Shown here piece by piece: positions 1 through 64,000 of a stretch of 64,000 bases of DNA. The stretch is taken from positions 62,001 through 126,000 of the forward strand of contig KZ538017.1 of assembly GCA_000934665.2 (NCBI GenBank), read 5' to 3'. A program made the translations under genes and the position numbers. Origin of the DNA: Catajapyx aquilonaris (lineage: Eukaryota). The notes under the pieces are model-generated. The model ran no database searches. It was not told the DNA's origin and saw only the letters and a list, made by a program, of their open reading frames with translations. Position 1 is the stretch's first letter. Each line of letters opens with the position of its first letter.

Positions 1-217
1 AAATAAGGTACAGGCAAAAATAGGGTCCGCCATCTTTGATGGTTTTGGCGCCCATGGCAACTACACGGCAAGAACACGCGCGAATCAAAGATGGCGGACC
101 ATATTTTTGCCTGTACCCTATTTATACCTCGTTGGCGTTGCCCCCGATGGCCGCCAGCCTTGGCAGAGAGACGCGAAAATCGAATGTTTGCGTCTCTTAT
201 GTAGTATATGCTCCCTG
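1..217. mobile_element. Palindromic MITE, CAGGGAGC-terminus family, copy 1 (left part cut off by the window edge)
   Basis: Matches the copies at 14419-14781 and 61844-62178. Has the internal inverted arms CAGGCAAAAATAGGGTCCGCCATCTTTGAT/ATCAAAGATGGCGGACC and ends ...TATGCTCCCTG at 217. Confidence 0.85.
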
Positions 218-1527
218 GCATGGGAATAAGCCATTTTCAGGGCATGTTAGGAAAATGAGTAAGGTAGCAGACCTCCAGGTCAGCCTCCATGAGAGTCAGG
301 AGCGCCTCTCACGGAGGCTTCAAGCGAACCAACATTTGTCCTGGAACTGTTTGTCCTGAGATTACAAGACGTGTAAGTACGGTGCATGGAGAGCAATCCA
401 AATTATGGGGAAGATGCCGCGCACAGTGGGAGCTTCTTCGGTGCAAAAAGAAATGAAGAAGAAAAGTAATCTGGATACGCAATAAAAACGTCCCATATCT
501 TATGCGCCAGAACTAAGCGAGATAATTGGGTCTGCGCAGGGAATAGCGAAGAGACGAGTACAGTGTACAGTACTGCGAATAAGAGGAAATAATGGCACTA
601 TTTTGTCCGGTTGCGGTTGGATCGCGAGCCAGGAGTTTGGGTCATCTCAGACTGCGTCTCGGGTGGGCTGTCCGCTAGACTAACCACCCGGGGGAGCTCA
701 ACAGCAGAATTCTGCGCAAATGTTGCCAAATATGCCTACCAGACATAAGGTTCAATCAGCCGGCACGAAATTGCGCGAGTACCGCCGTATATATTTGAAG
801 ACCGTAATTGCATATGTGGCCCTAAGTTATTGGCAAAGCAGCGGGCCGCCTTTTATTATTAGGATATAACGTATGCAGGAATGTAAACCTGGCCTAATTG
901 GCGATCCCGGAGGCTGCTTTTGATTCATCTCCTTCCAGACGACTCCATTTCTATACAACCTTTATTCCTTTTTGAATAAAGGCGAGGGTCTCTATTATAT
1001 TTACGACGTCTCTTCAGCTAACTAAGCAATAGCTTGCGACATCATGGTGCAGCGGGCATGAAACAGAAATCATTTCCGGTCTGGTTCCTCCACAGCAAAT
1101 TGGAGGGGGGAATGGTCAACGTCAGTCGGAATTCGCACTAGAAATAACCGCGATTTTACAATAGCCGCTATAACGTTTAAAATGGAAGCAATTATCCCAA
1201 ATTTCCGTCCTCTTCGGCCGACCAATTAGGAGCCAAGTCGCGGCTTGCCATCGGGAAATGAATGCAGCATATGCCACAGTAGCGATAATGCGTCTTCTCT
1301 TAAGACCAGCTAACGACTAGACCTAGGCAGTGATTCGCAAAGACAAAATCCGCTGATTGATGAGGAGCAGAGGCTTACGGCTCATCAATCAGGCCAATCG
1401 GCGATAATGGCTTCTAAATGGCCTCACTGGCCCATTTAGTCGCCATTCGTATAGCCACGATGACCCCCCTGGGACGACGAGATCAAAAATGTCCGCGGTG
1501 AGTCATCAGTAGCCTGCGCCATCTTAA

Positions 1528-1644
1528 CCTCCTGAGACCCCTGGTACAGTATACTGTACCTTTGTTTTTTTCCAGCACCTTCTGACTAACTCAAACGCGT
1601 AAAAAAGCAAAGGTACAGTATGCTGTACCAGGGGTCTCAGGAGG
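1528..1644. mobile_element. 117-bp piggyBac-like MITE
   Basis: About 42-bp inverted arms CCTCCTGAGACCCCTGGTACAGTATACTGTACCTTTG / CAAAGGTACAGTATGCTGTACCAGGGGTCTCAGGAGG. Flanked by TTAA (1524-1527) and ATAA (1645-1648, a mutated TTAA). CC...GG ends with TTAA are piggyBac hallmarks. Confidence 0.75.
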
Positions 1645-2730
1645 ATAAGACATACTCCGTCCACAGTCGGACACAAGTTTTTGATGGAAAAGTAACCTTG
1701 CTTTCGAGCTACTAACCTTTGCAACCGGATCCTGCAACAGACCAAATAATAGTCGACTCTCAGACACAATAATGGTCCTTTTGGAGGCAGGCAATCTCCT
1801 GGCCGGTTATAGCCTCTTATTCCGCGGCTTCTAAGGGAAGGAGAGAGGAGATTGAAGCTGTCCAGGACACTTTTTGAGGGACCGACGACCCCCTTCCGGT
1901 CAGCCATATCCTCTTGCATGTCTCATCCACACACACACCCACTATAGAAACACGACCTTTTCGCTAAAGTCGACCCCGCAAATATTTTCTAGGCAGTCAA
2001 AAGGGCTGTCCCGCAAAAGGATATCGCGTGTCAAGTTTGTCCAGTGGAAAATGAGAAGGAAAGTTCCACAATCGTGCTCTGGAGAAAAAAAAAACATGCG
2101 GTAAAATCGGGCCTAATTAATTTTTGATTTTCGCACACATTGCGGTCGGTTAGCAACTTAATCAACCGATTAATTCGCAGCGCATGCACAAGGCGGATGT
2201 ATAGGCCTGGAGGCAGCTGTCTAAAAGCGAAGCCGACCAGTTTTTGGAGCAGACTTGTTGCTACATCAAAGCTAAAAGGGGGGTCCTAATATCGGAATGC
2301 GTTTCATCAGCAGGAATTTCTGCGGTCAAAGGGCGCGGAAAATTTTAGGGGATGCATCGGAGATTTTGCAACTTCAGACCACACAGCACAAACGGAGCAA
2401 AAGTTCGCTCATCATCATCGTAACACTCTTTTCAAGGGCCATTACGTACCCATTTTCATATGCTGCTTGGTCATAATAATAATCGGCTCAGTCTCTCTTT
2501 CCGTTTGTTTGTGCTGATAGTACCACTAACCCCCGCAAGACCTTGAGAGTGGCAGCACCGTGCAGAGAGGAAGGGTGCGCCATCTGTCAGCTAAGGGTAA
2601 TATGAAAACAATTGCGCATATTTTTCATATACCCGTTTTATACCTTTTGTAATGGTTACATTACTTTTAATGTGTGAAGATTTGGAATATTTATATATAT
2701 AAAAAAATAAACAAAATTGAAGGCTCTGCA

Positions 2731-4065
2731 TTAGCGGTTCTTGGCCCATGACTTGAATACGTTCATGTCCTGCTTCATGCTGTCCACCAGGGCGTGATCT
2801 TCCTCCAGGCTCTTCTTGACCGACCTGAGCCTGGTCTCGACCGAAGGGTCCCGCTTGACCTTGACCTGTCGAAACACCTCGGCCTTCTTCTTCTTTTCGG
2901 TGACCTCGACCGTGCTGGTGCTTTTCTTGGGAGGCCCTTGCACCTTCCTGCCTCGGACACTCAAGCGGCAGTCGGACGCAAAGACCTGGACCTTCGACTG
3001 CTCCTCGATTCCGTATGGGACGATGGCATACACCTCTTCCTTTTCCTCCTCCTCCTCATGGTCCAGAGTCATCTTCATCTCCAGCCTCCTCTCTTCCTGC
3101 TTGTACAATTGGCTCTTCATGAACAGACGCAGCTTGATGATGAACTCTGGCGAGGTGATAGGAGCCATGTCGCAGTCTCTCTGCTCCCCCAGCAGGTACT
3201 TTCTGTGCAGTTCGCTGACCTTTGGCTCGACTGAAACTGTGAAGTAGCAGTGAGGTTAAAGCTGGGGCCGATTGCGCACCACAGTTCGCGCAGCTTACAG
3301 GGTTGGCATTATCAAGGGTTCTTACCTTTTTCCGAGTCGCCTTTTTTGTCAATTGAATCGACGAACCATTTCTGAGCAATCTTCTCTTCTGAAACACGTT
3401 ATATTAAATCTTAAATCCACTTTAATTCGTCTCTTTAAATCCGCCCAGAGTTGGAAATATGGTACTTACCGTTGGACGTCTTATTCACGGCGTTTGAGCG
3501 GCCGTCTGTAATAGCGAGGCTCACTCTCTTCTCGTCGGTTTTGGGTGGGTCCAACTTGTTGCGGTGCCTGATGGGCACGATACGTTCGAAATTCATGATC
3601 TGGTGCTGTTGAATCAGGCTGTGCCCTCTGTTTAGGGCGTGACTCAAGCGCTCCTGCAGGTCAGAGGCCATGCTACTGACCTCTCGGATACCTGCCAAGG
3701 TCGAGCAAGAATCATCACGACTGCGAATCATCACAAAGGAGGCGGGGCATAAAGTGAAAAGGGGCGGGGCACGGATAGAATAGAGTGAAAAGGGGCGGGG
3801 CATAAATTTCACCTGGGCGGGGCATAAACTCAAAAGAGGATGGACGTAAGTCGAAGGGGGGTGGAGCGTAGTGGAACTGGGCGGGGCATCGAGTCGAAGG
3901 AGGCGGAGCATAATCAGCGATTTGGGTCGAGCTCATCAGCCTGTAATTAACAAAGTTGTGACGCCTACCTTTCTGGATGTTGCACAGATCTTGAGCAGGC
4001 GTAATTTCGGTCACGACTTTCTTGGTCTTTCGCCTCCGGATCGGATTAAATAAGAAGTCTTCCAT
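2731..4065 (-). CDS. Uncharacterised hydrophilic Lys/Glu-rich protein, about 295 aa, 4 exons
   Basis: Exons 4065-3969, 3691-3470, 3388-3326, 3236-2731. All three introns are GT-AG and phase 1, giving one open 888-nt frame (MEDFLFNPIRRRKTKK...DMNVFKSWAKNR*). There is an in-frame stop just upstream of the ATG, strong GC3 bias in the last exon and an AT-rich 3' region. No domain recognised. Confidence 0.72.
3738..3912. repeat. G-rich degenerate minisatellite (GGGCGGGGCATAAA core) in intron 1 of the uncharacterised gene
   Basis: The core GGCGGGGCA(T/C) or close variants recurs about 6-7 times with roughly 20-30 nt spacing. Confidence 0.7.
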
Positions 4066-4340
4066 GATCGCATGGAAATGTATTATTTAGAGTTCTTCTA
4101 TAGGACGATCCCTGCTTGTTTGTTTGACACCTCTCAAGTTGCATCTGCCTGGCAACTGACAATGAAACACCTGCCATTGTTGGCAGCCACTACAAAAAAA
4201 AAATCAACCCGCAGGATTCCTCCTAATTATTATTGTAATCTCCACCTGTTGTTTCTGTGCCTGTGCAAATAAATGGCACTCCAAGTATTTGCGAGTAATA
4301 ATTAAGAGCATTTTTGATTGGGTCTCGATTGTTGTCGTTT

Positions 4341-4360
4341 TGTGTGTGTGTGTGTGTGTG
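4341..4360. repeat. (TG)10 microsatellite
   Basis: Read directly from the sequence. Confidence 0.9.
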
Positions 4361-5983
4361 GAGGTGCTATTGTGTGATCGACCCCTTGGAGCAATAAAAC
4401 ATTTGGAGACTGAAACTTGCCCCGCGAGGGTTAAAAAGCGTGCTCTTTTGCGGGCACGACCCGAGAGAGAACAGGCAAGGGTTATTTGGCCTCCTTTTGT
4501 TCATTGTTAAGGAAACCCTCCTTTTGGTCGGATGTCAGCTAATGGGGCTTAATTGAAGAGGCCAATTACGACGCCAACAAAAGATCACGACGACGAAGGC
4601 ATGGGAACTATTTTTAAAACAATTACAGCGAAGCTGTTCTCACTTTAATTTTCGCACCGACATTCACAGTGAAAAAAAAATGGCATGTTCCATCCAAATT
4701 ATTTAATTGCCGTTGCTATATTTATTTTCATTATTTAAGACGCCATTAGTTGATGCATCGCTTCTTGAACCTGACTTGTAATTGACAGTTGGGAAGTTAA
4801 GCCCTGGTTCGATTTCCAAAGAAAAACTGGAAACAAGTTGTGCAAAAATAAAAGGCAGTAATTACACCCCCCCTCCCCTCCACCCTCCCTGCTGTGATTT
4901 AATCCTGCAAAAGAAAATAAGAGAAAACTCCTTCGGGGCAAGTTCAAGTTTTCTTAAACATTTCTTGGGAGATTTTTTTTTTTTTTTTTTTTGGAATGTA
5001 GGGTGGGTGGGGAGGGGGAAAAAAAACCTTAAGACGATGATAGGGGGGGTTGGAGTATGTTGCTCTTGGTGATTGTGGTCTGATGGGATCGGCCTGATGG
5101 AAGTGGGCGGAAGGTGTCGCGTTGCATAACCTTCACTTTGCAGATACACTCGAATCAGGATTAGAGTAGCCTTCAGTGCTATTGGTTGGCTATACACTTT
5201 TGTCCCAAACATTTTTCAACGTGGAAATAAAACAAGCGCTTACCGGATTTGAAGTGCTGATTAGCGCCAATTGTCTCGTCGAGTTAACAGGAATGGTACT
5301 GCAGAAGGGAAGGATCCGTGTACCAAGGTATGGCCCGGAAATGCACATCCCAAAATAACAGTACCCGGCAGCAGCCACCAGATGATGATGATAATTCCAA
5401 GAGCTTCCTTAATTGCAATGCCTTGCCGCCCCCCTTCCCTCTAAATCCTTATTGGCTTTCTCCAGACGGTTATTAACGTCTATTTCGCATGCAAATATTC
5501 CAGGGATTCGCTAATTACTCTCGACTCGAGCAATGCCGTAATTAACAAGGTGCAACATTCGACAGACTTTGGAATAATAGCAACAAAAAAATTGTATTGT
5601 AAAGTTTCGACTTAAAAGTATAACGATAGGTTGCGAATTTTGTGTGGGCATAGTGCCATATCCCTCACATAGATGGCCCACTAATGACTCACCGCGGACC
5701 CAAGTGTTGTTTTTGGTTCGTATTTTCTTCGGAAGTCACCCGGATTGTTTTGACTGCAAAAGACGTCATCCGGATTTTGTAACAACAGCCCTGTCCTATG
5801 TTTATTGTTCTTCCTCGAAGCGCTGGCCCGAAACCCAATCCGGATCTGCTGCCGCAACAATGAACTTGGAGCAGCAGCTCCGTGAGAGAATCGCAATCTG
5901 GCGATAGTTGTTGGAAGTCAATCGAGAATGAGAGGAACTGAGGCTATAAAATGAAGACTGTTGATATTATTCTGATTGGGTCT

Positions 5984-6794
5984 TTATTCATCCTGAAACT
6001 GGAGTCCTCCCCTGGCCTTGTCCGCTATTGGTTGTGGGGCAGGGGACGCGAAGGGCCTCCTTCGGGACAGGTCGAGGTCCTCGGCCCTGATGATGTAGCC
6101 AGTGTCCACTCCGTTGAACTGGGTTCGAACCTCGGCCTGTCCGGTCTGCAGGTTCAGCTGGGGACCGTTGCCGATCGGCTCAACTTCCTCGCTGTTTCGG
6201 GAAGAGACATAATTATAGTGAACCGGTTCCGGACCTGGCCCAAAGTGTTCGTACCTGACCACCCGGTATCCGTTCTCGTCCGCCTCGTAGTGGACGGTCC
6301 TCCTGAAGAATCCGTCCGAGTACGAGTACTGTCCCACAACCTTCCCTTCTTCCCTGGACTCCTGCCTGGTGTGCTGGTTGTCCATGATGCCGTCCGCCAC
6401 ATTCGACGTGAACCGGTACTTGGCGTTCCTGTTCTGCTCCTGGATCAGACGAAGTTCCTCCTCCTCGTCGGACAACCGCCCTCCTTGCTGCTGGCACGAC
6501 GACCACGACACCAGTGCAACCAGAAGAACTCCGACTAACTGCAAAAGGATTAAAGGCTTTGAGGCACGTCCCTGCCAGGCACGGGCGGTCGCATTTGGGC
6601 GCTTGTTGTGGGTTGTGAACGAGCGTTATTGTGGCTTTGCCAACCCTCGTATACATGCGATTAAATTGATTCCAATGCGACCATGCAATTCGTGTCTTAA
6701 TTAACGAGGCAATGCAGGGCAGTGCAGTACTTTCCCTTGGCAGTGATGCTTGCGCACTCACCGAGCATGAAATTGAGGCGACGCCTCTCTTCAT
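5984..6794 (-). CDS. Secreted cuticle protein with Rebers-Riddiford-like chitin-binding domain
   Basis: Exons 6794-6762 (MKRGVASISCS, donor GTGAGT), 6538-6255, 6191-5984. Hydrophobic signal peptide LVGVLLVALVSWSSC, followed by the R&R-like motif YRFTSNV...RQESREEGKVVGQYSYSDGFFRRTVHYEADENGYRVV. The predicted 63-nt intron 6254-6192 (GTACGA...AACAG) is in frame and has no stop. AATAAA overlaps the stop codon. Confidence 0.88.
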
Positions 6795-7862
6795 ACACTA
6801 CACACACACACTCACACGCCCCTCTCTCTCCCTTCATGCGCGCATACATCACTTCTTTTCTCTTTTTTTTCCGGACTCGTGACTTTTGGACTTCTCGATA
6901 ACCCGTTTTTTTTTCGCTTCGGAAGAGTCATGTCCGAGGCGATGGAAGTGTCATAAGGCGTATTCGTGTCTGGGGCTTCCATAATTATGAAACACCTTGT
7001 ATTGTCACTAGTGAGGTAATCGGGTTTTATTAACCGGTAATTGAGGCGTCTATTGTTGATCATTCCGGCCTTGGAAAGGTGGAAGGGGGTAAAATTGGCA
7101 CGAGAACACGACAGGTCAGTTATGCTGGCCGTGGGTGGGTCACTCACTCAACTATATACACGCGAAATAATCTCACGAGGTCACTCATCAGCAGGCGATT
7201 ACGTGGGAATAGGGTTGGCCAAAGTCAGAACCCGGCCGCATATTTTTGCACGTCAATTTTCGCACGCCTTCTTTTTATATAGTATTCGCCTTGTCGAGTT
7301 CAAGGCTAATTTTCTCCCGGTCAATAGCTCTGCTCCTGGCAACTCTGCGTGTTCTCATCTCCCTTCCAACAATACCCGCCTTTGTCAGGCCAATGCGCGA
7401 GATTGAGAATTAAAGGAGTGAAAAAAAAATCTACTCGATATAACTCTCCGAGGAAGGAATTTTTTTTGCGATTTTTTTTTTTTGCTAAAATTTGATGTGG
7501 ACATAATGAGTGCATATTATAATGTGCATGGCTCTGAAAAGAGGGTGACAGAGTGGGTGTGTTGAGGGGGTATTTATGTGTGCGAGGGTTGCCAGATCAC
7601 ACTTTCACTTTTGATCCATATTCTCCCTTGCCCATTCGTTTCACCTGCTTTGCTTACATTATGGTCTCTCTCTCTCTCTTCTCTTCTTCTCACCTGACCC
7701 ATCCCAGAGAGAGAGAGAGACCCGCTTTTTCTCCTCCTGACGACCCCCTGACCTCACCCTGGTCCGCTCCCTTTTTGTGCAATATGCCTGCCAGATCAAG
7801 CCGTGCGCACTCCTTTCGAAAGGGCGGGGCCGCTCGCTAAATGACCGGTCGCATTCACTGGC

Positions 7863-8745
7863 GTTACGTAATGATCGCAAGTATGGAATGCAAAAGTGTC
7901 TCAAAAATTACGAAACGTTGATTGTAACCCCGCAAGAAACGGTTATGTCACGTAACTTCCGTAAGTACGTCACGTAACTTCCGTTACTACGTTACGTAGA
8001 ACGTACACGATGGCATAGGCACGTAACAAAGTACAGCAGTACGTAAGACATTTCGCCGCAAGTACGTTACGTAGGACGTAAGTCACACGATGGCATACGG
8101 TCACGTTACAAAGTTACGAAACGTCCGGTAGTACGTAACGTAAGCCAGGGCGACACGGTGGCTGAGTGGTTAGCGCCGCAGCCTTCCACCTCTAAGGTCC
8201 CGAGTTCGATCCTCGGGTCGGACGGAGGATACTTATGTGGATAGAGTTTCGATGGGTTCTCTCCGTATTCGCGTGGGTTTTCTCGGGGTTGGGTTTCCTC
8301 CCACTATCAAAATCCATCACGTTACAGGCAAATGATTAAAGTCGGTTATTCAAAAGATGATCCCCTAAGATGCCCAAGGGGCCTATCACGGGGTATCAAT
8401 TATTACGTAACGCAAGCCATTTCGCCACAAGTACGTAACGTAAAGCAGAACGTAACAAGTTACTCCACGTCCGTCAGCACGTAAGCCGCATCACAAAAAG
8501 TACGTAACGACCGCAAATATGTTACGTCAAACGTAAGTAATACCGAAAGTACGTAACGTAAGCCGCATCACCACAAGTACGTAAGGTAAGCAATGCCATA
8601 AGTATACGTAGCGCAACACCATTTACGTACTTGACGTAAACCGTAAGTCATGACGTAACGTTCCACCGCGATTTACGTAACGATTAGCACGTAACGCGTA
8701 CGATACGCATTTGGCCTGGTAGCACACTGCACCGACACGTACGTA
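7863..8745. repeat. Degenerate (T)ACGTAA(CG)-rich tandem array interrupted by a SINE
   Basis: Dozens of TACGTA/ACGTAACG/GTTACG words with irregular spacers on both sides of the SINE. Confidence 0.8.
8148..8403 (+). mobile_element. tRNA-derived SINE with V-domain-like core
   Basis: Pol III A box TGGCTGAGTGG (8159-8169) and B box GAGTTCGATCC (8202-8212). The central TGTGGATAGAGTTTCGATGGGTTCTCTCCGTATTCGCGTGGGTTTTCTCGGGGTTGGGTTTCCTCCCAC resembles the V-SINE core as I recall it. Short ATT-type tail. Candidate 16-bp TSD TACGTAACG(T/C)AAGCCA at 8132-8147 and 8404-8419. Confidence 0.82.
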
Positions 8746-10952
8746 GGCTATAGGTAGAGCTGCTTGGACGCTCTTTTGCGCAGATTGAGATGCCGAAACG
8801 ACTAGAATGACACTGGCTGATTGGTGCGAACTCCCTCCCAATGGTGCCAATTGGAATAGACGACGCTACGGATGGACGTACCTTGATGAGCTCCATGTCT
8901 CTGCCTAATAATGGGTGCGTGTGGATCCTTGTGTTGAGACGGCGATGCAACAACCGAGAGTGGAGATGGGCCGGAGGGATGACCCCCTTTTATACACACC
9001 TGGAGGACCCCCCCCCCCCCCCCCCTNCTTCTTTTGATTATCATTTCTTCCCAGCACGAGAGGCCACCTTCTTCTTTTTTTTGCATATCTCTCTCTCTCT
9101 TCTACACTTGAGCAGCATGTGACATATGGGAGGGTCGTTGGTCGCATCATGGCCACCTTCCTGCTTGGAAAGAGCATCATCTGGCCACCCTGCCACGTTT
9201 TCATCTGGCGACCCCCGAAGAATGCACGGGGATTACCCGGAAATGAATCCGGCTCCTATAATGGCGCCGGTTCGGAGAAGGAAATGGGGGTCCATACAGC
9301 ACAGTCAGAGAGAGTCGGCATTTAAAGGGACGTCGTCGTCGTTAAATGCTTCATTACTGATAACGTCGTCTCTAAAGGAACGTTGCGTGACGGCCCGTGA
9401 CCAGCTCGACCCAAAGGCACGTACGTCCAATATGTGGGTCACCGGAGCCTGTGCATGGTGACATCCCAGTGGACGTCGCGACGCTGGGAACGCCCACAGT
9501 GTTGCCAGATGGTGCAGGAACCGGTCTCTTCTTTTCTCCTTCTCTCGACCCAGTTTTTTGCCGGCCCAAGAAAAACGGGAAGTTGCTCATATCGGTGTCA
9601 TCCCACACACACACATACTCACCCACATACTGGCCGCTAAGGGAAAACTGTTCGGGTGATGATGCCTGCCTCTCAAGCCCATGTTGCGACATACCTTCGA
9701 ACACTTTCGCCTTCGATTATTATGATTGCACGGTTGATGATGCCACGGCCTTGACTTTGATTGTTCAGGATCGCTGCCATTGTCCTCATTCATGCCTCGC
9801 CGGAGCCGCAAATAATTACCCCGCGACGTTACACACTGGATAATTTATTCTATTAAAAATACATAAATTTCAAACCCTTAGTATAAGCCAAGTCAATGAC
9901 ATAACGTATTACGATTAAGGCTCGCGAGTTATTTTTTAAATGTCTGTCCGGGTTAACAATCCACATATGGCGTGACCTTCATTTCGATCCGGGTGAATAT
10001 TAATGAGGCGACTAATGATGGACCAGGTGATGATGGAAAGGTTGGGCTGCTGATGAGAGCAGATGGCCAGATCTCTCTCTTTCTCTTTGCGAAACGCAGC
10101 ATACCTTATAGCCCAGGTATATAAACCCGTCCATTCACTTTCACTCTCTTAAAAATTACGTGTGCTTCTGAGAAGATTAAAAAAAAACACAAACAAGTGG
10201 ACGTCATTCGTTATAATTAATTGCGGATTAATTAGACCGCAAATGAAATCATAAGCAGAATAATGGCATAAAATTGTGATCCATTTTCTGATGCTTAATT
10301 GTTTGGGGAGATGACTTGAAAACTGTTCAGAAAGGTGGCGTTTGACATTGGACAGTTTTGCACGTAACTATAGGGTCTTTATGCGCCCATTTCGGTTGGG
10401 AATGTAATTACCCAGTAGGTAATGAGAAGTCGCGGCGGTTCGGAACAGGTTGGACAACTTGGTTTTTCAAGGTTGCTGGATTGAATGGGCAAGGAGAAAT
10501 CGGGAGAATTACCACACGCAAATTACGCAAATTGTGCAATCGCGTGTCAAATAATGGGCCTTCAGTTTTTGGAATAATCGCTGTGTAAATACATCATAAA
10601 AAATAGTGGATCGGTTCAGGACCGAGTCCGGTTTCAATACTTATTTAAGCCGAAATATTTTGTAGAATTATTTGGTCTGGTCGTGAATCCAGTGACCCAG
10701 TTGGTGACTGGGACAATGGCCCAATCACTGGGGTGGGAATAAGTGAAGCGAGGAAGAGGGAGCCCAGGTCACGATCGTGTTGATGGACCTTTTGTTTACT
10801 ATAGCTGGGGTCAAAGGGCAGGGCACGTCTCAGATTCCGGCGATGGGTGGGATGGGAAGGAAGGGAGAAAGTGATATAGTTGAAGGCCCTCTCACTCGAG
10901 ACATTTTTTTGTGTGTGTGTGGACATAATATTGGGATATGTTTTCAACAGCT

Positions 10953-13900
10953 TTATGACTTAGTGCACGGAGGGGAAACCATGTCCCTGTGGACAGTGAC
11001 TGGACACTCCAGCTGCTGTCCCCCTTGGATGTCCGACTGATCTGGTGGGACATCGGCTGGTCCCACCCGTCTGCTGTCCCGTTTGAACGCCCTCCTCAGG
11101 GTGTCCAGACCGGTCCGTTTCTTGTCCACTTCCTGCATCTCCGCAACCAGAACCTAACACAAATCTCGATTAGTTGCAAAAATGACCAAACAACATACGG
11201 CTGACCTCTTGGTCGTTTTCCTCCTCAGTTTCTTGCAACGATTGTGTCCAGCTTCTTCGGCTCCGGACGTCCGGTGCGGACAATGTCGAGGCTGGTCCTG
11301 ACGGTCCGCTGCTGACGTCGTTGGACAATCTGGAGCCCATTTGGACGTACCGAGAGGTCATAGAGTCAGAGCCCACCATCTTGTTTAAGAGAGAACAATA
11401 TTTTTGCCGTCACATAGCCGTCGTTACGTAGACGTTACGTACCTTGATGACAGCCTGGAGTAACTTAGGTGTACCAGGCCTACTTCTGATGACCACGTTG
11501 GCCTCTGCATCGTCTTCTGCTTCTTCCTTGGCCTTGTTCGCAGCATCACGCTCCTTCTGAAGCCTAATCAATTTCCTGCAGAAACAACAGCGAAAGTACA
11601 GCTTTCACAAGCAATTATACATGGGTCTGCAGTATCGATACAAAATTTAAGGAGAAAATGTCCCATATATTGTTGTTATCGTTCACCTTGCTTTCACACA
11701 CTACCATACATATTTTCATTTATTGTCAATTAGAAGTACGCTATATTTTATTTATTTTTATTTTATTTACCCCGTGGTAGAGCACTGCTCTTTTCGGGGG
11801 GGGGGGGTATGTAGTAGTATGCTATATACTGTAGCCTATATGAGGTGATAATAAATCGACCGGACCTGGCCTTTTTCTCCAGTAGTTTCTGAGCTTCCGG
11901 GTAGTCCTTGGTGGTCTCGTACAGATCGGTTTTGCTGAGAACGAAGAGGTTGGTGAATCCCTTCGACCTGGATGGATTAATAATCGTGCCAAATTAGCAA
12001 ATTCCTGGGGAATGGGGGGTTAAGTAGCTGGCGTTTTCTCCCTTGCAAATTTGATCCAGATCGAGCCAGACCCAGATCTGACTTTTCAATTTCCCCACCC
12101 CAAAAAGCGGCTAATTAATTCCCATCCTCTCGGCCCCCGAACGGTTTTCACCCAACTTCCACAGAGATCATACTCCCTTTTTAAGAAGAAAAAAAAGAAG
12201 TCGTGGAGCGATTCCAGATAATGTACAGGGTGTCCCGGTTGTTAACCCATCTTCCGGAAAGAGTAAGGTCATGGCATCTGGAGAAGCCAAGGAACTTCCA
12301 TAATTAATGTCATTAAACGTCAAACCCTCTGCCTTTTGCCAGCGGAATTGCCGCTAATTGCAGAGGAGGGCAATAGATTATAGCGCAGGAAGTTCAGCGC
12401 TACAGTTATCGTGATTTCTGTTTATTTGGCGCAAAAAAAAACGTGCCTGACGTCAGCAGTCCGGCGGTTCCCTCCGCCAATGGCCAGCAGGCTTATCTCC
12501 CCGAAGACGCTGCCCTCTGTCAGCTGGGCCAGCACAATGCTTCCGTCTGGTCCTCCGACAACCTCCAGGATACCCATCTTCACGATGTACATCTCCTTCC
12601 CAACCTCTCCCTGTAAAGCACGGGGAACAAAACCACTCGCGCCATCTACCCGCCAACTTCCTAAACTAACAGAAGCGCTCCCTTAGTATAGATGCGCGGA
12701 TTAGTCACCTTCTTGCATATGAAGTCTCCTGGAAGGAACGTGACTGGCTCCAGCTTCAGGACCAGGTCGCGGATCATCCCTTGCTCGCAGTCCTGGAACA
12801 GCTGGACTTTGGACAGGGTGTCCACGTGCACGCTCAGGGCCACGTCCTGATGCAGCTTCCGGGGAAGGAGGTTCAGAATCGCGTTTTCGTCTGGAAACGG
12901 CGATCATTGTTGTGCCGATTATAGTTAACACGGAGGGTGACATACCCACTGCCGTCAGATGTGAGAAGACCGTAACTCAATGTCCACTTCCCCTTGCGGC
13001 GAGAAAAAAAGTAGTGGTACCAAAAGCACCCAACAGGTGGAGTTGGGGTGCCGTTCCTTTTCCCCCCTTCCCCCAACGCCACCTCTTGGATGCTTTCGGT
13101 AACACTTGCTTTCTTTTCTCGCCGCAAGGGAAGTGGATATTGAGTTACGGTCCTCTCACATCTGACGGCAGCCCACCGAGGGTCTTGTGCTGCTGCCAGG
13201 TGTAGGTGAACCAGGTCTTGACCTTATCCTGGAGGTCGTGGGGCACATGAAGGCGCTCCAGGTAACCGATTGTCTGGTACAGTACGGCACGGTACTCGGT
13301 CTGGGAACGAGCAGCGGTCGCCACGATGTCCCGAATCTGTCCGGTGGGGGGGGGGGGGGGGNGGGGGGGGGGGTGTCATACGCTCCGTAATAATTATTGA
13401 ATTCGCGTGTACTCACCTGCCCTAGCAGTATCGCAAACCCAAAGACACCGAGGAGCCAACTGATGGTCATGAAGACGTACTCGGGTTCGTTCTCGGGCTT
13501 CGGATTCTTGCCGATTGATGTGGCCGTCTTTGTCGCAAAGTACACGCATCGGATGTACCTGCCAGACACAAAAGGTGTACGATTTGAGCCTCAGTCGAGT
13601 GATCGAGGAGCTGCGTGGCACATGTGACGTACGCGTGTCCCTGTCCATCGAATGTCCATCCGTTGGACCCGATGCCTTCCCATGTTGAGAATCCGTAGTA
13701 CGCACACGCGTTGAGGTGTATCATGTACAGCATGTACAGGACAGTCCTCACAATGCGGACACCGAACGGTACCGCCGCAACCTTGTCGAACCGGTCGTAA
13801 AACTCCCAGTACGTATGAATCTGTAAGGATTGAACAATTAGATCTGGGATTATACGTCAGTATATAAACCGCCAGAAAACCTTGCAAATCCGGGGCAGTC

Positions 13901-16386
13901 TCAGGAGCGGATCGACTCGACCCAGTTGCAAGTAGAAGAGGTCAAGGGGCAGCAGGGACACCAGATCCATCTGAAATTTTGTTTAGAGAGTGGACCCATC
14001 AGTCAACAATAAGGGTGCCTCAATTTGGCCTTAGCTACAAATCACGATAACTGTAGCGCTGGTGGATCAGACCTTGAACTGCATCATGCTGAAGTAGTGT
14101 CTCCGGGTGACCTTTGGGTCGGATATCCACGACCCGGAAGGGCTGAGGAACTTGATCCGATGCTTGAAGTAGAGGACGTCCAGTAGGTAGACAGCGTCGC
14201 AGAAGTAGTCCAGACACAGCCAGACGCGCAAGTTGTCCGGAGTCTGGTAGGGAAACACCCTCCGGAACGGTATGGCCCAACAGTTGTACAGGAAGCACAC
14301 GGCGGTCAGGAACAGCCAGGAGATGTACACGTAGCCTGAAAAAGATCCGGTTATTTCCAACCCTGCGGAAAATTGTCCCACGTAGTACCATATCCCTCAC
14401 GTAGATGACACGCGAGATCAGGGAGCATATATTACATAAGAGGCGCAAACATTCAATTTTCGCGTCTCTCTATTTGGGGCGTTGCCAAGGCTGGCGGCCA
14501 TTTTGAAGTGTGTGCAACGCCAACGAGGTATAAATAGGGCACAGGCAAAAATAGGGTCCGCCATCTTTGATTCGCGCGTGTTCTTGCCGTGTAGTTGCCA
14601 TGGCAGCCAAAACCATCAAAGATGGCGGACCCTATTTTTGCCTGTGCCCCATATTTATACCTCGTTGGCGTCGCACACACTTCAAAATGGCCCCCAACTT
14701 GGCAACAGCCCCAAACAGGGAGACGCGAACATCAAAGGCGCCGACAGAAGTTTGCGCCTCTTATGTAGCATATGCTCCCTGGCGAGATGATGACTCATTC
14801 CGGACTGACAGAGGCACAACAAGCCAATTCTATAATTACTGTTTGGTTCCAGGACTCTCCAGGCGCACCGCTTGACCACTAGTTTCTTGACCTTGACCCA
14901 GGCGGAGTCACCTTCCTGCCACCAGCCCAGGCTGGAGGAGCTGCCTTCCGGTGACTTTGGTATCAGGGAACTCAGTCGGTGACGTAGAGGGGGAGGGTCC
15001 ACCTGGCCACCTGTTGAAAGGTCATGGAGGTCAACATCGTGTCACGTCATACACACTCACAATAGTGAAGCTCAAAATAGCCTCCTGGGGAAAGATGGCC
15101 TGTCTTGGAGGCTATTTTGAGCTTCACTTTTGTGCACACCTTGTTGGCTACTTCCGGTAGACGGCGTTGGGGGTTGCGCGATCCTGTCTTTGATTCGTTG
15201 TGCTCTGGCGGAAAAAGCAGCCACCAGAGTGCGCATGCGGTTCTGCAGAAGGGCGCTGCTACTGCTGCCAACACTGAAAAAAATAAACACTCGTTAAAAC
15301 AAATGGTGCACACTGGTCTTTCGGTCGTTTTGGGGTCTCCAACTGCAACGACACCGTTATGAACCCAACGCTGATCTGTGTATGGCCAAACCTGATGGCG
15401 CTGTCTTCACTGACGGCCGTCGACGAGCGACGACGACGCCACATCGTGCGTCGTGCTGCTGCCGAAAACGTCGTCGACACCCCGCTGGTGTCGTCCACCG
15501 AAATACTCGGCACCTGGTAACCCTCTTCGACTGACAGCCGCATCCGAAGTTCTGCAGAGAGGAATATCTCTATATGGTAAAGCGAACCCGGTCCACTTTC
15601 ACCAGCGACCGTCTGAACGCTTCCGTTTTAATACGACTCGGTTCTAGACCGGGTCCACGTTTCTGGCGACAGTGTGACCTTTCTTACGTGTGGGCGGACG
15701 CTCTTCGCTTTCGCTGCTGTTAGTGGACGTGTATCCTCCTGGTCCGGTGGTGTCGTGAGGCAACGGGCCTGAGCTGCTGGAAGGAGACGTGGCCAATCCA
15801 TCCTCGTTGCTGTGTTGGTAGGCCTGGTTGTCTACCCCGCAGGATAAGTTGGTTTCGACAAAGGACGAACCCTCGTCTGCTGATTGAAACGGGTTGCTTT
15901 CAGCGCTACACTGCCGTCAGATGTGAGAAGACCGTAACTCAATGTCCACTTCCCCTTGCGGCGAGAAAAAAAGCAGTGGTACCAAAAGCACCCAACAGGT
16001 GGAGTTGGGGTGCCGTTCCTTTTCCCCCCCTTCCCCCAACGCCACCTCTTGGATGCTTTCGGTAACACTTGCTTTCTTTTCTCGCCGCAAGGGAAGTGGA
16101 TATTGAGTTACGGTCCTCTCACATCTGACGGCAGTACAGTTATCGTGACTTGGGAGTCCCCCTCACCACCTGTGGTTCCGAAGAGTGAAGTCAGCTCGGC
16201 CTTGAAGGTGTTGTTGGTTGTCACCGAGTGGCGGAGCAGAGCTTCGGAGGCCAGCGAGGAGAGGGAGCTGCGAAGGGACTGCGCCGGTGTGGCTGCGCAT
16301 GAGATGTGCCAGGAGCGCTCGTCGTCGCTCGACGAGTCCTCTGGCGGTGCAGCGGACAACACTTCCCACCGCATACTGCTCCCCAT
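10953..16386 (-). CDS. CngB: Cyclic nucleotide-gated cation channel beta subunit (CngB/TAX-2/CNGB-like), about 891 aa, 16 coding exons
   Basis: Phase-consistent exons: 16386-16167, 15879-15688, 15551-15392, 15273-15140, 15010-14840, 14335-14073, 13970-13881, 13820-13633, 13558-13417, 13336-13177, 12890-12709, 12610-12447, 11967-11866, 11575-11443, 11379-11206, 11153-10953. Motifs: S1 [33 protein letters not shown]4 [10 protein letters not shown]; pore [16 protein letters not shown], which lacks the alpha-subunit pore Glu and is typical of invertebrate beta subunits; [39 protein letters not shown]; post-[12 protein letters not shown]. The start is uncertain: an acceptor near 16396 suggests further 5' exons. 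Confidence 0.93.
12949..13171. mobile_element. 223-bp MITE with CTGCCG termini and 4-bp TSD (CCCA), in CngB intron 10; Sola-like (tentative)
   Basis: About 58-bp TIRs starting CTGCCGTCAGATGTGAGA(A/G)GACCGTAACTCAAT(G/A)TCCACTTCCC. TSD CCCA at 12945-12948 and 13172-13175. The superfamily is inferred only from TSD length and termini. Confidence 0.9.
14419..14781. mobile_element. 363-bp palindromic MITE, CAGGGAGC family, copy 2, 7-bp TSD, in CngB intron 5
   Basis: TIRs CAGGGAGCATAT..TACATAAGAGGCGCAAAC / GTTTGCGCCTCTTATGTAGCATATGCTCCCTG plus long internal inverted arms. TSD GCGAGAT at 14412-14418 and 14782-14788. CAGGG ends with a 7-bp TSD suggest P- or hAT-like origin (inference). Confidence 0.9.
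15064..15128. repeat. Mini hairpin element (perfect 22-bp inverted repeat) in CngB intron 4
   Basis: AGTGAAGCTCAAAATAGCCTCC (15064-15085) / GGAGGCTATTTTGAGCTTCACT (15107-15128). A related copy lies at 43591-43814. Confidence 0.8.
15911..16134. mobile_element. 224-bp MITE with CTGCCG termini and 4-bp TSD (TACA), in CngB intron 1
   Basis: By eye differs from 12949-13171 by about one substitution and one C-run indel. TSD TACA at 15907-15910 and 16135-16138. Confidence 0.9.
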
Positions 16387-19300
16387 CTCCAACCCTGATA
16401 ATTAAAGTCTACTTTACGTTAATAACACGAGTCAACGCCATGTCTGACCTGCACTAGCCGTCTTGAGACACTGGACTCTCCAAAAGCCTGGCAACGATTG
16501 ATCTGTTGTGGGTGGGTGGGTGGGTGGGACCGGATCCGTAATTGGTTCTCTTCCATATGGAAGATGGCCCTTTGAGGAAAGGCGGGGGGGAAAAGCTCTC
16601 AGATTGATTGCTGCGAAAGAGGAAACTTGGGTCTCTCGGGAGAGACGCTCTTTCCCACGCTCTCTCTTATCCATCAAAGAGCAATCAATTCAATTGCTCC
16701 GATTATAGGCAAATCACTTGCACAAAGAGAGGGCTAATAACCTAGCTCTCATTGGTACTAGATAAGTTAGGTTAGTCCATGTAGACATTAACGAGTGATT
16801 TCAATATATAATTAAGTGTAGGATGGGTATACTTACTAGGCGTGTAGTTTCGACTGTTGTGGCGGACAAGCAGCGAATGACCCGCTTCTGTTGCCGGTAC
16901 ACGGTACACATGCGTGGCTCCAAACTTGGTCCGATCGGTGCTGCCCTGCGACGTTTCAGCGTGCCACCAAAGACTTATCGGATTTTCCGGGAGCCGCAAT
17001 GTTGAGGCTCGCGACTAACAGATGGCGAGAACCGTGCAAAACCATGCTAAAATGTGCAAAATGACTGATGGATCTCGCGGAAAAAAGCTGACTAGGAACA
17101 AAGCGGACTTTTTATGCGAAAGACAAAGGCGGACGTAAACAGAACAAGCGGAGCAGAAAGTGATACAAAGAGGTTCAGACACTGCGCTGGGGATGAATAA
17201 TCGCCATCGGATTGATCAACACGGCTGATTAATGAGGGTCGTTTAACACGGACATTAAGACACCGGACACGAACTGTGACCAGTGTCCAGATTGTGTTGG
17301 CGACACTCGTCGAGAAGTACTGACAAAACGACACCACATTAGTGGACCGGTTCTCGAGTCCACTTCAGCATCTATACACGTTTACATTCCGGAGAGTTAA
17401 TGACGAGGATAATTACTACGAGCATGCAAACACTGTTGGAACAGAATAAGGAATGTTTAATTAGCAGTGTAATAAGACATGCAGTACTGTAATAAGCAAA
17501 AGTTGAGAGATCCCCCCTTGGGCTGTAATCTCCAACGGAATGAAGAGGAAAAGCACTTTGTACATTCAGCATTGATTTGCCAAAATGAACTGCGCTTTTG
17601 GGTAATTGCATCAGTCGCAATGCATATTTTTAACAGTTACTTTTTCAGCAGTTAGCATTAGGCCGAAATGATTAATTCGAGCTTTTCGTTGCAGCGATAC
17701 TTTTTCATGTTTCATTGAGCTCCATTGGGTGGAGTGAATGGGTAGAAATTTCGTGTGGGGTAGGGTAGGGGTGTGCTCTGGGCCAATGAGGCGCCTCTTC
17801 TCCCTTCCAACCCCCCCTTTTTCCACCCCCCTATGACGCTTGGCTAAAGTCTGTCTCCACCTTGAACTTGCCAGTTGAACCAGGCCAATCATCCACTGGC
17901 CAGGGGTGAGTACTAGCGATCATTCCTACATATATTCACGCCTGGACTAATTAGAGAGAAAAAAAACATTCACGCCGTCTGTTGTGCAATGAGCCATTTC
18001 GGCTTATTGTAAGCCAATTTGACAATTGCTAAGAGTTACTCAGCAAAATATATACTACGCAGAGCTAATCGAGCTCCTTTACCTTCACTTCATTATATAA
18101 GTGAAGGTGGTCATAAACGGAGGCAACTTTTTTGATGTCCAGCACACTGTAACCGTCAATTGCATCTGGCCGCAACTTTTTTTGGCATGTTGTAGTACAA
18201 AGATGGACCTACGGTATCTATAGTGAAAAGCAGACTCGAAGTAAACCTTTGGAGAAGTCGTCTCTCTCTGGAGGTTTCCTAATTGGGCGGAAAAAAAGGG
18301 AATGAAAAAGTCTGTCCAGCCAGATGCCCGGAGACATCCTGTGTGGGACCCTCAGTTTATCCGGATCCTGCTCTTTTTATTCTTCTTAAATCCGGAGTGG
18401 TCCGTTGCGGGTTGTTCTCTCCAGCAACCACGGTTAGTTAGCGCGCAATTTTTGGTGGCGTCACGCGCCTCGTTTTGACAGTGACATATTAGCAGTTCTT
18501 AATAGCAGTCTTCTGCTTCTGAAAGGATGTCGGGTTGGAAGTTTAAATGGCAGTGCAGGAGGATATCTTATGCCCGGGGTCCCTATATAGTTTTTTGGGG
18601 GGGAGGCTGCTGGGAATGGGGGGGAAGATGACAAAACTCGATTTTGGGAGCAGTGTTTCCCGCTGACATTCTGGCACGATTATTTGCTCTGTTGGGAAAT
18701 CTAGCTGCCTCTGACGTCACGGGGTAACATCTTGGCCCGACTTTGGAGAGGATAATTACCCAGAACCATTGTCTTTAAAGCCGAGGCTAGGTCCTTGAGC
18801 CAGTTTCGACCGAGTCACTAATTTGTCACGAATCAATGGAAACATGATCACATGTCGGATTGGAAGAAAGATCTGGCGTAATAGTTGTCACCAATTTATC
18901 CGTATGTTTGGTGATGTAATGTCACGAATCCGGAATTGCGAGTTTGACATCGTTTCCGACACGAATCCGCAACAGGCGGAAACCCCGGGCCGTAAAATGG
19001 ATCCGATTCTGTCGTGACTTTAAATCGTGTCGTGTGACGCTTAATCTCTTCATGAGCTCGATAAATGAATTGTATACTCGTGACATTAGAAGCATGTGTC
19101 AGGTGCTCGAAAGTTGGAACAATTTCGTCTGGAGTCTTTTCATATACGATATGCTGGTGATCCCTTTCATTTGAATCAGAGATGGCTGTGTGATGCTGCG
19201 ATGAATATTTCAACGATCTGCGCAGGTAAAGGGGCTTTTCGCGAATATTCTTCTGTGCAAATCCTATTCCACTCACCAGCCGACCTTTCCGATCAGAACC

Positions 19301-20924
19301 AATTTCACAGCCGCCTTTAATCCTCGAGAATTTGTGATGGTGAAAAACCTGGGGAATAAAGCCGTATCTGCTCGTATTGCAGGAATTTATTATGGAGGAA
19401 AATTTGCCAAATTCCTTCCCATTGCGAACTTTTTCTTTTTTTTTTAAAAAAAAAGATGCAGTGTGATCAGCGGATGTGCGAAACGTGATGGGATTTTAGG
19501 AGCGGGATTGTACGAAATCCCTTTCGAAATGGAATTCAACTTGAACTGAGCGACTTGTTCCAACCACAATTAGTTCATCATTCCGAGACAATAGCAACAA
19601 TTAGGCGTATGATCGACTGAACAAACATTTGCGTCTGCATGAGATTCGATTGTTCAGGCAACAATGCATCAACGCTCAGGTAATATTCGAGGCTGCTGCT
19701 GCTGCACGTTACGTAACTCAATTAAGTCTGCAAAATTTCAGTTCCGGAAGTACTTGGCTCGAAGCCTCTTTGCTCTGCCACCTGGAGCAAATACAAGTGA
19801 AACTTGAAGTTGGAAACGCCACACGTCCTGATTGAATTTGGCAAACTTCTGCACAACTTTTGGGGGGGATTTCCAGAAGGTTTTTTTTTGTTTGGCTGGC
19901 TGAAATCCGCCTTATTTAACCTATCACTTAAACCCAAGATTGGTCCTCCCGATCCTAATAGTGACAGTGTCGGATCCATGACATGCACAGCGCACCAGGC
20001 AAGTGCTTAGCAGGCCGCAATTCAAATCTCTCTAACTGAAATGGAATCTGATTAATGTGACAAAGCACCAGCTCGATCCCATTATGCTAATAGCTGGGCG
20101 AACTATGATCTAGGATTTGCTGTGCCTTCTACTCCATTATTATCTACTCTCTCGCCTTTCGCACACTGGGGCCCCTTCCAATTGCTGTGTATCTTCTCCT
20201 AGGGTTTGACGTCAAAGCTCGAGGGATTTACTACGGACTATATTTAACCGGATTATGCGCTCCGTGTGACGTGTCTACCTTTTCCCGGATTTTGGGTGCA
20301 TAAATTTTTTTTCGCACTACCTGACTTTTCGGCTGGCCATTTTTTTTTCACGGCCCTGTGACCGCAACATGCTCGCTTTTGAATATGGCAACCAGAAATT
20401 TTCATGGCTTGTACCCACGAAAAAAGTGCGCAAAATTGTGCTAAAAAGCATATTTTGAAATGTAATTTTTTCGCGATCGAAATGGGACATATGGAATGCA
20501 CTTGATATTGCAATGCGTTTCTCATGCAATCAGCGCAAAAAAACCAACAATGCGCGAGAGATTAGGGAAGAGCAATGCCTTCCACTTTATACGAGCGGCT
20601 CCGTTCATCTGGGTGATTCAAATTGCAAATTCTGCAAAACCGCGATAAGTCTCCGCCGAATTAAAAACTGTCATCGTGTGTCTCCTATAGCCATTTTTCT
20701 CTCCTCGTTTGCATAAACAAGGCCAGAGAGATATGCACAAAAAAAAACGGACAAAAATGTGTCTTGTTATGCAACAATATCGACTCGAAAAGGTGCGCAA
20801 TATTGCGCAAATTTTTCTGCACTCGATAGGAAGTTAGGACATGTTTGTACGTTGTCAGGTTTGTTACAGGTACGTCCAAGAAGAGTGACCATTTGACCTG
20901 GACTTTCCATGGATCGTGCGTACA

Positions 20925-23900
20925 ATGGAACGTGTTGAGATGCACTGGAACGAGTCTGTCCCATTTGACTGGACACCCGACGAGAACGGGTCGTCCCAAA
21001 AGAATGTCCCAGCATTCGAAGAGGACGAGTACCTCTTCGACCGGACGGACGTCAGGGCCATCTTCATCTCCCTGTACACCGTCGTCTTCTGCTGTTGCTT
21101 CTTCGGTGAGTGTATCTTGTTACTATAAACCAAGTTGTCAAGACTTGCATCGCATTACGTTGCGTGCTGTTTCGACAACTAAAGGAGCAAGGATGGCAGG
21201 CGTGGGATTAACTGGAAGGCTTTGGAAGCTTCCAGGATTGGCAAGCACGGGTTTGCACTTTGCTGAATTGCAAAGCCAACTTCGGGGGCGGTACAGCGAC
21301 GAAACATTTCATCTTGCTGCCAAAAATGGGGGGGTATGTCACAAGAAACTCCAGTCGTGCGTTACTGCACGTGACGCACTTTTAAAGGAGATCAGGGGGG
21401 AAAAAATATCGTGCTAAAATTAGTCGCCTTCAGTACCTTAAACATGCCTTTAATTAAAGCTCTAGAACCAGATTTAAATCCCCGCTTCATTGTTTCGCGG
21501 CTTGGGTAACAATGAGGGTTGAATAATATCAGCGCCATTTCTCCAGACTCGAAGGTGACATGAAGGTCAGTTATTAGGCAGAGGCAACGAACTTGGTCGC
21601 ATTTATAGCCATCAAGCGTTTTATAAAAATGTGCAAAAAAACAAACTGGTTGCTGGAGCAAACAAATTCGCAAACTTTTTTTTGGACTGCGTTGGTATAT
21701 ATACATCTGCATGACTTGATGGGTGTTGCAGTCGACGTGTAGATCGTTTCCATTATGAGGAGGCGCATATTGCGAGGCACGGTCTGTTGGCCAAAATGGG
21801 ATTAGCGAGTTGCGGGATTTTCGCAATTATGCCGATTTTTTTTAAAGTGCCAGATGAGCTGTGTGGGAGTGGTTTGGAAAACGTGAGAGTATGAAACATG
21901 TAGAAGCCACTTACACCTGCTCGTGTCACGATTTATATAGGCCCTGTGCTTATATACATTGTGCAAAGTTTTCTTTATGTCGTGTGGGATTGAACAGAGC
22001 TCATCAAAAATTATGCGCTTGGAAAGTTCGCGAATTTTTTTTTCCTGCACACTTTTGCCTTAAAGGGCTGCTGCTTTTGGGTCCATCCTGGGAGTTGGAA
22101 GGACCAAAAAAAAAAAAAAACGGAGGGGCTTTGACACGAAGTTGTTTTTGGCAGATTAGGAGCAAACACTCTTTCAAGCGTTTTTGCAACCAGGTTAAAT
22201 CGAGCATACTTTGGGATTAATTAACCCCCCGGGTTCCTTTAGCGAAATCCTGGCCTTTAATTACCTTAATCCCGTATATAGCTGGGGGACTCTGCAGTTA
22301 TTTCTCGCCCAATATTGTAGTCCAGCTTGTCCAGCAGAGAGTCCCATTTTATTGCCTTCTTTATTTGGCACCTTCCTGTGTTTGCAAAGGCCCAGAGAGG
22401 CGCACATTTGTTTGGGGGGNGGGTGGGGGGGGGGGACGAAGCTTTTAGTGCCCCCCCTTCGGCCACACAGAATCGACCGGGCCCACCCTTACGCTCTTGA
22501 CAAAATTGTCAAAATCTTTGCCGAGAAAAAAGAGTCGACGCGCCTTATTTTCTGAACCAGAAAGTGTGTTTTTATCGCGAGAAAAACTGCGCCATTTTGA
22601 TGCCTGGAAGTGACGTCAGAAGTGTGGCTGCGACGTCACAGTTGCCAGATGGATAAACGAAAAATTGTGTTCAATCTGGCACCAGTTGCTTTGTATCCCG
22701 GTTAGGAACGGTTCCGGATTTCCTGGGCGTTTAATGGGCCCAATCTTTGCAAGTGTTGGCCCAATGACCCTAAGGGTCATCCGAAGTGCCAACAGGAGGA
22801 GTCCAGATGGTGCAGGGCCATTTGGACCAGAAGTGGAATCGATAGCTCAATTTAATGGGCTGGCCCCATGAGAGTTATGCTTTTCCCTGTGGACCTTCCA
22901 AGCATATTCTGGACCAATGGTGGCCAACAAATCACTGGAAAATGTACTATACAAGTTAGTACAGTCTATAAATAAGAGCTGGTTGAAGAAGTAATATACG
23001 CGTGTGTTTCATTCTCGCCTTTTGCAAGCTGTAGTTGTCACCTTCCCGTCACACGCAACCGGAAGCCATTACTTTTATCGCGTTTTCTCCCGTTTCGGAG
23101 AGGTTCATTTTATCGGGCCTGTAATTAATGCTTTCTAATTTAGTCAGTTCCACTTATTACTATACGAACGCGTATGAATCCAGATTTCCATTGAAGATAC
23201 TGGTGAACACCTTGACAAAAACACTGCTCCAGACGCTTACAAATCTTCCATCATGTATACCGCAGGGGGGCAATATCAGAAGACTCTCATCATCATTTTT
23301 CCCTTCAAGTCCTCCACTTGACTTCCGAACAGATCGCCCGTCGCCTCAACAATGGTCTGTGTGTGGCCACCACGGAGCATTTACGATCCAATGTTGACCA
23401 CTCTAATAACAAATGGAGAATCATTTAATGCCCTTTGTGGGCCTCTGCTGGGTTGACTCTCATCTTGCCTATGCCTTCTTTTTTTATACTGTTTATGGGC
23501 CATCATTCTTCTGGTCTCATTAAAGCAGGCAACAATGTTCCCTGCTATGGAATTGGGAGGGCATCATTCTTTCTTGGAGTGTCGTCGTTCACAGGCAGCA
23601 CATTTCTTGGGGGCATGTTTCACCCATGAGAGTTGAATTATTCACACCCGACCTTCCCAGTGATTGGAGCCGTATAAATGCGCGCAATGTCAGTCTTGCA
23701 TAGCGTTGTTGACAGGTGCAACTTGCATAATCCACATGGGGATTGTCGCTGTTTTGATTGCAGTAATTCCCCCTCCCCCTTTTTTAAAATTCAACGGCTT
23801 TCTAATTATCTCTAGGGAATCCGGCACTGATTGATCGAGCCATGTACTGCGATGTTTTCAGGCAACCTTTTGGTGATGCTGGTGGTGATGCTGCACTGGC

Positions 23901-26662
23901 GGATGCGATCCATCACCAACTTCTTCCTGGCCAACCTGGCCTTTGCAGACTTCTGCGTCGGAATATTCTGCGTCTATCAGAACCTCAGCATCTATCTAGC
24001 CACCAGGTGAGTAGTTGTTTCTTATATATGAAACACCCTGTATTAGACTTCTTCCCCTGCTGTGTTTCGACTTCCTTCCCGAGTGATTGCCTGCCATTCC
24101 TTCGCCTCAGGGGGGGAAGCAGCATTGTTGGGCCGATAATCGATAGTAACTTTCCAAGGGGTTGTTGATTCATCGCCTGTCAGCAGATTGATTCGAGATC
24201 TAAGCCAACATTATTTGCGCCTCCCAAATGCAGAGAAATTGGCGGTGGTGAAGTGACGCTACTCGATCGGAAAATTGACATCCCTGCTGTCGATGCGAGG
24301 TCACCTCAGACCTTTTAAAGAGGGGGTCTTCATTATGTATATAGGAAACACCCAGCTACCATCACCTTTGTGAGTCGCATTACCTTTGATTGACCTGCTG
24401 CTCCCTTGGTGAGTGTGAGGTGTTGAATTGATCAATCAGAAAAAAAAGGAAACCGCTTCAGAAGTATTGAATATCTGCCGTTTGGGCCAACAAAAGTGAC
24501 GAGAAGTTGATCCTCTCTTTAAGCAAACGATCTCTGGTTGTATCGAGAAAACCGGCTCCTAATTGCTCCGAGTCTATTCACACCTATTTTCCTTTGATCT
24601 TTTGATCCTTTCGCCGCACATGCCCCCCTCAAAATATGGCGTATAAAGGAAGTTTGGTGCCAGCCTCTTTCACATGTTCCCGTGAGACTCTCATAAGTCA
24701 TCTGCTCACTACAATGCGGGGCCTGACTCTAAGGCTTATGTCATGGATCGCGCAAATTGCCTAATGGACCAACCAACGGAGGGAACAGAAATGTGTTGAC
24801 AACTTTTGCGAATTTGGGCTCGGTTTTGGATGTGTGATGAAGCAAACTTTCAATGGCACTGGGGTTTGCTCGTAAACACGTGTGTACACTGTACAGTATA
24901 ATAATGAGGTCTGGGAGACGGTACTTGCTCAAAATATGGCCTGCAGTTATGGCTGTGTCGTGTATTACATCCAGGAGGATTACGGATTACGACCATTGCA
25001 CCATTTGACGTCATTCACTATGGGAAGATAAAAGTAATACCGGATTTCCTGCCAGAGGAAATTTTTTTCCGGGAGATGAAATTCTGCAGTAAGCTTCATG
25101 CGAATTCTGCTGGGACTCGGGCAAATTGAGAAGGAAAAAAAAACATCGGCTGACATTATACATCCGGATAAGGTCGTTGTAACAGGCTGTAACGTGATAA
25201 GTCCTTTCCTTTGTATTTGGAATCGATGAAGTAGACCCCTCCGAGCTCTATTGATACTGGCGGACTATAAATAGCACTCAGACTACAGCTTTAGGCGAGT
25301 GTAGAAGCGGCGGAAGAAAGGCAAATATTTAATCTCTTTCAGGCTGAGATTACAACCGTAACGCCGGTTTATTGCGTTGTCTCTATCGCAAATCCTCCGC
25401 ATTTGTTCGACCGAGCCAGTGACATTAAAAATGGGATACATATTTTTTCATATACGGAGTGATTATGACACATGGGCGGACCAATTTGGGCAGGATAATC
25501 CGGGGGACATGTTTTCCAATCTAATTGCCGTCATTTCCGTTTTTTTCCTACTCGTATCACACCGATTATTATTGCCCCGCTGCAAATTGCGATTCATGAA
25601 CTGTTTGTGGAAATGTGTGGAATCCCGAGGGAATCCTCATCATTTTTTCCCCCCACTCTAAACGGTTCCAGCTGGGTCCTGGGCGAGTTCCTGTGCAAGG
25701 TGTACCACTTCATCCACCACCTGAGCTACACCGCTTCGGTGTTCATCCTGGTGGCCCTGTGCGTGGAGAGGTACCTGGCCATAATCCACCCGATGAGGTG
25801 CAAGCAGCTGCTGACCATGACCCGGCTGAAGGTGGTGATAGTCCTGGTGTGGTCCACCAGCGCCGTCTACTCGGCCCCTAGGCTCTACTGGTTCCAGACC
25901 ATCAGGGTGTCCCTCTCCAACGGCACCAGCGAGGTCCTCTGCGTCCCGCTCAGGCTCAAGTACGACTCCAGGAGCTTCGACGTCGCCTCCTTCCTCCTCC
26001 TCTACCTCATCCCTCTGGCCGTCATCCTCGTCCTCTACTCCAGGATCGGGCTCGCTCTCTGGAGGAGCTCCAGGAGACCCACCGCCGAGGAAAGGAACCA
26101 ACAACACCACCACCACTACCAACAGGTGCGTGATTCGTAACTATTGAAGACGCGGTCGACACGTGGTCTCTCACTCTTTCCAGGGCTTGAAGACGCCGAT
26201 GTCGCTGGAGGGAAGCATACAACAGTGAGTGCAAATATGGTGGGTGTCCAGCCCCTGGCTGACCTCCGTTGCTTTCGCAGGCAGCCGACCCGCTGCTGCA
26301 ACAACAATGGGAGCGGCAACAATGCCCTGGCCGCCCGGCGCCGGGTGATCCGCATGCTGGTGGCGGTGGTGGTGACCTTCGCGGTGTGCAACCTCCCTTA
26401 CCACGCCCGCAAGATGTGGCAGCACTGGTCCCCCTCGTACGACGGGACCTCGGCCTTCTCCACCCTCCTGACCCCGGTGACCTTCCTGGTCATGTACTCC
26501 AACTCGGGCATCAACCCTGTCCTCTACGCCTTCATGTCCAGGAACTTCAGGAGGAGCATCCGCGACCTCCTCTGCTGCCGGATCACCAGGGCCAACTCGG
26601 CCCTCTTCAACAACAGGGATCACTCCTCCACCAGGGTCACCACCGTCAAGTCCTCTTCGTGA
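20925..26662 (+). CDS. TrissinR: Trissin receptor-like class A GPCR, copy A (short ICL3), about 400 aa, 5 exons
   Basis: Exons 20925-21105, 23862-24006, 25672-26125, 26184-26224, 26281-26662, all GT-AG and phase-consistent. FDRTDVRAIFISLYTVVFCCCFFGNLLV...RSITNFFLANLAFADFCVGIFCVYQNLSIYL...LSYTASVFILVALCVERY closely matches insect trissin receptors as I recall them. TM6 FAVCNLPYHARKMW; TM7 YSNSGINPVLY. Confidence 0.9.
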
Positions 26663-26677
26663 AGCAGACGTGTACCA

Positions 26678-26683
26678 AATAAA
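26678..26683 (+). promoter_or_regulatory. Candidate polyadenylation signal of receptor copy A
   Basis: AATAAA 15 nt after the stop codon; a second AATAAA lies near 26693. Confidence 0.45.
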
Positions 26684-29429
26684 CCTGTGTATAATAAAAC
26701 GCAAGGGGGCCAACAGTCTTCGCATTTTTCCCTGGAGACTGGCAGGTGCAGAAAGTGCTGGGGTTATTATCATTGAACTAGGACGTCCATTTTTGCAGGC
26801 CGAGTAATGAGTTTGGTAGGTGCGACGCAATTTTTCTACAAAACTCATTTCCTGTGTGACGCTTCCTCCCCCCCAGATTGGGTTCATTANCCGAGATTGG
26901 GTTCATTAAGCATGTATGTCATTAATTATTAAGCCCTGACATTTTTGGAGAAGGCCTCGATTTATCCGCGAGGACGTCCTTAATAAGCACGTCTTGACAC
27001 CTTCCGATACTCGCACATTTTTCTCTCGGCAAAAATTGCGCTTGCCAACATACTGTCGAGTGAGATTCAAAAAAATATTTTCATTTCCGCGCGCGATCTA
27101 GGAATATTCCTTATCTTGTCTGGCCAAGCAAAAACAATGGGATGTGAAGATTGGCAAAAAAATTCGCGCTTTTGTTCCATCTGTGGTATATCGGAAGCCG
27201 ATCCGATAAAGGCGACCGGATATGGATTCCCGATTGGTTTGGACCGAAAAGGAGACAAATGTCGCGTATATTTATCGACCGGGCCAGTTATGCCCGCTCT
27301 CTATTACATGTTATCAAACTGTAGATTCGACTAAAAGCAGTCTCGAATTTATGTGCTGTCAGGTAACCAATAACCAAAGGGGCCCATTGAACGCCGGTGA
27401 TTCCGCCTGCGATGGACTTTGAATGGCCCATCTTCCCTGCTACAAGTGCTTGTTAGTGCCCCCGAAATTTTCCCATGGTATAGCTCGAATGGGGTTGCTA
27501 ATGACGCCCCCGGAAAAGGATTTTCCTCTCAGTCAAGACCCGGGTCCCTCTCTTTGGATGCAAATGAGGCTCTTCCGGTTTGCTTTCTGTTCACACACGT
27601 TCCTCTCTCGAAGCGCAATATTCTGGAAAGGAGGACTGATTTTCCTTGCCAATCTCCGATTGAAGTGGTTTATTTGCAAATGAAGCGTGTCTATTGGCAA
27701 TTGTACCTGGAAATTGGAAATGGTATGTATAGAATAGAATGTGTAATCGATTTTTGTAAGAATAAGTCTGAATAAAAGTCTCATGGACGTCGTCTCTCCT
27801 GCTGCATTTGGTGGAATAATCTAGTGCAGAGAACACTATTCCCTGGCTCCTCCAGTCAATATTGGCAAGTGTAATATTCGTCGCTTTGATGCAATCTGTG
27901 AGCCAGAGGCATGCTTTTACATTGGAGGCAGGGAAGGAGGCTCGGGATTGACTCCGATCACCTCGGGCTGCAACTCTGAATAATGGAATCAGGCCATAGG
28001 AGCACAGAGAACAAAAGGGACATGGTTGCAACAAGCTGGCCCCGGCACAAAGGTTGTCTCTCCCCGACATATATTTGGCATCTAGCCCACCTAGCTCGAA
28101 TATAAAAATATAAAAAAATCTCTATGTCAGTATATAACTCGAATCCCGAAGAGAGACGCTTGTGGTGTGCAGCTCCTATCAAAAGGTCGTCAAATGGGAG
28201 TCTCAATGGGGCAGATCAGAGGGGAATGCAGGTCGTGTGAACCAATCTGTGGACTCCTTACAAAATAATTTTGAGAAGAAATCAGAAAATGGAGGAACAC
28301 CAAAGGCTGGGTGAGTTTGAATCTAAGGTGGCCACCATCATTCCAGATGTTAATATAGGCCAGGCCTAGATGAGATAACCTTTATATGCCATTTTCAGAC
28401 AATTACTCGCTGACAGTGCAATACATCTGTAAAATAAAATTGGGAGTACTTGCAAAATATTATAGCAAAAATTAGTTGCTGTTACATTTTTATACGAAAG
28501 TATACGAAACAAAGGTAGGCGGACAAATGTCCGAAAAACTGTAACTCATGGCAGTAAGTGTTAGGGGGTGGGTGTTCATTGGTAGAGAGGAAACTTGGCA
28601 GCACTGGTAAACAAATCATGATAAAAGTCAATGCGAAAGATTCAGTTCATGTACATTTTTTGCGTGGATGAGACAGTAAAATGAGACCGGATAGCACTAA
28701 AAATCCAATACTACGAGACATCAGGTGGATACATGCGGGAAGATTTCTTACATCGGGGCTTACCACTAAAATTGATCCGATTAATTGCAATATTGCGTAT
28801 GATATTAATGAGGTGGTGAGGTACTGTACAAATGGAGCATCTCTTCGAGTACAATAATTTGAATGAGACATTTTAAGCTGGTTTACCTGCTTCCACCCGA
28901 AGTTAAGAAATGAATATTTTACGGATTTATTCATGCTGTGTGCTTGGGAAATTACTCCGTTACATTACAGTATTACAACTTGACCAAAAGTTTGTCGTAT
29001 GTTCAAGGCAGGTTGAATCATCACTAATTATTAAGGAGAAGGTATCTCTAACGGGCCATTAATTAATCAGTGGAGTGGTGGGGGATGTGTCGCTGCTTGT
29101 CCTCACAGCTGCCTCTTTTGACCAAAAAAAAATGCGCATTGTTACACCAGCATTGTTGTCTCACCTGATCCCCCGATAGCCTTCCATTCTTGTGGTCTCA
29201 CAGCTTACAACGGCTCTCATGCGCCCTCTCCATTGTGTCCATTTTCAAAGCATCGGGTCAAACAATGTCCAGCACCCAGTATCGGCCAGCATTGTTTCCT
29301 GTGGATGTCCCACACCTCATTGTCATTGGTGCTTACATTATTTTTCATTTAAAACGGTGGTTTTCACAGGTAATTATAGTTTAAATTTATCACCGAATGA
29401 GGCGATGGACATCATTCGTACCTATACAC

Positions 29430-29435
29430 TTTATT
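29430..29435 (-). promoter_or_regulatory. Candidate polyadenylation signal of receptor copy B
   Basis: Minus-strand AATAAA about 85 nt after the stop codon. Confidence 0.4.
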
Positions 29436-29521
29436 AGCAAAGAAATGAGCGGAGTCGAATGATTGGTCCCCAACAGTTCGGTTAATTACTGGCTGTCCGA
29501 TTGACACCGGCTGCGCAGAGG

Positions 29522-32500
29522 TCACGACGCAGAGGACTTGACGGTGGTGACCCTGGTGGAGGAGTGATCCCTGTTGTTGAAGAGGGCCGAGTTGGCCCTG
29601 GTGATCCGGCAGCAGAGGAGGTCGCGGATGCTCCTCCTGAAGTTCCTGGACATGAAGGCGTAGAGGACAGGGTTGATGCCCGAGTTGGAGTACATGACCA
29701 GGAAGGTCACCGGGGTCAGGAGGGTGGAGAAGGCCGAGGTCCCGTCGTACGAGGGGGACCAGTGCTGCCACATCTTGCGGGCGTGGTAAGGGAGGTTGCA
29801 CACCGCGAAGGTCACCACCACCGCCACCAGCATCCGGATCACCCGGCGACGGGCGGCCAGGGCATTGTTGCCGCTCCCATTGTTGTTGCAGCAGCGGGTC
29901 GGCTGCCTGCGAAAGCAAACGGAGGTCAGCCAGGGGCTGGACGCACCTAACCTATATACGCACTTGTGAATGGAAGGAGACCTGCTGTGTGTTCCGTTAC
30001 AAGTTGCGGCGCTTCCGTCGATCGTGTCCGTTATCAGGACGTGTTCGGCGTCCCCCTGAACGAGGTCAGAGGTCACCAGGGAGTCGTCCTGCTGCTTCGG
30101 ACGCTTCTTCCGACGGTACATGACGACGCGCAGGAGACGCTTCTTCTTGGCGGCAGGGACGGAAGTCAGACTGACGCTGCTGCCTTCCACCGATGGCGTC
30201 TTCAAGCCCTGGAAAGAGTGACCACGTGTCGACCGCGTCTTCAATGGTTACGAAATACGCACCTGTTGGTAGTGGTGGTGGTGTTGTTGGTTCCCTTCCT
30301 GCGTGGGTCTCCTGGAGCTCCTCCAGAGAGCGAGCCCGATCCTGGAGTAGAGGACGAGGATGACGGCCAGAGGGATGAGGTAGAGGAGGAGGAAGGAGGC
30401 GACGTCGAAGCTCCTGGAGTCGTACTTGAGCCTGAGCGGGACGCAGAGGACCTCGCTGGTGCCGTTGGAGAGGGACACCCTGATGGTCTGGAACCAGTAG
30501 AGCCTAGGGGCCGAGTAGACGGCGCTGGTGGACCACACCAGGACTATCACCACCTTCAGCCGGGTCATGGTCAGCAGCTGCTTGCACCTCATCGGGTGGA
30601 TTATGGCCAGGTACCTCTCCACGCACAGGGCCACCAGGATGAACACCGAAGCGGTGTAGCTCAGGTGGTGGATGAAGTGGTACACCTTGCACAGGAACTC
30701 GCCCAGGACCCAGCTGAGAAATACACATCAGCCAAGTCTTAATCTCAGCTCATTCTGCAGAAAATCCGTGCGAAAACGTCGCTCTGAGAAAATCCTGTTT
30801 CGCACACATCAAGGTAGCCCCTCCGTTGATTGGCCTATATTCCCCCACCTAAAAAAAAGCGCTTTTGCTGGACTTAATTGCTTTTCATTTCAGTGCAAGG
30901 CTTAACGGTCACCTTGACCACCGCAGTACATGCTGGGGCTTAACCGCTAATTGAGGTCCATAAAAACACATGTTATGCCCCGCTCTCGCAGCCTTGCACC
31001 GCAAATGAAAAAAAAAAACTTAGCGTGTGTAATTAGTGCAAAGAGTTGTGTAGTTAATCTAACCTCCATTTTTCGCATTATCAAGCCTTGCTGTGTGTAA
31101 TACAAACGTGCCCAGGCCAATCACAACTTTCTTTTGGTCTGAAGCCCACCGACGACGAGTGTGAGTCTCCAGGGGACAGTCCTTTGATCTTTTGGAGGAA
31201 AACGGTCCAAAGTATCTGGTCCAGATTGGATCATCCGATTGGAACACTCCAGCCAATAGACCAAGTTGAAGAAAACGTCCTTTTAGTGTGTGGCCGTGAC
31301 TAGCTTGTTCTCATGGGTATATAGCCTGGTTGTGGGAATGAGGCATAATGCCCGTGGTGCGCACAAAGGAATAATAGAGAAGCTGCACACGAGAGCAACT
31401 AGAGCTCAACCAGATCTCCCCCACAAAAAAGGAAGGCTCCAGGGAGACGGACAGCCGGGATCAACTTTTCCTCCATTTTGTTGGCCCTTATTATCGCCCC
31501 GTCCTTTTGATGGAGATCAAGCAAAGGAAAGGCTGGAAAGGAATAAAAGCGATAGGAGAAGGATATTGGGATAGTCCTTAGGCTATATGACCCAACCGGG
31601 AGGCATCTGCGGCCTGGACCCATTTGCATCTCAGCCTCAAACTGCAAAAAGGGTTGGGAATAAGGGAATTGTCCTAAACGACTTCAGTGGGGTTGCTGGA
31701 GAACACACACCTGACACGGGGAAATTAAACGCCTTACACAATCATAATAACTAATTAAGAACGAAAAAAAAATAATTACAGGAATTATGTATTTTTTGAA
31801 TAAGGATTTGTGTCGCTGTGTGTAAAAGGTGTCGATTCTTTTGATCGGGCCTTTTCTTGGTTGGCGACGCAAACAGTGTTGCTAATCAATCAAATAAGAG
31901 ACGGGTGTGCAACCGGAACATTATCGATTATCGGCTGAGAGTCGATCAATCGCAAAGCCGGATCTAATCACAGGGTGTTTTATAGTCCTGAGACTCACCT
32001 GGTGGCTAGATAGATGCTGAGGTTCTGATAGACGCAGAATATTCCGACGCAGAAGTCTGCAAAGGCCAGGTTGGCCAGGAAGAAGTTGGTGATGGATCGC
32101 ATCCGCCAGTGCAGCATCACCACCAGCATCACCAAAAGGTTGCCTGAAAACATAACCCAAACGAACTGTCAGAATCGGCAGATATGAATTTTGCAAACAG
32201 ATGCCCGGTCGTCGGTTTTGCAAGCTGCGACATGTAAACACTGCTGTTGACGTCACCTTTCATTGTCGCCAGTTTCGACCCTTCTGAATAAGTCAAAAGA
32301 GTCTGTCGATTGTATTGTGCCGGTAATTAACTTGGCGACACGTAATCCCACCAGTTGTCAGTAGAACAATCGGCAATTAGACCATTTTTTCTCCAGAATG
32401 AAGTTCGCATTTTGTGATTACGTAAGAGATGACGACGTAACCGTCGCTGCCAGGATCTGCACGTGCTAAAATCCGCGAATATGTGCTGCAGATCCATTAC

Positions 32501-33145
32501 CCAGAGAGGGTATATCTGCATCTGGCAACAAAGACTCTTCTCACGGCTCATTATTCATCCCCTTCCATTTGAACATTGGCTTAAATCCGACGCCCACGGC
32601 TCATCGCTCCAATTCTATCTCTCTTTTTTCCCCCCCATCCTTTGTGCACAGCATATGTAGCAAGTGGCAAATCCAATTTCGGTTGCAGCAGACAATAATG
32701 GGCGGGTTAGTAATGGGGAAGCTGACTGCAACACTTTTGAAGACTCAAAGTCGCGTTTCACGAGCCCCCATCAAACCCATGCAGACTGCAATTATGGGAC
32801 CTGCCTCTTGCCCATTATTGTTCCCCAAATGTCCCAAAGCGCTGGTGAAAATATTCGCCACTACCAGACACTTTATTACATCAGCAGTGTGTGTTTTTTA
32901 TGACGCCCGGGCAACACGGCGCATTGTTGGAGAGTTTACTCACCAAAGAAGCAAGAGCAGAAGACGACTGTGTACAGGGAGATGAAGATGGCCCTTATGT
33001 CCGTCCGGTCGAACAGGTACTCGTCCTCTTCGAATCTAGTGGACAGCGTCCCATTAGCGGGTGTCCAGTCCACTCCGGACACATCAGGTATGCTGGACAG
33101 ATTCCAGTCGACACTCCAGGGCTTATCCAACTCAACCATGACCAT
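29522..33145 (-). CDS. TrissinR: Trissin receptor-like class A GPCR, copy B (long ICL3), about 475 aa, 5 coding exons
   Basis: Exons 33145-32944, 32143-31999, 30713-30263, 30208-29964, 29906-29522, with the same intron positions and phases as copy A and the same 7TM motifs. A probable acceptor (TTTCCAG) at 33199 implies an upstream non-coding exon. Confidence 0.9.
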
Positions 33146-34366
33146 CCCTAAACGCACTGGTCAACAACGATCACTCCTCTTGAAAAACGAAGTGTGGCCT
33201 GGAAATTCTCTAAAACAATCAGACATCATTGTTGGCTATAGGTTGATGCAACAGGCCTGTGGCTTTAAGAGTTAACCGCCGATTAAGCTTGATCGTCGAT
33301 GCGGTTGATGCCATTCAAAGTCGTTAGTCTCCGGAAGATAATGACCTTCCAACTTCGACTTACAAAATAAGAAGGCAGTTTACTTTGCGAACCACGAAAA
33401 AAAAAAGTTGCTTTAATGTCTCTCTTCCTCTCCCCCCTCCCCCCTCTTCCCCATAATTGCATGCAAAACGACCAGATCTGGAGGAGCGCCTTATTAGGCC
33501 CACCCCTTTCGTCCCCCCATCGAAACTTCGCCGCATTTGCATTTTTTTTTCGAGGCAAATTCTGAAGAGCTGGGCGTCAACATGTTCAGCCGTTAGGGAC
33601 TAATTTTAAAGAGTATTTTAAATATGCATCAGGACGTGGATGACTTTAAGATGAGAGCAAACAACTACGCGCAAAATTTTGGGATTTACATAACCTAACC
33701 GTGCAATTTTGTAAGATTGCTGTAATTATAATCATTGTATGAAGGCAATGTTATTACTATACTGATCTGTTATTGTCAAAAGCCCCATTAAGTGAGATTT
33801 TTTTTGCTTTCATACAACTTATTTTTTTAAAAATCAGATCAAGCCAAGCAATGTTGGCAGCTCGAACAAAAAAAAATTGGTTGGATCCCCCTAGTGATAT
33901 ATCAGTTGTTTACAAAAATAATATCCGACCAAGTTAAACTTTGCAATCTCTCTCTCACTCTCAAAACAAAGCCAAATCAATATAATAGTCATTCCTGCAC
34001 GGAATGCCGCTAAATGTCACGAAAGATTTGGATCCATTTCTGAGAGCGGCTTCCGTGATTCGTGTCTCATGAGGGTGTCAAATTACACGTATTTTTTTCA
34101 CTCACACTTTGGACTTCGTGACTTTTCAACCCGCATTGTGCGTGAAGAAAATGTATAGAGAAAAATTGAATCTGCAGCGTAAGTCGCGATCGCATTAAAA
34201 GTACGGTGCCCATCGCAGGCCGCAGGTCTAGAAAAAAAAACGAGCTGCGGATCTTTAAAATGCGAGCGTATAACTAGTTTTCTTAAATATGATTACTTTG
34301 TGTGGATTTAAATAAGGAGTTAGCCTTACCGAGAGACGTTGACTTGGACGTTGACGTTCCAGCTCG

Positions 34367-34404
34367 CAACTTTCCAAGTTCAAAGTGTGGACTGATTGAA
34401 GGGC
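34367..34404 (-). repeat. Dispersed repeat fragment GCCCTT..TCAGTCCAC(A/G)CTTTGAACTTGGA; other copies at 49190-49230 and 60135-60175 (+)
   Basis: Three about 40-bp copies, each near a (TA)CAGGGTG/CACCCTG word. Likely relics of a Tc1/mariner-type MITE (inference). Confidence 0.6.
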
Positions 34405-37400
34405 GCAGGGGTACAGGATTAAAGTACAGGGTGGGAGGGAAGGAAAAGTAACCTGCGCAGTTGAGTCAAACCCAAAAGCAGAAGAGTCGCATGCGGACTG
34501 GCATCATTCGCTCCAACAACCATTCGCAGCAATGAAATTAATATTGGCAAAGTACAGTACCACATCCCTCGCATGGATGGCGCGTGATGACTCACCGCGG
34601 ACAAACATAGCTGCTGTTTTGGTTCGATGAAAGTCTAATCGCTCACAGGGAATGAGTGACTGGTGGTCACCCATACCAGGCTGACCCCGACATTCATCGC
34701 TGCTGGTGGGGGGCGATTATTCTTATTGTTATTATCTGTTGAGTTGTATGATGGCTAATTAGGGGGGCTGGAAAGAGGGGGTGACAACGCAAATCCATCA
34801 TCGTGACAACCCGGGCTCCGCGATTATTAATTTTTATATGCCAAACAATCGGGGTTGCCAGCATGCAGCACAACAATCAATAAAATAGGCCATAACCTTC
34901 ACATTATTTTATTAAAGCACTCGTTTCCATAGGCAAAAATGAGTAATGCGACAGTAAAATGTGCCGAGAGCATCCATTTTTGTCGTCGCTGGCTAAAGTA
35001 CTAATGAAAACGTGTGCTGCTGATTATCTTTCGCAATTAAATTTCGCAAGATTAAATTCCGCCTCCCACACCCCTCGAAAGCCATGCTTTTTCCTGGTGT
35101 CGATCGGGGGGGTCCGTTGACTTGTGCAAAACAACGCTTTTGTGTAATTTCCGGTGCGCTAATTGAAAAGAGGGTCTTTCACTCTCAGGTGCTCCAGGTA
35201 GCGACAATATATGTAGGCTCGAGTGGGCGTCGCCATATGACGTCCATCTGCAAAAAATAAAGTCTAATAATAAAAAAAGCTTCTTATCCTGACTATTCGG
35301 AGCAACCATCCCACCTCTTCTGCGCAACTGGTTGCCTTGTTAACAGGATGTGCCTCACATTACTCTTCAAGATAGTGCGCATCAGGTATTCTCTTTGTGC
35401 TCAGTAAGTACAGTTGATTTAAAAGTGGAGTGCTCTCACTGTATTATGCTCTTTAAGTACAGTGCGACCTCATCATCACCTGATGCCTGGAGCGATGGAT
35501 ATAATAACTACGCCTCAGGACTTAATAACTCATGCTCATCATCACATTTAGACACTCAAAGAGTCGCGGTGATATTGACGGACCGGAAGTAAGACAATTG
35601 GGGGGGGGGGGNNNNNNNNNNNNNNNNTTCTCCGTTTTTATTGCGGATGATTTGAATAATTCATCCGATTTATCATTTTGCAAACTGAAATGACGCCTGA
35701 TTTTGCTCCAGGGCACAACAGGGTGGAGCCCCCACCCCAGTTATTTTTTACGGTTAGAGTGACACACATTAGTGCAAAAATATTTTGTGCAGAAAAATTG
35801 CGGTTTTAATGTGGGGCGTTGCCGATGTCTCTGCTCTTTTTGAGTAATTAATCTGATTCCGCGAAAAGGTTCAAATGAAACCATCTCTTTTCATCCCTCC
35901 CACTCTCTCTCTTTTTTTTTGCATGCGAAAAGCACATCAAACAGAGTTGGTCTCGAAGGGTGATTGGATTAACCTTCGACAAACAAGAGAGGGTTTTGCC
36001 TGGTGTGCGTCGCAGGGAAATAAGCTCTTCATTGCAACCTTGTTTGCGAAAAAAACCCCATCTCAAACGACTTTGCTTCAATCATTCTGGGACAATGTTT
36101 CCAAGATTTTATTGCGATTTTCTTAAGACAAATTGAGTCGTTTTGTGCTGCCAATTTATCCAGCTACATTTGGCGGATAATCTCTTTCATTAGCTGACAT
36201 CATCAGCTGCTGGATGCAATATCAGTCATCTTTGAAACCAATTAAGCGGAGAAAAATGTCTTAAAATATTTCTGCCGATATTAAATCCGAATCGTGCAGA
36301 CTTTCAATTTGCAAAATACATATATATTTTTTTGAAGCTCGGGCTACATCCTCCCCTTTTTCGAGATGCCAGGTTTGGCAATTTATCCCCACTCATTTTG
36401 GTAGTATAAGCAGCTGCCTGTTTCTGGTACGTTGGAGTTCAATTCGCGAATTATTTCGCAACCAGTCCTTTTCCTATGTCCTCGTGAAGGACTAATGAGG
36501 CGTGGATAAGCAGGATCATAACCGGCCCGAGAATGATGCGCAGTTGTTCGCTCCAGCAACCATTTTATTCCCTACTTGCAAAAACCATGTTTGCAATATA
36601 GAGCGTGTGGGCATATATATTTTTAGCGCGATTTGATTTATTTCTCATTTAAAAAGCTCGGCCGCCATCTTTGGCAAAGAGGGTAAAAGGAGGCGTTATT
36701 GTTGCGGTAAACAAAGAAACTCACTTTGGCGGAGGCGATTTGCGAAAATTAATGGGCGGGAGATGCGGATAATGGCTTTTTGGCAAAAAGGGGGGACGGG
36801 GGGGTCGGATGGAAGGCTATTCCAGAGGCAAAAGGTGGATTGAAAGGGGCCAAAAAGAGAGGAGAAAACTTAACGAGCAAGTTTTGGGAATGAAAAGAGA
36901 GAGGCGATAATTAGCGGAGACAAAATTGCACTTTACTTCAAGGACGCGACGAGGTTTTTGCCAAATTTTAAGAGCCCAAACACAAGGTGTCTGCAGCTGA
37001 GAGAACTCTCATTACTTTTCTAAACAGGATTCTGTCTGATTACATTCCCTCCAATTGTCGCTAGTCTACAACCTATTAAAGGAGCAAGCTCTACTAATTT
37101 AAGTGACGAACTAGCAGCAGTTATTAGCTGCTAATGGTCAGGGTATCCAACAGATTGCTTTGTCATCTAATTACACTTCTTGTTATCCTCGCTCGTCATG
37201 CATCGACAAATGACCATGAAAAGCCCTCATCCAAACAAACCAGTTCTTCGAGAGCCCCCAAAAAGTAATAACGGGCCATTAGCAGTAAACAAGACAGCTG
37301 GAAAGAGCTCTTCTGGCTCAACGGAGATGACATGCCTGGCAAGAATCGCCACAAAACCATTCATTACTTTCTGCCCGTATATGACAGGGAGAGAAATTAT

Positions 37401-37481
37401 TAATCACCGAGATGTATAACGAAAGCCTGCAATTATTTAGAGCACGCATCTCCGGATTGGGGTTCAGTCTGTGCCTCTGAT

Positions 37482-37573
37482 TGTCCGCGGTGACTCATCA
37501 CCAACGTGCATGTAGTACCCATCGCACGGGAGAGTGGCGGTAGTGTGCTGAGAGGGAGGTTTGCGCCATCTAT
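37482..37573 (+). repeat. Representative copy of a modular short dispersed repeat (TGTCCGCGGTGASTCATCA + GTAGTACC + GAGAGTGGC...GCGCCATCTAT)
   Basis: Related pieces at about 1490, 2520, 5651, 14383/14787, 34556, 38871, 42548, 50546, 51244, 51622 and 61782. Confidence 0.75.
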
Positions 37574-38315
37574 TGGAGCTGCTTGACAACTCCTAGTGTG
37601 GGTGGCTATAAAACACTTGGGGAGTCTCTTCTATGGAGTGCAGTGACGCGTCAAATGATGACAACAGTCGAGACAGAATAAGGCGGCCTGAGAAAAGAAG
37701 AAGAAGGACTGGGAGTAGGCGGAGGGGGATGGAATGGAAGCGATTTGTCTTTTGGAGACAATCGAGGAAAAGAGGGCTGCATGCAGATGAGTCCGTTGCA
37801 GTATCGCAATTTGCACGCAACCAGCTCCGGACGACCGACGCCGAGTGTGAAATATAGCGTCGGGAAAAACCACAAAAATTTGTCCAACATTTGCCCTGCC
37901 CCCAATATTCCCTTTTTTTGACGTGAATAGTGTGCGCGGGCAAGTACGTTTGATTCCGGATGTGGGACGCCTCATCTGATTTGGACACACATTTTGTGTG
38001 GCCAATCCCATAATCCTCTCAAAAGTGGTGGAGATTTTCTACGCCAAATATGAAGTGAAAGGATGTCTGGAAGAATCATTCTGCACACTATTTCTGTTCC
38101 TTCTATCTCTACCTGATTTTGTAGTCGAAAAGAGGCTCTCAAAGTGTTCCGCCGAGACCTTTCCATGAGACGTCACGACTCCCCATTATCTTTGTGTAGA
38201 AACCTTCTGCGTCATCTTTTGCGACTCGAGTGTGTGGGCCAAATCTGCTCCTCTGAATATTTCCCTGCATTGTTGACATTAGAATACACTTCTGGGCGTT
38301 TCCCTCTCTGAAATT

Positions 38316-38456
38316 TTGAACAATGGCTTTTTGTGAAATGCCATCCACCGCCAGAGGGGCAGCACCTACGCCTATTTTCTCTTAAGCCGCTTACAAAAGT
38401 TTGTCTCAAGTGCGGAGGCACGCTTCCGGCTTATTTTACGCCTAGGGATTTTTTTT
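38316..38456 (+). repeat. About 140-bp dispersed repeat with a diverged inverted copy at 46713-46855
   Basis: Shared blocks TTGAACAATGG, ACCGCCAGAG(G/T)GGCAGCAC, TCTCAAGTGCGG and GCTTCCGGCTTATTTTAC. Confidence 0.7.
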
Positions 38457-40598
38457 AAAGGCGTTGTTTCGCGAACTTGATGCACCGGGTGTCTCGTAAA
38501 CAACTGAAGCCCGATTCTTATTGAATGACGTGTGTATAGGAAAATCCGGGTCGCGATTATTAATCCGGGATGAGCCACTCGAAGGCTTCTTGTTGGCTGC
38601 AGTTGAACGGCGGTTATTTAGCCCAAAAGAAGGTTTGTTTTTTCAGTGTGTGCTGGAGGGGATGACATTAAACTCTCGGAGGAATAATCCGACTGGGCCC
38701 TGGTATTATGCTGCTGTTGTGGAGGGGGATTTACCCGAGAGACCTCCACTGCAGGTGTGCACACAGCGCACTCATTATTTATTGCCCACATCAAAAGGAT
38801 TCCGGCCACAATGAAAAGACCCAAAAGCTCTCCCTCAGTGTGTGCGCCACAAGCTATAACTCTTGAAAAGTGTAGTACCACTGGGCACGACCCTGAGAGT
38901 GGCGGTAATATGCGACGATTTCGTCGGTGTTTGCAGGTGACTGATGTAGGTCAGTGTGGTCGGAATCAGACCAAACTTTGCAGGTTTCTGGGAAGTGAGG
39001 CGTACGGTTTAATTGCTAGGCATTGTATTTGCAAGGCTGCTGAGGCGACTGGATGTGGACCATTGTTGTCTTCTGCTGGGCTGCGAAGGAAAACAATCAA
39101 GGCCGGTTTACGAGAGTGAGTGTCAACAAACTGTGTGATTCGGACAAACACTGTACTTGCCTCTGGAATGAAGAGAGTGCAATTACGTGCTTATCTCATG
39201 GGTTGTAAAACTTGAGGAGAAATTTGTCGCCGGTTTAAAAGATACTGCGAGTTTACTTCTTCCTTATTTTTTTTTTGATTGGTCGTTGGGTCACGGCCGA
39301 TTGGCTCAACCCACACAAACTTACTCAACTTTATCGCCCCCGTCAACACAATTATCGGAAAATTCTGTTGCGGGCAGGTAACTTTTTTCTCCCCCATCGA
39401 ATTACAGTTACGGCGGAGGATAACGGATTAAACCGCACCGGGAGGAGTTAATACTTCGCAAAAAGGATCAGTTCGGGAGCTTGTTGCATCCTCGAATTTT
39501 TTTACTTCAGAAAAAATTATGCTACACAAGAATATGGGAAGTTTATCAGAGTTTGGTTACCAGTGATGACATTGAGTGATTCACCTTGAGCGAAGGTCCG
39601 GCCAATATCCTCCTGCTGGTGGGCAATCGACAGGCTATTGTCATCGCAGCGTGGATCCCTCCCCACCCAAACAAATCGGATCAAGCCAGAGCTGGATCAA
39701 AGGGACCGGATCAGATCGACCGGAACTCGGTTCCTCTCCCATAAACTGATGTTCCCTCGTGCATTGTCTCCTTATGAAGAGGGCATGCTGTTGGAAACAC
39801 TGCCAGGATCCAAAACGGGGGGAGGGGCATGTGACGCCGGTGGGAGGGGCTTATGCTGGCGGTGGGCGGGGCATAAACTAGCTGTGGGAGGAGTATGAAC
39901 TGACTGCGGGCGGGGCTTCCACCGCCGAGATTTTACGAATTTACAGATCGAATTTGCGCGCTGTTTAATCGCAGCATTACACATTGAAATGCTGCATTTA
40001 TCCTTCCATTATTCTCATTCGAGTACTATCACGCAAGAGATCAACAAATGGTCGTGGTTTTGTCAGACGGGATAGATTCGTCCGGAATTATATCTGGGAT
40101 TAAAGAGGAACCGTGAGATTGAATTCCTGAGAGTAAGTACACGTATAGTTCGCTGGAGCATCTGTTAATCCGGTATTTACTTTAAGGTCTTGATGTACGG
40201 TACTTCTCTGCAACCATGATTAGATCGTGTTTGCTTCAGAGGTTTGCGGTGGAAAACGTCATTGTCTGTTGGCTCCGCGTTAAATAACGTAACCTCCCAC
40301 AATATATTTTTCCGTTAAAATATTAATCCCCATTAGCACCTTCCCACTATGAACGTTAAATCACGGCCTGAATTATTTCAACCACTTTGCACCATCGACT
40401 AATTTTTCAACTGGGCTCCAATTAGCGTTGTGGTCGCGTCAAGCCTCTGCAATATTTAGAGCACATTTTTTTGCACGCGTATTCGCACTCTCAGGTTGTG
40501 CAAAATGTCGGAAATAATTTTCAAAGCAGATTTCAGACAATATGTGGCATATAGCCATCTGTATACAAACAATAAGAAGGCTCGGTTGCAACTCGTAT

Positions 40599-40620
40599 TT
40601 GTTTGTTTGTTTGTTTGTTT
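40599..40620. repeat. (TTTG)n microsatellite, possibly the tail of a minus-strand retroposon
   Basis: The minus strand reads AATAAATAT followed by (AAAC)5. Confidence 0.55.
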
Positions 40621-41517
40621 ATATTTATTACGAGCTCGTCGTCATCCCAGCACTCTCTCAGGGAGTTTGGTTGATGAATGGCCTGTTGGCAACCCAGGGT
40701 TGGCGACTAATCACTCTTGTGGACTAACCAAGGCTCATCCGGACAGTTACTAATGGCAATCAAGAGACTCGGCAAGAGGTGGCTCCTCTCTGGCGGTTTC
40801 ATCCGGAACCCACCAAAACAAGCTAAAACCTATAATGCAGAAAGTTTGAATAATTTTTGATTCTATGGCAAGTGTTTATCTCAGCTGCTAATTTTTGGTG
40901 AGAGTTCCCTTGCGATTTGTCGTGCCTAGCAACTGCATCGAGGCAGATGACGCAGCTTCCGACGTCAGGAGGGACACGATTATTCTTAGCTTTAGACGGT
41001 CTTTTTTTGTTGACTTAACAATCGATCACCGGCATATGACAAATTGTTGCTAGACACGTGTAAATGATGGACATACACTGGGGGGGAGTGGGCCGGGAAA
41101 CTTTTATTATTCGAACTGGAGGCAATGTTGGCCATGTCCATAAAATTGGCAGAGGTCGTTTTATCATTTCCATCACCTGCGCTAAGAATTAATCCGGTCA
41201 TATCTTGACCCTGTAACCCCAATAATTGAAAAGGCCGGTGCTTGAATGACGCTTTTCAGAGCGGGGTTGCCAGGCCAACGGTGCCTTGTCCTGCAGGAAC
41301 GTGTAATTAGTTCTTTGCAATCGCTAATTGACCAGCGTTTTTTTCTCTCTCTGTGTGTCTCCATGATGGGCTATATAGGGGAGGGTGAACCTACAGTTAA
41401 AGTAATCAGCAGGAAGTTAGCTCACCCGAGTTTCACTCATTGCTTCCCTCTATGCCCCATTTACATCCATTTTCTGCCACTCATCGTATTGATGTGTCGC
41501 GCCTTTCATTTTAAACT

Positions 41518-41680
41518 TCCTATGGCCATAAATTCCACGCATGCGTCGACTACTCTAACGGAGGCGTGATGGCCATCTCAGATGAGTTCGGATCCAAGCC
41601 ATCTTTTTTACACGTCCTATCGGCATCCACGCATGCGTCGACTACGCTAACCAAGGCTTGATTGGCCAACTCAGATTAGG
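41518..41680 (+). repeat. Local diverged direct duplication (about 65-bp unit, two copies)
   Basis: TCCACGCATGCGTCGACTAC(T/G)CTAAC...TGGCCA(T/A)CTCAGAT occurs twice. Confidence 0.75.
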
Positions 41681-43606
41681 CAATGAAAAACTTTGGCTAA
41701 TAGTTTCTATAACAACTACACAATGGTTCATTAGGGCCAGTTTTAAGCATATCGAGTATCTTGGCAACGTCGCCAACGCTATCCCCCAAAGTGTAGCGTT
41801 GGAAATAAGTGCACTCACTATACGTAGATCTTAGCATCATTGATAATGCCAACAGTGCAAGCTGCGCGAACTGTGGGCGAACTCTGCTGCGTTCGTAAAA
41901 AATTTAAACTATTTTTTTGTAAATGGGCTTGGTTCCGAGTAGATGGTAAGAGCTTCTGACATGAGTGGTTCTCCCTTTCTGGAGTCATTTGCCTGGAAAA
42001 TGTGCATGCTGGAGAGCTTTTTGGAGGGGGATCCTCTAATGGCATTGGCCAAACGCAGTTAGAGAAGGAGAGAGGAAAGTGTGTGTGCGCAGTCTGTCCA
42101 AACCATGCGGAAACAAGTCACGTGCAAAACGTGAGAATAATCGACGAGGGAGCCTCTTGTCGGATGGGCCAAAAAGACATTCACGTAATTGCACTTGTTA
42201 CCAACAATTACGTCCGCATGTTTACTTGTGTCGTAACCATGTTTCACGCACTGCTGGCAGAGGTGAAGCTGTGTGACCTCGCGGGTAGAGTTTATCTGGT
42301 TGCTATTGAGTGGGGAATGTGGGGCTCTGAGAGAGCTAGCTAGCTGGAGAGAGAAGAGGATGGATGTGTCCCTCCAGGCGAGATGAATGGCAATGGCGTA
42401 GATTGTTGGCTCGGGTTCTCCAAGAAAGCAAAAGGGATGGGCTCTACTTTGTTACCTCCGACCCTTCCTTCATATTCCATTGCACCCACCACCATCATCT
42501 TTATCTTCTGACTGATGCCTTCTCTTCCCCTATCAGTTTGGCTAGGAGCATGTAGTACCACTATCGCACGGCACTAAGAGTGGCGGTAGTGTGCATAGAG
42601 GGAGGACGCGCCATCTATGAGCGAAGTAAGGTTCTAAGTGGACAATCTGGGGATGCCTCGCAGGTGACAATGAGACCAATTTGGGACTGCAGATGTTGCA
42701 TTTTAACGAACTCAATTGTATAGAATCCGATACTGCGCATCCCCATACCGAGTGGGTGGAAGATGCGTCAGTCTTCATCCGGTATGGGGAAAAAATAGAA
42801 CGAATTTTTCAGAACCGAACCTGAGCTGCTCCAGATTTCAAAGGGCGACCCACGGTGATGTAGGCGGATCCCCCCACACTAATTGGTTCGCAAATTAGTT
42901 ACCGATCCTTAATCACGATTCATGCCTCCGTAAGAGCGCTTCTATGTAGTCCGCTCGAATCTTCAAGAGGGAAAATCCATTTTCGGATATTCAAAGCGGT
43001 CCGGCAAAAACTGTGGTTGCAATGTTTAGCTCCTTCTCCCCGTTTATGCAAATTATTTTGCGCAACAAGGTCCGACATCTACCGGGACCTCCCAACAATA
43101 TTTTTGCACGTTTTGCTGTCAAAACAGCGTGACATATATCTCGCCCAATTTTTTGTGCGAGCATGCCTTAATAATAGTTAATATCCGACCAATTACCGTT
43201 GGATTCATCCAACCTTCGATGCTAATTAGCACCCAGCTTAATTTCCTGGCCAGCATTCTCGTGTTTCCGCGAATTTTCATCATCTCTTAGCAATGGGCGC
43301 AGGATTGCGTCAAATCTGAACCGGATATATCCGGAGAGATTTTTTGGAGTGATGGGAAAAATGCGAGAGGCGGAGCAGTGTGGCATGTGGCAGGTGGGCC
43401 CAACTCCGAATCGAATTTTGGAGGGGCGGAATGGGAAAAAGCCCGGGACGTCCAAAACTAAAGCCCTTCAACTCTGCCTGTCGCTGATCCTCTTCCCTTT
43501 CATTACACGATTTCAGGGCTCCGGATTTTCAAGTGGGATGTAACGACAGGGACACGTGTACAGTCACTTATACAGAAGTAAGGTAGGTGATCTAAAGCTT
43601 AAAGTA

Positions 43607-43770
43607 CACTCTAAGAAATAATGTCCGGGTTAAATGTATTTATCCCGGAAAAAAGATCACTTTTGTCATGGTTATTTAACCCGGACATGTATACACTCTA
43701 AGAAATGTCCATGACAAAAGTGATCTTTTTTCCGGGATAAATGCATTTAACCCGGACATTTCTTAGAGTG
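43607..43770. mobile_element. 164-bp palindromic MITE with CACTCTAAGAAA termini and TA duplication (CACTA/EnSpm-like, tentative)
   Basis: TA|CACTCTAAGAAA..ATGTCCGGGTTAAATG ... CATTTAACCCGGACATTTCTTAGAGTG|TA with about 60-bp arms. An extra internal left end lies at 43694. Confidence 0.8.
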
Positions 43771-46700
43771 TAGCCTCCAAGGTGCATCTCTTGGAGGCTA
43801 ATTTGAGCTTCAGAGGTCTGCTACCCTCTGCTTTTGGCATGATGCCTTCTGACTTTAAGATGGCATTGACGACAGCCACCTCTAATCCAGCCTGGGTTGA
43901 TGGACACGTGCCTACTGTGCCCGGAGTTGAACTTCGCCAGGTGCCAGATAGTGTGACATTTTGGGCCAAATATAACCCAAGAGAAATGCGAGGGCATATT
44001 TTGTGGGGGCCTGAACATTTCCTCCGATGGTCTCCAGGGATCAATTACAGGGTGATTTCAGGTTTTTGGGGGAGATCCACACTTGGATGAAAAGTTAAGT
44101 CCGGTTTTTTTCTTCCCCCCAGAAGCAGTCGACTGGGGGATTTCCTAATTGGGCAGGGGAAGTGAAAGGAAAGGATAAGAACAAAGTTTGTCCCGAGGAA
44201 ACATCGGCTTGAAGGAAAAAAAAGCCCTTCTCTCGGGAGGACTTGAGGGCATATAATTCTTGGCTCCTTTCCGATTGGTCAGGACGCGTATTTTTTTGAG
44301 GGAGAGAGACTTGAGGGAGTTTATCCGATTCCTTCAACAAACCAGCTCACGTAGAACCAGAAGGAAAGAGGCCCCTACCACTCCAATTTTTCTTATCCGT
44401 AACATCCATCCACCCAGGGGCCAAGACTTCACCTGCATCATGTCACGAAAGGCGCAGTATAAAGTTGTCCTTATACTTTCTTGATGTGGCACAGGGTGGC
44501 CCACTGCCGTTGTTCGCAAAGAAGCACAGCAAGGAATAAGAGGCTGTGGATTAATAACATGGGGCTTCCTGCGATGCACTTTGCTAATTGCAGGCAGCAA
44601 TTAGGGCGCCTGGGTGCCATCGATCACTCGGACTGTCACACTGTAGCTGTGGTTTTCGACCATTACACCGCATTACCTCCGATGTACTGCTTGGGGGAAA
44701 GCAACTCCGTCAAGTTCCTCTTTATGCAAAACAAAATTTTGCGGAGATGATAGCCCCCGAGACTATTATTGTAAGGTCGCGAGTACGGCCCGCAAATCAA
44801 TTCGACAATTAATCCTGCTCCATTATCTGACCCACAGGGTTATACTCCTTGGTCAATTTCAAAAGGACTAATGATGGTGCGGCACCCTGGGCACATTTTG
44901 CATTTGATGGATTGTGTACCTAACGCAGGATGACGACCCTATAGGAGAGTGCTTTTTTTTTGCGGTTAATTGCAATTTGCAATCGCTTCGGGAGAGGAAA
45001 AGCAGGTGTGGTTCTCTCAGGAAAGTGACGAGACATATTTGGTATTGGAGTTTTTTTTTGGTAAGCGGTAGGCATTGTTGACAGCTGATTGTCACTTGGA
45101 TTAATCCTCGCGGGATTGACGCGTTTTGATGCGGTAATCCCGCGCCTGGTTTTGGCGGGTATTCCCCCGACCTTGTTTGATTGACTGACGACACGATGTT
45201 CCACTCAAAGCACCCCTCCCTGTTGGTAGTTTACTCCAATTAATAATGCATGTTGCGAGCCCAACTGCGGGTTTGTTATATCGGCCAAGGAGACAGGCAC
45301 AGGTATAATGCATTCATTGTTGGAATTGCCTGCGAAAAATATTGCGGATTAATCACGTGCCCGCGAATTAAAAATGAAAATCCAATACTATTGGAAGGTT
45401 AAAGTTGTGCGAATTAGTACCGTACATGCTATTATTAGTTTGCAAATTAATTGGGAATCGGATCCACCTTTCCGTTCTCATGATTACAAGTAATGCGCTT
45501 CTTAGCGCATTATTAATTTTAGTCCTTCGTACAACTAGAGGGCCTCTTTATACGTATAACTCCTGGCTCGATTTCTTTCCAATTTATTCTGCATGTCAGA
45601 CGTGTCATGTGTAGTGTCTGAAGTGATTGTCGGAATGCAATTAGATCAATCCCTGTTCTCTTTTATTTGGGGGGAATGTTTTGGTCCTTTGGGTGTAGGC
45701 CTCGAATGGCGTCTGGGTATGTAGAGAATTCCCGTGGGAGTATAATTACTTTTCACAATCTCTGTACTGTACTCTTGGACAGAGAAAATTGCATCCAATC
45801 TCCTGGATTTAATTTTTTGTGCAATGTGTGTGAGCATGAGCAAGAAGGACGAGGATCGCAGATATTATTGCTGCGTCATCTCTGATTAAGATGGCGAGAG
45901 AGAGAGAGATGGACCACCACCACCAAAATGCTATATCTCCGGAATCCCAGCGTCTTGAAATCATCCTCATCCGTTCAAGCTACTTCATTCCCCCTTTATA
46001 ATCCGGATCATGCGATTCAGGACTTCCTGCCAGCAGGAACTGCCTGGCACATTTTCTGTTCCGAGTGAAATGGTGGTGCGAGATGAAACGATGGGAATAT
46101 ATTTTTGCATTTTCCATGTTGTCGATTAGGAATCGCAACTTTCTCTTACGTTACACAGCAATCAAAACGAATTCTTTTCTGGCCGTTTGTGGAACGCACA
46201 CATTTTCGCAAACTATGGATAATACGACGGTTGGTGATTAGTTTCCTGGCGACCATCCGTGTGGCAATTAGTTAAGTTCTGATCGCAAATTAATGGTCTG
46301 GACTGCAATGGTAAGAGGGAAACCTGTCTTCCTCGCAATGTCTGTCACTTTTTCCCAAAGAAATATAATAGGTATTTCCTCAAACGATGGAAGCGAAGAC
46401 CCTCGAAATCTGCAAAAGCTGTTCGTTTATTACGCACGGTCCATTCTTTGGTTTTTCATTGGTTTGAGATTGCTCCATGTAATAAGGCTTCCCTCATCGT
46501 CTTACAAAGTGTCCTATATACTCTCAATTTCAACCTTCTGTCCCATTTCTTCTATCTTCTTTCCTCTCCCTGATGATTCTGCACATTCATCCAGTGTCAA
46601 GTTTTGCTCTTTTTCGACATAACTTCTGGAACACCCGGTTCCATCCGCACCTCGAGAGCCTTCTTGTTGAAAAGTTATTTTTTTTCGGATGATTTTTTTT

Positions 46701-49700
46701 TTTCAAGTGCATAAAAATCCCCTGCAGGAGTGTAAAATAAGCCGGAAGCATGCCCCCGCACTTGAGATCAACTTTATAAGAGGATTAAGTGAAAATAAAG
46801 GGCCACGTGCTGCCACTCTGGCGGTTGGAAAGGAATCGCAAAAACCATTGTTCAATGTTCAAACTTTGCGGTGCTGTAGTCCCCCTGGGATGTGCGAAAA
46901 TGACGGAGAAAGCTGCTGCTGGGGGAAAAGCATGCTTTGTGTCAACACCCCGCAAAGTGCAACGTGCAGAAAAGGAATATTCAACCAAAGGGTCTGTCCA
47001 TAACATTTTTTTTTACTCGAAAGAAACTCTCTATAGGGTTTTCCCCTGTTAGTTCCGAGCAGGCTACAATCATCCGTATAATACGGAGATGTGCTTTTGA
47101 AAGCCACTCTTTGGCTGGATGCTGATGTTGTTTTGACTGCTCGGATGCCAAAATATCTTCCAGAAAGACGATAGTGGCTGGAATGTGTTGCGGATTTTGC
47201 ATGTAAATAGTCCGGAAGCACTAAAAAGTCCGGGCAAATGACCTGTCGCCAATACTTTACCCTGATTTGTACGGGTTGCTCCGTATGCACTTTAGGACAG
47301 TTGGAAGTGTAATGCAAATGTGCTTTACTCTCTCTCTGTGCACTGCTAATTGGATTGCATTTGCATGCCTTCAGGGGGGGCTGCTGCTCTACGAATTAAT
47401 AGTGTTTCCGCTATTTCATTCCCGCCCCGATTGAACCTACATTTCATTCCGCGCGCTCTGAAGGAAAACTGGTTGAGCATGTTGACCAGTTTGTGTATAT
47501 AGGTTCTCGCTCGAATTTAACCTTTTGTTTTTTTCCCCTCCTCGTCGAATGGATTGAACAGAAGCACTCGGCGCATTTCATTTTGCATGCAGAAATCCCC
47601 ACAGAGAGGACCAGCTCCCAATCGTTATTTTGGGGGGGCAGGACGCGTCGTATCTATAACACGGGTGACATGCCATGACATTAGTAACCGGTCCCCCCCC
47701 CAAATGGTGCTTGCAAAACTTTTTTTGGCGAATGCTAAACGAGCTGAGCCGAATGCGGGTGATGAATCATGCAGGGGAAGGAATCCTAAAAATATATCGA
47801 CGACCTGCAGGTATTAACCTTAGTTTTATTCCCGAATTGCGAATTGTCACCACTCGCGAAATTAAATTTTGCGGATCACTAGAGACGCCGCATTGGCATC
47901 CTTCTCGAGTGTCTCTTCATAGGTTATCCTTGTCGGTCGGCCCTCTCGCGCACTTTTGCGAAAATAAATACACCGGAAACTTATTTGCCCAGAAGTGCAA
48001 ACCGGAATTGGACGGATCTGTCCGGGGATTAGTTCAGAAGGCAGCTCAGTAATCCGCGAGTTTTAATTGCCGGCTTCCATTAGTGTCAGTAACGGATGAT
48101 TCGGATGAGAGGAAAAAGAGTAACGAGTTTTTCCTTGGGTAGGTCTTGCTCGTATAATCGGCCTTTGTTGTGTTTCTTTTCTTCATTTCTGCATGTAACA
48201 AGTCGAAAAGGAACATGTTTGGCGAATGGCTCTCTCAGACCCTGTTTTTGCGACTACAAAGCCAGGGAAAAAAGACAGAGGAAATTGCCGAGTAATGATG
48301 ACAGGCACATGAGAAGCAATCGATCTACTGCATTTTCTTGTTGGATACACTTCGCATCTTTTTGTTTTGCGCCGTCCACTACTCCTGTGTACGTACATCA
48401 AAAGGTATATTATACGTGCAACATTAGCGGAACAAATGATCTCGAGAAGTTTCCGACGATAAAAGGAAAAAAAGCGGCTCATCATAATTCATAACCATTA
48501 CTGCCCCCCATGACGTCAATGGACAAGTACACTCCGTGACATAGTAAAACTGTCGGTTTAAAATTGCGAAAATTATTTTTGCCAATTTTTAAACGCTGTC
48601 GCGGCGGGAGATAAAAATTCAGCACTCAGCAGCAGACGGGATTGAAGCGTGGAGGATTTATGTTGGGGTGTAAACACCTCCTTTATTTTTATTTTTTTTC
48701 TTTGGAAAGGCGCCAGGGTCAGAGGTCATCGGAAGGGAAGCTGCAACACTGCAAGATGAAGATGGCAGGTTCTTCAGATCGATGGCCTGTCTGGAAAGTT
48801 GTTATCGGCGGGGGTTTGTTTACCCGCACCAAAAATGTGGATCGGAAAATTTAGTTCGGCCTGTTCATAAAGCTGGAGATTTTTTTTCTTCATATTATGT
48901 GTTCCAAAATTTAGTACAAGGTACAGGTTTTCCACGAAGCTCTGGATTGGAAACAACACTTGCTGGACACGAGACAGGAGACGTCGCTCTTGGTCACGCG
49001 AATATTATTTCAATCGGCCCATTTGTGCTTGTTTATTAATAGCCGGGCTAATTGCGCTTGTCGTTATTCCGATCGTGTTTCCTACATGTTGTTTTAAAGG
49101 ATCACTATGGAGCACCCTGTGTTTGAGTCCACCAGTGTTTGCTTTTGCGCAGATGCAGCAGCCTCGTCCCATCCTGTCCCGCCGAAAGCTTGCCCTTGAC
49201 TCAGTCCACACTTTGAACTTGGAAAGTTGTGAACACCTCCGACCCTCTACTGTATACTGGTAAGTACGCACTTTTGATAACAACAATCTGGGCATGCCGG
49301 AAGTGACAGAAGAACAGGAAGAGGTTGCGGTGTCCAACATTGTCCATTTTAGTCCTGGACGTTTACACTCGAGTGGAAAACAAACTGGGCCGACCATATT
49401 GCAATCCGCAGCCATCAGTCAATGGCCACTGTCAGCAACAATCAGCTGGAGAGTCAACAATCCAAAAGGGCTTGTTTGTCCGTCCATCGCACTTTTCATC
49501 ACACGTGCAAAATGGTTGGGGGACGGGAGAGGGGCCACTCTTATGAGATTTCGCCATTGTTGGCCAACAATGTACCAGAACCAGTTACGAAACTGCAAAA
49601 TATCTTTTCCTAATCAAATTCACGCCCGTGTTGCTAAATATACCAGTTGAAGCCCGCCAATAAAAAAAAATAATGGAGCTGAGTAAACCCGGCGAGATTA

Positions 49701-51371
49701 CTCGAGAAAATCTTGGCCGAAACTTGGAGCCTTGATAATTATCCTGTCAACACTGCACCACTTCCCAGTTTCCGCGAATCGGATTCAGAAATTTCCCCCC
49801 AACTTTAATTTTTTTGCACAGATTTTTTGGCAATGAAGTTTTGCAGTATTTGCACTACTCGAAAATGTTTCCGCCACTTATAGATCGGTTGGAACCGAGT
49901 TGGGTGTGGAGGAAAATGTTTTACGCCAGATTTTACTTGCCGTTTTAACTGCTGGTTAACACAGCTCAGTTTGATAAAATTATAGTCTACCTAACCTAAT
50001 ATATAGCCAAACCTAATCTCAGATTTGAAGGAGTTAGCTCATCAAAGGTGCTCCGCATTATAAACGATGTTAATTACTGATCGACCAATTAGCATCGGAG
50101 GAATTCAATCCGTCGTGTAGGCGTTAATAAGCTGCTGGCTTTTAATTAACAGTGTACGAAGGTTGTGTAGTTGACGTAATTGACATAGAAAGGCGCAATT
50201 TGCCGCTTCCTTAATGCGACCACACCCTGTACCTTACTTCTTCGAGAGGCACCCTTCGGTTAATTAATTATCTTCTAGAGTCTGCGTAATTGACACTGGA
50301 AATGCGGCCCCCAGTGTTTGGCAATGAAGCAAGTAGGTGCAATGAAGCGTCGCTGTTGCCAACTTCTGCTGGCAAAACTTGATTGAACTTCATTCAAAGT
50401 GCGGAGTGAACAAGACGCGGACCTTGTTCCATTATACTCCGGCCCGCATTATGCTAATCCTCTGCGAATATTCCGCGTTAATCAGCCGTTTTAGCTGCAG
50501 CGGAAAATTCCCGCGACGAAACTTGGCAACACCGCGGCAACTGTCATAGATGGCGCACCCTCCCTATCTGCACAGTGCTGCCACTTTCTGGCGACCGGTA
50601 GTGGTACTACATGCTGATGACTCGCCCCGGACAAACTGTTTACTATAAACATTGGATTAATGAAGCAGCCTATTATCTGCGATATGACCTGTGCAATTGC
50701 GGGGATTCTGTAAACTCATTGACAATTAGCAGGTGGATGATTGGCAAATTAGAGGGGCGGATCTGCAACATGCCGAAATTTGCATTGCCGGGACGCAGTG
50801 TTTAATTGGCTCCATTGTCTGTCGGCTCGAATAGGGTTTTTGCACGCAAAAAAATAAATTGGCGAGCGCAGTTCGGATGAATTATGCGAGAGAAGAGTGA
50901 GAGAGGAATGCACAGTCAGTGGAGCCAGCTGTCGAACGAGGTGCTCCTGAAAATGATTTACTGCCTGGTAACGGTGTGCCGCACATTCCTCGCTGTTTTT
51001 CTCCCCCCCTCCAATGTATATGCACTGCTTTTCAGTCCAATATGAAATCCCTTTCTCGCCATTTCTTTTGCGCCAATTTCAGCCTGAGCCTCTCCATCTT
51101 TCTCCGAGTCTACAGTAAGGTTCACCATTCACGCGCCGATTGGCATTCACGCTCCTGCGAACTTATTTGTTCCACAGTTCGCAATCGACGTCAAATTTAT
51201 TCCATTTTTGCACTAATATATGAATTGGCTCCATTTTGTGACTCTGTCCGAGGTGACGTCATCAGCTGAGAGTGGCATGATGCGCCATCTATGTGACTAA
51301 TATGGAACTACACGATTTTTTTTGTTTGTTTGTTTGCACGTGTGATGTGACCCTTTGATCGCCCCCCCCCC

Positions 51372-51542
51372 NNNNNNNNNNNNNNNNNNNNNNNNNNNNN
51401 NNNNNNNNNNNNNNNNNNNNNNNNNNNNNNNNNNNNNNNNNNNNNNNNNNNNNNNNNNNNNNNNNNNNNNNNNNNNNNNNNNNNNNNNNNNNNNNNNNNN
51501 NNNNNNNNNNNNNNNNNNNNNNNNNNNNNNNNNNNNNNNNNN
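51372..51542. other. Assembly gap between poly-C and poly-G tracts
   Basis: 171 Ns. A smaller gap at 35612-35627 also follows poly-G. Confidence 0.95.
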
Positions 51543-54500
51543 GGGGGGGGGGGGGGGGGTCCTACTCGATAATGCCAGGATTACCTCACCGGAAACACGG
51601 GCTGATAAGTCAGAATCTGTTTGTCCGCGGTGAGTCATCAACCTATGGCATGTGGTACTACGTCCACAGTCAGGGCAGTGTTGCCAAGTTTCCACGGCTG
51701 CCTCGACAATTGTCTGTGGCCAGACCTGTCCAGCAGCCTTTTAGCACCACTTAACTAATGGATGCTGGAAAATCCTCTCTAACGACTCTGCTTCGGGAGG
51801 AACTTGGGGATCGCTCATGTTCCCTTCCAGTCTTTTAACTTCAAAGTGTCCCAAGTCAGAGTGGACAACACGGCCGGACATCGCTCTCATTCTGTCCCAG
51901 GAGACACCCCAGGAGGAATAGGCGGCACATGTTTCACCCATGAGGTGCTCCATTATTCATACGAGACACTCTCTTTTTTTATTTACTTCTACTGCGTTTC
52001 AGAAGGCTGATATACAGGGTGCTCAGTCAAGACTATGTACAGTACATTTTGCGCATATCAGTTGAGCCGGAGGAATGTGGAAATGTGGAAATGTCACCTA
52101 ATCGGATTGCATATGGCTGGTTTGAAATATTGAGGATGTGCTATAGTATATATTTTATAAACTTCTTGGGAACGAAGCTTGATTAGACGGCGGATGCGAG
52201 CCCATTAATTATGCCGACACAGGACTAATGATTTGGCCGCAGGAAATGGCACTCCTGATTTATGATTATGCAGATTCTTATTTTTGCACAGTGTGTCGTA
52301 ATGATTCGTAACTTCTCCATCTGTAGCAAGATAAATCAGGTCTGCTTCCTAACTGACAATCGCGGTTTAAGCAGCGGCCGTTTCTCTCATCGGGGAATTA
52401 AGCGATGACTAACGACCTTTTTTTTTTTGGGGGGGGGGGGGGTCGATCTTTGACCCTGGAAGAAGTTTAGTGTCGAGGTTCCAGCATCTCAGACTAGATT
52501 GCCTCTGCTGGCTCTCGGGAATGCGACAAGAATGGATCTAATTGTTGTGCTTGCCCCCCCACTTTGAAGCGTTTGTTGGCAGACCTCAAATGTCGCGAAG
52601 GAATGCGGGGAATTCCCTTTTTTTTCAATGCTCCTTTACCATCAAATTAAATATATGTATTGCGAATACTAGTAGCCTACTTAATCTGTCACAAATCGCT
52701 CTGAAAAAGTAGGTCGAAAAGGCTGCTCTTTTTTTGGAAAGAAAAATAACCTATATTTTGAATGCCAACAGAGATAGCGCATGAAAACTTGGCACAATGA
52801 ATGGCTGGAAATTGCAATTTTTTTTAAACGTCAATGTTGAAGCGATTGGAAAAGTTGGCTTGTTCGATTATCATTTTATCGCAAGACCGCATCATAATTA
52901 AACACCGGGTTGATTAATGTCCCGATGAAATAACATTGCAGCCCGATGATTTTTCAAAAATAATTTTTTAAAAAATTGCCTCTCGATGGGCGATGGGAAT
53001 TAATCTGTAAAATGGGATTAAATACTGCAGCCGCCTAATTGAAACGTGACCGGGCCTTAATTACTGCGCTTTTTTTTGTTGAAATAAATCGGGTGCAGCA
53101 CCAGGGAGGAATTATTGAGACCCGTGCTGAACTATTTCGCAAGCAAAAAGAGCGCTAATTGAGTTTTAATTATTCAGAAGGCGAGCGTGAATGTTTGCAG
53201 CTTGTAACCGGCCCGAGATGACATTTAAAAAATATTCTTCTTTGAAACAATGCAAATGGCTGCCCTTTTGTGCAATATTGGTCCGGACAATCAGTGGTTG
53301 GTCAGTCACTTTCGAATCGATCTCCCTTTGCATATCAATCACTCCTGACACGCGATTATCCGCGAATGTTTTTCGCGAAACTGCGGGGGTATTCTCTCAA
53401 TGACCAGCAGGTCCATTTAGATGATTGCGTGACTTTTGAAAATGGGATTTTTTTTTTTGGTGGGGGGAAATCAAAATACATGGTGCCAGTCACTGACCGA
53501 TGTCATATACATACGAGCGTATGCTTTTAATAGAAGAGTGATTTAGATCATACATTGAGCGAAGTTTCCTGCGGGGGTGTAATAATGAACAAAGTGTCAA
53601 CAACAGGAGTCTCTTGAACTAATACCTGGAAACAATTAAAGGCTGCTGGTGAGTGACAAAACCGCAATCTAAATTGGTTTCTGAGAAAAGCACACGCGTT
53701 TCCAGCATAGCAGACAGTTTGAGGCCATGCTCTCGTTTTGTTCACATCACCAACAACCGCAAAAAGGTGTGCATGCCATACACGTCGGGAAGTAGTGATT
53801 AAATTTTCGGATATTCCTTCGCTAGAATAATGGGGCATATTGGGCAGACCTCAAACAATGGGAATCGATCACATATAACAGGAATCCTCCGCAGTCGATT
53901 GAGCACAAACGGGAGAGAAATAAGTAGAGCGTTAAATGCACAGAAGTTTGTCTATACGAAGCACCCTGTACCGCACGCAGAGTAAGTGCTTAATACACGT
54001 AGGGCTTAATTACTCTCTGACAGAGCGCAGTGGTGCTTTAATGCGACGCGTACGGACTATTCCATTATGCTAATGGGAAGTATGATCCGGCCGCATCTCA
54101 TGATGAACAGTACAACAATGAGGGGGTCCAACAAGTACTTGTTCGGGATGACGTCATGCCCACCTTCAGGAGTCACTATAATTATAGTTGGCCACCGGAT
54201 TATTGCCAAGCTGCCTCTCTATTAAATTGTGTCGACATTCCGTGCAAAAAGTACAATGGGAAGCACTGCCAATCATGCACTCTGGGGAGCTCTCCAAATC
54301 TCCAGTTTGAAAACTAATTTTCGCAAAAAAAAAAAAAAAAAAAGTGCACTAGCCGCATTACCCTCGTGAATTAATTTTGTCGCATTATTGGCACCGAGTT
54401 TGGGAAGCTCTGAACAAACTGCGTCGTGCTGTACTGTATATACTTCGTCACGATTTTACCAAAAAAAAAAAAAAGGAAGGGTAGTCATACGCAGCATCAA

Positions 54501-56057
54501 CGAGCTGGTCCATCTTGATCTTCTCTTGTAGTAAATGCAACCAGACAGGAATTGGTTGTGATACGTATCTGGTGTGTTGCACATGATGCTGCTGAAGTAT
54601 AGTCGGGATACCATCTCACTAATCGATCCGCTGTTTCGCAATAATCAGGGAAAGATCTGAAGGCTTTTGCTGGGACACCCTTGCGAATATTATTTTTTTA
54701 TCCGGAGCGATTGTTGGTCTTTCATCATAAATTATATATATACAATCGCCTGAAATGCAAGCTGACATTGTGAAAATAAGCCCGAAGCTTCACTCGAGAT
54801 GATAATCGGCTTTACGATCTGGAAGAAACCGCTAAAGGAAAGTTATTTTTGCGAGAGAAGAATGGTGCAAGAGTCTGGAGCGGGGAGAACCCGCTTGCAA
54901 TTTGCGTCAACAACATACGCTCGTACTTAGAGTGAAAGTATGCAGCCTCGGAAATGTTTCAACTAAAGGCTTTCCAGACCGTAGTTGAACCCCTTTAAGG
55001 AAAATGCTCGCACCTGATGCTTATCTGGTGAGATGACAACCACAAAATCATCAGAATCGATCGATTTTTTAAAATGCGTATTTATTTTGGGGAATTTTCG
55101 CAATTTCTGATGATTCTTGAAAGTATTTCCAGCCCTGTTTTTTCCTTACGATCCAGCCGATTTTCTAAATCTATGGTTGCTCCATTTGGTCCCGGTTGTA
55201 TTTCAAGTACAGCGTATATACCGGATGGGTGGATTGGGAGTAATGTAAATGCGCTTACTCTGTGTGAACTGCTAATTGGATTGCAGTCGCCTTACAGCCA
55301 TCGCACTGTATGTGCAGAATTAATAGCTTTACTGCCATTGAAACTACTCTGCTCTGATTGGACCCTTGTTTCTCTCCGCACTCTACAAATTCACACCAAT
55401 AAATAAAATAGTTGGAGATTGCGAAACCAGCAGCAGAACGCAATCATTTACATCATTGCAAAATATTCGCGATTCTTGAGACAAACGACACGGCAGTGGA
55501 CTTAATTTGCATGCAGACCCTTTCTCGAAAAGACAAATTGCTCGCAGTTCTCGTTATGTACATATTTTTCTCTCTCTTCTTTCGTCGCGTTTTCTCCGAC
55601 ACGTTTCATCATTTACGCGTCACTGGATGACGACAGCCTCGATGATAATTGGCTCCCGGTAGACATCGCGAGACACCTTTTTCAACTCCAAAGGAGAGAG
55701 AGAAAAATTGCTAGATGTCGAGTTGGCGAATTTTTTTTTTGTGGCATGGTATGCGACTCTTTTTTTTTAAAGAACACCCTGTGAAACGGCGGTGACAATG
55801 AGACTGATTGCTGAAGGGCATGGTATATTTTTTCGAAACGAACTCAATTTCCTGAACTCGATCCTGGTGGCCTCGAGAAGAAAAAAAAAAGTAACGTCAA
55901 TTCGAATACGGAGAAGATACACAAAAAAAACGCATTTTATTTTCGCACGAAATGAAACCGGAGAAAAGACAAATTTGCACTATACTCGAGAATTAATTTC
56001 GAATAGAAAATCTGCCAGCGCGTTTTAATTGCTGCAATCCATTACTTTATTACGTAA

Positions 56058-56356
56058 CTATCTGCGGCACCCGACGTCGCCCGGGAAGAAATGAATGAAG
56101 GGAAAACACCTGCCAGTAGCCCCGTCAACTGTCTGTCTTTCTGTGTGTCCGGCCACGAATGCCATCTGTGGTCCTCCTACTCCAACACCTTCAACCTCTT
56201 CCGCCTGTATAACGGCAGCCATCATTGGCCTGCCATCTGTAGTGATCCCCCAACACCTCCATCCTTTCCCGGCCTGGGGGTGGAGCACAGATGGCAGGCC
56301 AATGACGGTTGGCAGGCGGACAGACAGACTCACAAACGGCTTTATTTATATATAGA
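56058..56356 (-). mobile_element. Non-autonomous Helitron (about 300 bp)
   Basis: Minus strand starts A|TCTATATATAAATAAAGCC..TCTGTCTGTCC and ends CCCGGGCGACGTCGGGTGCCGCAGATAG|T (GC hairpin plus a CTAG-like end). Inserted at an AT site with no TSD. Contains an internal about 23-bp inverted repeat at 56218-56240/56287-56309. Confidence 0.75.
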
Positions 56357-59024
56357 TGACTCTCGCGACCTTTTACAATGCTTTTTTGGTTCTTTGGCGA
56401 ATTAAGTTAAAGACAATATTGGTGAGCTCGTTATTTTGAAGGAAATGTCCCAATCATTAGTGATCATCCGAGTTGAACGAATTGTGGACATGTCGATGAC
56501 AAACGATCGGATGAAAAGTAAACAGACTCTGATCACACCATCTTTTCAGATGATGTGTCTCATCAGAGATGGCGCCACTTCTGGCGGTTCAGACAGAGCC
56601 ATCTATCTGCCGGAGTCTCATTCTATTTTGAGCAGAAGTTTGTTCGCCCTTAATTATTATCGTCCCCCTTTTCTCTTCATTCGGTGAATTATTTCTAGGC
56701 CCGCTCGTTCGTTCCGCTCCTTTTTCTCTTTGCTTTCTTTCCATTCCTAGCTCTTAACGCCTCATCAGCATTGCGATCAAAAGGAATTGTGTCTCTTTTT
56801 GAAACAAAAAGCTGCGTCGTGACTCTCTTTTTTTTCCTACTTTAAAAGTTCCGGACAATTCGCTTTCCAGGCTCAATTGAAAATAGCCGAGTAATTGCAA
56901 CTTTTAGTGCGCTGTTAACTAAACAACGCTGTTAATAAAAAGCATGGCCAGATGCGTCTATTCCACTGGATGGCGTAGTTCGAACGGGAATGAAACAGCT
57001 GTGCGGTTGTCGAACTGCGCATTTTGATGATTTCAACAACTGACCGTTTTTTTTCATGTACAGGGTGTTCCAGAGTTGTCTGAGCCTGGAGTGTCAGCTG
57101 GTTCCGTCACACAAGCGGAAGGATTTGCCTTATGCTCACGTGCACTCAATGTACGGGCTAAACTTACACCCGACGTTTCATAGCAGCTCTGGTGTTGAAG
57201 GTTAATCGTAACAGCCACTTCCCCGGAAGAAGGTCCAGTCTTTTGATGTCAAACTCTGCACCACTTGTCACTTTCACAGTCACCTGTAGTGTACGCACGT
57301 GGCACGTTAAAAATAGTGCAAAAAATTGGCATAATTCTTTTGGCTTGCCCCATCCGGTCTTTTTTTTTTTGGCAATTTGATTGCTACGAAAGGTATAGGG
57401 TTTTTTTCCCCCCCACGGTGCCGTCGTCAGTCTTGCATAATTCGAGCAGTTGTGGTTGGTCTGGGAAGCGATGCAGGAAATGAAGGAGCGGTGGATCAGA
57501 AAAAATAAGCTCGACCATAAATCACTTCCCCATATTATAACGAGGGGGCTCCACCCTCCAACCATTTGGGTCTCTTCGAGCCAAACATCCAATCATAGTC
57601 GAGCACGTCATTTTTGAAACGCTCTGATGGCCAAAGTCATATCGCCAAAAAGCCACATTAATTGAGTTAATTCGTAAGGAAAAAAAATAGCATACATTAT
57701 ATATAATCTTACATATATCAAGCAGAAAGTTTGTTTGGTATGTATGCCTACCTAGCCCACTTTCTGACTACTGAGAGTGCTGAAAATTTGTATTGTACGG
57801 CATAAATTTTCAGCAGAATTTTGTCACTTATTCGTCCGCATTGCGGTGATTTTTTTTTGCATTATTATTTTTGGACGATGGAAATAGGATTTGTAGAAAT
57901 TGCGCAGGATTTTGAAATTCATGAATTTGTTATTAGATTCTGGGTGACAACACCTGCGACATCCCCTTTTTTAAAAAAAAAATAATCGAACCCTGCCTTT
58001 CCTTGCGATTTTTTTTTTTTTTTTGCAAATTTTCTTTTCCGCATTCTCGGTCTGTCGTCCCCTTTAATCATTTTTTTCTCTATCTCTATCTTTCTCACAG
58101 GATTTGTTCGATTCTCGTGTCCGCTCGAGATCAAAATATGATCCGAATTTTGATGTTCACCTTGCTAGAGTGCTGATGGTTGTATACGCTGCCTAACCTA
58201 ACCATTTTTAAAAAGAAAAACGTGTGTACGGCCATGAGCTGCTCGTTGTCCTTATCAACATTGTTTAACAAGCGATATAATAAACCGCATCAACATAATC
58301 GCGAGAGAAAAAAAGCGAGTCATTTTCTCGTCAATGTTTGCTGTGGAAGGGATTAAGCGAGTGCGATAAGCGTGTAATCACATCCGGATTGACGAGTGCT
58401 ATTCTGAGATAACGAGGCGGTATTATCTCAAAACCGGATCTTAACTACACACAGTTCCACAGTTAATGCGCAATTTCCACTCGTCGAAATAACTACGGTG
58501 AGCTCTCTAAATTGAAATGATGTTAATGGAGCCCCACATTTTATATTAAATACATTGTGATACAATTTATTAGACAAATATTTATGCGCGGATGTGGCCG
58601 GTAGATAATAATAATTAGCTGCGTGCATAGCTGCGTACACCATAGCTATTTGCGGAGGAATTACGTGCGATTAGGGGTTGTTACTGCGGTTTAAACCTCG
58701 GTCTAAGCGGTGTCGCATTGACCGTTACACAAAAGGCAATTATTGTTTATATGCAGGCACATGCTCTTTCAGTGCTGATGTGCGATTGGACCTTCCCACA
58801 TTTTAAAAAGCCATTTGCATATACTGTGGGGTTTTAATCGGCGGTTTTGATACACCCCCCCCCCCTCTCGCATCCGCAAATCTGCTGTCACAAATTTGCG
58901 GCGCACTTTTTGCTAACTGAATCTGCACACGCAATTATTACACATTGTTTACACCGTTTGGCAGTTGGTAGCAGATGCATGGGGCTGCATTTCATTGCCA
59001 ATAAAAGTATACATTTTTACAGTA

Positions 59025-59306
59025 TCTTATTATATAAAAGGCAAAGTTTGTCGGCATGTCCCATTTCCCTTCGCCTTTACACCGCCCCTGTCCTATTTTG
59101 CCATAGGAACTTGTGCTATTTTTCGATTAATTCTTCAATTCCCTGCTATAGTCTCCTTCTTCTTAACTGACATAAAAGGCAAAGTTTGTTTGTTTGTTTG
59201 CCCAGCCATTGCGTGATCCGCCGCACCCACACACAGCTTGATAGTAGTGTTATATTCGCAGTGGCATTGCACGGCCCCAGGAGTTGAAAGACCGGGGTTT
59301 AATTAG
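59025..59306 (+). mobile_element. Degenerate Helitron-like element with two tandem 5' ends
   Basis: A|TCTTATTATATAAAAGGCAAAGTTTG at 59025 and TCTTAACTGACATAAAAGGCAAAGTTTGTTTGTTTG at 59161. The 3' end has a CCCC..GGGG hairpin followed by TTAG|T. Confidence 0.5.
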
Positions 59307-61843
59307 TGCCAGGCAATCACACAAAAGCAGATGGATGGAAAAGGCTGCTGCGGTTCCAAGTTCAAAGGCTCCCTCCTCTGTTTTGTTTCCCCCAGCAACC
59401 GCAAAACGAGTCAAGAAAATGGAGGGGGAGGATAATTTAATATTCGAAGCGCAAAAGGAATGCGTAATTACAAGCGTAATTGGTTCAAGTGCTTGGGTTC
59501 CTCTCGACAGACTGTAATCAGGCCCCCACTTTTCATATGGGCCTAAGAAATCGGAACCGTTCCAGACCAAGTCCACTTGTGACGTCACTGCGGATTTGCA
59601 TCCGATTACAAAAAATATATATAGTGCAAATAGTGAGCCGACTTTTGTGAGCTGATCGAGGGAAGCCGCATTTTATTTATATTTGTGTTTGCGATCGAGT
59701 GTGGGTTGGCATGTACAGTACACAGCAGTCCATGATGGACACCACAAAAAAAGGGAAGCGCGAGGGACCCCAAATGTACTGCACGTGCAATCAGATCAAA
59801 GGGAAGCCCTTTAAACATTGAATCGCTGAAATCTGAATCTGAAGGAATGTCCCCTGGAGGTCCAAATATTTGCGCTGTAATTCAATAAGGAGCTGAAAGT
59901 TTATCACCCCCTCAGGGATGCCCTAATTAAAAATGTAAACTTGCTTGTTGGCTATAAACTTTTTTTAAAAAACAAAATGAGTGGGCTCTGTACAGGGTGT
60001 TCCATACGGCAATTCATTGACCATCGGGCTGTCTAGTGAATGGATATATTGGATCTGGGAGGTATCCACTCTCCGCATGTTTAGGTTCTGCGCAGGTTCT
60101 GTCTGCTTGGATCCTATACCGAGCCTCCAATCCTTTGCCCTTGACTCAGTCCACGCTTTGAACTTGGACGTTGTGATCGCAGCCCTTCCGACCAGACATC
60201 AAACTGGGTGAGTCATTTCGGTCACTCACTTTGTCGCAATTGACCTTGCTCCAATCAGGACAATGATTTTGTACTGGCCGCAATAAGAATATTAAAAAGG
60301 GAAGGCAGCTGTGTAGGAAGTTTAAAAAAGGTCCCTAATTGGTCCTGCGGGAAGTTAAAAACTAAGAACAAAAAGCTTGTCCGATTGGTCCGAAAATACT
60401 TCACCACAAATAAGCTTTCTATTTATTTTTGTGGTTAAGTACTTTCGGATCAGCTTCTGGACCAATCCGCATCACAAACTTTTTGTTCTTAGCTTCCCAG
60501 GCCCAATCTGGCTTGTCACGAAAGAGGGCAGTGTTTGTTGTACAATCACATGTCCTGACACGGCTGAAAATGTCAGTCAGAGATGGGTCCGATTATGTCG
60601 TGACAAAATGATGTGGACATCAATTCAGAAACGACATATCGCATGTCTTTGGTTAGAACAGTCGGCCATGTTAAAATTATTTATGGAAGAATCGACGAGT
60701 GAATTATTTATAGTTTAAATGGCAGGAACAATATTCGCGACTATAATATGTAAAGCCTTTCTCTAAGACCATTGGGTTCCTCTTTGAATACATCGTGTGG
60801 ATTTTAAGCAGAGAGTCGCGCTCTTGGAGTTTCTGTCGAATGAATATTTCACCTCCTCTCCGTCGCTCTCTCGGAGATTATTTTTTTTTGTCTTCACCTT
60901 CTGCTGCTTTCTCTATTCAAAATCCTTCTCCACCCACCCCACATTTTAAAGCCGGAAGAAGAGTTATTAAGAGACCATTCGTCTCTTCAAGAACCAATTT
61001 CGTCGCCATTTTGATGTTCAGGGTGCGACAAGAAACCGGACCCATTCCGAACCAGGTCCAGCTATACCTTTTCCATGAATTCGCAACCAAAAATTCGGTA
61101 GAAAAGTTTTTTGTCCCTTTTTTCCCCTCGATAATAATTAATCCTGTCAACACTTCCACTCGGGGACAGATTGAAAATTTTCGCCAACTTCTTTTTTTGC
61201 ACGGTTCGCTCTATTGTGGAAAGTTTTGCTGTATTTTTTTGGTTGCAAAGATTTCGTGCCTTGGGTTTTGCAAACAGTGAACACGAGCTCTCTCAAGCCA
61301 TACAGAAAAAAAGGGCTTTCCATTTCGCAACGAACTTTTGGTATACTGTACAAGTTGTCTTAGAATAAAACTGTTTAATTACTTTTCAATCCGAGGTTGG
61401 GCAATTGCAGTATACCCAGGTGTAGAGTGACGGGTCCTAATCGACGATTAGTCAGATGATCCAGTTTGATCGGTGCTCGTTTGTCTGAGAAAAAGCGCAG
61501 GGTTTGCCAGGAGAATAATAACGACGTGGGAGGAGCGGATTAGGCCAATTAGTTTGATCCCGATCGCAAATTGGTTCCTTTTTTTCCCCCTCTTTCTTCC
61601 CTATACTTGCTCTTGTCTTCACTTTTCTTCTGAAAGAGATGGAGGAGTAGGAGGAACAGAAAACGAGATGAATGCCTGCCAGCTGCTCTATCCCTTGTCT
61701 TGCCGTTAACTTAATCAGCATCGGTTTTATCGTTCCCTTTTCATTTGATTTGGGCTGGAAGAACCGTCTAGGTAGTTCGCTCATAGATGGCGCAGCCTCC
61801 CTCTCTGCACACTACTGCCTCTCGCGAGATGACTCGCCGCGGA

Positions 61844-62178
61844 CACATAATAGGCGCAAACTTCTGTCTGCGCCTTTGATGTCCGCGTCTCTCTGTTTGG
61901 GGCCGTTGCCAGGGTTGGCGGCCATTTTGAAGTGTGTGCAACGCCAACGAGGTATAAATAGAGTACAGGCAAAAATAGGGTCCGCCATCTTTGATGGTTT
62001 TGGCGGTCATGGCAACTACACGGCAAGAACACGCGCGAATCAAAGATGGCGGACCCTATTTTTGCCTGTACCCTATTTACACCTCGTTGGCGTTCCCCAC
62101 ACTTCCAAATGGCAGCCCCAAACAGAGAGACGCGGAAATCGAATGTTTGCGCCTCTTATATGTAGTGTAGGCTCCCTG
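61844..62178. mobile_element. Palindromic MITE, CAGGGAGC family, copy 3, 7-bp TSD, left TIR partly deleted
   Basis: TSD CCGCGGA at 61837-61843 and 62179-62185. The body matches 14419-14781; the right end is ...GCTCCCTG. Confidence 0.85.
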
Positions 62179-64000
62179 CCGCGGACATGTAACTTGATGC
62201 AACAAGATTCTGAGGTCTTTGCCGTCTTATCGTTGGTCTGGGTTGAAAAATGTTGGCCGATAACTGGGTGGCTAACCGCATCCTAACTTATCCTGGGCAT
62301 CAAGGGTTGGGAGAAAGTGTTTCCTGTCAAGGGCTTCGTGAGTTCGGTCTCTGCCATTACTCTCAGGGATTCATATAACACCCCCGAAAAACTCGTGCTT
62401 GCTTTCTCACGCCACACCAGGCCAACACTAATGTCTAATTGCAATGTTAAGTAGACCCCCAGATTTTTGCTCTTTGTTTTCCTAAGCATTGTTCCTGCTC
62501 CTATTTTCCCCAGTTAATTGTGTTTGCCCAACCGCCATTATATTCCCCAGAACTCTGAGATTTTCTCGGGAGTAAAACACTGGCAAAAGCTGGCTGGGGG
62601 GGCCTAATGTCAAGAGGGTTTCGGTGTATTCTCCTCAGGCCGCAGCTTTTCTTCTGCCAACTCCCCAACTTTTATAGACATCTTTTCTTTTTTTGGTGCG
62701 AATTTTCCTTCCAAAATGGCACTCAAACCCACAGAATCCTACAGGGCATCGTCCATACCAAAAGGACTGGGATTTCATCTTAAAAGTGTGCGCAGAAAGA
62801 TGCTACTTTTTTAAATATTAGCGATAAATATTAGCCACTATCGCACCGAGCAAGAGTCGTTGTCTGGATTTTTTTTTTTTTTCGAAGCAAAAGTCTGGGA
62901 GTTTCGGAGACACGGCGCTGACACCTTTAATTTGGCGAATGAATGACGTGCAAATACTCGTGCGTCGCTTGGAGACTTATCGCACTCTCGCAGTGCATCG
63001 CTAATTTTTGGCTCGCGAAAGCTTCCGATGTTTCCCCAGCCAGCCACAAGATTAATGGATGAATANTGTTGCTTGTCATAATTATTCCTGGCTCGCCGCA
63101 TTGTTGCGTTTTTGCGCACCGAGACGTTACTCTCATTGCACATTGGGGGCGAGAAACGTCACGTTTTCCAATAACCACGTCGAGCCTCCTCAAAATTTCT
63201 CTATAGTTTTCTACCCGATGGACCCCTGCACGTTGCAGTTGCCAATAAAACGAGGGGTACGTGTGGTTCCCTTCATCTGGCCACACTGTTTGACGTAGGG
63301 GCGCGAGTGCGGTCATTCCGCACGTACTGTACGTACAGGAAAGCGGCATGATTTAATTAGCGGCTAAGGGAGGGACAGGCAGCGGAATATCCAGCATCCA
63401 GGATGAAGCAAACAAAAGAAACCAAGCTTAATTAGTGGTGTTCATTAGCGTGGGTAGTTTAGAGTCACGCTCATTTAATCGCCACCCCCCCCAAAATCCT
63501 CCTGCATACAATGGACAATCCTCTCGTTTGGCACCACGTATTGGCCACATTTGTGTTTTCGGCGGTCACACACAGAGAAAAGCATTTCAGAGCTGATCTT
63601 ACTGTAATTAATCTGAAATGGAAAATAGGGAAACATCCCGTTCCTAATTAGCAAGCGAGCTATTCAGTCGTCCAATGAATGACAAAAATATGTGGGGGGA
63701 AAATCGAGTCTCATCCTGGAAGCCAGGCTGCCCGTTGCACGTGGGAGGCTGTTGGGTTGCTCTTCACAGCTAGGATAACATTCAATTATTAACATATCAA
63801 CCCACATTTTAATTAGCCCCGAATTCCAGAAAAATTCTTCAACTTTCTTGGGGGGGAATAATTATATGCTTCTTAAATGCTAAAGTCATGCGGAGGCCCC
63901 ATTTTTGAATGGCGTTTAACCTTGGCAGTGATTAGGGATGTTGACGCGAACTATAAGCGCAAAAAAAGCATGCAAATTTTTGCTGAAAGTTTTGATGGAG

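Follow-up and report, generated by a model that had tools for sequence, protein, structure and literature searches.

Gene conversion between the copies of a duplicated gene is a known kind of event, and linked paralogs that show it have been described in Drosophila and in mouse. Amy-p and Amy-d of Drosophila are palindromic paralogs in which concerted evolution is confined to the coding sequence, according to the part of PMC3924832 that treats these genes (citing Hickey 1991 and Shibata & Yamazaki 1995). For the inverted duplicates of Drosophila Hsp70, the lines on them in the same source report continuing ectopic gene conversion and shared silent polymorphisms (PMC3924832). In mouse, the T-cell receptor genes C-beta 1 and C-beta 2 form a two-member family, and their exon 1 has been homogenised by "gene correction", according to PMC2188480. 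In this study, we analysed a stretch of 64,000 nt from Catajapyx aquilonaris (contig KZ538017.1, positions 62,001 to 126,000; hereafter the window), which holds two trissin-receptor-like GPCR genes, A and B. The pair appears to be a clean example of gene conversion between copies, and its most convincing history, which we consider probable, is an old duplication followed by recurrent conversion confined to islands of exon homology. As in Amy, the paralogs are linked and oppositely oriented, with homogenised coding sequence and flanks that evolve independently (PMC3924832, in the part on Amy). Unlike Amy, the genes have five exons, so that the islands are split by kilobase introns that do not participate; coding segments for the N-terminus and the third intracellular loop (ICL3) have escaped, and a third copy may take part. 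Hsp70 likewise combines inverted duplicates with conversion (PMC3924832, in the lines on Hsp70), yet those genes are intronless and converted over their whole length. With C-beta 1 and C-beta 2 the locus shares exon-level homogenisation of copies (PMC2188480); C-beta, on the other hand, is a direct tandem at an immune locus of a vertebrate and involves a single exon, against three exon islands of an inverted pair here. Our literature searches found no paper joining trissin with gene conversion and nothing on gene conversion restricted to exons of paralogs; among the entries listed on trissin receptors, with or without duplication, the titles and opening lines of the abstracts held nothing on this topic.

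The two genes, both intact and of five exons, stand tail to tail, A on the + strand (20925-26662) and B on the - strand (33145-29522). All introns of both models are of the GT..AG type, lie at the same positions in A and B, and are kept in both copies. The parts of the two genes are as follows.

20925..21105, + strand: A exon 1, 181 nt; N-terminal 30 codons unlike B, common to B from 21014
21106..23861, + strand: A intron 1, 2756 nt, GTGAGT..CAG; unalignable to B intron 1
23862..24006, + strand: A exon 2, 145 nt, the same as B exon 2; identity covers 23852-24012
24007..25671, + strand: A intron 2, 1665 nt; resembles B at just two short islands, which are collinear
25672..26125, + strand: A exon 3, 454 nt, TM3-TM5; first 410 nt the same as B
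26126..26183, + strand: A intron 3, 58 nt, GTGCGT..CAG; similarity to B intron 3 about 90%
26184..26224, + strand: A exon 4, 41 nt, encoding a short ICL3; alignable to B just at the head and over the last few bases
26225..26280, + strand: A intron 4, 56 nt; last 35 nt the same as B bar one 1-nt indel
26281..26662, + strand: A exon 5 with stop codon, 382 nt; TM6, TM7 and C-tail
26663..29521, no strand: spacer between the two stop codons, 2859 nt; holds both 3' UTRs, and the arms are dissimilar there
29522..29906, - strand: B exon 5 with stop codon, 385 nt; Pfam 7tm_1
29907..29963, - strand: B intron 4, predicted; preferred model of 57 nt, with donor GTGCGT aligning with the A donor
29964..30208, - strand: B exon 4, predicted, 245 nt (227 nt from the alternative donor); encodes a long ICL3 that includes a basic cluster
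30209..30262, - strand: B intron 3, predicted, 54 nt
30263..30713, - strand: B exon 3, 451 nt
30714..31998, - strand: B intron 2, predicted, 1285 nt
31999..32143, - strand: B exon 2, 145 nt
32144..32943, - strand: B intron 1, predicted, 800 nt
32944..33145, - strand: B exon 1, 202 nt; N-terminus particular to B, carrying two sequons

The alternative prediction for B intron 4 is 75 nt long, with a donor GTCTCC at 29981. The proteins measure 400 aa (A) and 475 aa (B). The N-terminus of A carries two N-glycosylation sequons, and ICL3 is short in A but long and basic in B. No Pfam family matched B exon 4 in the Pfam scan; its KR-x-L motif lines up with the ICL3 of named trissin receptors.

Pfam and homologue searches were run exon by exon. 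The family PF00001 (7tm_1) was matched by A exon 3 at 98.4 bits (cut-off 30.5; E = 6.3e-28), by A exon 5 at 44.9 bits (E = 1.4e-11), and by B exon 5 at 44.8 bits. A rhodopsin-like GPCR is defined by the E/DRY motif after TM3 and the NPxxY motif in TM7, and both translations agree with these in carrying ERY and NPVLY. With exon 3 as query, 15 of 24 matches were to proteins named trissin receptor or trissin receptor-like, the best at 56-60% identity. The named trissin receptors ranged from E = 1e-46 to 1e-31 (44-60% identity), the first match named for a different, vertebrate-type family, a substance-P receptor-like protein, came at E = 5e-10, and two hymenopteran matches with other automatic names had 43-45% identity. 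Two motifs, one juxtamembrane and preceding TM1, the other C-N-L-P in TM6, can be aligned with trissin receptors as well. Judged by sequence similarity, the nearest named relatives of A and B are trissin receptors, well apart from other peptide receptors. Closer relatives were not found in the protein collections searched: a word-based search for longer proteins gave 24 matches among 478 candidates, all at or below 60% identity, that for proteins of similar length a single match among 42 candidates (45% identity), and among the 150 matches listed by HMMER none exceeded 60% over most of the query, with at most 73% on short fragments.

Comparison of A and B rests on their two full sequences. A repeat search and blastn against the reverse complement of the other arm define four collinear inverted blocks.

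21005-21111 / 33045-32938: inverted block 1, 91.7% identity (blastn)
23852-24012 / 32153-31993: inverted block 2, 100% identity over 161 nt (blastn)
25666-26217 / 30720-30178: inverted block 3, 96.7% identity (blastn)
26246-26660 / 29942-29527: inverted block 4, 99.0% identity (blastn)

Among the 32 non-self pairs listed by a self-blastn of the whole window, no further similarity joins the arms. Counted base by base, the blocks confirm what the first-pass annotation had read by eye. Exon 2, said to be identical together with about 10 nt upstream and 6 nt downstream, differs at 0 of 161 bases over that span; exon 3, said to be identical for more than 400 nt, starts with 0 differences in 413 bases. 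About two silent differences had been claimed for exon 5 before its last codons, and there are two in 382 nt, both in Arg codons (26338 and 26353), with one 3-nt indel just before the last codon; identity then stops at the stop codon. The shared part of exon 1, for which 6 differences in about 90 nt were given, differs at 6 of the 98 bases compared, or 6 of 92 exon bases from 21014. Divergence of this order, 6-9%, forms an intermediate band, comprising the 3' half of exon 1 and a second stretch from the tail of exon 3 via intron 3 to the head of exon 4: the last 44 nt of exon 3 hold 1 mismatch and 2 indels, and intron 3 has 51 matching positions, 3 mismatches, and one 4-nt indel. Overall, core blocks have 2 mismatches in 991 aligned bases, against 12 in ~229 for the intermediate blocks, and the rest, to which both flanks belong along with the N-termini and the ICL3-coding middle of exon 4, is unalignable. 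As far as the translations tell, the seven-helix core is identical in A and B, beginning at the end of TM1 and running to the C-tail, and the differences lie in N-terminus and ICL3, in line with the earlier description of TM2-TM7 as alike and of N-terminus and ICL3 as divergent.

Identity breaks off 0-10 nt from the exon edge wherever an exon meets a long intron (four junctions) and also at the stop codon, and what overhangs is mostly splice consensus such as GTGAGT or CAG. We also note that identity reaches the exact edges of a 145-nt exon amid kilobases of non-homology, with the edges uneroded, which is tighter than simple heteroduplex models predict. The homogenised DNA is not strictly limited to exons. 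The claim of exon-restricted homogenisation stands for the long introns, which are excluded, but not for the short ones: the two versions of intron 3 agree at ~90%, and over its final 35 nt intron 4 differs by nothing but a 1-nt indel. That introns 1 (2756 vs 800 nt) and 2 (1665 vs 1285 nt) do not align was upheld against shuffled sequence, save for two short islands in intron 2. In intron 1 no local alignment rose above shuffles (score 16; null maximum 16). In intron 2, 25 of 30 nt match at 24484-24513, a score reached by 0 of 200 shuffles, and 20 of 22 match near 24027-24048, ~20 nt behind exon 2 (1 of 1000 shuffles). Five of six flank tests gave no alignment above shuffles. These data bear on a simpler history, a recent duplication of the whole gene (dS ~0.01) followed by indel replacement of the long introns, flanks, N-terminus, and ICL3. 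The very unequal intron lengths would suit it, as would A exon 4, which resembles a deletion derivative of B exon 4. Yet 4.4 kb against 2.1 kb of long intron retain no high-identity segment, nor does either flank; the shared exon 1 part and the intron 3 region are 6-9% diverged rather than ~0%; and four separate complete replacements, each ending at an exon edge, would be needed. We regard such a history as extremely improbable.

The core, for which we took exons 2 and 5 together with exon 3 as far as the RRPT motif, has 3 differences in 229.7 synonymous sites, that is a dS of 0.013, with a dN of 0. By comparison, the part of exon 1 that both copies share has a dS of 0.25 (Fisher P = 7e-4), and the N-terminal codons reach ~1.2. 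As expected from concerted evolution, silent sites are far more alike than neighbouring DNA, given this core value next to unalignable introns, and the genes form a mosaic of sharply different divergence, as expected from tracts. Purifying selection on the nucleotides themselves, through extreme codon bias or an overlapping function and with no exchange between copies, might be invoked given a GC3 in the core of 288/310 (0.93), which compares with 103/147 where the coding sequence is particular to one copy (Fisher P = 5e-10). However, if codons are sampled for A and B independently, at the strongly biased frequencies of the gene itself, 111 of the 310 core codons should differ, whereas at most 3 do (P ~4e-64). 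Moreover, Leu, Val, Ser, and Arg have at least two common codons each, and the copies still agree, and intronic stretches are identical too. Selection alone fails because of this codon null, as the first reading of the sequence had anticipated, and we give it next to no chance. The GC3 contrast is consistent with GC-biased conversion; it could also stem from stronger codon selection in conserved segments. Since non-coding DNA was homogenised as well (intron 3, the end of intron 4, and the 10 nt before exon 2), the pattern points to a process at the DNA level.

Could the identity be created by assembly? Short-read collapse, gap filling, or polishing may place the same consensus exon at both sites, or the inverted pair may consist of two haplotypes set side by side. 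The window does contain single Ns and runs of N, typical of an older scaffolded assembly, and the DNA runs available date from 2014 and derive from one sample. We checked the reads as re-assembled contigs of these three runs, whose sample is probably the one behind the window's assembly; such contigs drop rare variants. In each run, unique contigs from each intron type extend 20-30 nt into the shared exons, and the A and B intron sets both lead into the same single exon contigs, whose depth is ~2.5-2.9 times that of unique ones. For instance, the shared 382-nt contig of exon 3 has depths of 81.6, 55.6, and 90.4, against unique means, over the seven unique contigs listed per run, of 32.0, 19.4, and 31.6, and no variants are listed inside it in any of the three runs. 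Contigs specific to A and to B have the depth of the outer flanks, not half of it. With each intron set at full unique depth in three runs of one sample, A and B are distinct loci. Furthermore, haplotypes would have alignable introns and flanks, and here they have none. Differences 24-30 nt apart are preserved in exons 5 and 1, so the assembler kept paralog differences. Copy A is also reproduced exactly in another sample from another study (run X5), where a spliced 738-nt contig shows 0 differences to A and carries A's own exon 4 and both A states in exon 5. This contig documents the splicing of A intron 3 (joint 26122/26181, cut +3) and of intron 4 (joint 26224/26281). No X5 contig matched the parts specific to B, which does not bear on whether B is expressed. 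The spacer is spanned from 26891 to 29615 by one DNA contig per run and is linked to B exon 5 by one contig. A single N stands at 26890 beside a run of C, where no listed contig bridges the A-B junction; by arithmetic from the tables, runs X1 and X2 seem to have no DNA contig over ~26627-26890, a kind of hole that proves nothing. On the whole, an artefact, named by the first-pass annotation as what would undo its reading, is very unlikely, as three runs join both intron sets to one variant-free exon contig. Some other joints in the contigs were set aside. That from 21663 to 24885 has a shorter side of only 21 letters, and we took it for a repeat or chance match. Two "opposite strands" joints are unreadable as direct junctions; for 26083 to 29875, other runs have loose ends of at least 255 letters at both places.

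The reads also contain extra variant contigs at single-copy depth, which may represent a third copy or alleles. These contigs, new here, suggest that the same exons occur once more elsewhere, in a third copy that could be donor or recipient; at a loose end at 30723, this presumed copy seems to share exon 3 but to have its own end of intron 2. The first-pass proposal of an old duplication with recent arm-to-arm conversion is affected accordingly: conversion is supported by dS and the codon null, but exchange from arm to arm is not shown, since the presumed third copy could be the donor or the recipient. The same loose end would agree with homogenisation from a transcript, in which breaks are repaired from the spliced RNA or cDNA of another paralog and only exons are copied. 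Such a route would also explain why identity halts within 10 nt of the exon edges at the four long-intron junctions and at the stop codon, and how a 145-nt exon is perfectly identical with no homology around it. Conversely, the likeness of intron 3, of the last 35 nt of intron 4, and of the 10 nt before exon 2 involves non-coding DNA, and every intron is retained at the same position in both copies. Work in yeast leads one to expect that cDNA-mediated conversion across junctions deletes introns. We find the transcript route quite unlikely. A broader version is that of a family of at least three receptor genes, with core exons letter-identical to the splice sites, islands down to 145 nt, and a private N-terminus and ICL3 in each, kept alike by transcript-guided homogenising (with introns retained) or by selection for a "constant" core combined with variable signalling modules, rather than by ordinary heteroduplex conversion of DNA; this, too, appears unlikely.

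We therefore return to recurrent conversion in islands of exon homology. An old duplication would have given rise to two trissin-receptor-like GPCR genes, and probably to three or more; a pair of them came to lie tail to tail with 2.9 kb in between. Divergence would then have gone past recognition, and pairing ceased, in the long introns and flanks, in the part coding for the N-terminus, and in the middle of ICL3, while non-allelic gene conversion repeatedly copied sequence from paralog to paralog wherever homology sufficed. Because diverged segments no longer pair, conversion tracts would be trapped in the islands, namely exon 2, and exons 3 to 5 with their two short introns. The mosaic may accordingly be read as one of three ages: exon 2, 410 nt of exon 3, and exon 5 with the adjoining end of intron 4 show almost no divergence, the 6-9% class would consist of older or rarer tracts adjoining non-homologous parts, and all else is saturated.

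Judged by the core exons the paralogs thus seem days old, by all other parts ancient, and dating the duplication from coding sequence would be wrong. Short-read pipelines may merge such copies. With three divergence classes in one gene, the locus offers a very clean multi-exon case of conversion in exon-homology islands and could be used to measure the minimal homology that conversion requires. We predict that the receptors have their ligand-binding core in common and differ in N-terminus and ICL3; for coupling and trafficking, in a neuropeptide system that has been poorly studied, the pair may then serve as a natural experiment. Rfam gave no matches over the whole window, and Pfam, applied to 23 long open reading frames outside the genes (two of them in the spacer), returned a sole match, a cuticle protein.

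Copies A and B, the trissin-receptor-like GPCR genes lying tail to tail, each have five exons, with open frames in both and GT..AG at every intron.

Gene models of copies A and B
20925-21105 (+), A exon 1
23862-24006 (+), A exon 2
25672-26125 (+), A exon 3
26184-26224 (+), A exon 4
26281-26662 (+), A exon 5
A introns (+): 2756, 1665, 58 and 56 nt
33145-32944 (-), B exon 1
32143-31999 (-), B exon 2
30713-30263 (-), B exon 3
30208-29964 (-), B exon 4
29906-29522 (-), B exon 5
B introns (-): 800, 1285, 54 and 57 nt

The predicted protein of A has 400 aa. Exon 4 of B has two possible donors, GTGCGT at 29963 and GTCTCC 18 nt upstream; we prefer GTGCGT as the putative donor, since it aligns with that of A and matches the intron 3 donor, giving a protein of 475 aa (469 aa with the alternative). 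Our base-by-base comparison reproduced every count on exon identity and intron divergence in the first-pass annotation. A repeat search, arm-versus-arm blastn and a whole-window self-comparison agree that the arms, the halves of the inverted pair carrying A and B, have four collinear inverted blocks in common and nothing more.

Correspondence between the arms
Exon 1, shared 3' half with the adjoining GTGAGT: 6 of 98 nt mismatched
Exon 2, extended upstream by 10 nt and downstream by 6 nt: no mismatch in 161 nt
Start of exon 3: 0 mismatches in 413 nt
Intron 3 with the adjoining exon 3 tail and exon 4 head: over ~131 nt, 6 mismatches plus 6 indel events
Intron 4, final 35 nt: no mismatch, a single 1-nt indel
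Exon 5: two mismatches, both silent, and a single 3-nt indel, with no identity past the stop codon

Across introns 1 and 2 and the 5' and 3' flanks, no local alignment rose above shuffled controls, barring two short collinear islands in intron 2. One matches at 20 of 22 positions ~20 nt behind exon 2 (~24027-24048 versus 31962-31984; reached in 1 of 1000 shuffles), the other at 25 of 30, ~480-510 nt in (24484-24513 versus 31458-31487; 0 of 200 shuffles). They are either what is left of an older homology or elements conserved for splicing or regulation.

Silent divergence (Nei-Gojobori) is minimal in the core, namely exon 2, exon 3 up to the RRPT motif, and exon 5 (3 differences in 229.7 silent sites, dS 0.013, dN 0). 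It is higher in the shared part of exon 1 (4 in 18.7, dS 0.25, dN 0.029) and highest in the N-terminal codons (9.5 in 15.7, dS ~1.2 on a poor alignment, dN 0.59). Codon bias in the gene is strong (core GC3 = 0.93); yet, if the core codons of each copy were independent draws from the usage of the gene itself, 111 of 310 would be expected to differ, and three or fewer has a probability of 4e-64, which rules out codon selection as the source of core identity. The identity also runs beyond the exons, reaching introns 3 and 4 as well as 10 nt of intron 1. On these two grounds, the earlier contention that selection alone cannot explain the silent-site identity is upheld. GC3 is 288/310 in the core versus 103/147 in the copy-specific coding parts (P = 5e-10), a contrast compatible with GC-biased conversion and equally with stronger codon selection in conserved segments.

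The best reading of these sequences would be that the genes duplicated long ago and that non-allelic gene conversion, confined at both ends to places where the copies can still pair, has recurred since. The three classes of divergence would then reflect events of different ages, or rarer conversion beside the non-homologous N-terminus and third intracellular loop (ICL3). An inverted arrangement would permit exchange without deletion, a crossover being expected only to flip the 2.9-kb spacer. Conversion does not explain well why the 145-nt exon 2 is identical all the way to both of its ends with nothing beside it pairing. Transcript-templated homogenisation, a minor rival, would account for this edge-exact identity, but it fails for the homogenised intron stretches, which indicate a DNA template, and for the retention of all introns. 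Of the proposal of recent arm-to-arm conversion, the conversion itself is supported by the dS contrast and the codon null, whereas the partners need not be both arms, given a likely third copy.

The stretch, or part of it, is present in five sequencing runs. Re-assembled contigs were compared for X1-X3, three DNA runs made from a single 2014 sample from which the assembly probably derives, and for X5, another sample from another study; rare variants are lost in such contigs. In each DNA run, A-intron-specific and B-intron-specific contigs enter the shared exons by 20-30 nt. The exon 3 interior is a single 382-nt contig, with no variant listed inside it in the three runs of this one sample. Its depth is 81.6, 55.6 and 90.4 (X1-X3), against averages of 32.0, 19.4 and 31.6 for the seven listed unique contigs (ratios 2.55, 2.86 and 2.86), and exon 2 is also ~3-fold by a rough back-calculation from depth bins; two and three copies are not separable by depth alone, a GC-rich B-specific contig lying at 1.1-1.3x the mean.

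All three DNA runs also contain contigs that belong to neither A nor B and have full single-copy depth. One (depth 33.1, 26.4 and 32.2) tracks exon 3 as far as 26050, differs at 26051 and 26053, and departs from both copies after 26083. Another (31.3, 22 and 29.7), over the shared part of exon 1, has private letters at 21071 and 21074 and those of B at 21080 and 21104, with no other letter listed at 21094, nor at 21051 and 21053 if it extends that far, as judged from end distance. At 30723 and 33084, loose ends lead into a differing intron 2 end and a differing N-terminal coding stretch. Variant contigs touch the window at 21071-21104, 26051-26083, 30723 and 33024-33084. In X1 only, a half-depth contig (15.4; 21104-21179) with five differences, plus a 1-nt insertion, within ~75 nt of the start of A's intron 1 has the look of a divergent allele, pointing to high heterozygosity or to pooling of animals. 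Since a heterozygous allele in the same data shows half depth, we lean towards a third locus elsewhere in the genome, rather than an allele, for the full-depth variants. Such a copy, if real, would have identical exons 2 and 3 and its own introns, and would itself be mosaic, mixing A and B letters in exon 1; in that case the two arms need not be the partners in exchange.

In X5, an RNA-like run, a 738-nt contig omits exactly 26126-26183 and 26225-26280 (GT..AG); thus, copy A is transcribed and spliced as modelled. The contig has 0 differences from A, through its exon 4 and 3' UTR to 26711, so A's sequence holds in a second sample. The spacer between the genes contains a 218-nt X5 contig (27253-27470, depth 2.6), which may represent an extended 3' UTR of A or an independent transcript; none of the ORFs in that part had a Pfam match. 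The join of A's 3' UTR to the spacer passes through a single N at 26890, beside a run of C (one X3 loose end is 20 C). No listed contig bridges it, and the adjacency of A and B therefore rests on the assembly.

Exons 3 and 5 match Pfam 7tm_1 in an exon-by-exon profile scan, and 15 of 24 protein matches to exon 3 go by the name trissin receptor or trissin receptor-like, with top identities of 56-60% (E down to 1e-46). The motif preceding transmembrane helix 1 (TM1) and that of TM6 align with named trissin receptors. Apart from the surroundings of ICL3, the A and B proteins have the same sequence from the end of TM1 to the C-tail; their N-termini are almost wholly unlike, with two N-glycosylation sequons in each. 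The long ICL3 of B carries a basic cluster, the KR-x-L motif of this loop aligns with ICL3 of named trissin receptors, and the 41-nt exon 4 of A looks like a deletion derivative. From the predicted proteins we infer that A and B may be two receptors with a common ligand pocket and distinct coupling or trafficking.

The pair is a known kind of event, in an unusually clean multi-exon example. The closest case is Amy-p/Amy-d, a palindromic Drosophila pair with concerted evolution limited to coding sequence, and the inverted Drosophila Hsp70 pairs are likewise similar (review PMC3924832); PMC2188480 describes homogenisation of a single exon in the two-gene mouse TCR C-beta family. No report linking trissin with gene conversion was found in the literature searched.

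The window is eukaryotic, arthropod-like DNA (GC ~42-53%), an arthropod origin being supported by a cuticle-protein ORF at 5984-6622 (-) with a chitin-binding domain (PF00379, E = 2.2e-10, GC3 0.72). N runs of 16 (35612-35627) and 171 bases (51372-51542), and five single Ns, are assembly gaps or ambiguous bases. A 226-nt repeat occurs at 12947-13171 and 15909-16134 (99% identity between the two copies, each ~82% palindromic) and a 220-350-nt repeat in three places (1-217, 14419-14766 and 61845-62178; ~88% alike), both types probably being small foldback or MITE-like transposons.
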